From Tissierella sp. MB52-C2 (GTDB lineage Bacteria; Bacillota; Clostridia; Tissierellales; Tissierellaceae): a DNA stretch of 64,000 nucleotides. Shown here piece by piece: positions 1-64,000 of the stretch. Numbering within the stretch: position 1 is the stretch's first letter; each line of letters opens with the position of its first letter. Where the stretch lies: positions 1,960,643 through 2,024,642 of the forward strand of contig NZ_CP133261.1 of the NCBI RefSeq assembly GCF_030931715.1, in the 5' to 3' direction. The notes beneath the pieces are model-generated. The model had not been told where the DNA came from. It saw nothing but the letters and a program-made list of their open reading frames with translations, and searched no databases. The position numbers and the translations under genes were made by a program.

Positions 1-2162
1 ACATTAGAAATTTCATTGATTTCCTCTTCCATTTGGTTTAGATAATCGTATACGCCTTCACCTGTTATGGCCTCTATTCTTCTTACTCCAGATGCAATGC
101 TTGATTCTGAAACTATTTTAAACATACCTATATTTGCAGTGTTAAATACATGGGTTCCACCACATAGTTCCTTTGAATAATCTCCCATTTTTAATACTCT
201 TACTTCGTCTTTATATTTATCTTCAAATAATCCCACAACTCCCATTTCTTGAGCTCTAGTCAGAGAAGTTTCTATAGTAACTACTTCTAGGCTATCTAAA
301 ATTTTAGAGTTAACTATTTTTTCTATTTTCATTAATTCATCCTGTGTCACTCCTTCAAAATGAGTGAAGTCAAATCTTAGTCTATTTGGCATTACAACAG
401 AACCTGCTTGATTAACGTGTTCACCTAGAACATCTTTTAATGCCCTATGAAGAAGATGAGTTGCAGAGTGATTTCTTCTAATAGAGTTTCTTCTATTATC
501 ATCTACATTAGCTATTACCTTATCCCCTACTTTTATTTCTCCTTCTAATACCTTCACTATATGAATTAAGTGGTCGCCTTTAGAATGTTTAGTGTCTAAT
601 ACCATAGCCTTGAAATTAGGGTTTTCTATGGTTCCTGTATCTCCTACTTGACCACCAGATTCTCCATAAAAAGGTGATTCATTTAATATAATTATTCCCT
701 CTTCACCAGAAGTTAAACTTTCTATTTTTTCATTATTAGAAAATAATCCAGTAATTTCTGACACAATATTAGTCTTTTCATAGCCTTTAAATATGGTTTT
801 TAGGTCTCCAAATATATCTTCTTCACTACTACTTGACCAGCCACTATCTCCTTCTTCCCTAGCACGTCTTGCTCTACTTCTTTGTTCTTCCATATTTTTA
901 TTAAATTCTTCTTCATCTACTTCTAATGATTTTTCTTCAAGAATTTCATTTGTTAGATCCAATGGGAATCCATAGGTATCATATAGTCTAAATGCCTTTT
1001 CTCCACTTAAAACCGTTTCACCTTTAGACTTCATTTCTTCGATATATTGTTCTAATATGGATAATCCTTGATGAATTGTTTCTTGGAATTTATCTTCTTC
1101 CGCTTTAATTATTTTCTTAATTTGATCTTCTCTTATTTTTAAATCTGGATATTCTACTTTCCATGAGTTAATTAAAACCTCTACCATAGAACTCAAGAAA
1201 GCTTTTTCTATACCTAAAAGTTTGCCATGTCTTGCCGCTCTACGAATAAGTCTTCTAAGTACATATCCCCTTCCTTCATTACTAGGCAATACTCCATCAG
1301 ATACTAAAAAAGTCATAGCTCTTGTATGATCTGTAATTACTCTTATGGATTCATCTTTTTTAGAATCCTTTCCATAGGTAATTCCTGCTATTTCCTCTGC
1401 CTTTCTTAAAATTTCTCTAATAGCTTCAATATCAAATATAGTCTCTGCGCCTTCCATTACACAAGTAATTCTCTCAAGTCCCATACCTGTATCTATATTT
1501 GGATTAGGTAGTGGATGATATACTCCTTTTTCATCCTTATCAAATTGAGTAAATACTAAATTCCAAACTTCAATAAATCTATCACATTCACATCCAGGCT
1601 TACAATCTGGGCATCCACAGCCATGTTTTTCTCCTCTATCTACATATATTTCCGAACAAGGTCCTGATGGTCCTACTTCCAGCTCCCAAAAATTATCTTC
1701 TTTTCCCAGTCTAACTATTCTTTCAGCAGGAACTCCCACTTCTTTATTCCATATTTCAAACGCCTCATCATCTTCTTCATATATTGTTACCCATAGATTT
1801 TCCTTTGGTATTTCCATTCTCTTATTTAAAAATTCCCAAGCCCATGCAGTTGCCTCTTTTTTAAAGTAGTCTCCGAAAGAAAAATTACCTAACATTTCAA
1901 AGAAAGTTGCATGTCTATCAGTTTTACCTACATTATCTATATCTCCTGTTCTAATACACTTCTGACAATTAACCATTCTCTTACTAGGTGGAGTTTGCTC
2001 CCCTGTAAAGTATTTTTTAAGTGGTGCCATACCTGCGCCGATTAATAGTAAAGATTTATCATTTTTAGGTACAAGGGAAAAACTAGGTGCAACTAAGTGT
2101 TCTTTTTCCCCAAAGAAATCTAAAAATTCTTTTCTTATTTCATGTAGTCCAATTTTTTTCAT
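1..2162 (-). CDS. alaS: Alanyl-tRNA synthetase, N-terminal ~720 aa; the 3' end runs off the window.
   Basis: Translating the reverse complement from the ATG (plus-strand 'cat' at 2160-2162) gives [28 protein letters not shown]...[13 protein letters not shown]...KFDFTHF, unmistakably AlaS. A GAGGTG RBS sits 6 nt upstream. The frame stays open to position 1. It is absent from the ORF track because it has no in-window stop. Confidence 0.93.
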
Positions 2163-2194
2163 TATATACACCTCGCTATGATTTTTTTCTTATG

Positions 2195-2226
2195 TATTGC
2201 AAAAAATCGTCCCTATAGAGGGACGA
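2195..2226 (-). terminator. Rho-independent terminator downstream of the AI-2E transporter gene.
   Basis: Perfect hairpin tcgtccct-ata-gagggacga at 2207-2226. On the minus strand it is followed by a TTTTTT run (plus-strand AAAAAA at 2201-2206). Confidence 0.7.
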
Positions 2227-2288
2227 AATTCTCTCTTTGCTATATTTGGATTATAATTTAATATCTCCTCTTTGTCAATAAATACTAT

Positions 2289-3488
2289 CTATTTCTGAAC
2301 TCTTGGAGACCTTTTAAACCTTTCTCTAGTAAACCTAATTAGGATTAATAATACGGCAACAACTGGAACAGCTAAAACCATTCCAAGCACTCCAAATACT
2401 CCTCCACCAATTATTATTGAAACAAGTATTATCAAAGGATGTATCCCTGTAGACTCTCCTATTATCTTCGGTGCTAATATATTGTTTTCTGCCCATTGAA
2501 TAAATAGGAAAAATACTCCTACCCATATTGCTTTTATGGGGCTCTCTAAGTAAGCAAAGAATACAGCTGGTGCAAATCCTAGGAATGGACCTATGTAAGG
2601 AATTACATCGGCAATACCTGTAATAAATCCAATAACTATGGCAAAGTCTATTCCCATCAAGGATAAAACTATAGATGTGGTAACTCCCACATACATTGCC
2701 ATGATTATTTTACCTCTAACAAATTTAGATAAGGAGTAATCTATTTCAAGAAATATTTTTCTACATTCTTTTCTATATTTTTTTGGAATAAGAAGCATCA
2801 GTTTTTCTTTAAAATAGTCTTTATCTACTAAGAAATAAAATGTAAGTATTGGAGTCAATATTAAACTAACGAGTTTTGAAAAAGTATTTAATATACCACC
2901 AATAAAGTTTTTAATCGTATCTGTAGCCATATGTTCTAATCCAACAATATTTTCCATGACCACTTGTTGAATTCCTTGGAATAAAGGAGGTAAATCTCCT
3001 AAAGTGGAATAATATTTGTTATATACTTCATCCATTAAAGCTGAAGCTTTTTCTAGATATATTGGCATATTTGTCATCAGCTTTTTAAGCTCACTACCTG
3101 ACCTTGGTATTACTAAAAATGCCACAATTAAAAACATACATATTATTCCTATATATAATATTAGAACACCTAAACCTCTACTTATTTTTTTCTTTTCTAA
3201 GTAATTAATTATTGGATTAAAAAGATATGCTAAAATTGCAGAAAAAATTATAGTGTAAAAAGTATCTGATAATATTGCATACTTTTTAATTAAGTTAAAA
3301 AATAAAATCAAAAAAACTATTCCTATTAGTATAGGAAGAAGTTTTTTATCATTTATTTTAATTTGCTTCCTGCCAGGAACAAAATTATTACCTATATTGA
3401 TTAAATAATAGATAATTAGCATAAGTAATATTACAGAAAGGGTCCATACTATCTTAGTTAAAAAAACTGGCTGATAATAATCTATCAT
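2289..3488 (-). CDS. AI-2E family transporter (PerM/UPF0118-type membrane protein).
   Basis: Polytopic membrane protein of about 400 aa with the typical AI-2E hydrophobic profile. The likely true start is the Met at 3488 (MIDYYQ), which has a GGGGTG RBS. The track ORF extends to 3521. Confidence 0.75.
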   Translation of the reverse strand: MIDYYQPVFLTKIVWTLSVILLMLIIYYLINIGNNFVPGRKQIKINDKKLLPILIGIVFLILFFNLIKKYAILSDTFYTIIFSAILAYLFNPIINYLEKKKISRGLGVLILYIGIICMFLIVAFLVIPRSGSELKKLMTNMPIYLEKASALMDEVYNKYYSTLGDLPPLFQGIQQVVMENIVGLEHMATDTIKNFIGGILNTFSKLVSLILTPILTFYFLVDKDYFKEKLMLLIPKKYRKECRKIFLEIDYSLSKFVRGKIIMAMYVGVTTSIVLSLMGIDFAIVIGFITGIADVIPYIGPFLGFAPAVFFAYLESPIKAIWVGVFFLFIQWAENNILAPKIIGESTGIHPLIILVSIIIGGGVFGVLGMVLAVPVVAVLLILIRFTRERFKRSPRVQK

Positions 3489-3500
3489 AATGCACACCCC

Positions 3501-3530
3501 TTTACTAAAGATAGGCAGCAATTGCTGCCT
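3501..3530. promoter_or_regulatory. Perfect palindrome gataggcagcaattgctgcctatc, an operator or hairpin.
   Basis: A 12-bp perfect inverted repeat seen in the sequence. It sits between the small ORF 3529-3705 and the AI-2E gene start. Confidence 0.4.
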
Positions 3531-3705
3531 ATCTCCATAAATTATTCATTCCATCTACTAAGTTAGAACCCATTTTCCTAGCAGATCTCATAACTTTTTT
3601 TCTATTCATCGGTGAAATTCGGTTGCTGACTATTATACCTATAGATGTCCCTATAACCGTTCCCCAAAATGCCCCATTATTATACTTATTTCTATTATTG
3701 AACAT
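3529..3705 (-). CDS. Small hypothetical membrane protein (58 aa from the RBS-supported start; the track ORF is 81 aa to 3774).
   Basis: An AAAGGAG RBS sits 5 nt before the internal ATG (MFNNRNKYNNGAFWGTVIGTSIGIIV...). One predicted TM helix. Confidence 0.45.
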   Translation of the reverse strand: MFNNRNKYNNGAFWGTVIGTSIGIIVSNRISPMNRKKVMRSARKMGSNLVDGMNNLWR

Positions 3706-3791
3706 TATTTCATCTCCTTTATAGTGATTTCTATAGTATATCTTGCCACTAAAAGAAGATAATAATTCTATCAAAATTATCCAATATTATT

Positions 3792-4229
3792 TTATAGCTC
3801 CTCTAAACCATGATCATGGTGATCTTCATCAAAATTTATATCTTCTAATCCATCAATATGAACATTATGTTTTTTTGAATAATCTAGTAAAGCAGCTTTA
3901 ATAGCTTGTTCAGCTAAAACCGAACAATGCATTTTAACCGGTGGCAATCCATCTAAAGCTTCTGCCACTGCTTTATTTGTTAAATTCATAGCTTCCTCTA
4001 TGGTTTTTCCTTTAATTAGCTCTGTAGCCATACTAGATGAAGCTATGGCAGAACCACAACCAAATGTTTTGAATTTAACATCTTCAATTGCTCCGTTCTC
4101 TATTTTAAGATACATTTTCATTATATCTCCACATTTTGCATTACCTACTTCTCCCACTCCATCTGCATCTAAAATTTCTCCTACATTTCGTGGATTTTGA
4201 AAATGCTCCATTACTTTTTCTGAATACAT
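3792..4229 (-). CDS. nifU: Fe-S cluster assembly scaffold protein NifU/IscU.
   Basis: MYSEKVMEHFQNPRNVG...GDIMKMYLKI...FGCGSAIASSS...MHCSVLA is the canonical IscU/NifU sequence with its three Cys ligands. Confidence 0.92.
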   Translation of the reverse strand: MYSEKVMEHFQNPRNVGEILDADGVGEVGNAKCGDIMKMYLKIENGAIEDVKFKTFGCGSAIASSSMATELIKGKTIEEAMNLTNKAVAEALDGLPPVKMHCSVLAEQAIKAALLDYSKKHNVHIDGLEDINFDEDHHDHGLEEL

Positions 4230-5407
4230 TATTGTTCCTCCTTTATCTTCTCATATAGTGGTGACATTTGTCTTAATCTATCTACTATTTTTACAAGTTT
4301 CTCTACCACATAATCAATTTCCTCTTTAGTATTGAAATCTCCTAAGCTTAGTCTAAGAGAACCATGAGCGATTTCGTGAGGAAGCCCAATGGCTAAAAGT
4401 ACATGAGATGGATCTAAAGATCCTGAAGTACAGGCAGAACCACTGGATCCTGCAATTCTTTCCATATCTAAGCTAAGCAGCAAAGACTCGCCTTCAATAA
4501 ATCTAAAACAAATATTTACATTACCTGGCAGTCTCTTAGTTGGATGTCCATTTAATCTTACATAAGGTATATTATCTTCTATTTTTTTGATTAAACTATC
4601 TCTTAATTTAGTCAACCTTTCGTTATGATCTTCTAAGTTTTCATAAGCTAATTCTATAGCTTTACCCATTCCTGCTATAGCAGCTACGTTCTCAGTCCCT
4701 GCCCTTCTATTTCTTTCTTGCCCACCACCAGAAATAAGAGAATCAATTCTTACACCTTGTTTAATATATAATGCTCCTATACCCTTTGGTCCATAAAACT
4801 TGTGAGCTGACATAGACATTAAATCTATATTTAATTCCTTAACATCTATTTCTATATTTCCCATGGCTTGAACAGCATCTGTATGAAAATATATTTTTCT
4901 TTCCTTAGCTATTTCTCCAATTTCTTTAATAGGTTGGATTGTTCCTATTTCATTATTTGCAAACATAATAGATATAAGAATAGTCTCATCCGTTATGGCT
5001 TCCTTTAGTTCATCTAAATTTATTAGCCCATATTCATCTACATCTAAGTAAGTTATCTCAAATCCATTTTTTTGTAAATAATCGCAAGTATGTAATACTG
5101 CATGGTGTTCAATTTTAGTAGTTATTATATGGTTTCCTTTTTGTTTATTTCCATAAGCAATACCTTTTATTGCCCAGTTATCAGCTTCAGAGCCGCCTCC
5201 TGTAAAAAATATTTCTCTTTTATCTGCATTTATTATTTTTGCAATCTTTTCTCTTGATGCTTCTATAGCTCGTTTTGATATAGAGCCTAATGAGTAAACT
5301 GATGATGGATTACCATATTTCTCAGTAAAATATGGCATCATTTCATCTAAGACTTCTTTTTTTACTGGAGTAGTAGCCGCATTATCCATATATATATATT
5401 TATCCAT
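4229..5407 (-). CDS. nifS: Cysteine desulfurase, NifS/IscS type (PLP-dependent).
   Basis: MSAHKFYGPKGIGALYIK PLP-lysine motif. The C-terminal SSGSACTS active-site Cys loop is present. The gene is translationally coupled to nifU. Confidence 0.92.
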   Translation of the reverse strand: MDKYIYMDNAATTPVKKEVLDEMMPYFTEKYGNPSSVYSLGSISKRAIEASREKIAKIINADKREIFFTGGGSEADNWAIKGIAYGNKQKGNHIITTKIEHHAVLHTCDYLQKNGFEITYLDVDEYGLINLDELKEAITDETILISIMFANNEIGTIQPIKEIGEIAKERKIYFHTDAVQAMGNIEIDVKELNIDLMSMSAHKFYGPKGIGALYIKQGVRIDSLISGGGQERNRRAGTENVAAIAGMGKAIELAYENLEDHNERLTKLRDSLIKKIEDNIPYVRLNGHPTKRLPGNVNICFRFIEGESLLLSLDMERIAGSSGSACTSGSLDPSHVLLAIGLPHEIAHGSLRLSLGDFNTKEEIDYVVEKLVKIVDRLRQMSPLYEKIKEEQ

Positions 5408-5419
5408 CTTATTTTCCTC

Positions 5420-5854
5420 CTATACCTGTTCTTTTCTATTTAATTTATTTTCATCATCGACCATATCCTGCAATGTAATAGAATCAATGACCTCGTCTAT
5501 ACTGTCCTTCATTTTCATCCAAACTAGTTTAGTTACACATCTATCTTCTCTAGAACATTCGTGTTCATCGTCCATTACACAATCTGATGGTGCCATATTT
5601 CCCTCTAATGCTCTCAGTATTTGTCCTACAGTAATTTCTTTAGGTTGTCTTGATAGCATATATCCGCCTTGTGCACCTCTAACACTATTTAATAGTCCTT
5701 CTTTTTTAAGAGTCGAGAAAAGTTGTTCTAAATAATTTTCAGATAGTTTTTGTTCATCAGCAATCTGTTTTAAAGATATAGGACCATCTCCATAATATAA
5801 AGATAACTGAAACATTGCCTTTAAGCCATATCTCCCTCTTGTAGAAAGCTTCAT
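5420..5854 (-). CDS. iscR: Rrf2-family transcriptional regulator (IscR-like).
   Basis: Rrf2 wHTH N-terminus MKLSTRGRYGLKAMFQLSL.... A C-terminal Cys cluster (CVMDDEHECSREDRC) fits a [Fe-S] sensor. It is the first gene of the iscR-nifS-nifU operon. Confidence 0.85.
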   Translation of the reverse strand: MKLSTRGRYGLKAMFQLSLYYGDGPISLKQIADEQKLSENYLEQLFSTLKKEGLLNSVRGAQGGYMLSRQPKEITVGQILRALEGNMAPSDCVMDDEHECSREDRCVTKLVWMKMKDSIDEVIDSITLQDMVDDENKLNRKEQV

Positions 5855-5947
5855 CTTTTCACCTCTTTTTCAATCCCAACTAGTTCGCTTGGTATTTATT
5901 ATAAGTATATTATACCCTAGTATTTTTGTCAACATTCATTTATTACA

Positions 5948-5985
5948 AAAAAAAAGAAGAGGTTTAACTCTTCTTTTTTCCCTTA
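5948..5985. terminator. Bidirectional rho-independent terminator.
   Basis: aaaaaaaaa-gaagag-gtttaa-ctcttc-tttttt: the stem is flanked by an A-run and a T-run. Confidence 0.65.
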
Positions 5986-6594
5986 ACATAATCCTCCACT
6001 ATTTAATTGTGGTGGGAAAAATTCTGGAAAATCTGCATAATCAAAAGCTTCACATATATCTGTTGGGCTAAATTCAGTGCACTCAGGTGGTGCTGGACAG
6101 TATCCCAAAGTTGGAATTAATAGTTGGACAGTACCTACTACTTTAATTATAATAAATGTACCTGCTACGAAACTTAGAATTTTTCCTGTTAATACCGGTG
6201 GTGCTAAAACTTCTGATGCCGTTTCTATAACTATTCTAAATTCGAATTCATCTCTTGAGTCTGGAAGATATATTATTATATCTTTTAATATGTCTGGTAA
6301 AAATCCTTCTGCTATTGGATTTCCGTTAGGATCAAATACCTGGAATGGGATTCTTACAGTAAACCTTACTCTCCTAAAATTAGGAGTATCAGTATCTGTA
6401 ACTATTAATGTATTAGGTACTATAAATCCAGGCCTAAATCTTATACTTCCAAAGACTTTATCACATAATTCTACTTCTACCTGTGGAAAGCATTCTCTTT
6501 GTTGACATGATGCAAATACCTTATCCGTAATTATGCAATCAAATTCCAGACATTGAAGAGCCTCAACTGTTTTTTGATTAAGATTTAATTCAGT
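5983..6594 (-). CDS. Cys-rich hypothetical protein, possibly spore-associated.
   Basis: About 203 aa from the RBS-supported GTG start. It has paired Cys at both termini (CLEFDC...C...C / GYCPAPPEC...C...GGLC). There are no TM helices and I do not recognise the family. The spore link is inferred only from the neighbourhood. Confidence 0.45.
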   Translation of the reverse strand, partial: TELNLNQKTVEALQCLEFDCIITDKVFASCQQRECFPQVEVELCDKVFGSIRFRPGFIVPNTLIVTDTDTPNFRRVRFTVRIPFQVFDPNGNPIAEGFLPDILKDIIIYLPDSRDEFEFRIVIETASEVLAPPVLTGKILSFVAGTFIIIKVVGTVQLLIPTLGYCPAPPECTEFSPTDICEAFDYADFPEFFPPQLNSGGLC

Positions 6595-6693
6595 CACGCT
6601 ATTCACTCCTTTTAATTTAATATTTCTATTTTCATTATCATATTATGTATATATAGACCAATGTGCTACTAAATTAATTGCGAGGTGAGAAAA

Positions 6694-8037
6694 ATGTTTG
6701 ATCAAAATATTAGCGTTATATTCAACTCCAGAAAAGACGTTTTTTTATTTAATTTATCAGAAGAAGGAGAAATTATTTATACAATTTATGATTCTTCTTT
6801 AAATAAATTACAATCCAACTTCTTATTTGATAAAAATATATTAAAATACTCTACTCTTATTGACGAAAATGATTTTATACATCTTGTCGCCCTATTGAAT
6901 ACAGGAGAATTAAATTATTATAAATACATAAATGATGAATGGGTAAAAGATAATATAGCTAAATTTGATTTAAAATCAAATTTATATAATCAAATAAAAA
7001 TACTAATAATTAAAGATAATCTTCATATTATATACAATTATTCCAATATAATTAATTCTAATATATGGACAATTCAGCACGTGGTTTTAAATGATAAAAA
7101 CGGAGAAAAACATAATGCCATAAGATATATATCCAAACGAGTCGCTGATCCATTCTTTGTAGATGTAGATAGTTCAGGCAATATTCACGTAGTATATAAG
7201 ACTTATATAAATAATGATTCTCAAATTTATCATGGTTTTTATAATCCATTTACTAGAACTTGGAGTTCAGTATCTAAACACATATCCTCTAGTGACTTCA
7301 ATAATATATTTCCATTTTTATTTATTGATTCTCAAAACAATCTCCATATTCTATGGATAGAAGAATCAATAAATAAATTAAATTTAAAATATTTAAGAAT
7401 GAAAGGCAGTGGGAAAGAAAAATATATATGGAAGGAAATATCTTTACCACATATATCATTATCTAAAAATCAACCAATTATCTTTGAAGAAAACAATAAG
7501 TTAAAACTAATATATTTTTCTAATGATTCCATGATACTTTCATCCTCAAAAGATTATGGAGATAGTTGGGTGAGAGAAGAAATCATGCCTCTACCGCAAA
7601 ATATCTCCATAGCTAAAGTCAACTCAAATATATTACCTTCAGAAAACCAAATAAAATATGGTTATTTAAATATTTTAGATAAACCTATATTTTATTTCTT
7701 AGAACTATATTCTAAATCTTCCATATTAACCTATGATAAAGCCACCTCAGAATCAGAAAGTATCAATGAAGATACTAATATAGAAGTAGATGAAAAAAAG
7801 TCTCATGAATTAGTTGATATAAATCCTATATCCTTCCATGACCTAATGGAAGTAGATAAAAAATTAGAAAAAATAATAGAAAATCAGTATATCTTAACTA
7901 AAATATTGGATAATCAACTTAATATTGAAAATAATCTAAGCAATATTCAAATTAATATTGAAAATAAATTAGACGATATTCAGAAATCTATAGATTCTAA
8001 TAAAAAATCATTTTTTAATAATTTTTTTAATTCTTAA
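6694..8037 (+). CDS. Asn-rich protein with BNR/Asp-box repeat(s) and a C-terminal coiled-coil repeat region.
   Basis: SSKDYGDSW matches the S-x-D-x-G-x-T/S-W Asp-box. The C-terminus has NQLNIENNLSNIQINIENKLDDIQ heptad-like repeats. A GAGGTGAG RBS precedes the ATG at 6694. Confidence 0.5.
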   Translation: MFDQNISVIFNSRKDVFLFNLSEEGEIIYTIYDSSLNKLQSNFLFDKNILKYSTLIDENDFIHLVALLNTGELNYYKYINDEWVKDNIAKFDLKSNLYNQIKILIIKDNLHIIYNYSNIINSNIWTIQHVVLNDKNGEKHNAIRYISKRVADPFFVDVDSSGNIHVVYKTYINNDSQIYHGFYNPFTRTWSSVSKHISSSDFNNIFPFLFIDSQNNLHILWIEESINKLNLKYLRMKGSGKEKYIWKEISLPHISLSKNQPIIFEENNKLKLIYFSNDSMILSSSKDYGDSWVREEIMPLPQNISIAKVNSNILPSENQIKYGYLNILDKPIFYFLELYSKSSILTYDKATSESESINEDTNIEVDEKKSHELVDINPISFHDLMEVDKKLEKIIENQYILTKILDNQLNIENNLSNIQINIENKLDDIQKSIDSNKKSFFNNFFNS

Positions 8038-8305
8038 TGTTTACTTTTGTATATTTATATTTACCTTGTACTTTTTCACAAAAATATATATCGGGAACTT
8101 TCATGTCTAGTTCCTTAGCTTCATTAACTATAATATCCATATATCTTTGATCTTTAAACTTTATTCCATAGTTACATCCAGCCTTTATATTGCAAGGTAA
8201 AGATACTAACTGGAATATTCTATACCCTATGGCTTCAAGTGTAGAATAAAGAAATATGGCTTGATTTTTAGTTTCAAATACAGTTATATAATAATCATTG
8301 ACCAT
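8027..8305 (-). CDS. Small hypothetical protein (DUF3343-like putative S/Se carrier).
   Basis: 92-aa ORF. Size and the LPCNIKAGCNYG Cys pair resemble the DUF3343 family. Weak call. Confidence 0.35.
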   Translation of the reverse strand: MVNDYYITVFETKNQAIFLYSTLEAIGYRIFQLVSLPCNIKAGCNYGIKFKDQRYMDIIVNEAKELDMKVPDIYFCEKVQGKYKYTKVNIKN

Positions 8306-8397
8306 GATACTCCCCCCTATATATTAAAGTATTTACCTTACCCTCCATTGGTTACAGTTTTTATATGAAAAATTTTATTAATGATTGGAGTTAAGTT

Positions 8398-9108
8398 ATG
8401 GATTTAGGCATATCAGTAATCTGTTCTACCAATAAAACAAAAATGCTTGAAAATATAATAAACAATTTTATATCTCAAGATTATAAGGAAAAAGAGTTAA
8501 TCATTGCTCTTAATTATGATATAAAAAACTTAAAAACATTTTCAACCCTACCTGAAAATATTAGTGTATACAATTTAGGCAGCAAAAAGTCTTTAGGAGA
8601 ATGTCTAAACTTTTCCATAGAAAAGTCTAAATACCCTATTATAGCCAAGTTCGATGATGATGACTATTATGGTCCTATGTATTTATCAGACACTATAAAG
8701 TCCTTATATAAAAAAGATATATTTATAGTAGGTAAATCCTGTATATATGTATATTTTAGTCAAGAAAAAATAATTGGAATTAATAATATGGGAAGAGAAA
8801 ATAAGTATGTTAATAGGGTTCATGGATCTACACTAATGTTTAAAAAAGATTTATTTCATAAGATTAAATTTAGAAATATTGATTTAGGAGAAGATAAACA
8901 ATTTTGCAAAGATTCCTTAGAAAATGGTTATAAAATATATTCTACTAATAAATATCATTACGTATATATGAGGAATAACGAGAACAACCATACATGGAAA
9001 ATCTCTAATGATTATATAATGAAACAATGTGTGGATTTAAATAAGGTGGAAAATTTAAAAGAATATCTGGCTATTAGTGTCAATAGGGCTAAAAAAGCAT
9101 ATCTATAA
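8398..9108 (+). CDS. Family 2 glycosyltransferase, small type.
   Basis: GT2 N-terminal signature ISVICSTNK followed by an acidic DxD-like motif AKFDDDDYYG. It is a paralog of the 10533-11330 gene, which carries the same FDDDDYYG motif. Confidence 0.6.
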   Translation: MDLGISVICSTNKTKMLENIINNFISQDYKEKELIIALNYDIKNLKTFSTLPENISVYNLGSKKSLGECLNFSIEKSKYPIIAKFDDDDYYGPMYLSDTIKSLYKKDIFIVGKSCIYVYFSQEKIIGINNMGRENKYVNRVHGSTLMFKKDLFHKIKFRNIDLGEDKQFCKDSLENGYKIYSTNKYHYVYMRNNENNHTWKISNDYIMKQCVDLNKVENLKEYLAISVNRAKKAYL

Positions 9109-9130
9109 TATAAATAGATATGCTTTTTTT
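9091..9130 (+). terminator. Rho-independent terminator directly after the first GT2 gene.
   Basis: Stem agcatatctat-aatataa-atagatatgct followed by ttttttt. The stem overlaps the stop codon. Confidence 0.7.
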
Positions 9131-9209
9131 AGATACTGTTTAAATCTATTTTAAAATCATAAAATTCTTTTTATTAAATATAAAATCTTATTGAATAGGA
9201 GGTAGTATA

Positions 9210-10526
9210 TTGAAATCTTCTTATAAGTTTGAAAAAGAGGTGTTAAAACTTATATTTATTCCTAACAAAACTGAAGGAGTAGATTGTTCTGGAAAAGTCA
9301 AAATGGGAAGATATGAATGTAATATTCATACACCTAAAGATTGGGATATAGAAAAGATACACCCTGATGTACTGGCTTTAATTATCATTTTAATTGCATA
9401 CCCATTCATAGATAAAGAAATTGAGGTTCCCATTGGTGTAAGTCAAGACTTTCATGATTCCTTTAAGAAGGAAACTAAAAAATCCATATATCCAGTGGAT
9501 AAAAATCTAAAACCTAGAATTGCACCTAAAAATGCTGTTCCTGGTTTGGCTTATAGTGGAGGTGTTGATTCTACAGCAGCATTAGCCTTATTGCCTAGTA
9601 ATACAGTTTGTTTTTTTCTAGATCGTATCCTTCCTAAAGAACTTGAAAAAAGCTTAAAATTATATGATAAACAATCTGTATATGACGTCTATTCACAACT
9701 AGAAAAACAAGGCAGGCAAGGATACAAAATAAAAACAGATTTGGAATATGTTAGAGTTCCAAGAGGTTTTCCTGTAGAGACATCTACTACAATACCCGCT
9801 TTATTGCTCTCAGATTATATTGGTATAGACAGTGTAGCTACAGGAACAATTATGGAACACCAGTATATACCATATCATAAAATTTCTTTAGATCGAGATT
9901 ATTTTGTAAAATGGAATAATATCTTCAAAAGTATAGATATTCCCCTTAATCAAGTAACTGCTGGTATCAGTGAAGTTGGTACAATGAAAATTTTATTAAA
10001 TTCACCTTATAGTTCCTTTAATCATTGGTGCATGAGAGGAGATAATTCTAGACCTTGCATGAAATGTGATAAATGTTTTAGAAAAAAAATATTAGAAATG
10101 ATATTATTGAAACAACAAGTCCCTAATTCTATGCTGGACAATTTGTTTTTATCTAATGAAGTTAGAACAATGCTTAAACAGCTTCCTATTCCTTGTGAAA
10201 ATGTAATCGCTTATATTACTTCACATTATAATGGAAACCATACCCTAATGAAATCCCTTAAGAAGCGTACTAGGGCAAATATACTAGATACTTCTTGGAT
10301 GGAAAAATGGTACTCTCCTGCGAAAGATTTAATAGCAGAAAAATATTATAACTCTGTGGAAAAGGAAATTATCAAACATCTTGAAGTCATGAGCAGTGAA
10401 GATGAAGCTAATATGAATAGTTGGGATATTACTAGTATAAATAATTCACTTATTTATCAAAAATATCAACAGGACTTTATATCCGATTTAACTAAATTTA
10501 AGCAAGATACTATCAGAAATAGATAG
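9210..10526 (+). CDS. PP-loop ATP pyrophosphatase superfamily protein, a candidate N-acetyl-sugar amidotransferase.
   Basis: AYSGGVDST (SGGxDS PP-loop) lies about 110 aa from the N-terminus. Downstream is a Cys cluster, CMRGDNSRPCMKCDKC. The TTG start has an AGGAGG RBS. The amidotransferase call is inference from gene context. Confidence 0.5.
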   Translation: MKSSYKFEKEVLKLIFIPNKTEGVDCSGKVKMGRYECNIHTPKDWDIEKIHPDVLALIIILIAYPFIDKEIEVPIGVSQDFHDSFKKETKKSIYPVDKNLKPRIAPKNAVPGLAYSGGVDSTAALALLPSNTVCFFLDRILPKELEKSLKLYDKQSVYDVYSQLEKQGRQGYKIKTDLEYVRVPRGFPVETSTTIPALLLSDYIGIDSVATGTIMEHQYIPYHKISLDRDYFVKWNNIFKSIDIPLNQVTAGISEVGTMKILLNSPYSSFNHWCMRGDNSRPCMKCDKCFRKKILEMILLKQQVPNSMLDNLFLSNEVRTMLKQLPIPCENVIAYITSHYNGNHTLMKSLKKRTRANILDTSWMEKWYSPAKDLIAEKYYNSVEKEIIKHLEVMSSEDEANMNSWDITSINNSLIYQKYQQDFISDLTKFKQDTIRNR

Positions 10527-10532
10527 GAGGGA

Positions 10533-11330
10533 ATGGAAATTTATCAATATAGGAATCATCTCAATTCATATATTAAACAGAAATTACAATCAATGTTTAA
10601 AAAAGAAAGATTTGATGAAAAACCTGGTGTTTCTATTATCTTATGTTCTAATCGTCTTAACAAAATTGAAGATATCTTCGATAGTTTTTTAAGACAAAGT
10701 TATGATCCTAAAGAACTAATAATCGTTTTAAATAACAATAATATGAATATAGATGAATATCATGAAAAAGCTAAAAATTTAAAAAACATCAAAATATTTC
10801 AATTGGATGAAACTCTTTCTTTAGGTTATTGTTTTAAGTTTGCATTGAACCATGCAGCTTTCGATTATATAGCAAAGTTTGATGATGATGACTACTATGG
10901 CACTGATTATCTTAAGCAAGCTATGAACGCATTTAACGAAATTAATTGTGATGTTGTAGGAAAAGCATCTTATTATATTTATTTTCATCAAAGTAAAATA
11001 CTAGCTCTATATGGAGAGCAGAAACAAAATATGTTTGTCAATCGAGTTGCAGACTCAAGCCTAGTTTTTAAGAGAAGTGTTTTAGAGAAAATAGATATTC
11101 CTCTTATAAAAAAAGCTGGAGCTTTTGCAAATATTCAAAGCCAATTTAAAAATTATGATATAAGCGTCTATTCTACAGATAAATATAATTATTTAGTAAA
11201 TAGATATAACGATTTAGAACATCAGCACACCTGGAAAGTGTCTGATACTGAATATCTTAAATATCCTTCCGTAAAAATTGTGGCTGAAAACATAGAAAAC
11301 TTTATTCCATATATTGAAAATAAAGATTAA
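10533..11330 (+). CDS. Family 2 glycosyltransferase, paralog of 8398-9108.
   Basis: VSIILCSNR...YIAKFDDDDYYGTDY. Its start is 7 nt after the PP-loop gene stop, so the two are co-transcribed. Confidence 0.6.
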   Translation: MEIYQYRNHLNSYIKQKLQSMFKKERFDEKPGVSIILCSNRLNKIEDIFDSFLRQSYDPKELIIVLNNNNMNIDEYHEKAKNLKNIKIFQLDETLSLGYCFKFALNHAAFDYIAKFDDDDYYGTDYLKQAMNAFNEINCDVVGKASYYIYFHQSKILALYGEQKQNMFVNRVADSSLVFKRSVLEKIDIPLIKKAGAFANIQSQFKNYDISVYSTDKYNYLVNRYNDLEHQHTWKVSDTEYLKYPSVKIVAENIENFIPYIENKD

Positions 11331-11430
11331 TCATTAATGGTTAATCTTTATTTATAGTATCTATATCATTATTACCTTCTATTGAATATACTGTATTACT
11401 ACGTAAATTCAACTAGGAAGGTAGATGCTA

Positions 11431-12744
11431 ATGATATTATACAATGAAATAATTAATAGACAAGTAAATATATCTATTATTGGATTAGGCTATGTGGGCT
11501 TACCTTTAAGCCTTAGTTTTGCTAAAAAAGCAAATGTAATAGGATTTGATATAGATACTAAGAAAATTGACAATTACAATGCTGGAATTGGCTTATCAGA
11601 TTATATAGAATTAGATGAACTTGAAGATATTACGATTTCATTTTCTTCTGATGAAAATAGGCTAAAAGATGCCAAATTCCATATAATTGCCGTCCCAACG
11701 CCAATATATGAAGATAATTCACCTAATTTAGAATATGTTATAGAAGCAAGTACAATTCTTGGTAGAAACTTAAAAAAAGGATCAATTGTAGTTTATGAAT
11801 CTACAGTATATCCAGGTGTTACTGAAAATATCTGTATTCCAATATTAGAAGGAGCATCTAAACTAAAGTGTGGCGTAGATTTTAAGGTAGGTTATTCTCC
11901 TGAGAGAATAAATCCTGGAGATCCAGTGAATAAATTAGAATCTATAGTTAAAATTGTTTCAGCTATAGATGAGGATGCCTTAGATATTATATCAAGTGTA
12001 TATGAATTGATAGTAAAATCGGGGGTTTATAGAGCAGAAAGTATTAAGATAGCTGAGGCAGCAAAGGTAATTGAAAATACTCAAAGAGATATTAATATAG
12101 CTTTTATAAATGAAATAAGCATTATCCTAAATCATCTTGAAATAGACACCAGATCGGTTCTTAATGCCATGGACACAAAATGGAATGCCTTAGGATTTAA
12201 ACCTGGATTAGTAGGAGGCCATTGTATAGGTGTTGATTCTTATTTCTTAATTCATATTGCCCAAAGTCTTGGAATTAAACCAGAAACAATTATTGTTGGG
12301 AGAAAAACAAATGATTTAATGGCAAAATATATATGTAAAAATACAGTTAGCAAACTTTTGGAATCTAGAAAATCAATAAGAAATACAAATTTAGCTATAT
12401 TTGGTTTTTCATTTAAAGAAAATTGTCCTGATATTAGAAATACAAAAGTTATAGATTTAATTAATGAATTAAAAAATTATGGAATTAATATTAAAGTAGT
12501 AGATCCTATTGTGAACTCAAAAGAAGTATTTAATCAATATGGAATTAATATTACTGATATAAGTGAAATTCAAGATATGGATGCTATAATCTTTGCTGTT
12601 TCCCATGAAGAATTTTATAAGTATTCACTGGATAGTATTAAATTTATGTACTCTAAAGATGTACAGCCTCTGCTCATTGATATTAAAGGATTATTTGATA
12701 GAACAAATGCTATATCCTTAGGATATAATTACTGGTCATTATAA
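11431..12744 (+). CDS. Nucleotide-sugar dehydrogenase, UDP-N-acetyl-D-hexosamine 6-dehydrogenase-like (WbpA/TviB family).
   Basis: N-terminal Rossmann ISIIGLGYVGLPLSLSF. Catalytic Cys in GGHCIGVD. Length about 437 aa. It belongs to the UDP-glucose/GDP-mannose dehydrogenase family. Confidence 0.8.
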   Translation: MILYNEIINRQVNISIIGLGYVGLPLSLSFAKKANVIGFDIDTKKIDNYNAGIGLSDYIELDELEDITISFSSDENRLKDAKFHIIAVPTPIYEDNSPNLEYVIEASTILGRNLKKGSIVVYESTVYPGVTENICIPILEGASKLKCGVDFKVGYSPERINPGDPVNKLESIVKIVSAIDEDALDIISSVYELIVKSGVYRAESIKIAEAAKVIENTQRDINIAFINEISIILNHLEIDTRSVLNAMDTKWNALGFKPGLVGGHCIGVDSYFLIHIAQSLGIKPETIIVGRKTNDLMAKYICKNTVSKLLESRKSIRNTNLAIFGFSFKENCPDIRNTKVIDLINELKNYGINIKVVDPIVNSKEVFNQYGINITDISEIQDMDAIIFAVSHEEFYKYSLDSIKFMYSKDVQPLLIDIKGLFDRTNAISLGYNYWSL

Positions 12745-12746
12745 CA

Positions 12747-12780
12747 AAACAGGGGGCATTGAAATATGCTCCCTGTTTTA
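12747..12780. terminator. Bidirectional terminator between convergent genes.
   Basis: aaaacagggggcat-tgaaat-atgctccctgtttt. Confidence 0.7.
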
Positions 12781-12785
12781 TAATA

Positions 12786-13742
12786 TTATAAACCTAATTT
12801 AATTTTTAATTTATCAAGCATATCTCTAGTCATAGCATCTAGATCATATTTTGGATTCCATCCCCATTCTTCTCTAGCAGCTGAATCATCTAATGAATTT
12901 GGCCAAGTATCAGCAATACCCTGTCTTACTGGGTCTACATCATAGTCTAACTCAAATTCTGGTATAACTTTTTTAATTGACGCTGCTAACATTTCTGGGT
13001 CGAAGCTCATGGCAGTTACGTTGAATGCATTTCTATGGATTAATTTAGCCGGATCTGCTTCCATAAGATTTACTATGGCATCAAGAGCATCTGGCATATA
13101 CATCATATCCATCTTTGTGCCTTTGTCTATGAAGCTAGTATATTTTTTGTTCTTTAATGCATCGTAATAAATGTGAACTGCGTAGTCTGTAGTTCCACCA
13201 CCTGGTAATGTTTCATATGAGATAAGACCTGGGAAACGAACTCCTCTAGTGTCTACTCCAAATCTCTTAAAGTAGTAATCACATAATAATTCTCCAGCTA
13301 CTTTAGTAACACCATACATTGTAGTTGGTCTTTGTATAGTATCTTGTGGAGTATTATCTGGTGGAGTAGTTGGTCCAAAAGCTGCTATTGAAGATGGTGT
13401 ATAAACCATACAGTTTTCTTCTCTAGCTACTTCAAGAATATTGTATAATCCATTCATATTTATATCCCAACAATCTTCTGGATATTTTTCCCCAACAGCT
13501 GAAAGAATAGCTGCAAGATTTATAATAGTATTTACATTGTGTTTTCTAACTATTTCAGATACATCTTTGCCTTTTGTTATATCAACTATTTCAAATGGGC
13601 CGGATTGTATTAAATTTTCATGGCCTTCCTTTATTCTTCTACCACTGGCAATTATATTATCTGCCCCATAAATCTTTCTTAGTTCTGTTGTAAGTTCTGA
13701 ACCAATTTGTCCTAATGCACCTGTTACTAATATTTTTCTCAT
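12786..13742 (-). CDS. tdh: L-threonine 3-dehydrogenase, SDR/NAD-dependent epimerase-dehydratase type.
   Basis: MRKILVTGALGQIGSEL...AAILSAVGE...YGVTKV...PGGGTTDYAV aligns closely by eye with eukaryotic/bacterial SDR-type TDH. A GGAGGTG RBS sits before the ATG at 13742. Confidence 0.8.
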   Translation of the reverse strand: MRKILVTGALGQIGSELTTELRKIYGADNIIASGRRIKEGHENLIQSGPFEIVDITKGKDVSEIVRKHNVNTIINLAAILSAVGEKYPEDCWDINMNGLYNILEVAREENCMVYTPSSIAAFGPTTPPDNTPQDTIQRPTTMYGVTKVAGELLCDYYFKRFGVDTRGVRFPGLISYETLPGGGTTDYAVHIYYDALKNKKYTSFIDKGTKMDMMYMPDALDAIVNLMEADPAKLIHRNAFNVTAMSFDPEMLAASIKKVIPEFELDYDVDPVRQGIADTWPNSLDDSAAREEWGWNPKYDLDAMTRDMLDKLKIKLGL

Positions 13743-13822
13743 TATATACACCTCCGCAGTATTTAATATCCTTAGCTCGTCATAATTATATCATGAATTA
13801 CAAGTTTTGGATATAATTTTTG

Positions 13823-14650
13823 TTAATAAAAACAAATTCCTATGCCTTTCGGCCCTAAGTGACTACCAATTACTGGACCTAACTCATCTATAGATATTAA
13901 AGCATTGGGGAATTTTTCCTCTAATATTGTTTTAAATTTTATAGCTGAATCCATGTCCATTATATGACAAATTCCTATTTTCTCCACATCCTCTGGAACT
14001 TTATCTATTATTGAGGCTATTGCTTTATTTTTACCTCTTAATTTTTCCAGTAGTTGAAGTTCTCCATCTTTTAACTCGATTATAGGCTTAATATTTAATA
14101 AATTTCCTACAGCAGCTTGAACTGATGAAAGCCTTCCGCCTCTACTTAAATATTCTAAAGTTTCGGTAGTTAAATATATATGCATTCCCAGTTTTTTAGA
14201 ATTTATGTGATTTTCAATTTCCCCTGAAGATTTTCCTTCCTTAGCCATGGCTACTGCATCCTCAACTAAAAATCTTAAATTTGATGCAGCATTTATGGAG
14301 TCTATAATAGTAATTTTTTTACCTTCTAACATATTCTTTGCAAGTGTTGCACTGTTATAAGTTCCGCTTAATTTAGAAGATAAAAGAATGGCTATTATCT
14401 CATCATATCCTTCTTCAAAGGACTTTATAAATACATCTAAAAAATCTCCTGTAGATGGCTGTGATGTGGAAGGAAATAATTTTGTACTGCTTAACTTACT
14501 ATAAAAATCATCAAATTCTCCTGGAAACGACTCTTTACTCGTTTCCCCACCAAATACATAATTTAGTGGCACTATGGCTACATCTTCTCTTTCTGCATAT
14601 TCTTTTGTAATGTATCCTGTACTATCGACTACTATCTTAATTTTTGACAT
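13823..14650 (-). CDS. DegV family fatty-acid-binding protein.
   Basis: MSKIKIVVDSTGYI...; the length and profile are those of DegV. Confidence 0.8.
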   Translation of the reverse strand: MSKIKIVVDSTGYITKEYAEREDVAIVPLNYVFGGETSKESFPGEFDDFYSKLSSTKLFPSTSQPSTGDFLDVFIKSFEEGYDEIIAILLSSKLSGTYNSATLAKNMLEGKKITIIDSINAASNLRFLVEDAVAMAKEGKSSGEIENHINSKKLGMHIYLTTETLEYLSRGGRLSSVQAAVGNLLNIKPIIELKDGELQLLEKLRGKNKAIASIIDKVPEDVEKIGICHIMDMDSAIKFKTILEEKFPNALISIDELGPVIGSHLGPKGIGICFY

Positions 14651-14871
14651 TTTCGTACCTCCTTGAATATAATAATTCTACTATTAAATTATGGCAGAAT
14701 TATTATATTATTTCATACTTTAATTTATTTTACAACTATTTCTTAATCTCTATTTCTCATTCTTCGAAAATATAATATTTAATTCTTAATATTTTCAAGG
14801 ATCTCATCTCTTTTATTTTTTATATTTCCTATTTCATTTTTCACCAAACTAGAAACTATTGTATTTTATTA

Positions 14872-14899
14872 ACACTTTACCTATACATTACATATTCTA
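14872..14899 (+). promoter_or_regulatory. Sigma-K-type promoter (AC -N17- CATATTCTA) upstream of the YjcZ-like micro-ORF.
   Basis: AC at 14872-73, a 17-nt spacer, then CATAttcTA at 14891-99. This matches the sigma-K consensus AC-N16/17-CATAnnnTA. The same architecture recurs at 48422-48449. Confidence 0.55.
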
Positions 14900-14951
14900 T
14901 AGTGAGTGATAACACTCATGTATAAATATTAACTGTATAGGAGGTGTCTTC

Positions 14952-15071
14952 ATGGGTGGTCTATTTGGCGGAAGAGATTGTGACTTTGATGATTCTTTAC
15001 TATTCTTCTTTTTACTATTAGTAGTTCTTTTTACTAATTGTGGTGGCTTTGGTAGAGGTCGATGTTGCTAG
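14952..15071 (+). CDS. YjcZ-like tiny membrane sporulation protein (39 aa).
   Basis: An AGGAGGTG RBS sits 7 nt before the ATG. The protein is MGGLFGGRDCDFDDSLLFFFLLLVVLFTNCGGFGRGRCC. It has a Gly/Cys N-terminus, a hydrophobic core and a Cys-rich C-terminus, typical of the YjcZ/tiny-TM family of Bacillus and Clostridium. It is below the ORF-track size cutoff. Confidence 0.7.
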   Translation: MGGLFGGRDCDFDDSLLFFFLLLVVLFTNCGGFGRGRCC

Positions 15072-15081
15072 CGTAATATAG

Positions 15082-15109
15082 AATGCCCTAGATTTTTTTC
15101 TAGGGCATT
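15082..15109. terminator. Hairpin terminator after the micro-ORF, shared with the convergent antiporter gene.
   Basis: aatgccctaga-tttttt-tctagggcatt. Confidence 0.6.
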
Positions 15110-15114
15110 GTTAT

Positions 15115-16293
15115 TTACTTATTTAGTAAATATTTTGCAGATATTTTTATTCCTATGGCTCCCAATGGTGCTGTGACTAATATGGATAATACTGCAACAG
15201 CCAATATAATATCTCCCGATTCTACACCTAATGATAGTGGCACTGCACCCATTGCAGCTTGAACAGTTGCCTTTGGTATATAGGCAATAATGCAAAATAT
15301 CTTCTCTTTCCAATTCAAATCTGTGTTTAATAGGGAAATCACTACGCCTATACTTCTTCCCAAAAGACCAATTAATAATACTATAATTCCTATCTTTCCA
15401 GCATTAAGTGCAACTTTCACATTTACTTCAGCTCCCACTAGTACAAATAATAGTATTTCTGCAAAGACCCATATTTCATTAAACTTTCCTGCTAGTCTTT
15501 CACCTATCTTAGGCATCTTTTCAATTATAATAAATCCTATGGTCATAACTCCTAATAATGAAGCTATAGCTATTTTTGTCTTTAATAAATTTTCCAATTC
15601 AGTAATAAGAATAGCTAACCCTAATATCAGTAAAACTTTCTTTGCATCTTGTATATTATATTTATTAAATATTTTTACCAATATAAACCCAATAATAGCA
15701 CCAACTAAAATTCCTAATAATATTGATACTGGAATATTTAATAATTGTATACCAATATTCATATGAGATCCACTATATAGCCCTAAAAATCCACTGAATA
15801 TAGTAATAGCGAAAACATCATCAATGGAAGCTCCTGCCAATATCAATGTTGGTATTCCTTTATTTGTTCCCATGTTATTCTCCATTAATTTTAACATAGC
15901 TGGAACCACAACAGCAGGAGAAACTGCCGCAATAATAAATCCTAAAATTCCCCCTTGAATAAAAGAAAAACCTAAAAACTTCACCGATGCAAATGCGATG
16001 AAAAAACCTTCTATTAACCCTGGTATACAGCTCATCTTTAATGCAGGTTTACCAACTCTTTTTAAATCCTCTTTATTTAGCCCAAGGCCTGCCCTAAGCA
16101 AAATTATAATTAGTGCAATTTTTCTTAAATCGGCAGAGGAATTTAATATATCCTTTCCAATTAAGTTAAATCCATAGGGTCCTATTATTATCCCTAATAT
16201 TATCATCCCTAAGAGCCCTGGTAATTTCAGTTTTTCAAATAACTTATTTGCAAGTAGTCCTAACAGTAAAATAATTGCCAAACTTTTTGCCAC
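15115..16293 (-). CDS. Cation:proton (Na+/H+) antiporter, CPA family.
   Basis: About 11-12 TM helices. MAKSLAIILLLGLLANKLFEKLKLPGLLGMIILGIIIGP is a typical CPA1/2 N-terminus. There is no C-terminal regulatory domain. Confidence 0.75.
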   Translation of the reverse strand: MAKSLAIILLLGLLANKLFEKLKLPGLLGMIILGIIIGPYGFNLIGKDILNSSADLRKIALIIILLRAGLGLNKEDLKRVGKPALKMSCIPGLIEGFFIAFASVKFLGFSFIQGGILGFIIAAVSPAVVVPAMLKLMENNMGTNKGIPTLILAGASIDDVFAITIFSGFLGLYSGSHMNIGIQLLNIPVSILLGILVGAIIGFILVKIFNKYNIQDAKKVLLILGLAILITELENLLKTKIAIASLLGVMTIGFIIIEKMPKIGERLAGKFNEIWVFAEILLFVLVGAEVNVKVALNAGKIGIIVLLIGLLGRSIGVVISLLNTDLNWKEKIFCIIAYIPKATVQAAMGAVPLSLGVESGDIILAVAVLSILVTAPLGAIGIKISAKYLLNK

Positions 16294-16321
16294 AAAATCA
16301 TCTCCTTTTCATCATTACAAA

Positions 16322-16364
16322 ACAAAAACTCCTACAGAAATATTTATAATATCATCTGTAGGAG
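16322..16364 (-). terminator. Terminator downstream of the radical SAM gene.
   Basis: ctcctacaga...tctgtaggag stem, with a minus-strand U-tract (plus-strand acaaaacaaaaa). Confidence 0.5.
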
Positions 16365-16476
16365 TCATTAGCATTATGCAGTTTCGGTGAACTCCATCAC
16401 CCTATTATATTTTATTATAAGTATAGTATTAAAACCTACTTATGTCAAGGAATCTTTCGACTAGTCATCAGATAAT

Positions 16477-17352
16477 TTATAAGTCAAATAAACTAATTTG
16501 CTTAGATTCATATTTATCTTCAAAGGTATTAAGGTAAGTAAATATTTCCTTTATATCATATATAATTCCACTTTTTTTACATCTTTTATGAAATAAATCC
16601 ATTAACCTCTCACTATGCTTACTCTTTATCTCATAATCATTTCCAAAGGATTTTATATATTGTTGTTTTAATCCAGGAAATTTTTTATCTAAAGCTCTAT
16701 AAAAGTATTCTCTATTTCCCTCACGAAGTGTTAAACCCATACCAAAACAAATAATGCCCTTTACCTTAGCTTCCTCACAATAATCTAAAATCCAATTTAT
16801 ATTTTCCTCAGTATCATTTATAAAAGGTAAAATTGGACATAGCCAAACTATTGTAGGTATTCCGTTATCTCTCATAATTTTTAAAACTTCGACCCGGTCT
16901 TTTGTAGTAGAAACATTTGGCTCTATTAAAGAGCATAGTTCTTCATCAAATGTAGTTAATGTAATTTGAACAACGCATTTGGTCTTTTCATTTATACTCT
17001 TTAATATATCTAAATCCCTCAAAATTCTATTGGATTTAGTCAGTATAGATAATCCAAAGCCATATTTCTCAATAAGATTCAAGCATTGTCTAGTGTGTTG
17101 TAATTGTATTTCAATTGGAATATATGGATCTGTCATGGCACCAGTACCAATCATACAGCGTTTACGTTTTCGTTTCAATGCATCTTCCAATAACTCTACA
17201 GCATTAATTTTCACTTCTATATCTTCGAACTCATGCTGCATTTGGTAACATTTACTTCGAGAGTCACAATAGATACATCCATGAGAGCATCCACGATATA
17301 AATTCATTCCATTTTTAGAAGATAAAATGCTCTTAGCTTTAACTTCATGCAT
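16477..17352 (-). CDS. SPL-family radical SAM protein (COG1533, DNA repair photolyase-like).
   Basis: CSHGCIYC is a CxxxCxxC radical-SAM cluster motif near the N-terminus, in a protein of about 290 aa. It is a paralog-type relative of SplB. Confidence 0.7.
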   Translation of the reverse strand: MHEVKAKSILSSKNGMNLYRGCSHGCIYCDSRSKCYQMQHEFEDIEVKINAVELLEDALKRKRKRCMIGTGAMTDPYIPIEIQLQHTRQCLNLIEKYGFGLSILTKSNRILRDLDILKSINEKTKCVVQITLTTFDEELCSLIEPNVSTTKDRVEVLKIMRDNGIPTIVWLCPILPFINDTEENINWILDYCEEAKVKGIICFGMGLTLREGNREYFYRALDKKFPGLKQQYIKSFGNDYEIKSKHSERLMDLFHKRCKKSGIIYDIKEIFTYLNTFEDKYESKQISLFDL

Positions 17353-17399
17353 ATTTGAACCTCTACTTTCTTATCCACTTATAATTGGTAAAATTAATT

Positions 17400-17924
17400 T
17401 TAATCTAGGGTTATCCAATATCTTTGAAAAATTGTATCTCCTTCTTGTAGTTCGTTTTCTAACTTTCCGCCATTATTTATAATAGTCTTTGCTGATGCAA
17501 TATTGTCTTTATTGCAAGTAATTAAAACTTCTTTGATCTTTAGTCTTTTGCATTCTTCTAAAGCTAATGACAGCATTTCAGTTCCATAGCCTCTCTGCCT
17601 TTCCGATTTTCTAACACTACCACCTATATGTCCACCAACCTTTAATATCTGATCATCTAAGCGATGCCTAATATCAACCATCCCAACTAAACGACCATCA
17701 TCAGTAGAGATGACTAGATATGTAGTTGATGGGACTAGGCCTTTTCTTACAGTTTCCTCTTTTCGATCATTACAAACTCCGATATACCATTCACTAAAGG
17801 TTTCGATATTACTCAAGCCACGTGTTCCATCCATACTATCATTATTTTCAATAAATTCCTTTTTATAATTCATGATTTCATCTTCAAACTCCATAGCTGG
17901 TAATACTAATTTTAATCTGCCCAT
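17400..17924 (-). CDS. GNAT family N-acetyltransferase.
   Basis: Acetyl-CoA binding motif region ...QRGYGTEMLSLALEECKRL.... Confidence 0.75.
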   Translation of the reverse strand: MGRLKLVLPAMEFEDEIMNYKKEFIENNDSMDGTRGLSNIETFSEWYIGVCNDRKEETVRKGLVPSTTYLVISTDDGRLVGMVDIRHRLDDQILKVGGHIGGSVRKSERQRGYGTEMLSLALEECKRLKIKEVLITCNKDNIASAKTIINNGGKLENELQEGDTIFQRYWITLD

Positions 17925-18053
17925 ATTATCCCCCTTAAATTTATTCTCTATTTACAATATCTTGTTCTTCTTATTCCTATAGTAAGAATTTCATGTAGTA
18001 TATAATGTTTTTCGTTTATAGTCAATCTTTATCCTAGATTTCTCAGATATATT

Positions 18054-18257
18054 TTAAATCCTATCATCTAAGTCACTATTTTCAATAAGATTTTTACTTA
18101 AATTAAATATATTATCAATATCATTAATACTTGCATCTTCAAATGTTAATTCCATGACTTTACCATCATTCCACCATTGATTCAATTGTTCTGCATCATC
18201 TACTATTACGCTTCTAATAACTATATTTTCTTTCTCTATTCTCATACTACCCTCCAA
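18054..18257 (-). pseudogene. Probable N-terminal remnant of a GNAT acetyltransferase gene.
   Basis: The 67-aa ORF IRSVIVDDAEQLNQWWNDGKV resembles the N-terminal region of RimJ/RimL-type GNATs such as the 35477 gene (ILREYRKEDLTYMRNWVND). It has no acetyl-CoA binding half. Confidence 0.35.
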
Positions 18258-18374
18258 GATTATAGCTTTATTTATATATTTAATAATTATGTTATTTCAA
18301 CATTCTGTATTTATTTCCAGTCTAATCTTTATTATATCACCTATAATAATATAAATGGTATATCTTAATAATAA

Positions 18375-18420
18375 ATCAAAATAAAACATGATATGGTGAG
18401 ATATCATGTTTTATTTTGAT
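18375..18420. terminator. Long perfect hairpin (20-bp stem) downstream of splB.
   Basis: atcaaaataaaacatgatat-ggtgag-atatcatgttttattttgat. Confidence 0.6.
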
Positions 18421-18518
18421 TTATATGGATTTTTAAAACCTTAACTATTATACTCATTAAAATCAGAAGGCTTTTCATATGGTAAAGATTAATCTTCTAT
18501 TGATTTTTTTCATAATAC

Positions 18519-19529
18519 TTAAGTAAAATATTCGATCTTAGAATTAATAAAATTATCCTGAATTAGTTCTGAAATATATTCTTTTATTTCAGAACTTTGT
18601 TCTTTAGGGTAAACGTATTTAAATTTTCCATAGGGTCCCCACTTAAGTTGCCTATTTTCTTCATTGAGATCTAATTCAGTATTTGGAAATCTAGTAAGAA
18701 TTAATTCCTTTGCAGTAGCCGTAAATCTATGCTGTATAAGTTCAAAGGTAATCTCTTTATTATAGTCCACAAGTTGAGATTTCAAATTGTTTAGTAGTTC
18801 CCTATAATCCTCTTTCCAGTTTTCATATATCATAATAGGTGCTATAATAAAACCTATGGGATAGCCTGCCTTTGCAATTTTTGTTGCAGCTTCTATTCTT
18901 TCTTCAAAACTAGAGGTACTGTGTTCAAATTTTTCTATTATATATTTAGTATTTATACTAAACCTAAACTTAGTATGATCATTATGTTTTATATCTAAAA
19001 ATGAATCTACATTATTAAATTTAGTGATTACCCTAAGTCTTCCATTTTCACTATTAGAAAAGAATTCTATACACTTTTTTAAACTTCCTGTTAAATGCTC
19101 AAGGGCAACTGGATCTGTGATACTTCCACATTCAAAAGTAGTTATATTAGGTAAATTCTCATCTATATGTTCCTGAACTACATCCAATATTTCATCTACA
19201 TTTACAAACACTTTCATAAAGGGCTTTTCACCTTGTGTTGTTTGTAAATAACAATATTCACAATGTCCAGGACATGAACTTGATAAAGCAAATTGATAAT
19301 CTGCCGATGGCTTACACTTTCTTAGTTTTTTTTCCCTACTAACAGTTAGATAAATTGTCTTTTTAGCCTTAGCATAATTCTCGGAAGGAGACTTACCTTC
19401 TATTGCAACTTTTTTTGTTTGTATTATAGGGATATTTAACTTTTCTAATTTTTCCTTTACCATTATTCCAGTATCATATTCTAAACTTTTAGGATCAATA
19501 TATACTCTATCTGGCATAAACAATTTCAT
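18519..19529 (-). CDS. splB: Spore photoproduct lyase.
   Basis: The N-terminus ...MPDRVYIDPKSLEYDTG matches the SplB start. The SSCPGHCEYCYLQT radical-SAM motif is present. Length 336 aa. A GAGGTG RBS precedes the start. Confidence 0.88.
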   Translation of the reverse strand: MKLFMPDRVYIDPKSLEYDTGIMVKEKLEKLNIPIIQTKKVAIEGKSPSENYAKAKKTIYLTVSREKKLRKCKPSADYQFALSSSCPGHCEYCYLQTTQGEKPFMKVFVNVDEILDVVQEHIDENLPNITTFECGSITDPVALEHLTGSLKKCIEFFSNSENGRLRVITKFNNVDSFLDIKHNDHTKFRFSINTKYIIEKFEHSTSSFEERIEAATKIAKAGYPIGFIIAPIMIYENWKEDYRELLNNLKSQLVDYNKEITFELIQHRFTATAKELILTRFPNTELDLNEENRQLKWGPYGKFKYVYPKEQSSEIKEYISELIQDNFINSKIEYFT

Positions 19530-19572
19530 TTTTTCACCTCAGAAGTATTATTTCCTTTTAGCGAATATTAAT

Positions 19573-20103
19573 TCAGTTGATATTTAGATAATAGTCCTTA
19601 CTTAAAAATTGTTTTTCACCGCTAAAACTATTATAGGAACTATCTCCATAATATTGAAATCCTAATTTCTCCATTACCTTTTTTGAACCAATATTATCAA
19701 CTGCATGTCTACAAAAGAACTTTTTCTCTCCCAAAATATCTATGGCAAAATCTAATATTACTTTTCCAGCCTCTGTAGTTAAACCTTGTCCCCAATATTT
19801 TTTCATAATATTATATCCAAGTTCATAGCAATTAAGCTGCTCTTTATAGTGTACACCGCCTGAACCAAATAATTCTCCAGTTTCTTTTAACACAAATCCC
19901 CAATTATAAAGACCTTCTTTATGAATATTTTCTACTTCTACTTTTAGCCACTCAACAGTATCATCAATAGATTCATGTGTATCCCACATCATGAATTTTG
20001 ATACTTCTGGGTCAGATGTCCAACTTCTATAAATATTTTCAGCATCATCTATAGTAAGAGGTCGAAGAATTATCCTTTTGCTTTCTAATATAGGTATTTT
20101 CAT
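19573..20103 (-). CDS. GNAT family N-acetyltransferase (RimJ/RimL-like).
   Basis: IILRPLTIDDAENIYRSW...GQGLTTEAGKVILDFA. Confidence 0.75.
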   Translation of the reverse strand: MKIPILESKRIILRPLTIDDAENIYRSWTSDPEVSKFMMWDTHESIDDTVEWLKVEVENIHKEGLYNWGFVLKETGELFGSGGVHYKEQLNCYELGYNIMKKYWGQGLTTEAGKVILDFAIDILGEKKFFCRHAVDNIGSKKVMEKLGFQYYGDSSYNSFSGEKQFLSKDYYLNIN

Positions 20104-20139
20104 AGTCTTTCCTCCTTATATAATCTTTTAATAGATATA

Positions 20140-20937
20140 TTATTTACTAGTTATAAATAGAAGGTGGTTACTAGCTCCCAAAAATTCTGGTTTTTCACAG
20201 TAATAATAGTGATAATTTAGCCACTTATTATAGGTTTCATCATCCATATTATTTATATTATCTGCTAATAACTCACTTAGTCCATCTGTAGCAACCTCAT
20301 TATTAATTGTTAAACCTGAATCTCTTAATATTTGTCTACAATCATCTACTGTATGAAAAACAAATGGAAAATCTCTAACTTTAAAGGTATCGTGATTATA
20401 TGTATATCCAGTTAGAAAACTAGGATTGTAACACATGGTTTCAGTCGTAATCACCATATCATTGGAAATAAAGGCAAAGAACATTTTACCATTATCTTTA
20501 CAAACTCGCTTTACTTCTTCTATACATTTCATTCTGTCCCCAATTTTCTCTAAATGATATAATGGTCCAAAACATAATACTATATCGTAGGTTTTATCTT
20601 CAATCATAGATATATTCATTGCATTTCCTTGAAAAACTTCAAGTGACATTTCCTCGTTAATTTTTTCTTTAATCTGAGAAACATGACTTTCCACTAATTC
20701 AACTGCCGTTACTTGGAATCCATTTTTTGCGAAATATAAGCTATATTCTCCAGTACCAGCACCTAAATCCAATATTTTCGTATCTGGTTTAAGATATTTT
20801 TCAATCTGTCTTATGGTAGTTAAAAATTCAACTCTAGTTGCCTTAGTAGATAATCGTGTACTTTCATCAAAAATATTATAAATTGCTGACACTCTTTCTT
20901 CTTCATTTTTTATCTCAAATATATCTTCCATTCTCAA
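20140..20937 (-). CDS. Class I SAM-dependent methyltransferase.
   Basis: ILDLGAGTGEYSLYFAKNGFQVTAVEL is motif I of the Rossmann methyltransferase fold. Confidence 0.75.
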   Translation of the reverse strand: MRMEDIFEIKNEEERVSAIYNIFDESTRLSTKATRVEFLTTIRQIEKYLKPDTKILDLGAGTGEYSLYFAKNGFQVTAVELVESHVSQIKEKINEEMSLEVFQGNAMNISMIEDKTYDIVLCFGPLYHLEKIGDRMKCIEEVKRVCKDNGKMFFAFISNDMVITTETMCYNPSFLTGYTYNHDTFKVRDFPFVFHTVDDCRQILRDSGLTINNEVATDGLSELLADNINNMDDETYNKWLNYHYYYCEKPEFLGASNHLLFITSK

Positions 20938-21042
20938 GCTTAATCACTCCCTTTTTAATAGATTTAATTACAAAGATAAATATCATAATAATAAGTTTAT
21001 TTCCATTTATTATAAAACAGTAAGATTTCATTCTTACTGTTT

Positions 21043-22215
21043 TTAAATTAGTTTTAGTCCTTCTTCTAAATCTTCAATTATATCTTTGCTATCTTCTAAT
21101 CCAACAGATATTCTCACCATACTTTCTGTAAGACCAAATTCGGCTAATCTTTCCTTTGGATACCCTCTATGAGTAATTGCAGCCGGTATCTGAACTAAGG
21201 TTTCACAATCTCCTAAACTAACTGCCAACTGAGCCAACTTTAATCCATCTGCAAATTTTATTGCAGATTGTAATCCACCCTTTACTTCAAAGCTTATTAT
21301 AGCTCCAAAGCCTTTCATCTGTTCCTTTGCTATATTATGACCTTTAAAATCCTCTAAACCTGGATATAGGACTGAATCTATCTTTGGATGATTTTTTAGG
21401 AAGTCAACTACTTCCTTTGCATTTTTTTCATGCTGCCTCATTCTAATTCCTAAGGTTTTTAATCCTCTAAGAAGCAACCAAGCATTAAAAGGACTCATGG
21501 CTCCTCCAAATTCACACATATAGCCAAATTTTAAATAATTTATATATTCTATATCCTTAGATATGGCAACTCCTGCCACTACATCACCATGACCACAGAT
21601 ATATTTTGTAGCACTATGAACTACTATATCTGCTCCTAATAATAATGGATTTTGAAAATATGGTGAGGCGAAAGTATTATCAACTACTATTTTTATATTA
21701 TTTTTCTTTCCTATTTCTCTAACCTTTCTTATATCTATAATAGATAAATCAGGATTTGATGGAGTTTCAAAATATATAACTTTAGTAGATTCATCTATTG
21801 TGTTTTCAAGCTCATTCAAATCTGTTAAATCTACAATTTTATAATTTATATTATATTTTGGTAATAGTTCAGTGACTACACTATAAGATGAACCATATAG
21901 GGTTTTGTGAACTATAATGGTATCTTTGGGTTTTAATAAAGAAAATATAGTAGAGCTAATAGCTGCCATTCCTGAAGAAAAAGCTACTGCTCCTACTCCA
22001 TGTTCTAATTCTGCCATTCGATTTTCAAATAATCTAATGGTAGGGTTGTTTCCTCTTGTATAAACATAATCATCTGATTCAAAAGACATTATTTTATTTG
22101 CGTGTTCTATATTATCAAATACAAATGTGGAAGTTTGAAATATAGGTGGGTTTAAGGCATTACTTGGATTTTTTCCTTTAATCCCTCCATGAATAGTCCT
22201 TGTATCAAATCTCAT
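21043..22215 (-). CDS. PLP-dependent Cys/Met-metabolism enzyme (methionine gamma-lyase / cystathionine gamma-synthase family).
   Basis: MRFDTRTIHGG...SATKYICGHGDVVAGV (PLP Lys). 390 aa. Confidence 0.8.
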   Translation of the reverse strand: MRFDTRTIHGGIKGKNPSNALNPPIFQTSTFVFDNIEHANKIMSFESDDYVYTRGNNPTIRLFENRMAELEHGVGAVAFSSGMAAISSTIFSLLKPKDTIIVHKTLYGSSYSVVTELLPKYNINYKIVDLTDLNELENTIDESTKVIYFETPSNPDLSIIDIRKVREIGKKNNIKIVVDNTFASPYFQNPLLLGADIVVHSATKYICGHGDVVAGVAISKDIEYINYLKFGYMCEFGGAMSPFNAWLLLRGLKTLGIRMRQHEKNAKEVVDFLKNHPKIDSVLYPGLEDFKGHNIAKEQMKGFGAIISFEVKGGLQSAIKFADGLKLAQLAVSLGDCETLVQIPAAITHRGYPKERLAEFGLTESMVRISVGLEDSKDIIEDLEEGLKLI

Positions 22216-22245
22216 TTTATCCCTCCAAATCTTATTTTAGATTAC

Positions 22246-23013
22246 TTACAGTTCTATAATTGAATTATTACATTTACAATTTTCTTGATTTAAATCACTT
22301 AAAAATACTTTAATAAATCCTTCTGTAATCTTTGCTTTACTTTTTTCTAATGCTCCTTGAATATCGTGTATGGCAATTTCTCCACACATTCCTGTACACC
22401 AATTCGTAATGATTCCCACTACTCCATAACACATACCTAATTCTTTTGCCAGTACTACTTCCGGCACATTAGTCATTCCTACTACATCTCCACCTAGATT
22501 CTTGTACATCTTTATTTCATGCTGTGTTTCAAATCTCGGGCCTTCAGTACATACATATACTGCCTCACCTTTTATATTTAATCCTATATCCCTAGCAGTT
22601 AGATAAAATTTCTCTCTTAATTTTTTACAATAGGGTTCACTCATATCCACATGCTTTACTGGCTCATCTTTTCCTTCAAAAAAAGTCATTGGTCTTAGTT
22701 TTGTAAAATCTATGAAATCTTTTATTAAAACAATATCTCCCAGTTCATAGTTTTCATTACAAGATCCCACTGCAGCTGTTGCATATATATATTTGATTCC
22801 CAATTGTTTTAGAGCCATTATATTTGCTCTATAGTTTATTAAATGAGGTGGTACAGAATGTTCCTTTCCATGCCTTGCCAAAAATACGATTTCTTCTCCA
22901 TTTATATTCAAAATATCTACTTCAACTTCACCGTATTTTGTATTTACTAATCTTTTTTCACTTATACTTCCTACATCATATACTCCCGTTCCTCCAATTA
23001 TAGCCTTTTCCAT
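22246..23013 (-). CDS. mtnP: S-methyl-5'-thioadenosine phosphorylase.
   Basis: MEKAIIGGTGVYD...ARHGKEHSVPPHLINYRANIMALKQLGIK matches the MTAP/PNP-family signature. Confidence 0.85.
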   Translation of the reverse strand: MEKAIIGGTGVYDVGSISEKRLVNTKYGEVEVDILNINGEEIVFLARHGKEHSVPPHLINYRANIMALKQLGIKYIYATAAVGSCNENYELGDIVLIKDFIDFTKLRPMTFFEGKDEPVKHVDMSEPYCKKLREKFYLTARDIGLNIKGEAVYVCTEGPRFETQHEIKMYKNLGGDVVGMTNVPEVVLAKELGMCYGVVGIITNWCTGMCGEIAIHDIQGALEKSKAKITEGFIKVFLSDLNQENCKCNNSIIEL

Positions 23014-23043
23014 ATTCTCACCTCTATAATTTATATTTAATTC

Positions 23044-24072
23044 TTATTTTAATTTCATAATATTCTCTTTATATGGAAGTCTAATAATTCCTTTTTCAGT
23101 TATTATTCCAGTTATATTCTCCCAAGGTGTAACATCAAATGCAGGATTATATACATCTATTCCTTCTGGAGCAATTCTTATTCCATCTATATGAGTTACT
23201 TCAGATATGTCTCTTTCTTCAATTTCGATTTCTTTACCTGTTTCTATATCAAAATCTATAGTCGTTGTAGGTGCTACTATATAAAATGGAACATTATATG
23301 TTTTAGCTATTACTGATAACATAAAAGTTCCTATTTTATTTGCAGTATCTCCATTAGTGGCGATTCTATCTGCTCCAACTAAGATTACATCTATTTTTCC
23401 ATCTCTTATTAAAGTTGCAGCCACATTGTCAGCTATTAATCTTGATGGAATTTCTTCCTGCACCAGTTCCCAAGCTGTTAATCTGCCTCCTTGAAGTCTA
23501 GGTCTTGTCTCATCTGCGTATACAAATATATTCTTTCCAGTATAGTGAGCTTCTCTAATTACTCCAAGAGCTGTTCCATAACCTACTGTTGCTAATGCTC
23601 CTGTATTACAATGAGTTAAAATAGTAGCATTTTCTTTTATTACTTCATTGCCATACTTTGCCATGATCTTATTTGTTTCTATATCTTCAGCAAGTATATT
23701 GTCTGCTTCCTCCTTTATCCTTTTATATAATTCATCTAAAGGTAGGTTCTTGTTGCTTTCTATTAAAACTCTCATTCTCTTAATTGCCCACATTAAATTT
23801 ACTGCTGTAGGTCTGGAATTACCTAGAAAAACTAAAGCTTCTTCCAGCTTTTTAAAGAATTCATCTTCTTTTAAGAACTCCTTCGCCGCCAATACTACTC
23901 CATATGCCGCTGTAGCTCCTATGGCTGGTGCTCCCCTGACTACCATATCTCTAATGGCAAATTCTACTTCTTTATAATCTTTACACTGAAATATTTCATA
24001 AATTCCTGGCAATTTTCTTTGATCTATTAAATATAATATATCATCTTTAAACTCTATGGTTTTTATCTCCAT
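23044..24072 (-). CDS. mtnA: S-methyl-5-thioribose-1-phosphate isomerase.
   Basis: eIF-2B-like isomerase fold with ...GAPAIGATAAYG...GADRIATNGDTANKIGT...YNPAFDVTP. Confidence 0.88.
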   Translation of the reverse strand: MEIKTIEFKDDILYLIDQRKLPGIYEIFQCKDYKEVEFAIRDMVVRGAPAIGATAAYGVVLAAKEFLKEDEFFKKLEEALVFLGNSRPTAVNLMWAIKRMRVLIESNKNLPLDELYKRIKEEADNILAEDIETNKIMAKYGNEVIKENATILTHCNTGALATVGYGTALGVIREAHYTGKNIFVYADETRPRLQGGRLTAWELVQEEIPSRLIADNVAATLIRDGKIDVILVGADRIATNGDTANKIGTFMLSVIAKTYNVPFYIVAPTTTIDFDIETGKEIEIEERDISEVTHIDGIRIAPEGIDVYNPAFDVTPWENITGIITEKGIIRLPYKENIMKLK

Positions 24073-24099
24073 TATTCTTCTCTCCCCTCTAAATCTAGT

Positions 24100-24750
24100 T
24101 TAATCTTTTTTCACCTGTCCATAGGTCTTAAATTTTTCAATCATTAAAGTCATCTCTTCTTCAGATAATATTACTGGCTCTCCTATAGCTTTAGTTCTAT
24201 AATATAATTCTGCTACATATTCAATTTCTTCAGTGATATTAAAAGCATTGGCTAAATCCTTTGAACCTGCTAAAAGTCCATGGTTGGCTAAAAGTACTGC
24301 ATATCTATCCTTCATAGCTTCAAAGGCATTTTCTGCTAACTCTTTAGTTCCATAGGTAGCATAATTTGCACATCTCACATCAAGCCCTGCTAATGCCACC
24401 ATATAATGTACTGGAGGCAATGACCAATTCAAACAAGCCAATGTAGTTGCATACATGGTATGAGTATGAATTATGGCATCTATATCATCTCTATTTTCAT
24501 AGAAAATCCTATGCATATCATATTCACTAGAAGGCTCTCTATGCCCATCTACTATATTTCCCTTTAAATTCATAACTACAATATCTTCCACACCTGTTTT
24601 AAAATAATCTATACCTGAGGGGGAAATAGCCATTAAGCTCTTCTCTCTATTATAAACACTTAAATTTCCACCTGTTCCTTTAGTAAGATTGGATGTAGCT
24701 AGCTTTTTCCCATATTCAACAATTAGCTTTTTTTCTTCTAACATTATCAT
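24100..24750 (-). CDS. Class II aldolase/adducin-family protein. It is either an Ald2 (MTRu-1-P aldolase) or an MtnB (dehydratase) candidate.
   Basis: 216 aa in the fuculose-aldolase-like family, with HTHTMYATTLA.... It sits immediately upstream of mtnA and mtnP. Confidence 0.65.
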   Translation of the reverse strand: MIMLEEKKLIVEYGKKLATSNLTKGTGGNLSVYNREKSLMAISPSGIDYFKTGVEDIVVMNLKGNIVDGHREPSSEYDMHRIFYENRDDIDAIIHTHTMYATTLACLNWSLPPVHYMVALAGLDVRCANYATYGTKELAENAFEAMKDRYAVLLANHGLLAGSKDLANAFNITEEIEYVAELYYRTKAIGEPVILSEEEMTLMIEKFKTYGQVKKD

Positions 24751-24768
24751 TAAATCAACTCCTATTTA

Positions 24769-25278
24769 CTAGTTTAATAACAATTTCTCAAAAGCAACTC
24801 TTTCATTTCCATCTTCTAAATATATTATTCCACAATATCTATATCCGTTTTTTTCTAAAGACCTTTGCATTGAAAGGTTTTCACTATGGGTATCTACTTT
24901 TATGCTATGAATATTCTTATTTAAGCAAATATCTTCCACGTACTTCATCATAAGAGAAGCAAGTCCCAATCCTTTATATTCTGAATCAACAGCCATTCTA
25001 TGTATCACTGCATATTTTCCATTACTTAGCCATTGCCCTTTATAAATCTTTTTATAAGTTGGTTCTTCATCAAAGCTTAGATATACGGTTCCAATAATGA
25101 TACCATCTTTTAGTAACACATAACTATTTTTATTTTTTATATCTTCTCTTATAATATCATCATTAGGATAGTTATTTTGCCACTGATCTATTTTGTTGTT
25201 TCTAAAGTTTTCTTGAGCCTTAAATATTATATTCATTATATCATCTATGTCCTTATAATCTGCCATTCTAAAATCCAT
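24769..25278 (-). CDS. GNAT family N-acetyltransferase.
   Basis: Start placed at the RBS-supported (AGGAGTG) Met MDFRMADYK. The GNAT core is ...RMAVDSEYKGLGLASLMMKYVE. Confidence 0.7.
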   Translation of the reverse strand: MDFRMADYKDIDDIMNIIFKAQENFRNNKIDQWQNNYPNDDIIREDIKNKNSYVLLKDGIIIGTVYLSFDEEPTYKKIYKGQWLSNGKYAVIHRMAVDSEYKGLGLASLMMKYVEDICLNKNIHSIKVDTHSENLSMQRSLEKNGYRYCGIIYLEDGNERVAFEKLLLN

Positions 25279-25491
25279 TCCATCACTCCTATTTAAAATA
25301 TAAGATATTTTCAAAATCAAATCCAATTTAGAAATTTAGTTAAAGCCAAGTATAATCTTAGCTAATGAATTCTATATTTGATTGACTTTTGAGAAAGAAA
25401 ACTAATCAAAATCTATTTATAGCAAATTCTACATATGGATTAGCTTGTCCTAATTATATGTAGTTTTAAATACTTTTATGAAATCAATATA

Positions 25492-26076
25492 CTAATTTAT
25501 AAAAGTATAATTAAAACTATTATTAAGTTTTCTTGTAATAGTATTTCTAATATCTTTATTAATTTCTACTGGATTTCTCTTTGTTCCAAAATACCTTTCC
25601 TCTATGATTATTTCTACTCCATGGTCCTTCATTACTCTTTTCATTGCTTCCATTGTAAAACCCATACTTAATTCATCTGGACCAGCACATACACCTATTA
25701 TAATGGACTTTATGTCTTTAGAATCTAATTGGCTGCTCCAGCTACCTTTATCGAAAGTAAATAATGAAAAAAGTCTATCAAGAAATATCTTCATATATGA
25801 AGTCACATTGTAATTATAAGAAGGAGACCCTAAAATTATGCCTTCTACAGTTTTAACTCTTTCAATTATTTCAGACATTTCATCATTGTAATAACATTTT
25901 TTATTTTTAATACAATATTCACATCCACTACAGATATTTTGTTCTATTTGGCTTAATACAACCTTATCTACTTTTCTTCCTCTGTTATTTAACCCTTCTA
26001 TATAATGATTAATTAATGTATCAGTGTTTTTCCCTATTCTTGGACTCCCTAATATTGCAAGCCATCTTTTTTCCAT
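25492..26076 (-). CDS. Iron-sulfur flavoprotein / NADPH-dependent FMN reductase-like flavodoxin-fold protein.
   Basis: WLAILGSPRIGKNT flavodoxin-like N-terminus. Compact CSGCEYCIKNKKC (C-x2-C-x2-C-x5-C) cluster motif typical of Isf proteins. Start set at the RBS-supported MEKRW. Confidence 0.65.
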   Translation of the reverse strand: MEKRWLAILGSPRIGKNTDTLINHYIEGLNNRGRKVDKVVLSQIEQNICSGCEYCIKNKKCYYNDEMSEIIERVKTVEGIILGSPSYNYNVTSYMKIFLDRLFSLFTFDKGSWSSQLDSKDIKSIIIGVCAGPDELSMGFTMEAMKRVMKDHGVEIIIEERYFGTKRNPVEINKDIRNTITRKLNNSFNYTFIN

Positions 26077-26349
26077 TGGTTTTCCCCCTAAATATATCTT
26101 TTCTATAAACATTATCTTTAAAAAAGTCAAATAAAAACTTCTCAATCTTAAAAGAATTCTGGAAATTTAAGATTGATTTTCTTACTTAATGTTAAAGTAT
26201 AATATTAACATCAAAGACACAAAGCTGTATTTTACAATCCTTAAGCTTTAAAGTTAAAGTTTAACTTTAACTTTTATATTTTCTAATATTATAACAAACT
26301 TTCTATTAAATTGTAACTGCCAACTCACAAACATCAACTATTAATGTTC

Positions 26350-26565
26350 TTAGAAAAAAATACTTATAATCATTATAATCCCTAAAATCAAAACTGGGAT
26401 ACCAACAACAATACCAATAACAGTTAAACTTAGTATAATACCAATAATGGTGAAAAACAAACCTAATAATCCAACTAGTAATCTACCAGTTACTTTTAAT
26501 ACACCCCCTATCAATGCGAATATTAGTACAAATAATATAATAAAAGGCAATAACAAAATTTTCAT
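26350..26565 (-). CDS. Small hydrophobic membrane protein, two TM helices.
   Basis: 71 aa, almost entirely hydrophobic. Confidence 0.4.
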   Translation of the reverse strand: MKILLLPFIILFVLIFALIGGVLKVTGRLLVGLLGLFFTIIGIILSLTVIGIVVGIPVLILGIIMIISIFF

Positions 26566-26746
26566 TAACCTTCCCCCTTAGAATTTACTTCAATTTATCT
26601 CTTTATATTATTCTCTCATACTAATATTCTATAAATCTTAGCCCTATAAGTTCCTTTAATTTTATATTTAAAGGATAAAATATCTACCTATAGATTAATT
26701 CACTAGCATTGAAGGGACTATCATATCAAATGTCAATTATTCTAAT

Positions 26747-27649
26747 TTATGGTGAAGTATGACTCTGATTTTTAAATGAAAGAGTTATGCTCAACTTTTT
26801 ATTCTCCAGCTGTGCATTAACTATTCCATTTATTTTTTCAACAAGTAATTTTACAATATAAAGACCAAGTCCAGTACTGGGACTATTACGAGATAAATCC
26901 GCCCTATAAAATTTATCAAAGATTTTATCTATATCTATTGCATACTCTTCTGAAATATCATTTTGAAAAGTAATATCTATATTTTTATCTTTAGTAATAC
27001 TAATATGAAATTCATTTTTTCCATAGCTTACTACATTAGAAACAAGATTATCTATAATACGCTTTAACATAACTTCATCTGCAATAACAAAAGTTGGTTC
27101 ACTTAACGATGTAATGCTTGGTACTATTCCCTTAGTTTCAAATTGTTCTGTATATATGAGAATACTATTAGTAATGATATTATCTAAATTTAATTGCTCC
27201 AGGTCTGGGGTACTTTCCTTCCCCTCCCAAGCGGATATATCATAAAAAATATTAATAAAACGTCGCAAATCTTCACTTCTAGATAATACTGTATCAACAA
27301 ATTCCTGCTGTTCAGTATCCAGTTTTGTTTTTTGCAATAACTGTAAATAACCTATAATTGAAGTAAGAGGTGTCCGAAGATCATGTGAAATACTTGATAT
27401 TGCTTCTCTAAGTTGCTTCTCACGTTTTAAGATTTCATTATTCTTTTCTTTCTGATAAAAAATAATATCATTTATTTCAGAAGCCAATCCCGTAATATCT
27501 TTATCTATTAAGGAAATATCAATAGGCCTTTCATTTCCAGCTATATGCTTATGTAATTGTCGCTTTATAGAACGCATCTCATTCTTTAAGATAATAAGAA
27601 ATGCCGACAAAACAGCTATTATAATAATCAAAAATAATATAACTATCAT
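26747..27649 (-). CDS. Sensor histidine kinase, intramembrane-sensing type.
   Basis: HisKA H-box SHDLRTPLTSIIGY with an HATPase C-terminus. There is only one N-terminal TM helix and no extracytoplasmic domain. Confidence 0.85.
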   Translation of the reverse strand: MIVILFLIIIIAVLSAFLIILKNEMRSIKRQLHKHIAGNERPIDISLIDKDITGLASEINDIIFYQKEKNNEILKREKQLREAISSISHDLRTPLTSIIGYLQLLQKTKLDTEQQEFVDTVLSRSEDLRRFINIFYDISAWEGKESTPDLEQLNLDNIITNSILIYTEQFETKGIVPSITSLSEPTFVIADEVMLKRIIDNLVSNVVSYGKNEFHISITKDKNIDITFQNDISEEYAIDIDKIFDKFYRADLSRNSPSTGLGLYIVKLLVEKINGIVNAQLENKKLSITLSFKNQSHTSP

Positions 27650-27672
27650 ATCAGCACTCCTTTCTGTTTTAA

Positions 27673-28425
27673 TTATTTCACTTCTGCCTTTGCAAATAAT
27701 AAGTTAGCCAATGAAATAACAATAATCACCGTAATCATAGCAGTTAAAAATACTGTTAAGACTGTGGATGGTAATATGATGTCATCAATAATACTTCCCA
27801 TCTGCGCCAATGTAGTAAATCTAAGTAAATCTCCAATAACAGGAACAGCCTTGCCCAAGGTACTACTTATGGCTGAAATCAAAACTGGGAAAGCAAAACA
27901 AGTACAAATTGTTTTAGGTATATCTTTACATAAAAAGGCTAACAAAACAAAAATACTTGTTGTGCCTACATTCAAAATAATACCCAAAGCTGCCACCCTT
28001 AAAATAAATAGTACAGATGTTATTGTAAAGGGTTCTCCCCAGCCGTATTTGAATGTATAGATGATGGAAACGGTAATAGGATACAAAAGCATTATTATAG
28101 AAGTACCTATAAAGAAAACTAGTGCCTTTGATATAATAATATCTAATCTCTTATATCCTTGGAATAACTGAGACTGTATTGTTTTATTAGAAAAGTCAGA
28201 GCCGATATAAAACCCTGCAAATATTCCACTTACAAAGAGCATGAACATATCTCTAAATCCATTTGTATAGCCCTCCTTACCGCTTCCCCTTAGACCATCA
28301 CTCATTAATATCCTTATTTCTGAAAATGCACTAAAAGCAGAAATCCCAATGACGATTAAAAGCAAAACTTTAAGAATATCTTGCCTTTTCAATTTATAAA
28401 ACTCAAGCTTAATCAAATTAAACAT
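27673..28425 (-). CDS. ABC-2 type transporter permease.
   Basis: Six TM helices, about 250 aa. It overlaps the upstream ATPase gene. Confidence 0.7.
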   Translation of the reverse strand: MFNLIKLEFYKLKRQDILKVLLLIVIGISAFSAFSEIRILMSDGLRGSGKEGYTNGFRDMFMLFVSGIFAGFYIGSDFSNKTIQSQLFQGYKRLDIIISKALVFFIGTSIIMLLYPITVSIIYTFKYGWGEPFTITSVLFILRVAALGIILNVGTTSIFVLLAFLCKDIPKTICTCFAFPVLISAISSTLGKAVPVIGDLLRFTTLAQMGSIIDDIILPSTVLTVFLTAMITVIIVISLANLLFAKAEVK

Positions 28426-29338
28426 GGTTAATACCCCCAATCGTATTTACAAAATAATTTTCCAAACTATCACCGGCAACCATAATATTTTTTATGATTA
28501 GGTTATGTTCTGAAAAGGCGGTAATAACCCTTTGAATATCATCAATAAAATCATATAATGTGATAGAATTATCTGGCATAACTTTATAATTTCTCGTAAA
28601 TAAGTTACGCTCCAAAACTGTAACTGCATGAGAAACATCGTTGACATGGATAGAAATATGCTTTTTACAGCGTTCATCTAATTGTTTTTTTGTAATACTC
28701 TGTAGTATTCGACCTTGATGAATGATAATATAATTTGTCGCCAAACTATATAACTCACTTAATATATGACTTGAAATCAAAATCGTTATTTGCTTTTCAG
28801 CCACAAGTCGAATAAGTAATTCTCTAATCTCCACTATGCTCACTGGATCTAATCCATTTGTAGGTTCATCAAGCATTAAAAATTCTGGTTCTCCTAGTAA
28901 AGCTGTGGCAATTCCTAATCTTTGCTTCATGCCCATAGAAAAATTTTGTATTTTTTTCTTTCCTGTATCAGATAGCCCTACAATCTCAAGGGCTTGGTTA
29001 ACAACTTTCTTATTAGGTATCCCCTGGGTTATTCTCATGGCTTCCATATTTTCAGAAGCTGTCATATAAGGATAAAACGCTGGAGTTTCAATAATACAGC
29101 CCATACGTTTTCTCTCCTCTGCAAGCCCCTTTTTATCGGAAACACCAAATAATTCTATGTCTCCCTTATTTGGAAAAGATAACCCAGATACAATACGCAT
29201 AAAAGTAGTTTTTCCTGCACCATTTTGCCCAACAAAACCGTAAATACCACCTTTTTCTATTCTTATATTTACATTATCAAGGGCAAGGGTATTTTCATAG
29301 GTTTTGGAAAGTTCACATGTTTGCAATATACAATCCAT
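28418..29338 (-). CDS. ABC transporter ATP-binding protein.
   Basis: Walker A GQNGAGKTT, signature SMGMKQRL, Walker B FLMLDEPT. Start set at the RBS-supported MDCIL. Confidence 0.88.
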   Translation of the reverse strand: MDCILQTCELSKTYENTLALDNVNIRIEKGGIYGFVGQNGAGKTTFMRIVSGLSFPNKGDIELFGVSDKKGLAEERKRMGCIIETPAFYPYMTASENMEAMRITQGIPNKKVVNQALEIVGLSDTGKKKIQNFSMGMKQRLGIATALLGEPEFLMLDEPTNGLDPVSIVEIRELLIRLVAEKQITILISSHILSELYSLATNYIIIHQGRILQSITKKQLDERCKKHISIHVNDVSHAVTVLERNLFTRNYKVMPDNSITLYDFIDDIQRVITAFSEHNLIIKNIMVAGDSLENYFVNTIGGINHV

Positions 29339-29425
29339 CAAATGTATCCCCCTTTCTTTTAATAATATAAGTATAAGAAACATTTCTAACGAAAACCTTA
29401 CGAAATATTATCAAAATCATAAGTT

Positions 29426-30106
29426 TTATTTTACCAACCGATAGCCCAATCCCCATAATGTCTCAATATACTCCATATCAGAGTTTGCTTCTTTTAACTT
29501 ATGACGTAATCTGCTTATATGAACATTCAATGTATTATCATCTACGGTATATTCCTCTTCCCATATACTCTCAAATAAGTTGGCCTTTGAAAAGACCTTT
29601 TGAGGATGTGATAATAGTAATTCCATTATCTTAAATTCTGTAGCCGTAAACATTACATCTTTTCCATTAATAATAACCTGTTTGCTTTGTACATCCATCA
29701 TAATATCTTTATAGACAATGATCTGGTTTGCCTCTGATTTATTAAAATGTCTTCTGCGTAAGTTAGCCTCTATTCTCGCTATTACTTCATCGATATCAAA
29801 GGGCTTTGTGATATAATCATCTGCCCCTAAACGAAGCAAATCAATTTTTGTTTGGATTAAATCCTTCGCAGAAATTACTATAACTGGAATATCTGTAAAT
29901 TTTCTTAATTCATGTAAAATAGTATCTCCACTTTTGTATGGTAACATCAAATCTAAAAGTACCATATCAAATCTTTCCTTTTTCAAATGTTCTAATCCTT
30001 CTATACCAGTCAAAGCAGATACTATACCATAACCATTATTTTGCAAAGTCTTACATAATAGACCATTAATTTCTTTATCATCTTCTATAATCAATATATT
30101 CTTCAT
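29426..30106 (-). CDS. OmpR-family response regulator.
   Basis: Receiver domain (D at ILLDLMLP) plus a winged-helix C-terminus ...LRRK...GYRL. Confidence 0.88.
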   Translation of the reverse strand: MKNILIIEDDKEINGLLCKTLQNNGYGIVSALTGIEGLEHLKKERFDMVLLDLMLPYKSGDTILHELRKFTDIPVIVISAKDLIQTKIDLLRLGADDYITKPFDIDEVIARIEANLRRRHFNKSEANQIIVYKDIMMDVQSKQVIINGKDVMFTATEFKIMELLLSHPQKVFSKANLFESIWEEEYTVDDNTLNVHISRLRHKLKEANSDMEYIETLWGLGYRLVK

Positions 30107-30330
30107 TTTTTCACCTTCATCAGTTTATTATATTTATATAAGCATCTATTGACTTCATATAGGGATGCAATCTATAAATCGTCATTCCTAGTAATTCTAT
30201 ATTCTTCTCCGACTTCTTTAACTCTTAAAGAGTTTATCTCTAGACTATCCTATAGACCTGTCTATATATTATATTTCCAGCTCTCAAAATATTCAAGTTT
30301 TCCTTTCAAAAGGTATTCATAATAAAATAA

Positions 30331-30358
30331 GGAAAAGTTCTTTAGAACTTTTCCTTAT
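30331..30358 (-). terminator. Terminator after the flavodoxin gene.
   Basis: Perfect hairpin aaggaaaagttct-tta-gaacttttcctt. Confidence 0.6.
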
Positions 30359-30414
30359 TAGCTTAGATTATATGAATTTTATGCCTAAAATTCTTGTCCA
30401 TTATTTATATATTT

Positions 30415-30840
30415 CTATTCTACTATTCTTCTGCCATAATCTATACATTTACTTCCTTGATCTCCTTCTGGAGCTAAATTGACTATACATCCTTCATCAA
30501 ATACTTTGGCACCATAGGATTCCATTCTTTCAACCCAATTTCTCATCCATTCGCCGTCTCCCCAATCATAGGAGCCAAATAATCCTACTACCTTATCCCC
30601 TAGATTGTTCTTTATGGATTCAACAAAGGGTTCCATTTCATCTTCTTCAATAGTTTCAGATCCCATTGAAGGTGATCCTAATATTACTATATCTGCCCAA
30701 TCTATATCTTCTATTTTTCCTTGACTTACAGGGCATATCCTTACTTCACATTCTTTTTCTTCAATTCCTTTATTTATTAAATTAGCCATTTCTTCCGTAT
30801 TTCCTGTACCAGACCAATATATTATAGCTACTTTTTTCAT
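30415..30840 (-). CDS. Short-chain flavodoxin.
   Basis: MKKVAIIYWSGTGNTEEMA; 141 aa. Confidence 0.85.
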   Translation of the reverse strand: MKKVAIIYWSGTGNTEEMANLINKGIEEKECEVRICPVSQGKIEDIDWADIVILGSPSMGSETIEEDEMEPFVESIKNNLGDKVVGLFGSYDWGDGEWMRNWVERMESYGAKVFDEGCIVNLAPEGDQGSKCIDYGRRIVE

Positions 30841-30881
30841 ATTTTTCCCATCCTTTCTATTATAACTTCTTATGTATCCTT

Positions 30882-31172
30882 TTAAGATACTTTTATCTTT
30901 AACTGTAACAATGTTTCTTCTAAAGAGTTTTTACTACTATTATGACATCTTAATAAAGGTATGTTTTTTCGTTTAGCTTCTTTTGCGGCAGTTAAAGCCA
31001 TCTTGTGAGAAACTGTACTGGTAAATAATACAATAGCATCTGGATCACCAATACTTTTATTAAGCTTAGATGGCATCTGTGTAAAAACCTTCATCTTATA
31101 GCCGTGCCTACCTCCTACTTCTTTATATTCTCCATGCATTCTATCATGTCCGCCTACTAAAACTATACACAT
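30882..31172 (-). CDS. DUF2325-like small protein.
   Basis: 96 aa, IVLVGGHDRM.... Family assignment is from memory. Confidence 0.4.
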   Translation of the reverse strand: MCIVLVGGHDRMHGEYKEVGGRHGYKMKVFTQMPSKLNKSIGDPDAIVLFTSTVSHKMALTAAKEAKRKNIPLLRCHNSSKNSLEETLLQLKIKVS

Positions 31173-31474
31173 TTTATTTACCTATCTAATTTGAAATTCT
31201 ATTTAAATCAGATAGTATACCTCCTCTCATTAGGTAATTTTTATATTATTATGTCGGTATTGATAATCATTATCAATTGCAAGTTTTAAAAAAACTACTT
31301 CTCGCAAGTAGTATGTATTTACATATATTTATTATCTTTATTAACTTATATCGTATAATATCAAAACAAGCCTTAATTGTCAATATATTTTTAAAATTTT
31401 CTAGTTACTTTTTTTGAATTAATTTATATAAATCTATGGTAAATCATAATTTTAATGCATATCTACGTATATTA

Positions 31475-31520
31475 AAAAATAGTATTTTATTCTTTAAAGA
31501 ATAAAATACTATTTTTTAAT
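31475..31520. terminator. Perfect palindromic terminator downstream of the ydjI-like gene.
   Basis: aaaaaatagtattttattcttt-aaagaataaaatactatttttt. Confidence 0.7.
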
Positions 31521-31526
31521 ATAATA

Positions 31527-32474
31527 TTATACCAATTTCTCTCCACAATTCCCACAGAATTTTCCTTCTCCAGTTTTTTGCCCACAGTTAGGGCAGAAAT
31601 TAGGCTTTTCTCCCTTGGAAGTTTCCTTATTTTTATCTATATTTTCCATCATCTCTTTAGCTATATTCATTCCCATCATCATTCCAGCCATATCCGATGC
31701 TGCACCGCCACCCTTAACTTTTCCTGAAGATATGCCGTCTGTCATGGATATTTGCTGATATCTATTTATATCTCCTACCATACTATGGGAAGCATTTTTA
31801 TTTATCATATCTTGAATTTCCTCAGGATAATTAAAGCTCATTACATTAAATCCAGTAATATTTATTCCATCGTTTAAAACCATCATATCTAAGTCTTCTT
31901 TAATTCCTCTAGATATGTCAAAGGCATTGGCCTGGAGATTAAACATATCTTTTCCTTCCTTAGTAATCCACTTCATCAATAATTGATCAAGTATTGATGT
32001 TATTCTAAGTTTTACTTCCTCTACTAAATAAGAATTTTTCACACCAGCTACTTTATCTATCAATGTAATATAGTCTCCTACTTTAAAATTAAAGGTACCA
32101 TTTGCTCTAACAGGTAAACCACCTGGAAGTCCTAGTGTAGGAATATTTATGGCATTTTTAGTACCCCATTTTACAGTAAATTCCTTTGTATTTACAAATA
32201 AAACTTCCGCTCTCATACCAGTATTGAATCCAAATTTAAATCCCTTTAGTGTAGATAAAAAAGGTATTATCTGAGATTCAATATCGTATTCTCCCTCATC
32301 TTTGAATATTCCCTCTATTTTACCATTAAATAAAAATATAGCATCTTGACCAGGACGAATAATCAATTTACTTCCCTTTTTAATTTCCCTATTGCTCCAT
32401 TTCCAAAAAATCATATCGTCTCTAAATTCTTCCCATTCCACCACATTGGCAAATTGTCCTCTGAAAAAGCTCAT
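31527..32474 (-). CDS. ydjI: SPFH/band-7 domain protein with C-terminal zinc ribbon (YdjI-like).
   Basis: SPFH core plus a C-terminal CPNCG...CGNCG ribbon. It is the last gene of the pspA-ydjGHI-type operon. Confidence 0.7.
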   Translation of the reverse strand: MSFFRGQFANVVEWEEFRDDMIFWKWSNREIKKGSKLIIRPGQDAIFLFNGKIEGIFKDEGEYDIESQIIPFLSTLKGFKFGFNTGMRAEVLFVNTKEFTVKWGTKNAINIPTLGLPGGLPVRANGTFNFKVGDYITLIDKVAGVKNSYLVEEVKLRITSILDQLLMKWITKEGKDMFNLQANAFDISRGIKEDLDMMVLNDGINITGFNVMSFNYPEEIQDMINKNASHSMVGDINRYQQISMTDGISSGKVKGGGAASDMAGMMMGMNIAKEMMENIDKNKETSKGEKPNFCPNCGQKTGEGKFCGNCGEKLV

Positions 32475-32505
32475 CTATATCATCCTTTCCTTTTGAAATC
32501 GTATC

Positions 32506-33444
32506 TTAAAATTTACCTCTACTGCTGCTATTTGAGTGTCCTCCTCCAGATACACCTCCGCCACTACTTTTTCCAACAGAGTTTCCACCACTACTTCTTC
32601 CAACAAAACTTCCACCACTACTTCCTCCAACAGAGCTTCCACCACTACTTCCTCCAACAGAGCTTCCACCACTACTTCCTCCAACAGAGCTTCCACTACT
32701 ACTTCTTCCAACGGAGCTTCCACCACTGGAATTATTGTCTGATGGTTTTTTACGTTTACTTACATCAGTTCTCAAATAGTTATCTCGCCTATTAAGAATT
32801 TTAGAGCTTGTAGGGTCTTGATAAGTAGCTGCATTTACCGTTGTTCTTCCACCTGAATTGTAAGCCATAATCCCTACTGTTATACTTGCTATTCCAAGGG
32901 AGATTATTATTTGAAACCAAAATTCAAATAATACATTTTCAGGATTTACTCCAGGACGTATTCCCATATATTTATAAGAGGTTTTAATAAATGTATAAAA
33001 AGCATCATAGTAATTTCCTTGAGATAAATCTGGAGTGATTTTATCTCTAATAATGTCTAATCTATAATCATCTAAATATTTCTCCGCCTTATAATAACCT
33101 GCTAAATATACATCTCTATTTTTCATATCAATTGTTAATATGGCAATATTGCCATGGGGTTTATCATATCCTAATCCATTCTCATAATAAAAATCTTCCA
33201 TATAATCTACTATATCCTTTCCAATTGGGTCTGAGATAGTAAGTATTATAAAGTCTGTTTCTCTCTTAGGACTATATTTACTTGATATTTTTTCAAGCTC
33301 CATTTTTTCCTCTTTAGTCAATAGATTAGCAAAATCATATATTCTTTCCTTAGAATTTGATTCTCCTAAGGCTATACTAGATATTAAAGCAAATATAATC
33401 ACTAAAGACAATAGCCATTTTAGATATGTCCTATATTTCACCAT
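32506..33444 (-). CDS. TPM-domain membrane protein with a Gly/Ser-rich C-terminal repeat tail (YdjH-like).
   Basis: N-terminal signal/TM followed by a TPM-like domain, then a second TM. The C-terminus is (GGSSVGGSS)n. Confidence 0.6.
   Translation of the reverse strand: MVKYRTYLKWLLSLVIIFALISSIALGESNSKERIYDFANLLTKEEKMELEKISSKYSPKRETDFIILTISDPIGKDIVDYMEDFYYENGLGYDKPHGNIAILTIDMKNRDVYLAGYYKAEKYLDDYRLDIIRDKITPDLSQGNYYDAFYTFIKTSYKYMGIRPGVNPENVLFEFWFQIIISLGIASITVGIMAYNSGGRTTVNAATYQDPTSSKILNRRDNYLRTDVSKRKKPSDNNSSGGSSVGRSSSGSSVGGSSGGSSVGGSSGGSSVGGSSGGSFVGRSSGGNSVGKSSGGGVSGGGHSNSSSRGKF
32575..32725. repeat. About five copies of a 30-bp tandem repeat inside the CDS, encoding the Gly/Ser tail.
   Basis: ccaacagagcttccaccactacttcctc iterated. 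All three frames stay open, which generates the spurious overlapping ORFs in the track. Confidence 0.8.
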
Positions 33445-34466
33445 ATTCCACCTCCCATAAGTAAGGATGCAAGCTTGAGAAATACAAATACTCCCACTGC
33501 AACTCTACCGAACCAAGTGGCTACCTTAGCCTTACTAATAGGTGGCCTTCCTACAACCTTTCCTGTCTGACCATTCATAGCAAATACATATTCTGACCCC
33601 TTATAATCATAATAGACCACCCAAACAGGTAAAAGGGTATAATATGCCTGTCTATTCCTTGTAACTATATCCTCTCGATTATAATTAATAGTTGTATATC
33701 CGGATATTGTAGATCTAGCCAAGGATTTTACATATCTATGTATTTTAGATGCTGCCCTTGGAAGCAATTCCCTATGATCATAATTATATTTCTCAGCAAT
33801 ATATCCTGCTAAATAAGGAGTATTAAAATCCTTTAATTGACCGTAATTATAGGGCTCTAATCTATCCATAAGCTTATCATCCATTTTCTCTGAAGCGTCT
33901 ACGGGAACTTTCATATAATCAACATTTATATCTCTGTATACATCATAATAACTAGTTTCTGTATATATGTATTCTCCCTTAGTATAAGTTCTCACTTTAG
34001 TGCCTACGGCATTTACTTCTGCTCTGCTATTTAAATCGTATAGCCAAAAAGGTACATACATTCCAGTTATTCCCTTGACTCTATCGGCAGTCATAAAACC
34101 TTCTGGAGTCAATAATCCATTTTTACACCAAGTTTGAAAGGCTTTCATAGCCCTTTCCTTACTTATTGTAAACGGAATTACTTTAGATGGAGCTAAGTTC
34201 CCAGTCAATCTATCTAAAAGTACTACCCCAGCTCCACAGAAACTACAGTTTATAGCTGTCGTATCTTTATCAGTAATCAGTGTAGCACCACAGTTTTTAC
34301 AATGATATTCTTTACCGTCATTTTCTTCAAAGATAGTTTCTATATTTTCCTTAGGAAAGCTATCTATACCTTCTTTTCTCCCACAGCTCCCACAACTAAG
34401 CATCCCTGATTCACTATCAAAAATCATATCTGATCCACAATTAGGACATTTATAGTGTATTACCAT
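33438..34466 (-). CDS. Double zinc-ribbon membrane protein (YdjG-like).
   Basis: CPNCGS...CGSCG / CKNCGA...CSFCGA ribbons and a C-terminal TM helix. Confidence 0.65.
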   Translation of the reverse strand: MVIHYKCPNCGSDMIFDSESGMLSCGSCGRKEGIDSFPKENIETIFEENDGKEYHCKNCGATLITDKDTTAINCSFCGAGVVLLDRLTGNLAPSKVIPFTISKERAMKAFQTWCKNGLLTPEGFMTADRVKGITGMYVPFWLYDLNSRAEVNAVGTKVRTYTKGEYIYTETSYYDVYRDINVDYMKVPVDASEKMDDKLMDRLEPYNYGQLKDFNTPYLAGYIAEKYNYDHRELLPRAASKIHRYVKSLARSTISGYTTINYNREDIVTRNRQAYYTLLPVWVVYYDYKGSEYVFAMNGQTGKVVGRPPISKAKVATWFGRVAVGVFVFLKLASLLMGGGIW

Positions 34467-34535
34467 ATCTTCACCTCCATAAAAGATTAAATATTTTCAA
34501 TAGGAAAGCCGTAGACTATGCTACAGCTTTTTATA

Positions 34536-35207
34536 TTATTTATTTAATCTTTTCTTAAGTCCTGCCAACTCATCATCTATATCTGTATTTTGGTCATATT
34601 TAGCTGTTAAATCCTTTATATCATCCTTTGTACCTCTATTAAGTTCTGCCATGGCATTTGCTTCATCTAAAGCTCTGTTTGCTTTTTCTTCCATTCTTTC
34701 AAATGCAGATATAGATCTATTGGCAGAATTTACAGATGAGCCAATTTGATTGATCCTATCTTGAGTTTTAGCTACTGCCATCTTTCCTTTTATCATAGTC
34801 CTTCTAGATTCTAATTCCCCAATATCTGCAACTAATTTGTCGTGCATTTCTCTCATTCTTATGGCATTACTTTGGCTCAAATCATAGGATTCTTGTAGTT
34901 CAGCTTGTTTTGCAGTAAGCTCTGTTTTTTTCTCTAAGAATTTCCTAGCATCATCTTCATTGTTTGCCTCCAATGCCTTTATGGCATACCTTTCCATTTT
35001 ATTAACTTCTTCTGCACATTCGTCTAATTCTCTTTTTGCCCTTTGTTCTTGTGCCATTATAGATGCAGTTTCAGCCTTTACATTACCTAAATCCTTATTA
35101 AGATTTCTTAAAATTTGATCTATCATTTTCTCTGGATTTTCAGCTTTATCTAATAATGCATTAATATTACTAGACATAATATCCTTAAATCTCGTTAAAA
35201 TAGTCAT
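34536..35207 (-). CDS. pspA: PspA/IM30 (phage shock protein A) family protein.
   Basis: An N-terminal amphipathic helix followed by a long coiled-coil; 223 aa. Confidence 0.85.
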   Translation of the reverse strand: MTILTRFKDIMSSNINALLDKAENPEKMIDQILRNLNKDLGNVKAETASIMAQEQRAKRELDECAEEVNKMERYAIKALEANNEDDARKFLEKKTELTAKQAELQESYDLSQSNAIRMREMHDKLVADIGELESRRTMIKGKMAVAKTQDRINQIGSSVNSANRSISAFERMEEKANRALDEANAMAELNRGTKDDIKDLTAKYDQNTDIDDELAGLKKRLNK

Positions 35208-35476
35208 ATTCTCTATCTCCTTTTATAATATTTTATAAATATACCACCTCTACTTTAATGTATGTAGGATATTTGATTAATATCCAATTATGAAAATATT
35301 AAACAAGCTTAATATTTTCTCTCTTATCTACATAATATCATACTTTGTCATTATATATAAGTATTTGAAGTCCTTCTTTATACTGAAAAGTTTTTCATAA
35401 GATATTAGGGAAATTGTTTTGAAAATTCTTATTGTTTATCTTCTTGATTATGATATAATAAACAAAATTATAAGGG

Positions 35477-36028
35477 GTGAGGATATTGTATAGATTAACT
35501 GGAGAAAGGATTATTTTAAGAGAATATAGAAAAGAAGATTTGACTTATATGCGAAATTGGGTAAATGATATAGAGATTACACAATACCTAAGTGATATTT
35601 TTCTATACCCCCATACATTAAATAATACTGAAAGCTTTTTAGATGCATTGTTACAAGGCAATTCTAATATGAGAGGTTTTGTTATTGCCCATAAAGAGAC
35701 TGAAGAATATATTGGGCAAGCAGACCTAGTTAAAATTGATTGGATTAATAGAGTTGCTACTTTGGGAATTGTAATAGGCACAAAAGATAATTTAAATAAG
35801 GGGTATGGCTCAGAATCAATTAAATTAATACAGGAATTTGTATTTAACAGTCTAAACCTTCATAAATTAGATCTAGAAGTAAGCGCTCATAATGAAAGAG
35901 CCATTAATTGCTATAAAAAATGTGGCTTTAAGGAGGAAGGTAGAATAAGAGAGAATTCTTTTAAGAATGGAAAATATGTAGATACTATATTTATGGGGAT
36001 ATTAAAAAGAGAGTATAAATCTATGTAG
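35477..36028 (+). CDS. GNAT family N-acetyltransferase (RimJ/RimL-like).
   Basis: GTG start with an RBS. Contains ...GKGYGSESIKLIQEFVF.... Confidence 0.75.
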   Translation: MRILYRLTGERIILREYRKEDLTYMRNWVNDIEITQYLSDIFLYPHTLNNTESFLDALLQGNSNMRGFVIAHKETEEYIGQADLVKIDWINRVATLGIVIGTKDNLNKGYGSESIKLIQEFVFNSLNLHKLDLEVSAHNERAINCYKKCGFKEEGRIRENSFKNGKYVDTIFMGILKREYKSM

Positions 36029-36203
36029 CATTATAACTACATCTGATTTCTATATTCACCAATATAAACACTAATAAGTTCTATTAATAAAGTATAGTAA
36101 CCTGTGGTTTTGTTCACGCATGGACAATTTACATTCTAATAATTTATATAGCTAGTTAAGAATTAGGAATTTCAATCCTTAATTCTTAACTACACCACTA
36201 TAT

Positions 36204-36821
36204 TTATGTTATTAAATTTGAATCTATAATAACATAATTTGCTCTATGAATATATAAACTCTTTCCATCTATATTTAATCTCGTCATCTTAGGCAAATTA
36301 TCTGGCACTGTTACATATACACTTTTACCTTGGTACACTCCTATTGGAATCCCCATTTGACTTGATATAATAATTGTTTTTTCCTTGCCAATTTTATTTT
36401 TCAAATCATTTATATATCTATCTAAGGGTACAAATCCACCACCTGATTTTACATTTATATCAGTTGGAACTTGGAATCCCTCTACCATATCTAGTCCATC
36501 TTCTGCAAAAATAACTGTATTACCAACTTGTAACATCTCATTTCCATTAATGGTTATCTCCAATACACTAGATCCAAATCCTGTAGATTCTAAGTCATTA
36601 TTAGCATCATTTTCAAATAGTCCTACTGTTATTTTACTCCCCTCTACTGAAAGGGTTTTGTTAGCATAGTGATCGTATGTGGATATATTAAAATGTACGC
36701 CAATCAAATCTCCTCTTATTGTGGCAAGTTTATCTCTAATTATGGCACATCCAGATAATCCCATAATTAAAAACCCTAAAACAATTGATAAAATCAATTT
36801 GCTATTTCTTTTATTTTTCAT
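36204..36821 (-). CDS. Lipoprotein, hypothetical.
   Basis: Signal peptide with an LSGC lipobox. It is the full-length copy of a duplicated gene. Confidence 0.6.
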   Translation of the reverse strand: MKNKRNSKLILSIVLGFLIMGLSGCAIIRDKLATIRGDLIGVHFNISTYDHYANKTLSVEGSKITVGLFENDANNDLESTGFGSSVLEITINGNEMLQVGNTVIFAEDGLDMVEGFQVPTDINVKSGGGFVPLDRYINDLKNKIGKEKTIIISSQMGIPIGVYQGKSVYVTVPDNLPKMTRLNIDGKSLYIHRANYVIIDSNLIT

Positions 36822-36937
36822 GACGGTCTCCTTTTATATTATTTTAGAATATATTTATAGTGAATTAATTATTTGTTTCATTAATTTCCTTCTTAATAAT
36901 ATAATTCCTGAAAAGTATCTACTTGGTAGCTGAATAT

Positions 36938-37870
36938 CTAATCCAAATAAGTAAAAATCATATTTACTGTTTCCTCAGAAAAACTAATAGGAAAAATCTC
37001 ATTATAGTATTTGTTACCAAATATAAAATCCTCCCTCCTATTTATTTCTCCAATTGCTGTATTTCCATTTGATGTCATTATAATAAAGCTGATATAACCA
37101 TTTTCTAACCTATTTTCCGTATTAATTGAATCTTCATAATGAAATGACATTAAATAATACGGACTATTATCACTTCTCATTCTTTCATAGTTAAAAAGAT
37201 CAGTTGTTGTAATACTTTTAATCACTTTTGAATTTAATTCCATTGTGATTTTTTCTAAATCCTCAAGAGATTCAATTTTAATATTTGTGTTTAGATTTAA
37301 GGAAGTTTTCCTTGATTCATTAGCATCATGCTTATAAATTACAATGCATTCTGGAACTTTAATATTATTAAGATATATATCTCTTTTAGGATGAATATAG
37401 GATTGTCCTATATTGTATCCCACAACACCTATAATAAAAGTGGCTATTAATATGTTTGTTGCTATATATAATTTATTATGTTTTTTCTCATTTAATTTTC
37501 TTTCCTTGTAATCTTTAACCAATCTTTCAATGAATCTGGTAAATAATATTAAACCAAATGCAATTAAACATATCCAATATGTATATTTTAAATTATAGTT
37601 TCTTGATAAGATTATTTTATATAAGGATATGATCAATATCAAAATTAATCCTATTCTTATAATGATTTTAAAAATTATTAAGTTGTTTTTTAAAACATCT
37701 TTTTTTACATATTCATTTATTGGTATAGCAACAAATTGTACTAAAAGGAACACACATATATTTATAAAATATACTACCATAGGAATATAAAAAAAGATGA
37801 ATATTAAAAATACAATAATATTTAATCCTATTATGAGACCTAAAATTCTATCAGCTAAATTCTTTTTCAT
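36938..37870 (-). CDS. Hypothetical membrane protein: five to six N-terminal TM helices plus a C-terminal soluble domain.
   Basis: Hydropathy pattern only. It is flanked by the two lipoprotein copies. Confidence 0.45.
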   Translation of the reverse strand: MKKNLADRILGLIIGLNIIVFLIFIFFYIPMVVYFINICVFLLVQFVAIPINEYVKKDVLKNNLIIFKIIIRIGLILILIISLYKIILSRNYNLKYTYWICLIAFGLILFTRFIERLVKDYKERKLNEKKHNKLYIATNILIATFIIGVVGYNIGQSYIHPKRDIYLNNIKVPECIVIYKHDANESRKTSLNLNTNIKIESLEDLEKITMELNSKVIKSITTTDLFNYERMRSDNSPYYLMSFHYEDSINTENRLENGYISFIIMTSNGNTAIGEINRREDFIFGNKYYNEIFPISFSEETVNMIFTYLD

Positions 37871-37999
37871 TATAGACCATCCCTACAATATTATTTAAAA
37901 TCTATAATATAAACTATACCACAGCATCATAAATAATTCTATTTTATTAAATTTGAAAAAGACTTAATCTTTTTTTCAAAGATTTATAACCTAATTTTT

Positions 38000-38410
38000 C
38001 ATCTTCTTTAGCTTATCTCACACCGTTACATATACACTTCTTCCTTGATATAATCCTATTAAAATTCCTCTAATAAATCTAGCCTGTCTTCTGCAAAACA
38101 GCTGTATTACTAACTTGCAACATCTTATTTCCATTAATGGTTATCTCCAATACACTAGATTCAAATCCTGTAGATTCTAAGCCATTATTAGCATCATTTT
38201 CAAGCAGCCCTACTGTTATTTTGCTTCCCTCTACTGAAAGGATTTTGTTAGCATAATGGTCATATGTGGATATATTAAAATGTACGCCAATCAAATCTCC
38301 TCTTATTGTGGCAAGTTTATCTCTAATTATGGCACATCCAGATAATCCCATAATTAAAAACCCTAAAACAATTGATAAAATCAATTTGCTATTTCTTTTA
38401 TTTTTCACGG
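38000..38410 (-). pseudogene. Truncated, decayed duplicate of the 36204-36821 lipoprotein gene.
   Basis: The first about 100 codons are more than 90% identical to 36204-36821. Relative to the full copy there is an internal deletion of about 120 bp plus a premature stop. DNA homology continues to about 38000. Confidence 0.7.
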
Positions 38411-38819
38411 TGGTCTCCTTTTATATTATTTTAGAATATTATATCATAATTCAATCATATAAGATTAATATAATATTAATATCAAGATATAGGAGATGAA
38501 AATTATTGATAGGATTATGCTAATACTTTTATTTATTGTTTCATCTGTATTTACCTATAGTTATCTAGTAAATAAATTTCTTCATCCTATCTCTATTATT
38601 TATTTGACATAGTCAATTGATATATTGACAATTATGGCAAAGTAAGAATATAATTCCAATTAATATTATATACTCTATCTTCTGTAATCTTTTATGACAG
38701 CATGATTACCATCTTATGGCCCTTTTATTATAGATTATTAAGTTCTCCAGATTACTTCCATTGGCATAAACATTGCATCTAATTGAATATATCAAATAAA
38801 TATGTAATGGAGTGATTCT

Positions 38820-39881
38820 ATGCAATTGCCTTCAATCTATGTAGATACTAAAAAAATTCAAAAGAATGCAGAGTTAGTTGTAAATATTTGCAAAAAATCT
38901 GGAATTGAAGTAATGGGTATTACCAAAGGAATTTGTGCATTTATTCCAGCAGTTAAAGCTATGTTAGATGGTGGTGTGCCAAAACTTGGAGACTCTCGAA
39001 TGAGCAATATCATAAGTATGAGAGATGCTGGAATAGATGTACCTATATACCTTATTCGAATCCCCATGATGGCAGAAGTCGAAAATGTAATTAAATTTAC
39101 TTATGGCAGTCTAAATTCCGAATTAACAGTAATAAAGGCATTATCGGAAAAAGCTGTTATCCTTAATAAAGTTCATAAGGTAATTTTGATGGTTGATGTA
39201 GGAGATCTAAGGGAAGGTGTACTTCCTGAAGATGTATTGGATATTGTTGAAAATATATTAGAACTCCCTAATATTGAGTTAGAAGGTCTTGGAACAAATG
39301 TAGGTTGTTATGGCGGTGTATTACCAAGTTATGAAAACACCAAAATATTAGTAGATTTAGCCATCAAAATCGAAAGCAAATATAAAATTCAATTAAAAAC
39401 TCTTTCAGGGGGCAGTACGGTTAATTTGGATTTACTAGATAATAGAAAAATGGCTTCAGGTATAAACCAATTACGTATAGGTGAAGCAATTTTACTTGGG
39501 ACTGATATTAAAACTCTTAAGCCTATTCCAGGAGCTGAAGTAAATACAATAGTCCTTAAGACTCAAGTAATAGAACTGAAGATAAAACCATCTCATCCTA
39601 TTGGGGAAATTGGAAGAGATGCTTTTGGCAAAGCAGTAAATTTTCAAGATAGAGGCAATAGAAAGCGGGCAATTATCGCCTTAGGTAAACAGGATTGTGG
39701 ATTAGATGGTATTTCACCTATAGACAGTTCTATAGAAATCTTAGGTGCAAGCAGTGATCATATGATTTTAGATGTAACAGATTGTAAGCAGGAAATCCAA
39801 GTAGGTTCAATAATTGAGTTTAATATAGACTATGGCGGTATGCTAGACCTTACAACATCAAAATATGTAGGAAAAAGCTAA
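38820..39881 (+). CDS. Fold-type III PLP enzyme of the alanine-racemase N-terminal domain family (ornithine racemase / YhfX-like).
   Basis: 353 aa. TIM-barrel racemase-like N-terminal domain with the Lys in MGITKGICAF. Confidence 0.5.
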   Translation: MQLPSIYVDTKKIQKNAELVVNICKKSGIEVMGITKGICAFIPAVKAMLDGGVPKLGDSRMSNIISMRDAGIDVPIYLIRIPMMAEVENVIKFTYGSLNSELTVIKALSEKAVILNKVHKVILMVDVGDLREGVLPEDVLDIVENILELPNIELEGLGTNVGCYGGVLPSYENTKILVDLAIKIESKYKIQLKTLSGGSTVNLDLLDNRKMASGINQLRIGEAILLGTDIKTLKPIPGAEVNTIVLKTQVIELKIKPSHPIGEIGRDAFGKAVNFQDRGNRKRAIIALGKQDCGLDGISPIDSSIEILGASSDHMILDVTDCKQEIQVGSIIEFNIDYGGMLDLTTSKYVGKS

Positions 39882-39904
39882 AAGGCAATACCTTGCCTTT
39901 TAGC
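39877..39904. terminator. Bidirectional terminator between the racemase-like gene and nhaC.
   Basis: gctaaaaggcaa-tacc-ttgccttttagc: a perfect 12-bp stem that overlaps the racemase stop codon. Confidence 0.7.
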
Positions 39905-39911
39905 TTTTCAA

Positions 39912-41372
39912 TTATTCTGATACGGCTATCTCTTTTTTGCCTTTTAGTTTTACTTGTGGTTCCCTTGGTACGCCAAATAATGGTATAAACTTATCAGCTC
40001 CTGTTAATGTAAGTAGAAGTATAGATACAACTGCTATTATACTCATGTAGTTATATTTTATAATATCACCAAAAGTAAATGTATGAAGTGGGTATATAGA
40101 ACTAGCTATAGAGAGAAAATATACAACATAACAATGCCATGGTACAAATTGAGCAGAATAAACACCCATTGCATCAGATAAAGTGGCATTTCTAAGGCGT
40201 AACTTATACATATCTTCTTCACTGGCTTCTACATTCTCATCAGTCATGCTTTTAAGCATTGGCCCAATAGTGACAATTTGTGCCATCTCATCTGCTAAAG
40301 CTACATTACCAAATATACACAGTATACCATTGTAGAACATTAATTGTTTTACATTTCTCGATATTTTCATTATAAATCTTGATAATGGCTCAAATGCATT
40401 CATCATACCCATAACAGCTCCAAAACCAACAGCCCATAGCATCATTGATACAGAATTATTACCGGCATCTGAGAATCCTGTATATAATAGATCACTTAAA
40501 GTCATAAAGTCAATAGTCTTAGCCACACTGCCCAGTATAAAAGCTCCAATCATTCCTATAAGTAAACATACAATTGTGGGAAGTCCTTTAAATGCAGCAA
40601 CAAGAACAATGACTAAAGGTATGGCCATATACAGTGGCACACCATCTTTAACTTGATTCAAAAGAGCAACTGCTGATGGTCTTTCTGCCTCTAAAGTTAA
40701 CCAAGCTTCTTCCGGTATTTGGTTGATTGCTTCTGCCGCGCTAATGGTGTTATCTGGAAGCTGCATTCCAACAGCTGTTACATATATTAATATGGCTGCT
40801 AAAATTAAACATAATACGGACCATACCCCCTGATGTCTTATTCTATCTACGATTCCTACTTCCTGAATTCCTGAACTCACTATTGTGGTATCGGAAATTA
40901 ATCCTATATTATCTCCAAAGCAAGATCCTCCAACTATGGAAGCTAGTGTAAGTGCAACACTTCCTCCTACAATATGGTTTGCCCAGAGAAAAATCGGTGC
41001 ACATGCCGCAAAAGTTCCCCATGAAGTACCAGTTGCAACTGATAAAACGCATGTAACCAAGAATCCAACAAGTGCAACTGTTTTACTTGATAGTCCCAAT
41101 TGTAGCGATATTCTTATTATTGATGCTCCTACACCAGTAGCCATAAACACTTCAGCCATAGCGTATGAAAACATCAATATGAAATAGACTTCCATTACAG
41201 AACCTGCACCATCATAAACTACTTTAGTTACATCTTTAAACTTGCGTTTTTCAACTAGCATAGCTATTATAATACCATATATCGTTGCATAACTAGCAGC
41301 AACTTTTACATCTATACCTGATAATAAAGCAGTTACCATAACAATTATTGGTGAAAATTTAATAAAAATCAT
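39912..41372 (-). CDS. nhaC: Na+/H+ antiporter, NhaC family.
   Basis: 486 aa, about 12 TM helices, with the NhaC-type profile. Confidence 0.7.
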   Translation of the reverse strand: MIFIKFSPIIVMVTALLSGIDVKVAASYATIYGIIIAMLVEKRKFKDVTKVVYDGAGSVMEVYFILMFSYAMAEVFMATGVGASIIRISLQLGLSSKTVALVGFLVTCVLSVATGTSWGTFAACAPIFLWANHIVGGSVALTLASIVGGSCFGDNIGLISDTTIVSSGIQEVGIVDRIRHQGVWSVLCLILAAILIYVTAVGMQLPDNTISAAEAINQIPEEAWLTLEAERPSAVALLNQVKDGVPLYMAIPLVIVLVAAFKGLPTIVCLLIGMIGAFILGSVAKTIDFMTLSDLLYTGFSDAGNNSVSMMLWAVGFGAVMGMMNAFEPLSRFIMKISRNVKQLMFYNGILCIFGNVALADEMAQIVTIGPMLKSMTDENVEASEEDMYKLRLRNATLSDAMGVYSAQFVPWHCYVVYFLSIASSIYPLHTFTFGDIIKYNYMSIIAVVSILLLTLTGADKFIPLFGVPREPQVKLKGKKEIAVSE

Positions 41373-41496
41373 TTTTCTCCCCCCGTCTTATGGAATAATG
41401 ATAATATTTTTTAAAAATACGATTAGTACTTCACTTGTTAATTCCCTATCATTCATCTTAATATTCTGAAAATTTTAGTTGAGAAAATAGGTTTCA

Positions 41497-42615
41497 TTAG
41501 TAACCTACTGAAACCTTATACATTATGTTCATTCCATATCCAATTTTAATCCTATAGTATCCTTGCAGGCTTTTATCAAGAGCTTCATTATCTGTATATA
41601 TTAATAGTGGATTTCCTTTTAATTCAATTATCTTTGAGTTTGGAGAAATTATTATGATATTGTCTTTTTTTATTTTTTCAATAACCTTTGAACTAATTTG
41701 TTGATTACCTCTTCCCAAAAGATATCCTTGCCCTCCTGTGGGAGTGATAATTAACTTCCCTGTGCCATTTCCTAATATATTTAATATATCTTTTTCATTA
41801 CAATCCAACTTAACTATGGATTTATTCTTAATAATATCTACACCTAATAATGAATTAGGCAAAATAAGTTGATCCATAATGGCTCTTGTAGTGGTGCCTG
41901 GACCTATTATATAATATACCTCTTCTACCATATTATCTATTATGTCTAATGCAATTGCCTTTTGGCTCTCCTCTTCCCCTAAAGGAGTAGGTGCCTTTTT
42001 GTTTTGTAACCATTCTTTTTTATAAGGTACCTTCAAATATCCAAAGAGTTCTGTCCTAACCTGATTATTTCTAAAGGCCTCTTCATCTATATCTACGACT
42101 TCCTCTTCCTTTATATGAAGGCTACTATCTTTCAAATACATTAAAGCTAATTCTCCCGCTAATTCTGGTGTATTTCCATAGACAGGAGAGTGAATCTTCA
42201 CCCCTGCAGGAATTCCTACTGTAACAACTCTATTCTCCACAGCATTATAGATATCCCTTGCAGTACCATCCCCACCTACAAAAATAATTAAATCTACACC
42301 CCTTTCTTCCATTATTTTAGCTGCATTTAATGTATCTAAAAAACCAGTTATGTTATTTGATTTGTGTACTATTTCGTAATTAAAGCCTAAAGTTCTACAT
42401 TGATTTTCACCCATATCTGAGGAAGAAGTTAAGATCAATAACTCTTTCTTTATTGGTTCTAATTTTCTTAATGCTTTTATGGCTTTGTTGGGGGCTTCTT
42501 TAATAGCCCCCAGTTGTATGGCCTTATTTAAAGTCTCTATACCATCTGTACCTTTTAGTCCAACTCTACCACCCATTCCAGCTATGGGATTAATTATTAG
42601 ACCTATGATTTTCAT
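41497..42615 (-). CDS. ATP-NAD kinase (NadK/DAGK_cat-like) family protein of unknown specificity.
   Basis: GGDGT motif (LIIFVGGDGTARD); 372 aa. It is the last gene of the sigma-54 operon. Confidence 0.5.
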   Translation of the reverse strand: MKIIGLIINPIAGMGGRVGLKGTDGIETLNKAIQLGAIKEAPNKAIKALRKLEPIKKELLILTSSSDMGENQCRTLGFNYEIVHKSNNITGFLDTLNAAKIMEERGVDLIIFVGGDGTARDIYNAVENRVVTVGIPAGVKIHSPVYGNTPELAGELALMYLKDSSLHIKEEEVVDIDEEAFRNNQVRTELFGYLKVPYKKEWLQNKKAPTPLGEEESQKAIALDIIDNMVEEVYYIIGPGTTTRAIMDQLILPNSLLGVDIIKNKSIVKLDCNEKDILNILGNGTGKLIITPTGGQGYLLGRGNQQISSKVIEKIKKDNIIIISPNSKIIELKGNPLLIYTDNEALDKSLQGYYRIKIGYGMNIMYKVSVGY

Positions 42616-42630
42616 ACTATCACTTCCATA

Positions 42631-44193
42631 TTAATCTTCTTTTGTCTTTCTAAGATAAACTCTCCAAGTTGGACACCATTTTTCTGGATCATCTAGGCTT
42701 GTTTCATCTACTTGATGAATAGTACTATTATGTGGTGCATTATGGATTATTTCAGGATTCTCATATGCCTCATCAAATATGTGATGAATTGTCTTTATAT
42801 ATTCATCTAAATCATCTTTAGATGGTGTTTCGGTAGGTTCCAAAGTAAGTGGTTCTGGGATATAGTAGGGATGGTGACTTGACCAAATATGCATACCGAA
42901 ATCCATTATCCTCCTAGCTAAGTCCCCTGATGTAATACCTGTATCCTTAGTTATTTCTTCCATAGTATATCTAGCTTGTTCAATCCTTTGAGTATCTACT
43001 TTATATGGCACTGTTAACCCTTTATACTCTAATAATTTATTTATTAGATAAATATTATTAAGAGATGCAATCTTAGCCACTTCATAGAGTCCCTCAGCCC
43101 CTAAACTCATAATCCAAGCATATGCCTTAAGCACAACTTGGGGACTACCTTGGAATGACTTTACCTTTCCAATGCTGTTTTTCAAATCATAGTCTAAGAA
43201 ATATTTATCTCCATCAAATTCTACTAAGGGTTTTGGTAAATAATCTCTCAATTCTTCAATTACTCCTAATGCACCAGAACCTGGACCACCACATCCATGA
43301 GGTGTTCCGAAAGATTTGTGAAGATTGAAGTAACACATATGAAAACCTGCTTCCTTAGCTCTTGCTATTCCAAAGAGTCCATTGGCATTAGCTTGATCAT
43401 AACAATTTAACCCACCAGCCTTGGTGATTAAATCCGTGAACTCCTTGATTCGAGGATTAAAAATTCCAGTATCCTCAGGATTAGCTACTACGAAAGCAGC
43501 TGTTCTTTCACTAACTGCAGCTTTGAATGCTTCGTAATCAGGTTGACCATTTTCATCTGTCATAATTGTAATTATTTTATATCCCTTTAATGCTGGTGCA
43601 GCAGCATCTGAAGGGTGAGAGTATACGGTTGTTATTATTTCATCTCTCTTATCTTCTTCTCCCCTCAATCTATGATACATTCTAACAATGGACGCCATAG
43701 ACATAGTTGCCTGGGATCCTCCACCTGGCTGGAAGCTGAAATATTTCATACCTGATATTTCTCTCATCATTAAATCTGTTTTATATATTATCTCCAATAT
43801 CCCTTGAACAGTGCTTTTATCTTGTAATGGATGCAAAGCTGTCATCTTTTCATTATTTGCTATTTTATCGTTAATTTTAGGATTATATTTAACCGTACAG
43901 GTCCCTTGTCCGATTTCAATATTAACATCTCCACCTAATGTTTCTTGTGATAGTCTCAAATAGTGCATTAATACCCTTTTTTGATTTATCTCTGGCAAGT
44001 TAGGTAATCCATTTCTTCTCATTTTGGAAGGAATTTTAGATAATCCATCTCCAACTTGCTTTACTATATCTGCTTCTGCTTTTGGCACTAAGACCCCTCT
44101 CTCACCCTTACGACTTAATTCAAATATTATTGGCTCATTCCATCTTGCTTGGTGAAAATCTCTAACCTTAGAATTTCTAACTATTCGCTTCAT
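42631..44193 (-). CDS. gcvPB: Glycine dehydrogenase (decarboxylating) subunit 2-like PLP enzyme.
   Basis: CTVKYNPKIN motif. PLP-Lys region SFQPGGGSQAT...HKSFGTPHG. 520 aa. Confidence 0.75.
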   Translation of the reverse strand: MKRIVRNSKVRDFHQARWNEPIIFELSRKGERGVLVPKAEADIVKQVGDGLSKIPSKMRRNGLPNLPEINQKRVLMHYLRLSQETLGGDVNIEIGQGTCTVKYNPKINDKIANNEKMTALHPLQDKSTVQGILEIIYKTDLMMREISGMKYFSFQPGGGSQATMSMASIVRMYHRLRGEEDKRDEIITTVYSHPSDAAAPALKGYKIITIMTDENGQPDYEAFKAAVSERTAAFVVANPEDTGIFNPRIKEFTDLITKAGGLNCYDQANANGLFGIARAKEAGFHMCYFNLHKSFGTPHGCGGPGSGALGVIEELRDYLPKPLVEFDGDKYFLDYDLKNSIGKVKSFQGSPQVVLKAYAWIMSLGAEGLYEVAKIASLNNIYLINKLLEYKGLTVPYKVDTQRIEQARYTMEEITKDTGITSGDLARRIMDFGMHIWSSHHPYYIPEPLTLEPTETPSKDDLDEYIKTIHHIFDEAYENPEIIHNAPHNSTIHQVDETSLDDPEKWCPTWRVYLRKTKED

Positions 44194-44217
44194 TCAATCA
44201 ATCCTTTCTATAGATTA

Positions 44218-45618
44218 TCATTCTATGATTTCTCTAATAGCCTTCACTAGATTATCTATATCTTCCTTTAAGTGAATTTCAGTAACACAATATAAAGCAC
44301 ATTGCCCTAATTCAGGAAATTCCTCAGATAAGTCTTTTCCACCAAATATGCCTTTAACTAATAGTTCCTCATTTATTTCTTCGACAGTTTTCCCCGTGTG
44401 ATTAAAATCTACAACAAATTCCTTAAATCCAATATTGTTAAATCTAGAACCTTTTACACCCTTTAATTTAGATAGTTCTTCAATAGCATATAAAGATTTT
44501 TGTACAATATTTTCTCCTAGTTCATACATTCCTTTAGGCCCCATCAGAGATAAATAAACTCCAGCAGTAATACCCAGTAAAGCTGTTTGAGTACCTACAT
44601 ATTCCTTTCCCTTTTCCCTTAAGTTACCAAAGGAAGTTCTTTCATAGGCTATATCTCCAAATCCATATTCTCCTTCTTTAATGGTAGGAGCTATACCAAA
44701 TAATCTAGATGGAAACTCCATTACAAACCTTTCTTCGTCCTTAGTGGATATAAACCCTGACTGATTACCACCATAATTCATATGCATACCTAGAGGTTGA
44801 AGATCTCCACAGATTATATCAGCGCCATAATGGGATGGAGGAGCTAACACGCCAAGGCTACTTGGATCAACACCTACTACCAAAATTGCACCTCTATCAT
44901 GGGTTATTTTTGAGATTGCTTCCCCTTGATCTTCCAAAAATCCTAAATATGATGGATTTTCAAAGTATACTGCAGCAGTATTATTGGAAATGTTTTTCTT
45001 TAAATCCTCTAAGTCCATTCTCCCTGTTTTTTTATTGAAATCAATTAATTTAATTTCAACTCCTGGATCACAATAATTTTGTATTATCATTAGCCTATCA
45101 GGGCAAATAGTTCCTACAACTAAGGCTTCTGATCTCCTAGTAATTCTTGAAGCCATTCTAAGGGATGTAGCAGCAGCTTGAGCCCAATCAAATGTCGGAA
45201 CATTAACCACATCCATATCTAATAGTTCTGCTACTAGAGATTCGTATTCGAATAGTGTTTGAAATCTTCCATGGTCATTATAGGGTTCACCTGCATACCC
45301 TGTTAAAAATTCAGCTCTACTATTTATTTCATCACATACGGCAGGTACATAATGTTGCCAACATCCTGCTCCTAAAAAATTTATATATTCATTACTTGAA
45401 ATATTTTTATTCATTATTTTATTTATAGATCTTTTAAGCTCATATTCTGACTCAAAAGCTTTTGGTAAATTCAAAGCCTTCTTTAATTTTAATTCTTCTG
45501 GTATTTCTACATGCAAATCGTCTAAAGATTCCAATCCTATTTCCCTTAACATTTCTTGCTGAACTTCTAAATTAGAGTTTGGAATATAAGGATGATTTTT
45601 AAATCCACGAATTGTCAT
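44218..45618 (-). CDS. gcvPA: Glycine dehydrogenase (decarboxylating) subunit 1-like.
   Basis: 466 aa. N-terminal pattern ...YIPNSNLEVQQEMLREIGLESLDDL as in GcvPA. It directly precedes gcvPB. Confidence 0.75.
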   Translation of the reverse strand: MTIRGFKNHPYIPNSNLEVQQEMLREIGLESLDDLHVEIPEELKLKKALNLPKAFESEYELKRSINKIMNKNISSNEYINFLGAGCWQHYVPAVCDEINSRAEFLTGYAGEPYNDHGRFQTLFEYESLVAELLDMDVVNVPTFDWAQAAATSLRMASRITRRSEALVVGTICPDRLMIIQNYCDPGVEIKLIDFNKKTGRMDLEDLKKNISNNTAAVYFENPSYLGFLEDQGEAISKITHDRGAILVVGVDPSSLGVLAPPSHYGADIICGDLQPLGMHMNYGGNQSGFISTKDEERFVMEFPSRLFGIAPTIKEGEYGFGDIAYERTSFGNLREKGKEYVGTQTALLGITAGVYLSLMGPKGMYELGENIVQKSLYAIEELSKLKGVKGSRFNNIGFKEFVVDFNHTGKTVEEINEELLVKGIFGGKDLSEEFPELGQCALYCVTEIHLKEDIDNLVKAIREIIE

Positions 45619-45639
45619 ACTTCTACCTCCTAATTTTTA

Positions 45640-46419
45640 TTATGCAATCCCTCCACCATCAACAACCAAAGCTGTACCAGTAATCCATGCGGATAAATCA
45701 CTACATAAGAATAGTACTGCTTTAGCTATATCTAGTGGCTCTCCTAACCTTTCTAAAGGTCTTCCCTTAGCTGAATCAACTAAAAATTTATCTATTTCTG
45801 ATTTAAAACCTAATTGTTCTCCTTCACTTCTAAGCATAGCAGTATCTGTATCTCCTGGATTAATTGAATTAACCCTAATATTTTGTCCCCCATGATCTAT
45901 TGCCATAGCACGAGTTAAGTTTACAATCCCACCCTTTACTGCACAGTATGCAGCTGCCTTATCTCCACCTTTCAAACCCCAGCCTGACCCAGTATTTACT
46001 ATGCTTCCTCCACCACCTTTTGCCATTACAGGTATGGTGTACTTGGAAAGTAGATATGTTCCCTTAAGTCCTACATCAAGGACAAAATCCCACTCAGCTT
46101 CAGTCAAATCTACAACTGTCTTTCTTACTGTAACACCTGCATTATTAAACAATATATCAATTCTACCAAATTCCCTTTCTATTGATTCAATAGTAGTTTT
46201 ACACTCTTCATTATTGGTTACATTACATTTTTTAAAGATGGCAAAATTACCTTCATTTATTATTTCCATAACTGCTTTTTCTCCACTTTCCTGATTTACA
46301 TCAAGTAGCACAACTTTTGCACCATATTCTGCCAACAATTTTCCAGTGGCTAATCCTATTCCAGAAGCCCCACCTGAAACAATAGCTACCCTACCTTTTA
46401 AATCTAATGGATTATTCAT
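45640..46419 (-). CDS. SDR family oxidoreductase (classical short-chain dehydrogenase).
   Basis: TGGASGIG cofactor motif and YxxxK active site (YCAVKGG). It is the first gene downstream of the sigma-54 promoter. Confidence 0.8.
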   Translation of the reverse strand: MNNPLDLKGRVAIVSGGASGIGLATGKLLAEYGAKVVLLDVNQESGEKAVMEIINEGNFAIFKKCNVTNNEECKTTIESIEREFGRIDILFNNAGVTVRKTVVDLTEAEWDFVLDVGLKGTYLLSKYTIPVMAKGGGGSIVNTGSGWGLKGGDKAAAYCAVKGGIVNLTRAMAIDHGGQNIRVNSINPGDTDTAMLRSEGEQLGFKSEIDKFLVDSAKGRPLERLGEPLDIAKAVLFLCSDLSAWITGTALVVDGGGIA

Positions 46420-46465
46420 CTTCTTCCCCCTTTTTTAATCTTCCTTTACATTCAACAATATATAC

Positions 46466-46483
46466 TTGCATAAAGTATGCCAA
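46466..46483 (-). promoter_or_regulatory. Sigma-54 (-24/-12) promoter.
   Basis: Minus strand reads TTGGCAT-ACTTT-ATGCA, with GG and GC 12 nt apart (consensus TGGCAC-N5-TTGCA). It lies about 45 nt upstream of the SDR start and divergent from the sigma-54 activator gene. Confidence 0.6.
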
Positions 46484-46639
46484 TAAGTTAATAAAATAAT
46501 CTTTTTCATAAAAACCCCATGATTACAGGAAATATTCAGAATATTATATATTATCCATTGCCTTGTCAAGCTAATATGATATAATTTAATTGTCTTCAAA
46601 GGCAAATATTAACATATTATTGCCAACTATGACAAAGAG

Positions 46640-48361
46640 GTGATAGATATGAATTTGAAAAATATTAAACCTAGTTTGGAAAACATAATATCTACTATGG
46701 CTAATCTAACAAATATGGAGTATGCCGTATTTAATACCAACTCAGAATTAGTAAGTAGCACACAAATCTATTTGCAAAGAAAAGGAAGAAATGTTCACTC
46801 AGCTTCAATAGAAGAAGTTTTGAACCTAGGAAATGTAATAGTAAATAAGCCTGGCTTAATGAACTCATGTATAGGATGTAGATTTGTAAATAATTGTCCT
46901 TCAACTATAGAAGTTTTGTCTTGTATTAAATTAAATGGAATTCCTGTAGGTGTTTTAAGCCTTACTTCCTTTTCCCAAGAAGGACATACTTTGATTGAAG
47001 AAAATATACGTAACTATATGAATGTTTTAGAAAATACTTCACAACTGATTTCTATGTTTGCTCAAAATGAAATTTCAAATAATAATATTCAAATGTTACA
47101 TAAAGTAATTCACGAGATAACTAAAGAAAACAATTCTAGTTATATAATAATAGACAAAAATGGCCTTCTGGTACACTGGGATCAAGAATTTGAAGACCTA
47201 CTTTCCTATTGTAATTTATACACTCAAACTATAGATATTATTTTCCCTGAAAGCATTTGTAATTGGATATTGAGTACTAGTAAACCTAGAAAAAAATATT
47301 CTGTTAGTGAAAGTTTTCAAGGAATTATTCATATTACACCTTTAATAATAGAATTTGATATCATTGGCTATTTTATTAAATTGGAAAAAGATGTTGGTCC
47401 ATCTAAACAATATTTACATCAAGATTATTTAAATTCTATTATTACTAATGATTACAAAATCAATAATATAAAGAATAGAATTAGAAAATTATCAACATCA
47501 TCTTCTTCAGTTTTAATTACTGGAAAAACTGGTACTGGTAAGGAGTTGATAGCCAAGGCTATTCATTACACAAGTAATAGATCTGATAATCCTTTTGTCT
47601 CAATAAACTGTGCAAATATACCTGACTCTCTATTTGAATCTGAGCTTTTTGGGTACGAAGAAGGAGCTTTTACTGGCGCTAAGAAAGGTGGCAAATTGGG
47701 AATTTTTGAGATGGCTAACGGTGGAACAGTGTTCTTAGATGAAATAGGAGAATTACAAGAACATTTACAGGCTAAACTCCTAAGAGTACTTCAGGAAAGT
47801 ACTATACAAAGATTAGGAAGTGTTACCCCTATATCTGTGGATATTAGGGTTATTGCTGCAACTAATCAAGATTTAGAATCTATGATGGAAGAAAATAGGT
47901 TTAGAGAGGATTTGTTCTATAGAATAAATGTTATACCTATTTGCTTACCTCCACTAAATGAAAGAATAGATGATATAGAGTTACTTACTAGACATTTTAT
48001 AGATAAATACAATAAAAAGCTTTTTAAAAATGTCAAAGATATTTCAGAAGAAGCCTTAGATATTTTAAAATCCTATCCATGGCCTGGAAATATAAGAGAA
48101 CTTGAAAATGCCATAGAATACGCAATCAATATGGAAGAAGCTGATATGATTGAAATTGATAATCTTCCTGATAGAATATCTAAATTTACTGTAAAAGAGA
48201 GATTTGATTTTAAAGAATCTATAGCACAAAAGGAAATGGATTTGATTGTTAGTACATTAAATAAGTATGGTTGGAATTTAAGTGGAAAGGAAAAAGCCTC
48301 AGAAGAATTAGGGATTAGTATTAGAACCCTATATAGAAAACTATCCAGCTTAGAAAAATAA
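46640..48361 (+). CDS. Sigma-54-dependent transcriptional activator (bacterial enhancer-binding protein).
   Basis: Central AAA+ sigma-54 interaction domain with GKTGTGKE Walker A, GAFTGA and the ESELFGYEEGAFTGA motif. C-terminal Fis-type HTH. About 290-aa N-terminal sensory region of unknown type. Confidence 0.88.
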   Translation: MIDMNLKNIKPSLENIISTMANLTNMEYAVFNTNSELVSSTQIYLQRKGRNVHSASIEEVLNLGNVIVNKPGLMNSCIGCRFVNNCPSTIEVLSCIKLNGIPVGVLSLTSFSQEGHTLIEENIRNYMNVLENTSQLISMFAQNEISNNNIQMLHKVIHEITKENNSSYIIIDKNGLLVHWDQEFEDLLSYCNLYTQTIDIIFPESICNWILSTSKPRKKYSVSESFQGIIHITPLIIEFDIIGYFIKLEKDVGPSKQYLHQDYLNSIITNDYKINNIKNRIRKLSTSSSSVLITGKTGTGKELIAKAIHYTSNRSDNPFVSINCANIPDSLFESELFGYEEGAFTGAKKGGKLGIFEMANGGTVFLDEIGELQEHLQAKLLRVLQESTIQRLGSVTPISVDIRVIAATNQDLESMMEENRFREDLFYRINVIPICLPPLNERIDDIELLTRHFIDKYNKKLFKNVKDISEEALDILKSYPWPGNIRELENAIEYAINMEEADMIEIDNLPDRISKFTVKERFDFKESIAQKEMDLIVSTLNKYGWNLSGKEKASEELGISIRTLYRKLSSLEK

Positions 48362-48421
48362 AATAGTCATTACCTCCATTAGATCATAAGGGTAGTGTAA
48401 AATATAATATAATATTAATTA

Positions 48422-48449
48422 ACACTTTTTTCCTTAATCTCATATTATA
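48422..48449 (+). promoter_or_regulatory. Second sigma-K-type promoter (AC -N17- CATATTATA).
   Basis: Same architecture as 14872-14899. It is followed by a GGGGGTG RBS and the second micro-ORF. Confidence 0.55.
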
Positions 48450-48496
48450 TCTTAAGTGGAGAACACTTAATATAATTATTAATCGGGGGTGTCTTT

Positions 48497-48619
48497 ATGA
48501 CTGAATTATTAGGTAGAAGAGAGGAATGTTGTGAGACAGATAGTTCTTTACTATTTTTCTTTTTACTGCTTGTAGTAATCTTCTGTAATTGTGGTATGTT
48601 TGGTAGAAGAATAATATAA
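48497..48619 (+). CDS. YjcZ-like tiny membrane sporulation protein (40 aa), paralog of 14952-15071.
   Basis: MTELLGRREECCETDSSLLFFFLLLVVIFCNCGMFGRRII. It has the same core ...SLLFFFLLLVV...CNCG.... A terminator hairpin ggctgcca-atgg-cagcc follows at 48632-48652. Confidence 0.7.
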   Translation: MTELLGRREECCETDSSLLFFFLLLVVIFCNCGMFGRRII

Positions 48620-48655
48620 GCTCAACAGATAAAGGCTGCCAATGGCAGCCCTATT

Positions 48656-51067
48656 CTATTTTACAACTATGTTATATATTTTTCCTGGAACAAATATTTC
48701 CTTTACTATATTCTTTCCTTCTAGGAATCTATTAATATTTTCATCAGCCTTTGCTTTTTCTCTTGCTATATCTTGAGATTCGTCAACACTAATTTGTATT
48801 GTACCTCTTACTTTGCCATTTACTTGAACTGGTAGGTCTATTACTTTATCTTTAGTTTTTTCCTCATTAAATTTTGGCCAAACAGTTTCATGTAGATAGC
48901 CTTCTAATTCTAATATTTCCCACATCTCTTCAGTTATATGAGGAGCTACTGGATTTAGTAGTATTATAAATGTTCTCAAATCCTCTTTTGTTATACTACC
49001 ATGGTCATTAAATTCATTTAATAGAGCCATTAAAGCTGCAATCCCTGTATTAAACTTTAATGTTTCAAAATCTGCCGATACTTTTTTAATAGTTTTGTGA
49101 ATACTACTTTCTAGTTCCTTAGTATAGCCTTCACCATCTACTAAAATCTCTTGAAGTTTCCATACTCTTTCAAGGAATCTTCTACAGCCTTTTACTCCAT
49201 TTTCTGACCAAGGTACGCTCTTTTCAAAATCCCCAATAAACATTTCATAAGTTCTAAGAGTATCTGCACCATAGTCTCTTACTATATCATCAGGATTTAT
49301 TACATTTCCTCTAGATTTTGACATTTTTTCATTATTGTCTCCTAGAATCATGCCATGGGAAGTTCTCTTTGCATATGGCTCTGGCGTAGGTACTACTCCA
49401 ATATCATATAAGAATTTATGCCAGAATCTTGAATATAGTAGGTGAAGGGTTGTATGTTCCATTCCACCATTATACCAATCTACTGGTAACCAATAATTTA
49501 AAGCTTCTTGAGAAGCAAATTCTTCTTCATTACATGGATCGATATATCTTAGGAAATACCAAGAAGACCCTGCCCATTGAGGCATCGTATCAGTTTCTCT
49601 ATGAGCTTTTCCACCACATTTTGGACAAGTAGTTTCTACCCAATCTGTAATATTTGCAAGAGGTGATTCCCCATTATCTGTCGGCTCATAGTTTTCTACA
49701 TCTGGTAACATAACTGGTAATTCCTTCTCTGGAACAGGTACCCAGCCACATTCATCACAGTGTACTAGAGGAATTGGCTCTCCCCAATATCTTTGTCTAG
49801 AGAATACCCAGTCTCTTAATTTAAAGTTTACTTTTCTAACACCTAGATTTTTTTCTTCCAACCATTTAATCATATATTCTTTAGCTTCTTTTACTTCCAT
49901 TTCATTGATGAAATCAGAATTTATAACTATACCTTTTTCAGTATCTGTAAAGGCTTCCTTTTCTATATCTCCACCTTTTATTACTTCAATTATAGGAAGG
50001 TTAAATTTCTGAGCAAATTCCCAGTCACGAGTATCATGTCCTGGTACTGCCATTATTGCACCTGTACCATAGCTCATTAAAACATAGTCAGAAATCCAAA
50101 TAGGAATTTCTCCGCCAGTAGCAGGATTAATTGCTGTTAACCCTTTTATTTCTATACCTGTTTTATCCTTAGATAATTCTGTTCTTTCAAAATCAGATTT
50201 TTTACCTACTTCATTTTGGTATTCATGGATTTCATCTAAGTTTGTTATTTCTTCCTTATATTTTTCTATTAAAGGATGTTCCGCTGCAATAACCATATAT
50301 GTTGAGCCAAATAATGTATCTGGTCTTGTAGTAAATACTCTTAGCTTATCTTCTTTTCCTGCAATTTGAAAATCTACCTCTGCTCCTTCAGATTTACCAA
50401 TCCAGTTAGTTTGCTGAGCCTTTACTCTTTCAATATAATCTACCTTATCTAAATCACTAATTAGTCTATCTGCATATTCTGTTATTTTTAGCATCCATTG
50501 GTTTTTAACTTTTCTAACTACTTCTCCGCTACATCTTTCGCAGGTTCCTTGAATAACTTCTTCGTTTGCTAAGCCTACTTTACAAGATGGACACCAGTTA
50601 ATAGGCATTTCTTGTTTATATGCCAATCCTTTTTCATATAGTTTTAGGAATATCCATTGAGTCCATTTATAATAATGTGGATCTGTAGTATTTATTTCCC
50701 TTGACCAATCAAAGGAAAATCCTATGGATTTTAACTGTGATTTAAATTTTGCTACGTTTCTTTCTGTAACTGTTTCTGGATGGATTTTATGTTTAATTGC
50801 ATAGTTCTCCGTTGGTAATCCAAAGGCATCCCATCCCATTGGATATAATACATTATATCCTTCAAGTCTTCTCTTTCTAGACACAATGTCTAATGCAGTA
50901 TATGGTCTTGGATGACCTACATGCAGTCCTTCTCCTGATGGATAAGGAAATTCTACTAAAGCATAAAACTTCGGCTTATTACTTTCATTAGATGCCTTAA
51001 AGGGCTGTCTTTCATCCCAAATATCATGCCACTTTTTTTCAATTTCATTTGGTCTATACTCTCTCAT
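48656..51067 (-). CDS. leuS: Leucyl-tRNA synthetase.
   Basis: HIGH region ([17 protein letters not shown]), KMSKS, the CP1 editing domain, and a length of 803 aa. Confidence 0.95.
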
Positions 51068-51273
51068 TTATTTTCCTCCTCTTATTTAATTGACAATTAA
51101 TTTTTTTAGTTGGTTATTGCTGCGTTTGATGTACATCATCTCACTGGCTTAGGTTCTGTGACGTAGTCTCGAAACTCAAATCTATTTACTCGTTACACTC
51201 ATATAGATTTGGTTCTCGTTACGTTTGACCTACCATCAATTTGTTCGCTTTGCTCACAAACTGGGTTAGGTCA

Positions 51274-51500
51274 TAAAAAAACCTTCCATCTCTAAATAGA
51301 GACGAAAGGTAAATTCCGCGGTACCACTCTTATTGATATTTCTATCCACTCAAAATATAACGGCATCAAACCGACTAAGGCTACAATTCACCTTAATAAC
51401 TCATGGACGAGTTCAGTTTTGACCAATACTATCTTTCACCAGCCGATAGTTCTCTACAATTGGTATGGAACCTACTACTTCCATTCATAGTATATATTAA
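51274..51500 (-). promoter_or_regulatory. T-box riboswitch leader for leuS.
   Basis: Minus strand contains the T-box sequence AGAGUGGUACCGCGG (plus 51316-51330). It is immediately followed by the terminator cctttcgtctc-tattta-gagatggaagg plus UUUUUUU (plus 51274-51309). An AGAGA element lies in the upstream stem-I region. I did not confidently assign the specifier codon. Confidence 0.75.
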
Positions 51501-51651
51501 TTTAAAATCTATTCTAACAAAGAAATCCAATAAAATCAAGGACATTTTTAAATATTATATTATATTATATAAAAAATACTAATAATTCTTCAATACCCTC
51601 TCATGTTAAGACAATTATACAAAAAAACTCTTCAATAATTTCATGGTAGGA

Positions 51652-52329
51652 CTAGTCCCTAGGATTTAAACTAAAATATTCTTCCAATCCCATAGATATT
51701 GAATCTACCACCTTATTTTGGTAATCATCTGTAAGTAAAAGTTGTTCTTCTTTTTCATTTGATAAAAATCCACATTCAATTATTATGGCTGGCATCTTTG
51801 TCTGGTTTAACACAATTAAATCTTCCCTTTCTACAATACCCTTATCCTTAGCCCCAGTTCCATTAATTAGTGAACCCATTATAATCCTTGCTAACTCATT
51901 ATTATTTAAATCACCAATGGTGCTTTCCCTATTTGGATAATAAAGTACCTGAATTCCGTTTATAGAATTATTGTTTTCCATTGCATTTCCATGGATGCTA
52001 ATAAAAACCCTAGCTCTCTTTTTATTTGTCAATTTAGCCCTTAAAAGATTATCTACATATTCATCACTATCTCTAGTTAAAATAACTTTATAACCATTTG
52101 ACTTTAACTTTTGTTTTAATTTTTTAGAAATATTTAGATTAATATCTTTTTCATAATTACCATTAAATCCAATAGTCCCAGGATCGCTCCCCCCATGTCC
52201 AGCATCTATTACTATGACTTTCTCTAAGGATTTAAAATTTGTATCTATAAAAGGAATCCCTTTAAAAACAATAAACATAAATAAACCTATTAAACCAATT
52301 AAAAATACTCTTCTAACTCTTCTAAACAT
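51652..52329 (-). CDS. cwlD: N-acetylmuramoyl-L-alanine amidase, CwlD-like (Amidase_3).
   Basis: N-terminal TM then VIDAGHGGSDPGTIG...E...H, the MurNAc-LAA zinc-site pattern. About 225 aa, like the germination-specific CwlD. Start placed at the RBS-supported MFRRV. Confidence 0.65.
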   Translation of the reverse strand: MFRRVRRVFLIGLIGLFMFIVFKGIPFIDTNFKSLEKVIVIDAGHGGSDPGTIGFNGNYEKDINLNISKKLKQKLKSNGYKVILTRDSDEYVDNLLRAKLTNKKRARVFISIHGNAMENNNSINGIQVLYYPNRESTIGDLNNNELARIIMGSLINGTGAKDKGIVEREDLIVLNQTKMPAIIIECGFLSNEKEEQLLLTDDYQNKVVDSISMGLEEYFSLNPRD

Positions 52330-52367
52330 CAACCGTCTCCCCCTTATGCTGATAAGTATCACATAAA

Positions 52368-54866
52368 CTAATTTCCTATAATCTCTTTCTTATACTTATT
52401 GTACATCTTTGATATAGAAACATAAATTATAAGAATATAGCCTAAAATAACTAGAATAAATAGATAGTTTAAATTTAATAAAAAATCTATTGGTCTAAAT
52501 ATGGTAAATAGCTTAGATCCTATATAAGTAACAGCTAATACTATAAAAGGCATTAAGTAAATAAAGCTAAATAAAATTTTCCTTTTCTCTTGTTCAAGTA
52601 TACTTTCTAATAATTTTTTGTCCATTCCTATGGATTTATATAATAAAAATTGATCTTTTCTTTCTAGAAATAGATTATAGAATGAAAAATAGGAATTTGA
52701 AAATCCTACTACTATAAAAAACAGACTCAAGAATATTGCCAATATACTTCCTATTATATTTCTCTTTTTAACTAATTTTTCTTCATCTAATTTAGATTCT
52801 AGAAAATAATCATCTGTCTTGAAATATTTTAAGGACATATTACTAATGCTCTCTTGAACTTCCTCTATATTGTCAGTCTTAATTGAAATATATTCATATT
52901 GATCTAAATCTGCGATTCTTAAGAAATTCGTAAAAAGTTCTATATATTGAGATTTGGGCATATAAACATTTAGACCATTTTTTATAATAGAATAATCAAA
53001 TAATGGAGTGTCTATTTTGTCCTCTACATTTAAAGTAAATTCATGCCCCCTAATACTAGTTCCATTAATCTCTATAGGACCTCCATATTCTGAGAGAGAT
53101 AGTTCCTTTATACCATCTTTTAGAAACTTTATATTTTTCATCTCTGATACTGGAATATTAAAATCATCTCCCATAGTATTTAAAAGAATTACTTTATTTC
53201 CAATATAATTATCTGGCTCTAATCCTTTTTCTAAGGCTAATTTTTTAAATTTTTCATCCTCTATACCAAATATCTCTATCCTCATATTATCAAAAGAACC
53301 TATCTCTTCTTCTAAACTACTTAAACTACCTATATCTTTATATTCATTGGAAACCATACTAGAATCAAAATTAAAAGATACAGCTTCTTTTCTAAAATTT
53401 ACTAAATCCTCTATTCCTAACTCTTTAATTTCTTTTATAATATCTTCATTTAATGGATTTAAAGTTGCATACTCACCTTGGATATCATAAGTCTCGTATT
53501 TACTTATTCGATTATATTTTTTGTCCATAGAATAATAGGTAATCCCGATCATTATAAATACTATCAATAAAAACCCTAATTTTAGAGTTATGTTTGTAAA
53601 TCTAAAAGCATATTTACTATTTTTATAGAATTGTTTTGAAAGGTCTTTTTCTATGTTTTCTGTATACTTTAAATCGTGTTTTTTATGACTTTTTCCTTTA
53701 ATATTTCCCTTTAATCCATCTAATACGGAGCTTTTCTTAAGTTTTTTAGTTGGCCTTTTAGTTCCTAAGTATATTATTAAAAAGCTTAGAATATACACGA
53801 ATAAAATAAGCCTAAAATCTAATTTTAAATCCAAATACATATATATTGAATATATATCTTTTCCACCTGAAAAATATTTGTCAACTTTATTTATAATTAG
53901 AAATAATATTTTCACAAGTACAAGGGAAAAAAGTATTCCGAGTGTTATTGGAATCTGGGATATATACATTGCCTTTAATTTTATTATTTTACTTATATCC
54001 TTATTTGTAGCTCCAATAGTCTTAAGTCTTGAATATTCTTCAATGGATTTTGATTCTTGAACTAGAAATAAATTTACAATTATTGAATAAAAAAGGATTA
54101 TTGCTATTATGAATAAAATCACTATTAGAACGTGACTGATATAATCCTTTAACAAGCTTTTTTCTGGATCAATGACAAAGGATCTATTTAAATATAAATC
54201 GTTATAACCATAAGTAACTTCCTGAGTCTCCAAGTTATTCATAATTTCTTCACTTAAACTATAGGTTTTATATATATTCTTATACCATATAAAAGGCGAT
54301 AATTCTTCTTTACTATTTATAAGTGCTTCTTGATTGATATTTAAATATATATTATAGAAGTTTTGATACTCATGGGTTGTATCATAGTATATGCCTGATA
54401 TATGGTATATTTTATCTTCAATTTCTATATTATCCCCTAAACCTTTATCTATTTCCTTAGCCATATCGTCACTTATCATTGCCTGACCTTCTTTAGGAAG
54501 CTTTCCTTCCTTTAAGGCCGACTGCTTTGTAGACATTGCATTATCATCCATTTTAAAGAGTCTAGTTTTTTCTTTAGAACCAAAACCTTCTTCAAGCTCT
54601 TTTGTATTAAAAAAACCAATTTTCTTTATATGCCTATTTGAAACTAAATTATTTGCATCTTTACTTGAGATTGTACTTATAATTCTAAATTGCGATCCTC
54701 CCATATTATCATTTGGCATATCAATATAAGATTTAAAAAAGGATGATACACTAAATATAAAGGTAGATAAGATTAATACAGCTAGGAATATGGTAATTCT
54801 TGTTGAATTATAACTTTCCCTATTATTTTTAATATCTCCTTTGATATATGTTTTAAAAATATTCAT
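52368..54866 (-). CDS. ABC transporter permease, FtsX-like (MacB/BceB-type, extended 832 aa).
   Basis: Multiple TM clusters separated by large extracytoplasmic domains. It is coupled by a 4-nt overlap to the ATPase gene. Confidence 0.7.
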   Translation of the reverse strand: MNIFKTYIKGDIKNNRESYNSTRITIFLAVLILSTFIFSVSSFFKSYIDMPNDNMGGSQFRIISTISSKDANNLVSNRHIKKIGFFNTKELEEGFGSKEKTRLFKMDDNAMSTKQSALKEGKLPKEGQAMISDDMAKEIDKGLGDNIEIEDKIYHISGIYYDTTHEYQNFYNIYLNINQEALINSKEELSPFIWYKNIYKTYSLSEEIMNNLETQEVTYGYNDLYLNRSFVIDPEKSLLKDYISHVLIVILFIIAIILFYSIIVNLFLVQESKSIEEYSRLKTIGATNKDISKIIKLKAMYISQIPITLGILFSLVLVKILFLIINKVDKYFSGGKDIYSIYMYLDLKLDFRLILFVYILSFLIIYLGTKRPTKKLKKSSVLDGLKGNIKGKSHKKHDLKYTENIEKDLSKQFYKNSKYAFRFTNITLKLGFLLIVFIMIGITYYSMDKKYNRISKYETYDIQGEYATLNPLNEDIIKEIKELGIEDLVNFRKEAVSFNFDSSMVSNEYKDIGSLSSLEEEIGSFDNMRIEIFGIEDEKFKKLALEKGLEPDNYIGNKVILLNTMGDDFNIPVSEMKNIKFLKDGIKELSLSEYGGPIEINGTSIRGHEFTLNVEDKIDTPLFDYSIIKNGLNVYMPKSQYIELFTNFLRIADLDQYEYISIKTDNIEEVQESISNMSLKYFKTDDYFLESKLDEEKLVKKRNIIGSILAIFLSLFFIVVGFSNSYFSFYNLFLERKDQFLLYKSIGMDKKLLESILEQEKRKILFSFIYLMPFIVLAVTYIGSKLFTIFRPIDFLLNLNYLFILVILGYILIIYVSISKMYNKYKKEIIGN

Positions 54867-55549
54867 CTTATCACCTCGTCACTTGCTACAAGGCCATCTT
54901 CCATTCTGATTATTCTATCCGCTGACAATGCCACTTCTTCATCATGGGTTACTATTATCATTGTTTGCTTATATTTTAAATTTGATAATCTAAAAAGTTC
55001 TATTATATCTTTAGAATTTTTCTTGTCTAGATTTCCCGTTGGCTCATCTGCCAAAACTATAGTTGGTTTATATATCAAACTTCTAGCTATGGCAACTCTC
55101 TGTTGCTGACCACCTGATAACTTATCTGGAAAAACCTTTAATTTATCTTCAATACCCAAACTATCTATTAATCCTTTAAAATAGTTAGTTTCCACTTCTT
55201 TGTTATCCATTAAAACAGGTAATTTAATATTGTTCTCTACTGAGAGATTAGGAATTAAATTGAAAAACTGATATATAATTCCTATCTGTCTTCTTCTATA
55301 AAGAGCTAAACTATTTTCACTAAGTTTAGATATACTGCTGTCTTCCACTACTACCTCCCCGCTTGTTGGCTTATCTATACCTGATATTAGATTTAAAAGA
55401 GTGGATTTACCACATCCACTTGGCCCCATTATGGCAATCATTTGACCTCTTTCTACTGATAAGTTAATATTTTTTAAAGCTTCCACTGTTGTTTTTCCTT
55501 TGCCATAGGTCTTTTTTAGATTTTCAATTTTTAATATTTCCATTTTCAT
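54863..55549 (-). CDS. ABC transporter ATP-binding protein (MacB/BceA-like).
   Basis: Walker A GPSGCGKST, signature LSGGQQQRVAIARSL, Walker B IVLADEPTGNLD. Confidence 0.9.
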   Translation of the reverse strand: MKMEILKIENLKKTYGKGKTTVEALKNINLSVERGQMIAIMGPSGCGKSTLLNLISGIDKPTSGEVVVEDSSISKLSENSLALYRRRQIGIIYQFFNLIPNLSVENNIKLPVLMDNKEVETNYFKGLIDSLGIEDKLKVFPDKLSGGQQQRVAIARSLIYKPTIVLADEPTGNLDKKNSKDIIELFRLSNLKYKQTMIIVTHDEEVALSADRIIRMEDGLVASDEVIR

Positions 55550-55587
55550 ACCTCCTATAGCTAAATGATATAATATGTAAGTGACAT

Positions 55588-56634
55588 CTAGGTGACATCA
55601 TAAAATTTAATTTGAAATGTAAGTCCATTATCATTATAGGCCTTTATTTCTCCATTGTGGTTTTCTATTATTGACTTTGAAAGATTTAATCCTATTCCAT
55701 ATCCTGGTATAGATGTACTTCCCCTATAAAATCTATCAAAAATCCTTTTTAAAACCTCTTCTTCTAGTCCCTTTCCGTTATCCTTTATCTTTATTTCTTT
55801 ATATATAGGATTAGATATAAACTCTATTTGCATCTTATCCAAGGTATGTTCTAAAGAATTTTTTATTATATTCAAAAATCCTTCATAAAGCCAAACTTCA
55901 TCTCCAAAAACTATAAAATCTTCTCCAATATACTCTACTTTAACATTTTTGTCTCTATTTAAACTATTTATTATATCATCTATTATTTCCTTTACGGAAA
56001 GCTCTTCATATTTATAATCAATAGTATTGGAATTTACTTTAGATAGCTTTAAAAGTACCTCTGTAAAGTTTTTAAGTTTATCTAGTTCCAAAGACAGCTT
56101 TTCTAAGTATATATCTGTATTCCCTTTATCTGTTTTAATGAGCTCCGTCATGAATCCTATTGAGGTTATAGGGGTTTTAAGTTGGTGGGCTATGTTGGAT
56201 AAGTCTTTCTTTAAATTGGATTTTTGCCTTTTAGATTCTGCTTCTAAGGATTTTAAATTTACTATAATCTTATATAATTCATCCCGCAAAATGCTGTATT
56301 CATCATCTTCTTTTATCTCTATGGAATAGTCACCTTTGTTTATACTTATTAAATCTTCTTGTAATTCCTTAATTTTAAGCTTGAGCTTTCTATCTTTTTT
56401 TGTATTAAATAATATATATATTCCATATATAATTATAGAAATAATAAAAGCAATGAAAATTCCGTATATCCTATTTGGAAATATGCTTTTATTATAATAT
56501 CCTAAGGATTTTAATATAGTTTCACTATTAAATCCCTTAATATCTAGGATATTTGAGACTGTACTATAAAAATATTTGTCCATTCCCCTTATTAAAAAAT
56601 TAATAATCAAAAATACTATTATAAAAAAGTACAT
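55588..56634 (-). CDS. Sensor histidine kinase (BceS-like intramembrane-sensing).
   Basis: Two TM helices with a short loop, an H-box IAHQLKTPITSI and an HATPase C-terminus. Confidence 0.85.
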   Translation of the reverse strand: MYFFIIVFLIINFLIRGMDKYFYSTVSNILDIKGFNSETILKSLGYYNKSIFPNRIYGIFIAFIISIIIYGIYILFNTKKDRKLKLKIKELQEDLISINKGDYSIEIKEDDEYSILRDELYKIIVNLKSLEAESKRQKSNLKKDLSNIAHQLKTPITSIGFMTELIKTDKGNTDIYLEKLSLELDKLKNFTEVLLKLSKVNSNTIDYKYEELSVKEIIDDIINSLNRDKNVKVEYIGEDFIVFGDEVWLYEGFLNIIKNSLEHTLDKMQIEFISNPIYKEIKIKDNGKGLEEEVLKRIFDRFYRGSTSIPGYGIGLNLSKSIIENHNGEIKAYNDNGLTFQIKFYDVT

Positions 56635-56635
56635 A

Positions 56636-57289
56636 TTAATCCCTCACAAATCTATAGCCAATTCCTCTTACAGTTTCTATCACATAGCTATAATCCTTTA
56701 ATTTTTTCCTTAATCTTTTTACTGTTGCTGAAAGTGTATTATCTTCTACAAAATCTCCATCTATGTCCCAAACTATTCCTAGAATTTTTTCTCTACTTAA
56801 AGTATTTCCTCTGTTTTCTAAAAGAAGCTTTAATACTTCATATTCCTTTAAAGCTAAATTTATATTTTCTCCATCTAAATAGCAGATATAATTTTTCTGA
56901 TCTAATACTAAACCTTTATAGTTTAGTTTTTCTTCTACTCCGTCTACTCGTCTTAAAATACTTTCTATTTTCGCTATCAATATTGGAAGTTTGAAAGGCT
57001 TTGTAATATATCCATCAGAGATATTAAGTCCCTTAACTATATCTTCCTCTGAATCATTAACTGTTAAAAATATAAATGGTATAGATTCTATATTAAATAT
57101 CTTTAAAAAATCAAACCCCGTTCCATCCGGTAAATTTATATCTAAAAGAATTAAATCAAAATTATAGTCAAATACTTTCTTTGATTCATCAATTGACTTA
57201 GCAACCTTTACTATATAGTTGTTATTTTCCAAATAGGTTTTAATCCCAAAACAAACAGTTTCATCATCTTCAAGTAAAAAAATCTTCAT
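56636..57289 (-). CDS. OmpR-family response regulator.
   Basis: MKIFLLEDDETV... receiver plus winged helix. Start set at the GGTGGGA-supported Met; the track ORF extends to 57355. Confidence 0.88.
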   Translation of the reverse strand: MKIFLLEDDETVCFGIKTYLENNNYIVKVAKSIDESKKVFDYNFDLILLDINLPDGTGFDFLKIFNIESIPFIFLTVNDSEEDIVKGLNISDGYITKPFKLPILIAKIESILRRVDGVEEKLNYKGLVLDQKNYICYLDGENINLALKEYEVLKLLLENRGNTLSREKILGIVWDIDGDFVEDNTLSATVKRLRKKLKDYSYVIETVRGIGYRFVRD

Positions 57290-57677
57290 TAAATCCCACC
57301 TTGTTTTATATAATAAATTTAAAAAAGTAAACTTCATCCTATGTAACCACCACATTTACTATGTAGCGTTCGAGTAGTATTGAACTTTCACCACCAAGTT
57401 GTTTCCCATAATGGGAACACAATAGAAAGACTGAGGGCAGTAAATCACCCGCAGTCTTTAATCGATTCTTTTTTTCAAGAAACGTCTTTACTAGTGAGCA
57501 TTAAGTAATTCAGGGTTTATTTGATAGGCCTTGTCTTTCCGAATAAATATTACAACAATTATAACATATCTTTCCTGACATAACTATAAAGAAAGATTCC
57601 ATTTTTTTCTGGTTGCAAAAGAAAAGTTTACATCTTAAGCTCAAGAGATATTTTCCTTATGTTTTCCCAAATAAAAA

Positions 57678-57716
57678 AGCCTTTATGACTTTAATATGGT
57701 CACAAAGGCTTTAAGG
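57678..57716 (-). terminator. Terminator downstream of glpK.
   Basis: aaagcctttgtgac...gtcataaaggcttt hairpin followed by a minus-strand U-run. Confidence 0.6.
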
Positions 57717-57745
57717 TGCTATAATTTTAAAATATTATAATTATA

Positions 57746-59257
<1,512 letters not shown>

Positions 59258-59382
59258 TTATATCTTTTATTGTAATTATATCATATTGCCCTATTGTTCT
59301 TCTATTTTTAATTAGATATAATTAGTTGAGGTGATCAAATTGGGATTAAGTATAGAAACCTTTATTAAGGGAAAAGATGGAA

Positions 59383-60261
59383 TGGATATATTTTTAAGGA
59401 TTTGGGATGATGTTTTAAATCCAAAGGGAGTAGTACAAATCTTCCATGGAATGGCTGAACATACAGCTAGATATGATGATTTCGCAAGATTTTTAAATGA
59501 AAAAGGATATATAGTTTATGCCGATGATCATAGGGGACATGGTTATTCTGTAGATAAAAATAATATCTTAGGATATGTTGGAGAAAATGGTTTTTATAAT
59601 ATTGTTGAAGATGAAAAAATAATATCTAAGCTAATTAAGGAAAAGCATAAAGACCTTCCCTTGTATATATTTGCTCATAGCTTTGGATCCTTTATTGGTC
59701 AAGAATATATAATCAGGTATTCAAAAGATATTAATGGTATAATCTTATCAGGCTCTGCAAAACAAAATGGTTTAGATGTTAAGGCAGGTAATATACTGTC
59801 AAATATACAGAATAAGTTCCTTGATAATACTTTAGAAGCAAAACTAATTGATAAATTATCCTTTGGTTCTTTTAATAATAAGGTTGAAAATAAAAGAACT
59901 AAATTTGATTGGCTAAGTAGAGATGATAAAGAAGTAGATAAATATATAAAAGACCAACTCTGTGGATATATATCTCCAATAAATTTTTATTATAATCTAT
60001 TTGAAGGTTTTAAAGGATTATATAAAAGAGAACGATTAAATAATATAGTAAAAACTTTACCTATACTAGTCTTATCAGGTGATATGGACCCTGTAGGTAA
60101 ATATGGTAAATCTGTAAAGAGATTATATAATCAATACAATGATTTAGATATTCAAGATATTTCTCTGAAATTATACTCTAGCGGAAGACATGAACTTTTA
60201 AATGAAGAAAATAAAGAGGAAGTTTATGATTATATATATAGCTGGTTAAAAGGAAGGTAAT
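59383..60261 (+). CDS. Alpha/beta hydrolase (lysophospholipase/monoglyceride lipase-like).
   Basis: GxSxG nucleophile elbow (AHSFGS) and the HGMAEH oxyanion region. An RBS-supported ATG at 59383 is in frame with the track ORF. The track gives 59331-60260; my reading of the frame is shifted by +1. Confidence 0.7.
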
Positions 60262-60382
60262 AATAATATAATTGGAATTTCTTCATATACTTATAAAAAA
60301 ACCTCTGTAAATATTATTATCTACAGAGGTTTTTATAAATATTGTTATATTTACATATCTCTAAGCTATTATTGTCTCTATT

Positions 60383-61279
60383 TTACTCAAAAAATCCCAA
60401 AATAAATACTCCTATGGTTATCATTATAATAGTAAAATATTGATTTTTATTCAATTTTTCTTTCAGCCATATCCTTCCAAAGATTACAGCTACAATACCA
60501 TCTATAGACATTAATGGTGCTGCAACTACTGAGTTTCCAGTTAATGCATAAACATAGAAAAATTGTCCTGCTGTTTCACAAATTCCACCTATTATATTGA
60601 ATTTCTCATCTTTAATATTATATCTTTCCTTCTTAATAACAACTAGATAAAATAAAGATATTAAAGCTATTGTAAAAAAAGTAAGCTCAAATGAAATCAA
60701 TGCTTCTTCAGGTGTAAGGATATTGCTTAAATATACATCATCTAAAAATGTTGCAAAGGCATCAACTACAGCATAGATTATAGGAAATATAAGGGCTACT
60801 GCTCCAAGATTAAGTTTTTTTTCTTCTATACTTAAAGATTTTTTTCTAGTTTCTTGACTTTCCAATATTGCCAATAAAACAAGACCAATTGTTATAAGAC
60901 TTACTGCTAAAAATTGAATACCTGTCATTGTTTTACCTAGTACCATAAAAGACAATATACCAGCCATTGCTCCTGAGGTACTAGCTACAGGTGAACCTAC
61001 TGAAATTTGGAGGTATCTATATCCATAAAAATCCACCGCCATAGATAATATATATAAAAAAGATACTGGAAAATATATAAAATTAGTCTTTATACTATAA
61101 TTAAAGTCTAATTTATATAGTTCTACTAAAGCTTGTAGTCCCATAATAAAACCAATCATAATTAAAATCCTTAAATGACTATATTTGTCTTTAGGATCAG
61201 TTCCTCTCTTAAAAGATACATCTGATAATCCCCAAAATAATGTTGCTAATAATGCTAAACTAAACCAAGTTAATTCCAT
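60383..61279 (-). CDS. DMT/EamA-like membrane transporter (10 TM).
   Basis: Hydropathy and duplicated 5-TM halves. Confidence 0.5.
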   Translation of the reverse strand: MELTWFSLALLATLFWGLSDVSFKRGTDPKDKYSHLRILIMIGFIMGLQALVELYKLDFNYSIKTNFIYFPVSFLYILSMAVDFYGYRYLQISVGSPVASTSGAMAGILSFMVLGKTMTGIQFLAVSLITIGLVLLAILESQETRKKSLSIEEKKLNLGAVALIFPIIYAVVDAFATFLDDVYLSNILTPEEALISFELTFFTIALISLFYLVVIKKERYNIKDEKFNIIGGICETAGQFFYVYALTGNSVVAAPLMSIDGIVAVIFGRIWLKEKLNKNQYFTIIMITIGVFILGFFE

Positions 61280-61470
61280 GTGTTTTCTCCTTTGTTTTAT
61301 AATATGAATAATTATTATAGCATAGTCTACTATTCCTTTAAAGAAGATTATAACTATAAAAGCAATAAAAAAAGCTAATTACTTAGCTTCAAATACTCCT
61401 ATAATAAGTATTACTTATGTCTTTAACTATGATTTATCATAAACATTTTACCATATAATATTTATCCAAT

Positions 61471-62496
61471 TTATATTTTCAAGTCCCATGATAATCCTTT
61501 ATCTATTGAAATATATTTTATGCTCTTATTAGAGTTACTCCATGAAGGGCTCCCCAATATCAACTCAATTTCTTCTCCGTTTTGCCTAATATCTTGAACG
61601 TAGAGCATATCCTTGTTCTCTTCTGACAAATCAATTAAAACATCCTTCCACGTTACTCCACCATCATTAGTCATAAAAAGTGATAATCCTTCACTTGATC
61701 CAAAATTAATAAAACCAAGTTCTTTATTTAAAAAGTGTCCATAATAAATCTCACTATTTGTAGGAAATCGATAAATTATTTCCCAGGATAAACTGTCATT
61801 ATTAGATTGTACAAATGCGTAGGAGTATTGATGACCAGCACGATCTATAAGATAAAATCCATAATTTAAATTATCATCGACTTTTTGAATGTATTCTACA
61901 TCTATTGGAAGTATTTCTTTTTCTTCATCTTCGATATCATTATCTGTATCTTCCTCTATTGTGTTTGGTATATAATTTGACTCTTTTTTCCTATCTATTT
62001 TAAGTTCCATATAATCTTCCCATTTAACTTCTCCTGAATATTTAATATCTTTGCCATAAACAAATAGGTTTTTATATGGATGATAATTGTAAAAATGATC
62101 TGGAGTCATCCATCCAGTATCTCTAATTAAGTATTTTTCTCCTTTATAAGTTTCTACTCCTACCTCTTTATAGCCCATACTAATAATTAAGATACAAAAA
62201 AGAAGAGCATATAAATTAACTAAAAGTATTAATACAATAGCTATTATTTGAATGACGCCATTCCAAATCTTAAGGATAGGTAATCTTTTTTCAAATATAT
62301 TATTTAAATTAATTAAGATAGTAACTTCTATAACTAATATACAAAAGATAGAAATGATTATTACCAATGCCCATATCCAATCCCTAAATAATAAGCTAAA
62401 ATATCTTTCAAGAAAATACCTCTCTGTAATATACATAAGAGAAACTATTAAAATTATAGCAAAAGAATTTCTTATCAATTTCATTTTACTCTTCAA
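61471..62496 (-). CDS. Membrane-anchored protein with BNR/Asp-box repeats.
   Basis: N-terminal TM helices. Asp-boxes TNDGGVTW and SIDKGLSW in the C-terminal domain. Confidence 0.5.
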   Translation of the reverse strand: MKSKMKLIRNSFAIILIVSLMYITERYFLERYFSLLFRDWIWALVIIISIFCILVIEVTILINLNNIFEKRLPILKIWNGVIQIIAIVLILLVNLYALLFCILIISMGYKEVGVETYKGEKYLIRDTGWMTPDHFYNYHPYKNLFVYGKDIKYSGEVKWEDYMELKIDRKKESNYIPNTIEEDTDNDIEDEEKEILPIDVEYIQKVDDNLNYGFYLIDRAGHQYSYAFVQSNNDSLSWEIIYRFPTNSEIYYGHFLNKELGFINFGSSEGLSLFMTNDGGVTWKDVLIDLSEENKDMLYVQDIRQNGEEIELILGSPSWSNSNKSIKYISIDKGLSWDLKI

Positions 62497-63027
62497 AAAT
62501 ACATCTCCTTTTAATATAATTTGGTTTCATATTTTTACACCGAAACGACACTTAAATACTATAAATAGTATACTATCAGTAGATATATATATTATAAATT
62601 ATGTTCATCTCTTCTGCAGTCAGAATTCAACTTATTGAACATTATAGGTTTATTCTCTATTTTTATCTTCTAAATACTTTTTAATTCCTTCTACATATCC
62701 TATAATCCTTGGGCTTACTGTGTATTCACCTTATACATGGCTGCCCCCATTAGAGTCAATATATTCACTTCTACATTTTTTAAACTTTTCGCTATGAATA
62801 TGAAGAATAGAAAATACACTTATTGATATTAGCAATATTAGTAAAAAAATAGATACTTTATTTTTTTCATAGTTATAAATAATCTTATTGTACGTAAACC
62901 CACAAATGCTACAAAAATATATTTATTAAATTGAAATACTGCTAGTTTATCCTTGTAAGATTTATGTTTCAATAAAAACCTTATATAAGTATCTTTATTA
63001 TTTATTAGCTTCAAACTTACATTACTT

Positions 63028-63504
63028 CTAAAAATCACTTTTCAGTATATCATTAACTAATACTGAAATCTCTTTCTTATTTCCTCTTCTTATAATTTGT
63101 TCCAATATGGATAAATCATTTGAGTCTATTTTAAAAACTCCAACAAAAGGTTGATCTATGTACAAATCACCATTTTCTTCATAAATTGATCTAAAACTCT
63201 TATTACCTGATGATTTAAACTTGTATAGGACAGTAGTAAATTTTGTTTTTCTAGGAATTTGTGAAATACTTTGTTTATTTGTCATTTTAGCATTCTTAAA
63301 TATATCTAAAAAATTATTTATATCTACTTGTTGATTAATGGTAATTTTTTGGGTACCCTCTTCACCAATAACATCAATCAATATAATACTACTTAATTCT
63401 TCAGGATTAGGACTTTTTAAATATCTATTATTTCTACTTATGATTAAAATCAAGGTCATAGCAATAATACTGAATATGGTAATCTCTTTTATTAGCCTAT
63501 TCAT
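63028..63504 (-). CDS. Hypothetical protein with an N-terminal TM anchor.
   Basis: ORF only. Confidence 0.35.
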   Translation of the reverse strand: MNRLIKEITIFSIIAMTLILIISRNNRYLKSPNPEELSSIILIDVIGEEGTQKITINQQVDINNFLDIFKNAKMTNKQSISQIPRKTKFTTVLYKFKSSGNKSFRSIYEENGDLYIDQPFVGVFKIDSNDLSILEQIIRRGNKKEISVLVNDILKSDF

Positions 63505-63525
63505 AGTATCTACTCCTATAAAAAC

Positions 63526-63765
63526 CTATTGTTTCCTTATTTTATTTATAACTTTAAGTAATAACATAATTATAAGTGAAAGTCCACTTACTCCAATTGC
63601 AAAGTAAGACAATATGATGATTGGTACAAATAACATAAGTCCACAGTAATCCGGAAAAATATATGTATCAGTTATATAAAATAATAGTGAAATAAATAGA
63701 TTTAATAATAAAACGTAGGTAGTTATTTTAAAACTTTCCTTTGAAATAATCAATGTTTTAATCAC
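63526..63765 (-). CDS. Small hypothetical membrane protein.
   Basis: ORF plus two hydrophobic helices. Confidence 0.3.
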   Translation of the reverse strand: MIKTLIISKESFKITTYVLLLNLFISLLFYITDTYIFPDYCGLMLFVPIIILSYFAIGVSGLSLIIMLLLKVINKIRKQ

Positions 63766-64000
63766 TCCTTCTATATCCTTTTAAAGTTAATCTTCCATAT
63801 ATTCTAATATATCACCAGGTTGACAGTCTAAGTCCTTATAATCCTCCATTGTAAATAGTGGATTTCTACTAATTAAACTAAATAACCTAAATGTATGAAA
63901 CATCCCCAAATAAAAGGATATGATTGTTATATGTAGTCCATAAAGCATAAAGAAGAAAAATAAGTACTCCTACTAACCTAATGGATATTTCAAAAACTTA

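Follow-up and report, generated by a model that had tools for sequence, protein, structure and literature searches.

A conserved LLFFFLLLV micro-protein family of Tissierellia and Clostridia with a likely sigma-K-type promoter

In a 64-kb window (the whole stretch of DNA analysed, 64,000 nucleotides) of the Tissierella sp. MB52-C2 genome, which is complete at 3.89 Mb, positions 14952-15071 are a genuine monocistronic gene for a 39-amino-acid peptide with one predicted transmembrane-type helix. We call this gene copy 1; a paralogue, copy 2, lies further along in the same window. Copy 1 is best seen as belonging to a large new family which has no Pfam or NCBIfam model and which parallels YjcZ. 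Our full reading is that a real gene of this unmodelled family is transcribed from a sigma-K-type promoter and encodes a membrane peptide of the mother cell late in sporulation, and we consider it probable as a whole.

The two genes and their local elements

The elements of the two loci, with neighbouring genes that bear on the argument, are as follows.

14869-14875, plus strand: -35 box of copy 1, TTAACAC, with its AC at 14872-14873
14891-14899, plus strand: -10 box of copy 1, CATATTCTA, after a 17-nt spacer from AC
14903-14906, plus strand: TGAG block just 3' of the -10 box of copy 1, putative transcription start region
14940-14944, plus strand: ribosome-binding site of copy 1, GGAGG, with the ATG 7 nt downstream
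14952-15071, plus strand: coding sequence of copy 1 including the stop codon, 39 amino acids, MGGLFGGRDCDFDDSLLFFFLLLVVLFTNCGGFGRGRCC
15082-15109, unstranded: hairpin terminator 3' of copy 1, common to the convergent antiporter gene ending at 15115
Flanking copy 1: DegV (WMM23282.1)
Flanking copy 1: cation:proton antiporter (WMM23283.1)
16477-17352, opposite strand to copy 1: SPL-family radical SAM protein (WMM23284.1)
In the window: spore photoproduct lyase (WMM23287.1)
48419-48425, plus strand: -35 box of copy 2, TTAACAC; counted from its AC, the motif spans 48422-48449
48441-48449, plus strand: -10 box of copy 2, CATATTATA, after a 17-nt spacer from AC
48485-48489, plus strand: ribosome-binding site of copy 2, GGGGG(TG), with the ATG 7 nt downstream
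48497-48619, plus strand: coding sequence of copy 2, a 40-amino-acid paralogue, MTELLGRREECCETDSSLLFFFLLLVVIFCNCGMFGRRII
48634-48650, unstranded: hairpin terminator of copy 2, common to the convergent leuS
Near copy 2: sigma-54 regulator (WMM23316.1)
Near copy 2: LeuRS (WMM23318.1)

An earlier note on this DNA, made from the letters alone, had described the open reading frame of copy 1 with a strong ribosome-binding site, the AC-N17-CATATTCTA promoter, a 52-nt gap from the -10 box to the ATG, and a downstream hairpin. All of these were recovered in our analysis. The hairpin has 11 pairs, five of them G-C, and a folding energy of -18.6 kcal/mol (z = -6.2 against shuffled sequences), with a weak T tail. 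The composition of the peptide also agrees with the layout given in the note, which was a Gly/Cys-containing N-terminal end, a hydrophobic core, and a Cys-rich C-terminal end. The N-flank contains four glycines, all in the first seven residues, and one cysteine, and is acidic as well. A core of Leu, Phe, and Val follows, and the C-flank contains three cysteines. Copy 2 shares 66% identity with copy 1 and has the same arrangement: TTAACAC is followed by CATATTnTA with the spacing of copy 1, and the gene ends at a hairpin of -14.6 kcal/mol (z = -3.0). The G+C content of the window is 30%.

The leader was inspected for RNA structure. One fold has a 5-bp hairpin that directly follows the -10 box and shows compensatory changes when copy 1 and copy 2 are compared. 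It was dropped as a feature because the folds are unremarkable and because the hairpin, which we looked for in other genera, is not kept there. In the alternative leader fold, ACACUC pairs with the ribosome-binding site; the z-scores of the two folds are -1.4 and -1.8. When the leader and the gene were scanned against Rfam, there was one sub-threshold match, which we attribute to chance.

The peptide family and its relation to YjcZ

Homologues were searched in two ways. A word-indexed search with the 40-amino-acid paralogue (copy 2) as the query returned 14 relatives, almost all without names, and badly underestimates the family. An exhaustive profile search, counted in representatives at 50% identity, gave 333 with E <= 1e-3, of which 57 were at <= 1e-10. 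Conservation of the peptide in related genomes, on which the earlier note had made its reading depend, was found in several genera. The core motif, (D/S)(S/E)-LLFFFLLLV(V/I)(I/L)F, was present in all 144 sequences that we inspected, and a strict pattern matched all but four of them; the core is usually followed by C-N-C. Each unit of the family consists of a Gly-rich acidic N-flank, the almost invariant core (D/S)S-LLFFFLLLV(V/I)(I/L)F, C-N-C, and a short tail of Cys, Gly, and Arg. Among the 144 inspected members, about 55 have one unit (~27-50 amino acids) and about 85 have two units in tandem (~55-100 amino acids). In 52 single-unit members the mean net charge was -1.96 for the N-flank and +0.46 for the C-flank, the C-flank carried 2.4 cysteines on average, and CNC directly followed the core in 37 of the 52. 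The window peptide had no match in Pfam or NCBIfam at E <= 10, and the core motif was not found in the searchable literature.

Strong selection on the protein sequence is evident from the codons. Among 30 copies of the core, the invariant Leu positions are encoded by four to five different codons, Phe by both of its codons, and the conserved Ser by codons of both the TCN and the AGY type. Over the 12-residue core, the pairwise codon differences were 2549 synonymous and 822 non-synonymous, the latter nearly all swaps among Ile, Leu, and Val. This codon test excludes copy 1 as a spurious chance ORF and bears out the earlier claim of a real micro-protein gene. Nearly every family gene also has a GGAGG-like site 6-9 nt 5' of the ATG.

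AlphaFold2 predicted a single helix at residues 10-30, with a mean pLDDT of 78-87 over residues 11-30 and 68.7 overall. The fully hydrophobic run in this helix has a length of 12-13 residues, rather few for crossing a bilayer. Transmembrane anchors normally keep their hydrophobicity and not their sequence. The near-invariance of a hydrophobic 12-residue stretch across genera is therefore unusual and points to a specific interaction.

The family is often multi-copy. Two genes are in the window, and two to four lie within a few kilobases at each of six other loci (L003 and L006-L010), often as tandem arrays. Across 13 loci we found no recurring neighbour gene beyond the synteny among close relatives, and the family gene is therefore a stand-alone gene.

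The earlier note had called the peptide YjcZ-like and proposed a search with the YjcZ/TIGR01732 family as a check. The likeness holds for architecture. YjcZ (PF09680, YjcZ_2; TIGR01732, "tiny transmembrane protein"; Bacillaceae) and the present family are both 30-60 amino acids with a Gly-rich N-terminal end, and both have a near-invariant hydrophobic core of ~13-16 residues with a cysteine just after it. Both are multi-copy and form tandem arrays, which for YjcZ were seen at two control loci (L021 and L022). The yjcZ gene of B. subtilis is assigned to the sigma-K regulon (PMC517825), and 18 of 22 lead genes of the family have a sigma-K-type promoter.

Family membership in YjcZ did not hold. 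PF09680 and TIGR01732 at E <= 10 matched none of 15 members, the window peptide included, and none of 80 further members (0 of 95 in total), so that the proposed check was negative for the window peptide and for its relatives. Short hydrophobic peptides of this kind are detectable by HMM, since all 29 true YjcZ proteins used as a control matched PF09680 (best E-value 5.8e-14). Alignment of the two profiles with hhalign gave a probability of 23.6% over 13 aligned hydrophobic columns with 31% identity, and none of the 144 inspected profile-search matches graded toward the YjcZ core. The cores themselves differ, being DSS-LLFFFLLLVVIF-CNC in the family and GGG-FALIVVLFILLIIVG-ASC in YjcZ. The conserved YjcZ core, G-G-G-F-A-L-I-V-V-L-F-I-L-L-I-I-V-G with its near-invariant GGGFALIVVLFILLIIVG, is not present in the window peptide. 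Unlike YjcZ, the family has an acidic N-flank adjoining the core, and two-unit forms are common. The named hosts of the family are Tissierellia and Clostridia, whereas the named YjcZ matches were all from bacilli. By any test applied, the family is not a member of YjcZ, though its architecture and genomic habits are alike. One Alkaliphilus member (P0005) bears the UniRef name "Sporulation protein YjcZ", which no model match backs here and which we suspect to be an automatic name.

The conserved promoter and its sigma factor

Taken alone, the promoter match of copy 1 is at chance level. For the motif AC-N17-CATAnnnTA, 4.0 occurrences would be expected in the 64-kb window, and three were found. 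Two of the three matches precede the paralogous micro-ORFs on the correct strand and at matching distances; the third, at 7100, is inside an ORF (6685-8037) and was taken as chance. A weight matrix made solely from family promoters outside the window was used to score all window positions on both strands. The promoters of the two micro-ORFs ranked first and second, with scores of 21.3 (copy 2) and 17.3 (copy 1), and the next score was 13.5. In 20 shuffled windows the top scores were 12.2-18.9, so that 21.3 was above all 20, while 17.3 was surpassed in three of them. This matrix is over-fitted to the -35 context of the Tissierella type, as seen at one locus (L020) which scored 0.4 despite a good match to the consensus. 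The final tally was made with the plain published consensus and not with the family matrix.

We count the promoter as real because it is conserved across genomes. AC-N16/17-CATAnnnT(A/G) was found in 18 of 22 stand-alone or array-leading family genes, with the AC 57-85 nt 5' of the ATG, against a background of 0.0054 per gene for the promoter zone. The four lead genes without the strict motif are at three loci (L007a, L008b, L009a, and L009b). The nominal binomial P of ~1e-37 ignores relatedness, but many genera are represented among the hosts and the spacers bear no relation to one another. These hosts are Tissierella praeacuta, T. simiarum, uncultured Tissierella, Paratissierella segnis, Serpentinicella, Crassaminicella profunda, Alkaliphilus flagellatus, and several Clostridia and metagenome lineages. 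At the family loci examined, internal array genes had no promoter motif of their own, as expected for one promoter per operon.

Fifteen promoters were aligned on the -10 box. The information content is highest over two boxes, T-(A/C)-A-C-(A/C) and C-A-T-A-n-n-n-T-A, and the spacer between them is unconserved (0-0.8 bits). In the -35 element T[AC]AC[AC], the T, A, and C are invariant (15/15). In the -10 box, the C, A, and T and the closing T are present in all 15, the fourth base is A in 14, and the final A is present in 13. A T.AG block, which lies 12-15 nt past the C of CATA, is also kept between genera and would correspond to the transcription start region.

[quoted passage not shown] Eichenberger et al. 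argued that the DNA-recognition residues of both sigma factors are conserved among endospore formers (PMC517825). The aligned family promoters have AC in all 15 and ATA at that position in none. The C and A ahead of TAnnnT are also present in all 15, and the position that matches the G of TTGACA is never G. Because of these invariant bases, with no G in the TTGACA position and no ATA, the promoter is quite likely of sigma-K type rather than of sigma-A or sigma-E type, as judged from base conservation. The earlier proposal of a sigma-K promoter for copy 1 is accordingly upheld as a conserved two-box promoter of that type. It shares with the B. subtilis and C. difficile sigma-K consensus the AC of the -35 element, the CATAnnnTA of the -10 element, and a spacer of 16-17 nt, and all of them are without ATA. 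Compared with the published sigma-K consensus, the family appears to have two additions, a T before (A/C)AC and the T.AG block after the -10 box. In a control of four true YjcZ loci, one had a strict sigma-K match, two had a near match, and one had none; the sigma-K-type promoter is thus clearer in the LLFFFLLLV family than at these loci.

Transcription by sigma-A in vegetative cells is the main competing explanation. The gene would then be real, and its product an ordinary small membrane protein unrelated to sporulation. Such a housekeeping promoter is a real rival because a sigma-70 scan scores the same DNA at 9-10 of 12: as TTAACA-N18-TATTAT, copy 2 scores 10/12 and copy 1 scores 9/12. In addition, CATAnnnTA includes a TAnnnT hexamer. 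However, the G of TTGACA never occurs (0/15), its first T is replaced by G in six of the 15, and sigma-A recognition has no use for an invariant C and A preceding TAnnnT. The spacing needed is 18 nt instead of the usual 17. In other genera the best sigma-A scores were 8-9 of 12, often at shifted positions, whereas AC and CATA stayed fixed. We regard sigma-A transcription as improbable.

The sporulation status of the host also bears on this question. Spore photoproduct lyase repairs a spore-specific DNA lesion, and the window that contains the micro-protein genes also encodes this enzyme (WMM23287.1; TIGR04070, 503.8 bits against a cutoff of 400). The genus description of Tissierella, which favors sigma-A, is that of a non-spore-forming genus (PMC9558573). 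It conflicts with Galperin et al., who listed Tissierella with the spore-formers that retain many sporulation genes. They also found sigK in every spore-former, with split sigK genes in Tissierellia.

Transcription by sigma-E, alone or together with sigma-K, would mean that the peptide acts, as SpoVM or CmpA do, during engulfment or when coat assembly begins. The -10 boxes of sigma-E and sigma-K are closely alike (PMC3789822), and 28 of 103 sigma-K genes of B. subtilis are transcribed under sigma-E too (PMC517825). The -35 element nevertheless argues against sigma-E, as the AC in 15 of 15 promoters and the lack of any ATA fall on the sigma-K side of the reported distinguishing feature (PMC3789822). 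This explanation is quite improbable in our view.

SpoVM and CmpA are small Bacillus mother-cell peptides which act at the forespore surface or membrane and are sigma-E-dependent. They resemble the present family in being micro-proteins, and the mother-cell origin of the family is suggested by its promoter. SpoVM differs in that its helix is amphipathic and binds to a surface instead of forming a hydrophobic span, and we know of no sequence similarity of SpoVM or CmpA to the family.

Possible function, other peptide classes, and annotation

From sequence, we infer a dependence on sigma-K together with a timing, a topology, a localisation, and a role for the peptide. Late in sporulation, RNA polymerase with sigma-K would make a short mRNA that starts with a leader of ~25-55 nt, has a strong ribosome-binding site, and ends at a hairpin terminator. 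The peptide may then insert into a membrane of mother-cell origin, which could be that of the mother cell itself or the outer forespore membrane. In the orientation expected from the positive-inside rule, the acidic N-terminal end of the peptide would be directed outward and its Cys-rich tail toward the mother-cell cytoplasm. The earlier note's description of a late mother-cell, coat-phase product goes further than the promoter motif behind it. The invariant helix and the juxtamembrane cysteines could engage a specific partner or self-assemble. The peptide would then be the clostridial and tissierellial counterpart of the Bacillus YjcZ micro-proteins.

Two other classes of small peptide were weighed against this reading. 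A type I toxin would be a small hydrophobic membrane-damaging peptide checked by an antisense RNA. The size and the single hydrophobic helix fit this class, as represented by Fst, TxpA, and the C. difficile CD-toxins, and copy 1 and copy 2 both have an antisense sigma-70-like match that lies shortly after the stop codon. However, such an antisense match was found for three of the 17 genes of the family that were scanned, and random windows of 100 nt contain one in 14.7% of cases; Rfam gave no match. The C-tail of the family is rich in Cys and Gly and, with its slight mean positive charge, not strongly basic. Type I toxins typically do not form tandem arrays behind one sporulation-type promoter or so large a conserved family, and the arrays and the 333 conserved representatives are atypical in this respect. 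With no conserved antisense promoter, no basic tail, a sporulation-type promoter, and tandem arrays, the family is unlike these toxins, and we find this explanation extremely unlikely.

The peptide could instead be a precursor of a RiPP or bacteriocin whose cysteines are modified by a maturase, for example by the radical SAM enzyme two genes away from copy 1. The peptides are short and Cys-rich, occur in multiple tandem copies, and have Gly-Gly near the N-terminal end, and the radical SAM gene lies at 16477-17352. Against this, no maturase, protease, or ABC exporter recurs across the loci. The nearby enzyme is encoded on the opposite strand, past the antiporter, and is annotated as an "SPL family radical SAM protein", which is of the DNA-repair type, and copy 2 has no radical SAM neighbour. 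The NCBIfam models of RiPP precursors gave no match, SCIFF included, and a SCIFF peptide was rejected on this ground. The invariant part of the family is a hydrophobic helix and not a leader plus core. A RiPP precursor is therefore just as implausible as a toxin.

Beyond the late mother-cell membrane peptide preferred here, a wider possibility is that the LLFFFLLLV micro-proteins and YjcZ are two branches, or convergent solutions, of one late mother-cell class which forms a defined membrane structure. We hold this idea as speculative and on balance doubtful. It would mean that the exact helix sequence is selected and not mere hydrophobicity. The structure might be, for example, an oligomer in the outer forespore membrane whose juxtamembrane cysteines anchor the coat or, alternatively, a holin-like pore that sets the timing of mother-cell lysis and of spore release. 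If the idea is true, such a peptide would be present in every major lineage of endospore formers, and its role would fill a gap in the picture of late spore morphogenesis.

If our inference on the single family is right, Tissierellia and some Clostridia own a counterpart of YjcZ with at least 333 clusters at 50% identity. This finding fits existing ideas and overturns nothing. The conserved family promoters provide a clean set of sites for the sigma-K motif in Tissierellia, for which, to our knowledge, no regulon data exist. The family is also defined well enough for an HMM that would correct annotations.

Copy 1 is without annotation in the GenBank record of Tissierella sp. MB52-C2, as the earlier note had claimed, since the flanking DegV and antiporter genes have consecutive accessions (WMM23282.1 and WMM23283.1). 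Its 39-amino-acid sequence is known only from a Logan assembly. Copy 2 is probably annotated as WMM23317.1 because exactly one accession lies between those of the flanking genes and no ORF other than copy 2 is plausible in that place; its exact sequence was not in the searched protein collection. The RefSeq homologues are annotated as "hypothetical protein". The statement in the earlier note that such genes are routinely missed thus applies to copy 1 and does not extend to the RefSeq homologues or, probably, to copy 2. Annotation pipelines appear to be uneven for these genes: within one genome, one paralogue was apparently called and the other was missed.

Sequence downstream of the −10 box

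Across genera, a T(G/A)AG block is kept 3-6 nt past the −10 box of the sigma-K-type promoter, at up to 1.5 bits, in the two window copies and in the comparison loci L001-L011 from other genomes. This block is probably the transcription start region. Alternatively, it could be a site bound by another factor. Apart from the candidate start region, we found a potential 5-bp hairpin directly after the −10 box of both copy 1 (the 39-aa gene) and copy 2 (its 40-aa paralogue):

14903-14906, T(G/A)AG block of copy 1
48456-48462, T(G/A)AG block of copy 2
14904-14917, potential 5-bp hairpin of copy 1, GAGTG-ATAA-CACTC
48454-48468, potential 5-bp hairpin of copy 2, AAGTG-GAGAA-CACTT

The stems carry compensatory changes between the two copies, and the hairpin would be located at the extreme 5′ end of both mRNAs. 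In the minimum-energy fold, ACACUC/ACACUU pairs with the ribosome-binding site instead of forming this hairpin. The leader folds of the window copies are non-significant (z = −1.4 and −1.8), and the hairpin is absent from the other genera compared.

Two-unit proteins, arrays and further promoter matches

Over half of the inspected family sequences (about 85 of the 144 profile-search hits P0141-P0284) are two-unit proteins, for which the loci L001, L002, L004, L005, L007, L010, and L018 are listed. In these proteins, the entire D-S-LLFFFLLLV-F unit is duplicated in tandem with a short acidic linker between the units (...CNCGxFEDxxDS...), and the CNC motif is often lost from the second unit. A Clostridia MAG locus (L006) holds four family copies in about 2.2 kb. 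Three of them are arranged head-to-tail behind a single promoter, and the fourth lies on the other strand. Head-to-tail arrays, with two or three members and spacers about 40-50 nt long, are likewise formed by genuine YjcZ (PF09680) genes. In the L021 array of B. thuringiensis, the 130 nt upstream contain no recognisable sigma-K consensus.

L006, 2989-3447, and about 1288 on the minus strand, family copies
L021 (B. thuringiensis AE017355), 706-1129, YjcZ array
L022, 851-1138, YjcZ array

Two family loci contain further matches to the promoter motif. In Alkaliphilus flagellatus (L018, about 1714-1850), a second sigma-K-like motif, TAACC...CATATTATA, is positioned just 3′ of the family gene. What follows this motif has coding potential for no more than the C-terminal tail (...LFGGRGLWSC) of a two-unit protein, and may be a decayed family copy. 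At L019, a separate good match to the promoter motif, TAACA...CATAATATA (693-722), belongs to the 224-aa gene directly 5′ of the family gene. This gene has no Pfam match and may be a further member of the same regulon.

Annotation of the two copies

In the GenBank numbering, a single accession, WMM23317.1, falls between the sigma-54 regulator and LeuRS (window 48362-48655). Because one accession fills that gap, copy 2 seems to be annotated in GenBank, while its paralogue copy 1 is not. The annotation pipeline appears to have handled two near-identical micro-genes of one genome differently.

Other genes and promoter-like sites in the window

A short divergent intergenic region (6606-6685) contains two mid-scoring mother-cell-type promoter-like sites, whose scores of 12.5 and 13.2 are inside the shuffled-sequence range. 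Both flanking genes are without a Pfam or NCBIfam match.

Within 6606-6685, site with an ATA-type −35 box, facing 6685-8037 (+, 450 aa)
Within 6606-6685, site with GCAC at −35, facing 5983-6606 (−, 207 aa)

The amidase at 51652-52362 (−) is similar to CwlD (TIGR02883), a spore-cortex enzyme, but its score of 154.5 bits falls short of the 221.55 cutoff, so it is not assignable. Two related radical SAM genes are about 1.2 kb apart:

16477-17352 (−), 'SPL family radical SAM protein' gene
18519-19529 (−), bona fide spore photoproduct lyase gene (TIGR04070, 503.8 bits)

Spore photoproduct lyase is a spore-specific repair enzyme, encoded here in a genus that is sometimes called non-spore-forming; Tissierella has been described in this way (PMC9558573).

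What the first reader, a model, noticed from the sequence alone, without database searches (positions are those of the whole stretch)
41497..48361. Sigma-54-controlled operon built around an orphan glycine-decarboxylase-like P-protein (SDR, GcvPA, GcvPB, NadK-like) with NhaC and a racemase-like gene nearby.
A sigma-54 enhancer-binding protein with an uncharacterised 290-aa sensor domain lies divergent from a good -24/-12 element, TTGGCAT-N5-ATGCA at 46466-46483. That element sits about 45 nt upstream of an SDR gene. The SDR gene is tightly followed by the two-subunit P-protein genes and a GGDGT NadK/DAGK-like gene. No T-, H- or L-protein genes of a glycine cleavage system are present in the window. 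A P-protein on its own is not a complete pathway. Its coupling to an SDR and a NadK-like kinase under sigma-54 control suggests an undescribed amino-acid fermentation module. Sigma-54 control is the hallmark of Clostridial amino-acid fermentation operons. Candidate functions are a glycine- or other amino-acid decarboxylation route, perhaps linked to D-amino-acid use and Na+ export.
Basis: partly seen in the sequence, partly recalled or inferred. Interest (0 to 1): 0.72.

Follow-up and report, generated by a model that had tools for sequence, protein, structure and literature searches.

The report
Sigma-54 operon with repurposed glycine-decarboxylase homologue
This sigma-54-switched operon is built around a remodelled copy of the glycine-cleavage P-protein that always travels with a dehydrogenase, occurs in hundreds of bacterial and Asgard-archaeal genomes, and probably breaks down a hydroxylated amino acid, most likely collagen-derived 5-hydroxylysine, by a pathway not described in the literature I could search.

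Summary
A divergent sigma-54 activator (EBP) faces a near-consensus -24/-12 element, followed by SDR, GcvPA-like, GcvPB-like, NadK/AcoX-like and NhaC-family genes. No T-, H- or L-protein gene lies in the 64 kb. A second -24/-12 element precedes the Orr-like racemase.

The P-protein pair is not a canonical glycine decarboxylase. All PLP-contact residues are kept. The substrate-side loops that are invariant from Thermus to human are replaced by other residues that are invariant within this family.

The SDR-PA-PB triad recurs in at least 593 genome stretches. These span Tissierellia, Clostridia, Bacilli, Desulfobacterota, Aminicenantes, Trueperella and Asgard archaea. In anaerobes it sits with amino-acid or carboxylate transporters. 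In Bacilli and Trueperella it is embedded in operons with sugar-type ABC importers, a GH63-like alpha-glycosidase and a GH2 beta-galactosidase.

The best fit is catabolism of 5-hydroxylysine, free or as Glc-Gal-hydroxylysine. In this model the SDR makes 5-oxolysine, an aminomethyl ketone that resembles glycine, and the P-like enzyme cleaves it. The substrate and the chemistry are inferred, not shown. The role of the NadK-like protein is unknown. None of the ten full-text searches found a description of this module.

The parts
38604..38640 (+). Candidate upstream activator site for the racemase promoter (TTGACATAGTCAA ... TTGACAATTATGGCAA). It overlaps a perfect sigma-70-like TTGACA-18-TATAAT at 38625-38654.
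   Evidence: The same 13-mer class lies about 155 nt upstream of both -24 elements. The pattern was derived post hoc.
38762..38777 (+). Second sigma-54 -24/-12 element, TGGCATAAACATTGCA, 42 nt before the racemase ATG.
   Evidence: one of only two matches in the window, against 0.18 expected.
38820..39881 (+). Fold-type III PLP racemase, Orr-like. Probably an epimerase at C2 of the imported amino acid.
   Evidence: Ala_racemase_N; NF040742 Orr 433 bits, below the 480 cut-off. Co-operonic with NhaC in L002, L031, L056 and L058.
39873..39908 (.). 16-bp hairpin between the convergent racemase and NhaC genes. Probably a bidirectional terminator.
39912..41372 (-). NhaC-family membrane transporter, the probable substrate importer.
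   Evidence: NhaC-family genes labelled in 14 loci (clusters of 10 and 4 loci, the second mixed). Replaced elsewhere by TRAP, AA_permease, SBP_bac_3 ABC or DcuC.
41497..42615 (-). NAD-kinase/DAG-kinase-fold protein (AcoX-like, GGDGT). Accessory, role unknown.
   Evidence: Follows PB in 39 of 76 loci, all anaerobes, and is absent in Bacilli.
42631..44193 (-). P-protein beta-like subunit, the PLP-binding catalytic subunit (Lys293 in NLHK). Its substrate pocket is remodelled.
44218..45618 (-). P-protein alpha-like subunit. The non-canonical loop YAG-EPYNDHGR replaces YTPYQPEVSQG.
45640..46419 (-). Classical SDR dehydrogenase. It has TGxxxGIG-type GGASGIG, Asp40 after beta2 (NAD+ preference, from SDR knowledge) and the YxxxK catalytic motif. 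It is the first gene of the operon.
   Evidence: Adjacent to PA-PB in 68 of 76 loci.
46467..46482 (-). Sigma-54 -24/-12 promoter element, TGGCATACTTTATGCA. Predicted transcription start near 46456.
46540..46640 (-). Intergenic region with TTGTCA/TTGGCAA/TTGACAAGGCAA repeats. Candidate EBP binding sites.
   Evidence: Partly conserved in Tissierella loci L011 and L012.
46640..48361 (+). Sigma-54 enhancer-binding protein (AAA+ with GAFTGA, Fis-type HTH). Its ~265-aa N-terminal sensor has no known family. The likely true start is ATG 46649.
   Evidence: Best NCBIfam hit is PrdR, 386 bits, far below the 795 cut-off.

Best explanation
This is a substrate-inducible catabolic regulon of a Tissierella-like anaerobe.

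Regulation. The EBP senses the substrate through its uncharacterised N-terminal domain. It then activates two sigma-54 promoters. One drives SDR-PalphaL-PbetaL-NadKlike-NhaC. The other drives an Orr-like racemase.

Core. The invariant SDR + alpha + beta triad is a neofunctionalised offshoot of the glycine-cleavage P-protein. It keeps the PLP machinery but has a rebuilt substrate pocket.

Substrate. It is most likely 5-hydroxylysine released from collagen or gelatin.

Proposed route (inferred):
1. The NhaC-family carrier imports the substrate.
2. The racemase adjusts the C2 configuration.
3. The NAD+-dependent SDR oxidises the 5-hydroxyl to 5-oxolysine. This is an aminomethyl ketone, H2N-CH2-CO-R, that mimics glycine, H2N-CH2-CO-OH.
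4. The P-like enzyme forms the aldimine on the C6 amine and breaks the C5-C6 bond. This is the counterpart of glycine decarboxylation.
5. The products are a glutamate-level C5 unit and a one-carbon amine unit. That unit is either methylamine or an aminomethyl group passed to a lipoyl carrier.

The NadK/DAGK-fold protein does an accessory, probably ATP-linked, step that is needed only in anaerobes.

Status of each element:
- Shown here: gene content, promoters, conservation, and remodelling of the pocket.
- Inferred: identity of the substrate, order of the steps, and the bond cleaved.
For: Regulation:
- There are two near-consensus -24/-12 elements in the window, both at this cluster.
- The element scores at least 13.5 of 14.5 upstream of the first operon gene in 24 of 32 loci with a divergent EBP. 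It does so in only 1 of 47 loci without one.
- It is invariant in an alignment of five Tissierellales loci whose flanks diverge.

Not canonical GcvP:
- Of 99 (alpha) and 126 (beta) positions invariant in Thermus, Synechocystis and human P-proteins (plus PDB entry 9uz6 for beta), 29 and 25 are replaced by a different family-invariant residue.
- PLP contacts are kept: K293, H292, N290, D266, T98 and alpha-T343.
- Substrate-side residues are changed: the human Y164 equivalent is deleted, QPEVSQ becomes EPY(E/N)D(H/F), W897 becomes H441, S896 becomes H440, P893 becomes W437, and G728 becomes Q267. Residue roles are taken from PMC7259800 and PMC7850488.
- No T, H or L gene lies in the window. None was recognised next to any of the 76 loci, though not every neighbour was annotated.

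Conservation:
- At least 593 genome stretches carry family-specific motifs.
- SDR-PA-PB is adjacent in 68 of 76 non-redundant loci.

Substrate clues:
- Companions in anaerobes are carboxylate or amino-acid transporters: NhaC, TRAP DctPQM, AA_permease, SBP_bac_3 ABC and DcuC. An Orr-like racemase and M20/M28 peptidases also occur.
- In Bacilli and Trueperella the triad sits inside operons of the form RR-AraC/HK, CUT1 ABC, GH63-like, SDR-PA-PB, CUT1 ABC, GH2 beta-galactosidase, with gaps of tens of nt. GH2 occurs in 18 loci and GH63-like in 12.
- The solved relatives of the GH63-like enzyme are alpha-glucoside and alpha-mannoside hydrolases.
- The aglycone must therefore be an amino acid bearing a hydroxyl that nature decorates with Glc-Gal. 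To my knowledge hydroxylysine is the only such compound (Glc-alpha1,2-Gal-beta-O-Hyl in collagen).
- Carriers include the named collagen and protein degraders C. collagenovorans and Hathewaya proteolytica.

Chemistry precedent:
- NAD+-dependent 5-hydroxylysine dehydrogenases (AzpJ) make 5-oxolysine (PMC11973848).
- One Tissierellales variant adds a class-I/II aminotransferase and a D-2-hydroxyacid dehydrogenase. These are the entry enzymes expected for a glutamate-like product.
Against: - There is no biochemical or expression datum. The substrate rests on genomic context alone.
- NCBIfam still scores both subunits above the GcvPA and GcvPB cut-offs. In Crassaminicella the operon lies near glycine-reductase genes.
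- Cleaving a C-C(=O)R bond needs a nucleophile (water, phosphate, thiol) that decarboxylation does not. No such partner is identified.
- 5-Oxolysine cyclises spontaneously.
- The need for a racemase is not explained if only the C5-C6 end is attacked.
- The NadK-like protein has no assigned role.
- The specificity of the GH63-like enzyme is unknown.
- Sigma-70-like hexamers also lie upstream of both promoters.
- AzpJ sequences could not be compared with this SDR.
Confidence: 0.5

Rival explanations
1. Same module and same logic, but a different hydroxylated amino compound. Candidates are another vicinal amino-alcohol acid, threonine or serine released from glycopeptides, or a hydroxy-ornithine-type or other glycosylated amino acid. 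The SDR makes an alpha-amino ketone or aldehyde and the P-like enzyme decarboxylates or cleaves it.
For: All the context evidence demands only three things: an amine, a carboxylate and a glycosylatable hydroxyl. A radiation of GcvPA-like clusters with variable non-canonical loops exists, so different members may take different substrates. The specificity of the GH63-like enzyme is untested.
Against: Serine and threonine already have ubiquitous simple routes. Hydroxyproline is a secondary amine and so is poorly suited to PLP aldimine chemistry. The Orr-like racemase and the NhaC pairing mirror the ornithine operon orr-nhaC (PMC6615313) and so point to a basic amino acid. The alpha-glycosidase plus beta-galactosidase pair matches Glc-Gal-Hyl best.
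Confidence: 0.27
2. Hydroxylysine is the substrate, but the route is an analogue of the mammalian one. The NadK/DAGK-fold protein phosphorylates the 5-hydroxyl. The P-like PLP enzyme acts as a phospho-lyase and gives 2-aminoadipate semialdehyde. The SDR oxidises that aldehyde or its cyclic form.
For: Kinases of this fold phosphorylate hydroxyl groups; the nearest solved folds are DAG kinases. A kinase plus a PLP lyase is the known animal route (my own knowledge of HYKK/PHYKPL). The aminotransferase and 2-hydroxyacid dehydrogenase in the variant operon would equally suit 2-aminoadipate.
Against: The kinase-like gene is missing from all Bacilli, Trueperella and Aminicenantes operons, which keep SDR-PA-PB. 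It therefore cannot be part of the core chemistry unless an unlinked kinase substitutes. Semialdehyde oxidation is normally done by ALDH enzymes, not by an SDR.
Confidence: 0.12
3. An ordinary, split glycine cleavage system. These are true GcvPA/GcvPB, with gcvT, gcvH and lpd elsewhere in the genome, and the SDR and NadK-like genes are passengers.
For: NCBIfam equivalog scores lie above the cut-offs. All public sources name the proteins GcvPB. The PLP lysine and cofactor contacts are intact. The operon lies near grd genes in one genome.
Against: Substrate-side motifs that are invariant from bacteria to human are replaced. The SDR is adjacent in 68 of 76 loci across phyla. The triad is embedded in glycoside-utilisation operons in Bacilli. 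No T, H or L gene was recognised beside any locus, though not every neighbour was annotated. No glycine riboswitch was found. Bacilli normally carry a separate riboswitch-controlled gcvT-PA-PB operon (my own knowledge; not tested here).
Confidence: 0.07

Closest known systems
Glycine cleavage system P-protein, two-subunit type (Thermus thermophilus GcvPA/GcvPB, PDB 1WYT)
   Same: Homologous alpha and beta subunits (E 8e-60 and 2e-85). Same PLP lysine and cofactor contacts. Probably the same aminomethyl-PLP carbanion chemistry.
   Different: The substrate loops are rebuilt: YTPYQPEVSQG becomes Y(A/G)G-EPY(E/N)D(H/F)G, and HAPT(M/V)S(W/F)P becomes HxW(T/S)SHHP. There are no T, H or L partners nearby. 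The pair is always coupled to an SDR. The genomic context is catabolism of imported amino acids or glycosides.
Ornithine Stickland operon ord-ortBA-oraSEF-orr-nhaC under OrdR/sigma-54 (Nie et al. 2019, PMC6615313)
   Same: Sigma-54/EBP control of an amino-acid catabolic operon in an anaerobic Bacillota member. It carries an Orr-type racemase and an NhaC-family carrier. OrtAB is a PLP-dependent C-C cleavage of an amino ketone.
   Different: There are no aminomutase, Ord or OrtAB genes here. The racemase scores below the Orr cut-off (433 against 480). This EBP group and its target operon are not among the 39 groups listed in that study.
AcoX of the acoXABC acetoin dehydrogenase operon
   Same: The NAD-kinase-fold accessory protein resembles AcoX. 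This is my own recollection of the family; no AcoX sequence was compared. AcoX likewise sits in a sigma-54/EBP-controlled operon next to a two-subunit enzyme that makes a cofactor-bound carbanion. Its function is unknown (PMC10107126).
   Different: The partner here is a PLP enzyme, not a TPP-dependent E1. No E2 or lipoyl gene is adjacent.
AzpJ 5-hydroxylysine dehydrogenase of alazopeptin/DON biosynthesis (PMC11973848)
   Same: It catalyses the step proposed for the SDR: NAD+-dependent oxidation of 5-hydroxylysine to 5-oxolysine.
   Different: It is biosynthetic and occurs in actinomycetes and Pseudomonas. Its sequence relationship to this SDR was not tested. Its product goes to diazotisation, not to cleavage.
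Animal hydroxylysine catabolism (hydroxylysine kinase + 5-phosphohydroxylysine phospho-lyase)
   Same: Same presumed substrate. It uses a kinase plus a PLP enzyme acting on the C5-C6 amino-alcohol end.
   Different: The protein families are unrelated (own knowledge). The kinase-like gene is dispensable here, and an SDR is obligatory.

Membership tests
Glycine cleavage P-protein (GcvPA/GcvPB, EC 1.4.4.2) | Scores above the curated family HMM cut-off | tested here: met
   GcvPA 478 bits (cut-off 364); GcvPB 535 bits (cut-off 441).
Glycine cleavage P-protein (GcvPA/GcvPB, EC 1.4.4.2) | PLP-binding lysine and cofactor-contact residues | tested here: met
   K293, H292, N290, D266, T98 (Ser to Thr) and alpha-T343 are invariant in the 76-77 sequences compared (window copy included).
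Glycine cleavage P-protein (GcvPA/GcvPB, EC 1.4.4.2) | Universally conserved substrate-side motifs (alpha YTPYQ(P/A)E(V/I)SQG; beta HAPT(M/V)S(W/F)P and YDGAN) | tested here: not met
   replaced by Y(A/G)G-EPY(E/N)D(H/F)G, HxW(T/S)SHHP and YDQAN. The replacements are invariant within the family.
Glycine cleavage P-protein (GcvPA/GcvPB, EC 1.4.4.2) | Genomic association with gcvT, gcvH or lpd, or a glycine riboswitch | tested here: not met
   for the window. for the related loci (not every neighbour was annotated).
Glycine cleavage P-protein (GcvPA/GcvPB, EC 1.4.4.2) | H-protein-dependent glycine decarboxylation | not testable with these tools
   Needs an enzyme assay.
Sigma-54-dependent promoter with bacterial enhancer-binding protein | -24 GG and -12 GC elements with canonical spacing at a suitable distance from the start codon | tested here: met
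   TGGCAT-N5-ATGCA 47 nt from the SDR ATG, and a second site 42 nt from the racemase ATG. Two matches against 0.18 expected.
Sigma-54-dependent promoter with bacterial enhancer-binding protein | Adjacent activator with an AAA+ sigma-54 interaction domain (GAFTGA) and an HTH | tested here: met
   Sigma54_activat 1.4e-69, HTH_8, and the sequence EEGAFTGA.
Sigma-54-dependent promoter with bacterial enhancer-binding protein | Promoter element and activator co-occur across genomes | tested here: met
   24 of 32 loci with a divergent EBP against 1 of 47 loci without one.
Sigma-54-dependent promoter with bacterial enhancer-binding protein | rpoN present and transcription dependent on it | not testable with these tools
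   rpoN is not in the window. Needs the whole genome and an experiment.
NAD kinase (NadK/PpnK) | NAD_kinase N- and C-terminal domains and the GGDG motif | tested here: met
   PF01513 and PF20143. Sequence FVGGDGTARD.
NAD kinase (NadK/PpnK) | Match to a curated NadK equivalog, or close structural similarity to solved NAD kinases | tested here: not met
   no NadK model matched at E <= 1e-3; no PDB sequence hit; the best fold hits are DgkB DAG kinases, TM 0.23-0.32. NAD kinase 1SUW reaches only E 0.03.
Ornithine racemase Orr | Score above the NF040742 cut-off | tested here: not met
   433 bits against a cut-off of 480. It is a close relative, not an equivalog.
NhaC Na+/H+ antiporter | Score above the TIGR00931 cut-off | tested here: not met
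   72 bits against a cut-off of 370. Only the broad Pfam family PF03553 is met.
5-hydroxylysine dehydrogenase (AzpJ-type) | Sequence similarity to characterised AzpJ enzymes, or activity on 5-hydroxylysine | not tested
   No AzpJ sequence was available in the tools. The function is proposed from context only.

The most novel reading that the evidence does not exclude
A very widespread, so far unrecognised pathway in bacteria and Asgard archaea degrades collagen-derived 5-hydroxylysine and its Glc-Gal glycosides. In it, a neofunctionalised glycine-decarboxylase homologue performs a new PLP reaction. This is cleavage of an aminomethyl ketone (5-oxolysine) into a glutamate-level unit plus a C1-amine unit, possibly feeding the lipoyl/folate one-carbon pool. 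It would be one member of a larger radiation of P-protein paralogues, all currently mis-annotated as GcvPA/GcvPB.
Probability: 0.35. Interest if true: 0.85.

Novelty: new variant of a known kind. Interest (0 to 1): 0.74.

Why it matters
- Bacterial breakdown of hydroxylysine, and of the collagen glycosides Gal-Hyl and Glc-Gal-Hyl, has to my knowledge no assigned genes. This module gives a concrete, testable candidate of three to five genes.
- Every member listed in the homology search that carries a source name is annotated as a glycine cleavage subunit. Such annotation can distort metabolic reconstructions, for example of the reductive glycine pathway, Stickland models and Asgard metabolism.
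- If the proposed chemistry holds, it adds a new reaction type to the P-protein fold.
- It gives a second genomic context for studying the long-unexplained AcoX-type NAD-kinase-fold proteins.

Tried and rejected
- Literature. Table 1 and the main text of the Clostridiales sigma-54 regulon study do not list this operon; its supplement was not read.
- Structure papers on the P-protein (Nakai 2005, Hasse 2013) are not held. Residue roles were therefore taken second-hand from PMC7259800 and PMC7850488.
- Riboswitch or leader control was looked for in loci without an EBP. Only an unrelated FMN riboswitch was found.
- PDB sequence search for the NadK-like protein gave nothing significant. The AlphaFold model (pLDDT 83) matches only DAG kinases, weakly, so no function could be derived.
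- The EBP sensor domain has no Pfam family even at E = 1.
- I considered ornithine or lysine as the substrate, because of the orr-nhaC analogy. I rejected this because the SDR would have no hydroxyl to oxidise and because of the glycosidase context.
- I considered glycerol or glycerate glycosides, because the GH63-like relatives hydrolyse glucosylglycerate. I rejected this because a PLP enzyme needs an amine.
- Whether triad-bearing genomes also hold a canonical gcv operon could not be tested.

Full report
**What is in the window**

On the minus strand the genes run in this order:
- SDR, 45640-46419.
- P-protein alpha-like subunit, 44218-45618.
- P-protein beta-like subunit, 42631-44193.
- A 372-aa NAD-kinase/DAG-kinase-fold protein with GGDGT, 41497-42615.
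- After 124 nt without a terminator-like site, an NhaC-family carrier, 39912-41372.

An Orr-like fold-type III racemase (38820-39881, +) converges on the carrier. A 16-bp hairpin (39873-39908) lies between them. A sigma-54 enhancer-binding protein (46640-48361) is divergent from the SDR. It has GAFTGA and a Fis-type HTH. Its first ~265 residues match no Pfam family even at E = 1. Its real start is probably ATG 46649, behind GAGGTG. The closest relatives of the P-beta-like subunit are from Tissierella (87-88% identity). The window therefore comes from a Tissierella-like anaerobe.

**Regulation**

The minus-strand sequence TTGGCATACTTTATGCAA (46483 to 46466) is a near-consensus -24/-12 element. 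It ends 47 nt before the SDR ATG.

The pattern TGGCAYN5WTGCW occurs only twice in 64 kb, against 0.18 expected. The second copy (38762-38777, +) lies 42 nt upstream of the racemase ATG. It puts the racemase in the same regulon.

Both promoters have a TTGWCATAGTYRR element about 155 nt upstream of the -24 box, followed by TTGACAA..GGCAA. These are candidate activator sites. The pattern was derived after the fact, and a perfect sigma-70-like TTGACA-18-TATAAT overlaps one of them.

The strongest evidence for sigma-54 control is comparative:
- In 24 of 32 related loci with a divergent EBP, the first operon gene is preceded by an element scoring at least 13.5 of 14.5.
- This is so in only 1 of 47 loci without such an EBP.

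The element is invariant in an alignment of five Tissierellales loci whose flanks have diverged.

**No glycine cleavage partners**

Pfam scans of the window ORFs of at least 100 aa found no GCV_T, GCV_H or dihydrolipoamide-dehydrogenase family. Rfam found only a T-box leader before leuS and a fluoride riboswitch.

**The P-protein pair is a distinct subfamily**

NCBIfam scores both subunits above the GcvPA and GcvPB cut-offs, and every named relative in the public sources is called GcvPB. I aligned 76 family members with three solved P-proteins for the alpha half (Thermus, Synechocystis, human) and with those three plus PDB entry 9uz6 for the beta half.
- Alpha: only 38 of 99 canonical-invariant positions are kept. 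29 are replaced by a different residue that is itself conserved in the family.
- Beta: 57 of 126 are kept and 25 are replaced.

The PLP contacts are all retained (roles from PMC7850488): Lys293, His292, Asn290, Asp266, Thr98 and alpha-Thr343.

Residues classed as active-site residues in human GLDC (PMC7259800) are changed:
- YTPYQPEVSQG becomes Y(A/G)G-EPY(E/N)D(H/F)G, with the second Tyr deleted.
- HAPT(M/V)S(W/F)P becomes HxW(T/S)SHHP.
- YDGAN becomes YDQAN.

A search of 1.84 billion representatives shows a whole radiation of GcvPA-like clusters with such shortened, variable loops, at 40-61% identity to the window protein. Clusters with the canonical loop are at most 41% identical. The cofactor site is conserved and the substrate pocket is rebuilt. 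This is the signature of a changed substrate.

**Comparative genomics**

The best 80 are at least 59% identical to the window protein. They come from Tissierellia, Clostridia, Oscillospiraceae, Bacilli (Neobacillus, Paenibacillus, Brevibacillus, Bacillus), Desulfobacterota, Aminicenantes, Trueperella, and Heimdall- and Promethearchaeota.

In 76 non-redundant loci:
- PA and PB are always adjacent.
- The SDR is adjacent in 68 loci.
- The NadK-like gene follows PB in 39 loci, all anaerobes including the Asgard archaea. It never does so in Bacilli.
- A divergent EBP is present in about 33.

The invariant unit is therefore SDR + alpha + beta. The NadK-like protein and the sigma-54 control are lineage-specific additions.

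**What the changing periphery says about the substrate**

In anaerobes the companions are carriers for carboxylates or amino acids: NhaC family, TRAP DctPQM, AA_permease, polar-amino-acid ABC and DcuC. An Orr-like racemase, M20/M28 peptidases and an Amidohydro_3 enzyme also occur.

In Bacilli and Trueperella the triad lies inside tightly spaced operons. An example is RR-AraC, SBP, permease, permease, GH63-like, SDR, PA, PB, SBP, permease, permease, GH2 (L052, L054, L055). Counts are:
- GH2 beta-galactosidase, 18 loci.
- GH63/MGH1-like glycosidase, 12 loci.
- CUT1 ABC permeases, 23 loci.
- In Trueperella, a GalT (galactose-1-phosphate uridylyltransferase) gene follows.

The solved relatives of the GH63-like enzyme are alpha-glucoside and alpha-mannoside hydrolases.

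The compound handled by the triad therefore has three properties:
- It has a primary amine, needed for PLP chemistry.
- It has a carboxylate.
- It has a hydroxyl that occurs in nature as a beta-galactoside extended by an alpha-linked hexose.

To my knowledge the one compound that fits is 5-hydroxylysine, which collagen carries as Gal-beta-O-Hyl and Glc-alpha1,2-Gal-beta-O-Hyl. Two ABC systems and two glycosidases match these two glycosides. The Orr-like racemase and NhaC pair mirrors orr-nhaC of the ornithine operon (PMC6615313), which suits a basic amino acid. Collagen and protein degraders such as C. collagenovorans and Hathewaya proteolytica carry the module.

**Proposed mechanism (inferred)**

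The SDR has the catalytic YxxxK motif and an Asp after beta-2, which indicates NAD+ (sequence; SDR knowledge). It would oxidise the 5-hydroxyl. NAD+-dependent 5-hydroxylysine dehydrogenases that make 5-oxolysine are known from alazopeptin biosynthesis (AzpJ; PMC11973848).

5-Oxolysine is H2N-CH2-CO-R, the ketone analogue of glycine. A P-protein homologue could bind its C6 amine to PLP and break the C5-C6 bond. This would leave the same aminomethyl-PLP carbanion as in glycine decarboxylation. The carbanion would be released as methylamine or passed to a lipoyl carrier. The other product would be a glutamate-level acyl unit.

The new invariant His440-His441 and the acidic residues in the pocket would suit such a diamino substrate.

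One Tissierellales variant adds a class-I/II aminotransferase and a D-2-hydroxyacid dehydrogenase. Together these are compatible with 2-oxoglutarate and 2-hydroxyglutarate formation from a glutamate product.

A retro-aldol cleavage of hydroxylysine itself, and a kinase/phospho-lyase route, remain possible. The kinase route is weakened because Bacilli lack the kinase-like gene.

**The NadK-like protein**

- It is annotated only as an 'ATP-NAD kinase family protein'.
- It has no PDB sequence relative.
- Its AlphaFold model (pLDDT 83) resembles only soluble DAG kinases, and weakly, with TM 0.23-0.32.
- It resembles AcoX, which has no known function (PMC10107126). The resemblance is my own recollection of the family; no AcoX sequence was compared.

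I could not assign it a step. This is the main unexplained part.

**Novelty and caveats**

None of the ten full-text searches turned up a description of this module. NCBIfam release 20.0 (June 2026) has no dedicated model, and the proteins fall under the GcvPA and GcvPB equivalogs.

Everything about the substrate and the chemistry is inference from gene context. Several things were not tested:
- co-existence with canonical gcv genes in the same genomes;
- the specificity of the GH63-like enzyme;
- similarity of the SDR to AzpJ;
- in vivo use of the promoters.

My confidence by claim:
- about 0.9 that this is a conserved sigma-54-controlled operon;
- about 0.85 that the P-like pair is not a glycine decarboxylase;
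- about 0.5 that the substrate is hydroxylysine;
- about 0.25-0.35 for the specific C5-C6 cleavage chemistry.

Noticed in passing
window 38762-38777 (+): A second near-consensus sigma-54 -24/-12 element, TGGCATAAACATTGCA, lies 42 nt upstream of the Orr-like racemase. Together with the SDR promoter, it is the only match in 64 kb.
   Followed up: yes
L007-L009 (Tissierellales metagenome contigs), locus coordinates 4876-17433: A variant operon around the same core: EBP divergent from PA-PB-NadK-like, then a different SDR (only about 133 bits to the window SDR), a D-2-hydroxyacid dehydrogenase, a class I/II aminotransferase, DcuC and Amidohydro_3.
   Followed up: partly
Proteins P0241-P0390; loop region aligned to window PA residues 103-125: Many GcvPA-like clusters at 40-61% identity carry shortened, variable loops (YxG-xxYxDxG) instead of YTPYQPE. 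This suggests a wider radiation of P-protein paralogues with other specificities, all probably annotated as GcvPA.
   Followed up: partly
L064, L067, L078-L081, L087, L089 (Asgard archaea, Aminicenantes and a Firmicutes MAG), just upstream of the SDR: A second, more distant SDR (about 110-130 bits) precedes the usual SDR in these loci. A similar extra SDR follows the NadK-like gene in Oscillospiraceae loci L056, L058 and L074. It may handle another stereoisomer.
   Followed up: no
window 16352-16410 (-): A fluoride riboswitch lies directly upstream of a Na_H_Exchanger-family gene (15115-16293, -) rather than a crcB gene.
   Followed up: no
window 51295-51497 (-): A T-box leader (131 bits) lies upstream of leucyl-tRNA synthetase (48656-51067, -).
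   Followed up: no
window 36204-36821 (-) and 38079-38408 (-): Two DUF5052 ORFs, one full-length and one covering only the N-terminal half, lie between the racemase promoter region and unrelated genes. The short one may be a remnant.
   Followed up: no
window 21043-24750 (-): A methionine-salvage-like cluster: a Cys/Met PLP enzyme (methionine gamma-lyase-like), a PNP_UDP_1 phosphorylase, an IF-2B-family isomerase (MtnA-like) and a class II aldolase. A similar set (IF-2B, Cys_Met_Meta_PP, Aldolase_II) sits next to the EBP in Schnuerera locus L010.
   Followed up: no
L002 (Microaceticoccus formicicus CP143259), locus coordinates 15364-21560: Immediately downstream of the racemase lies a second sigma-54 EBP, followed by an SSF transporter, a creatininase and an M28 peptidase. 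This is a separate putative sigma-54 catabolic unit.
   Followed up: no
window 38625-38654 (+) and 46569-46541 (-): Sigma-70-like hexamer pairs (12 of 12 and 10 of 12 matches) overlap the candidate activator sites upstream of both sigma-54 promoters. Dual promoters cannot be excluded.
   Followed up: partly
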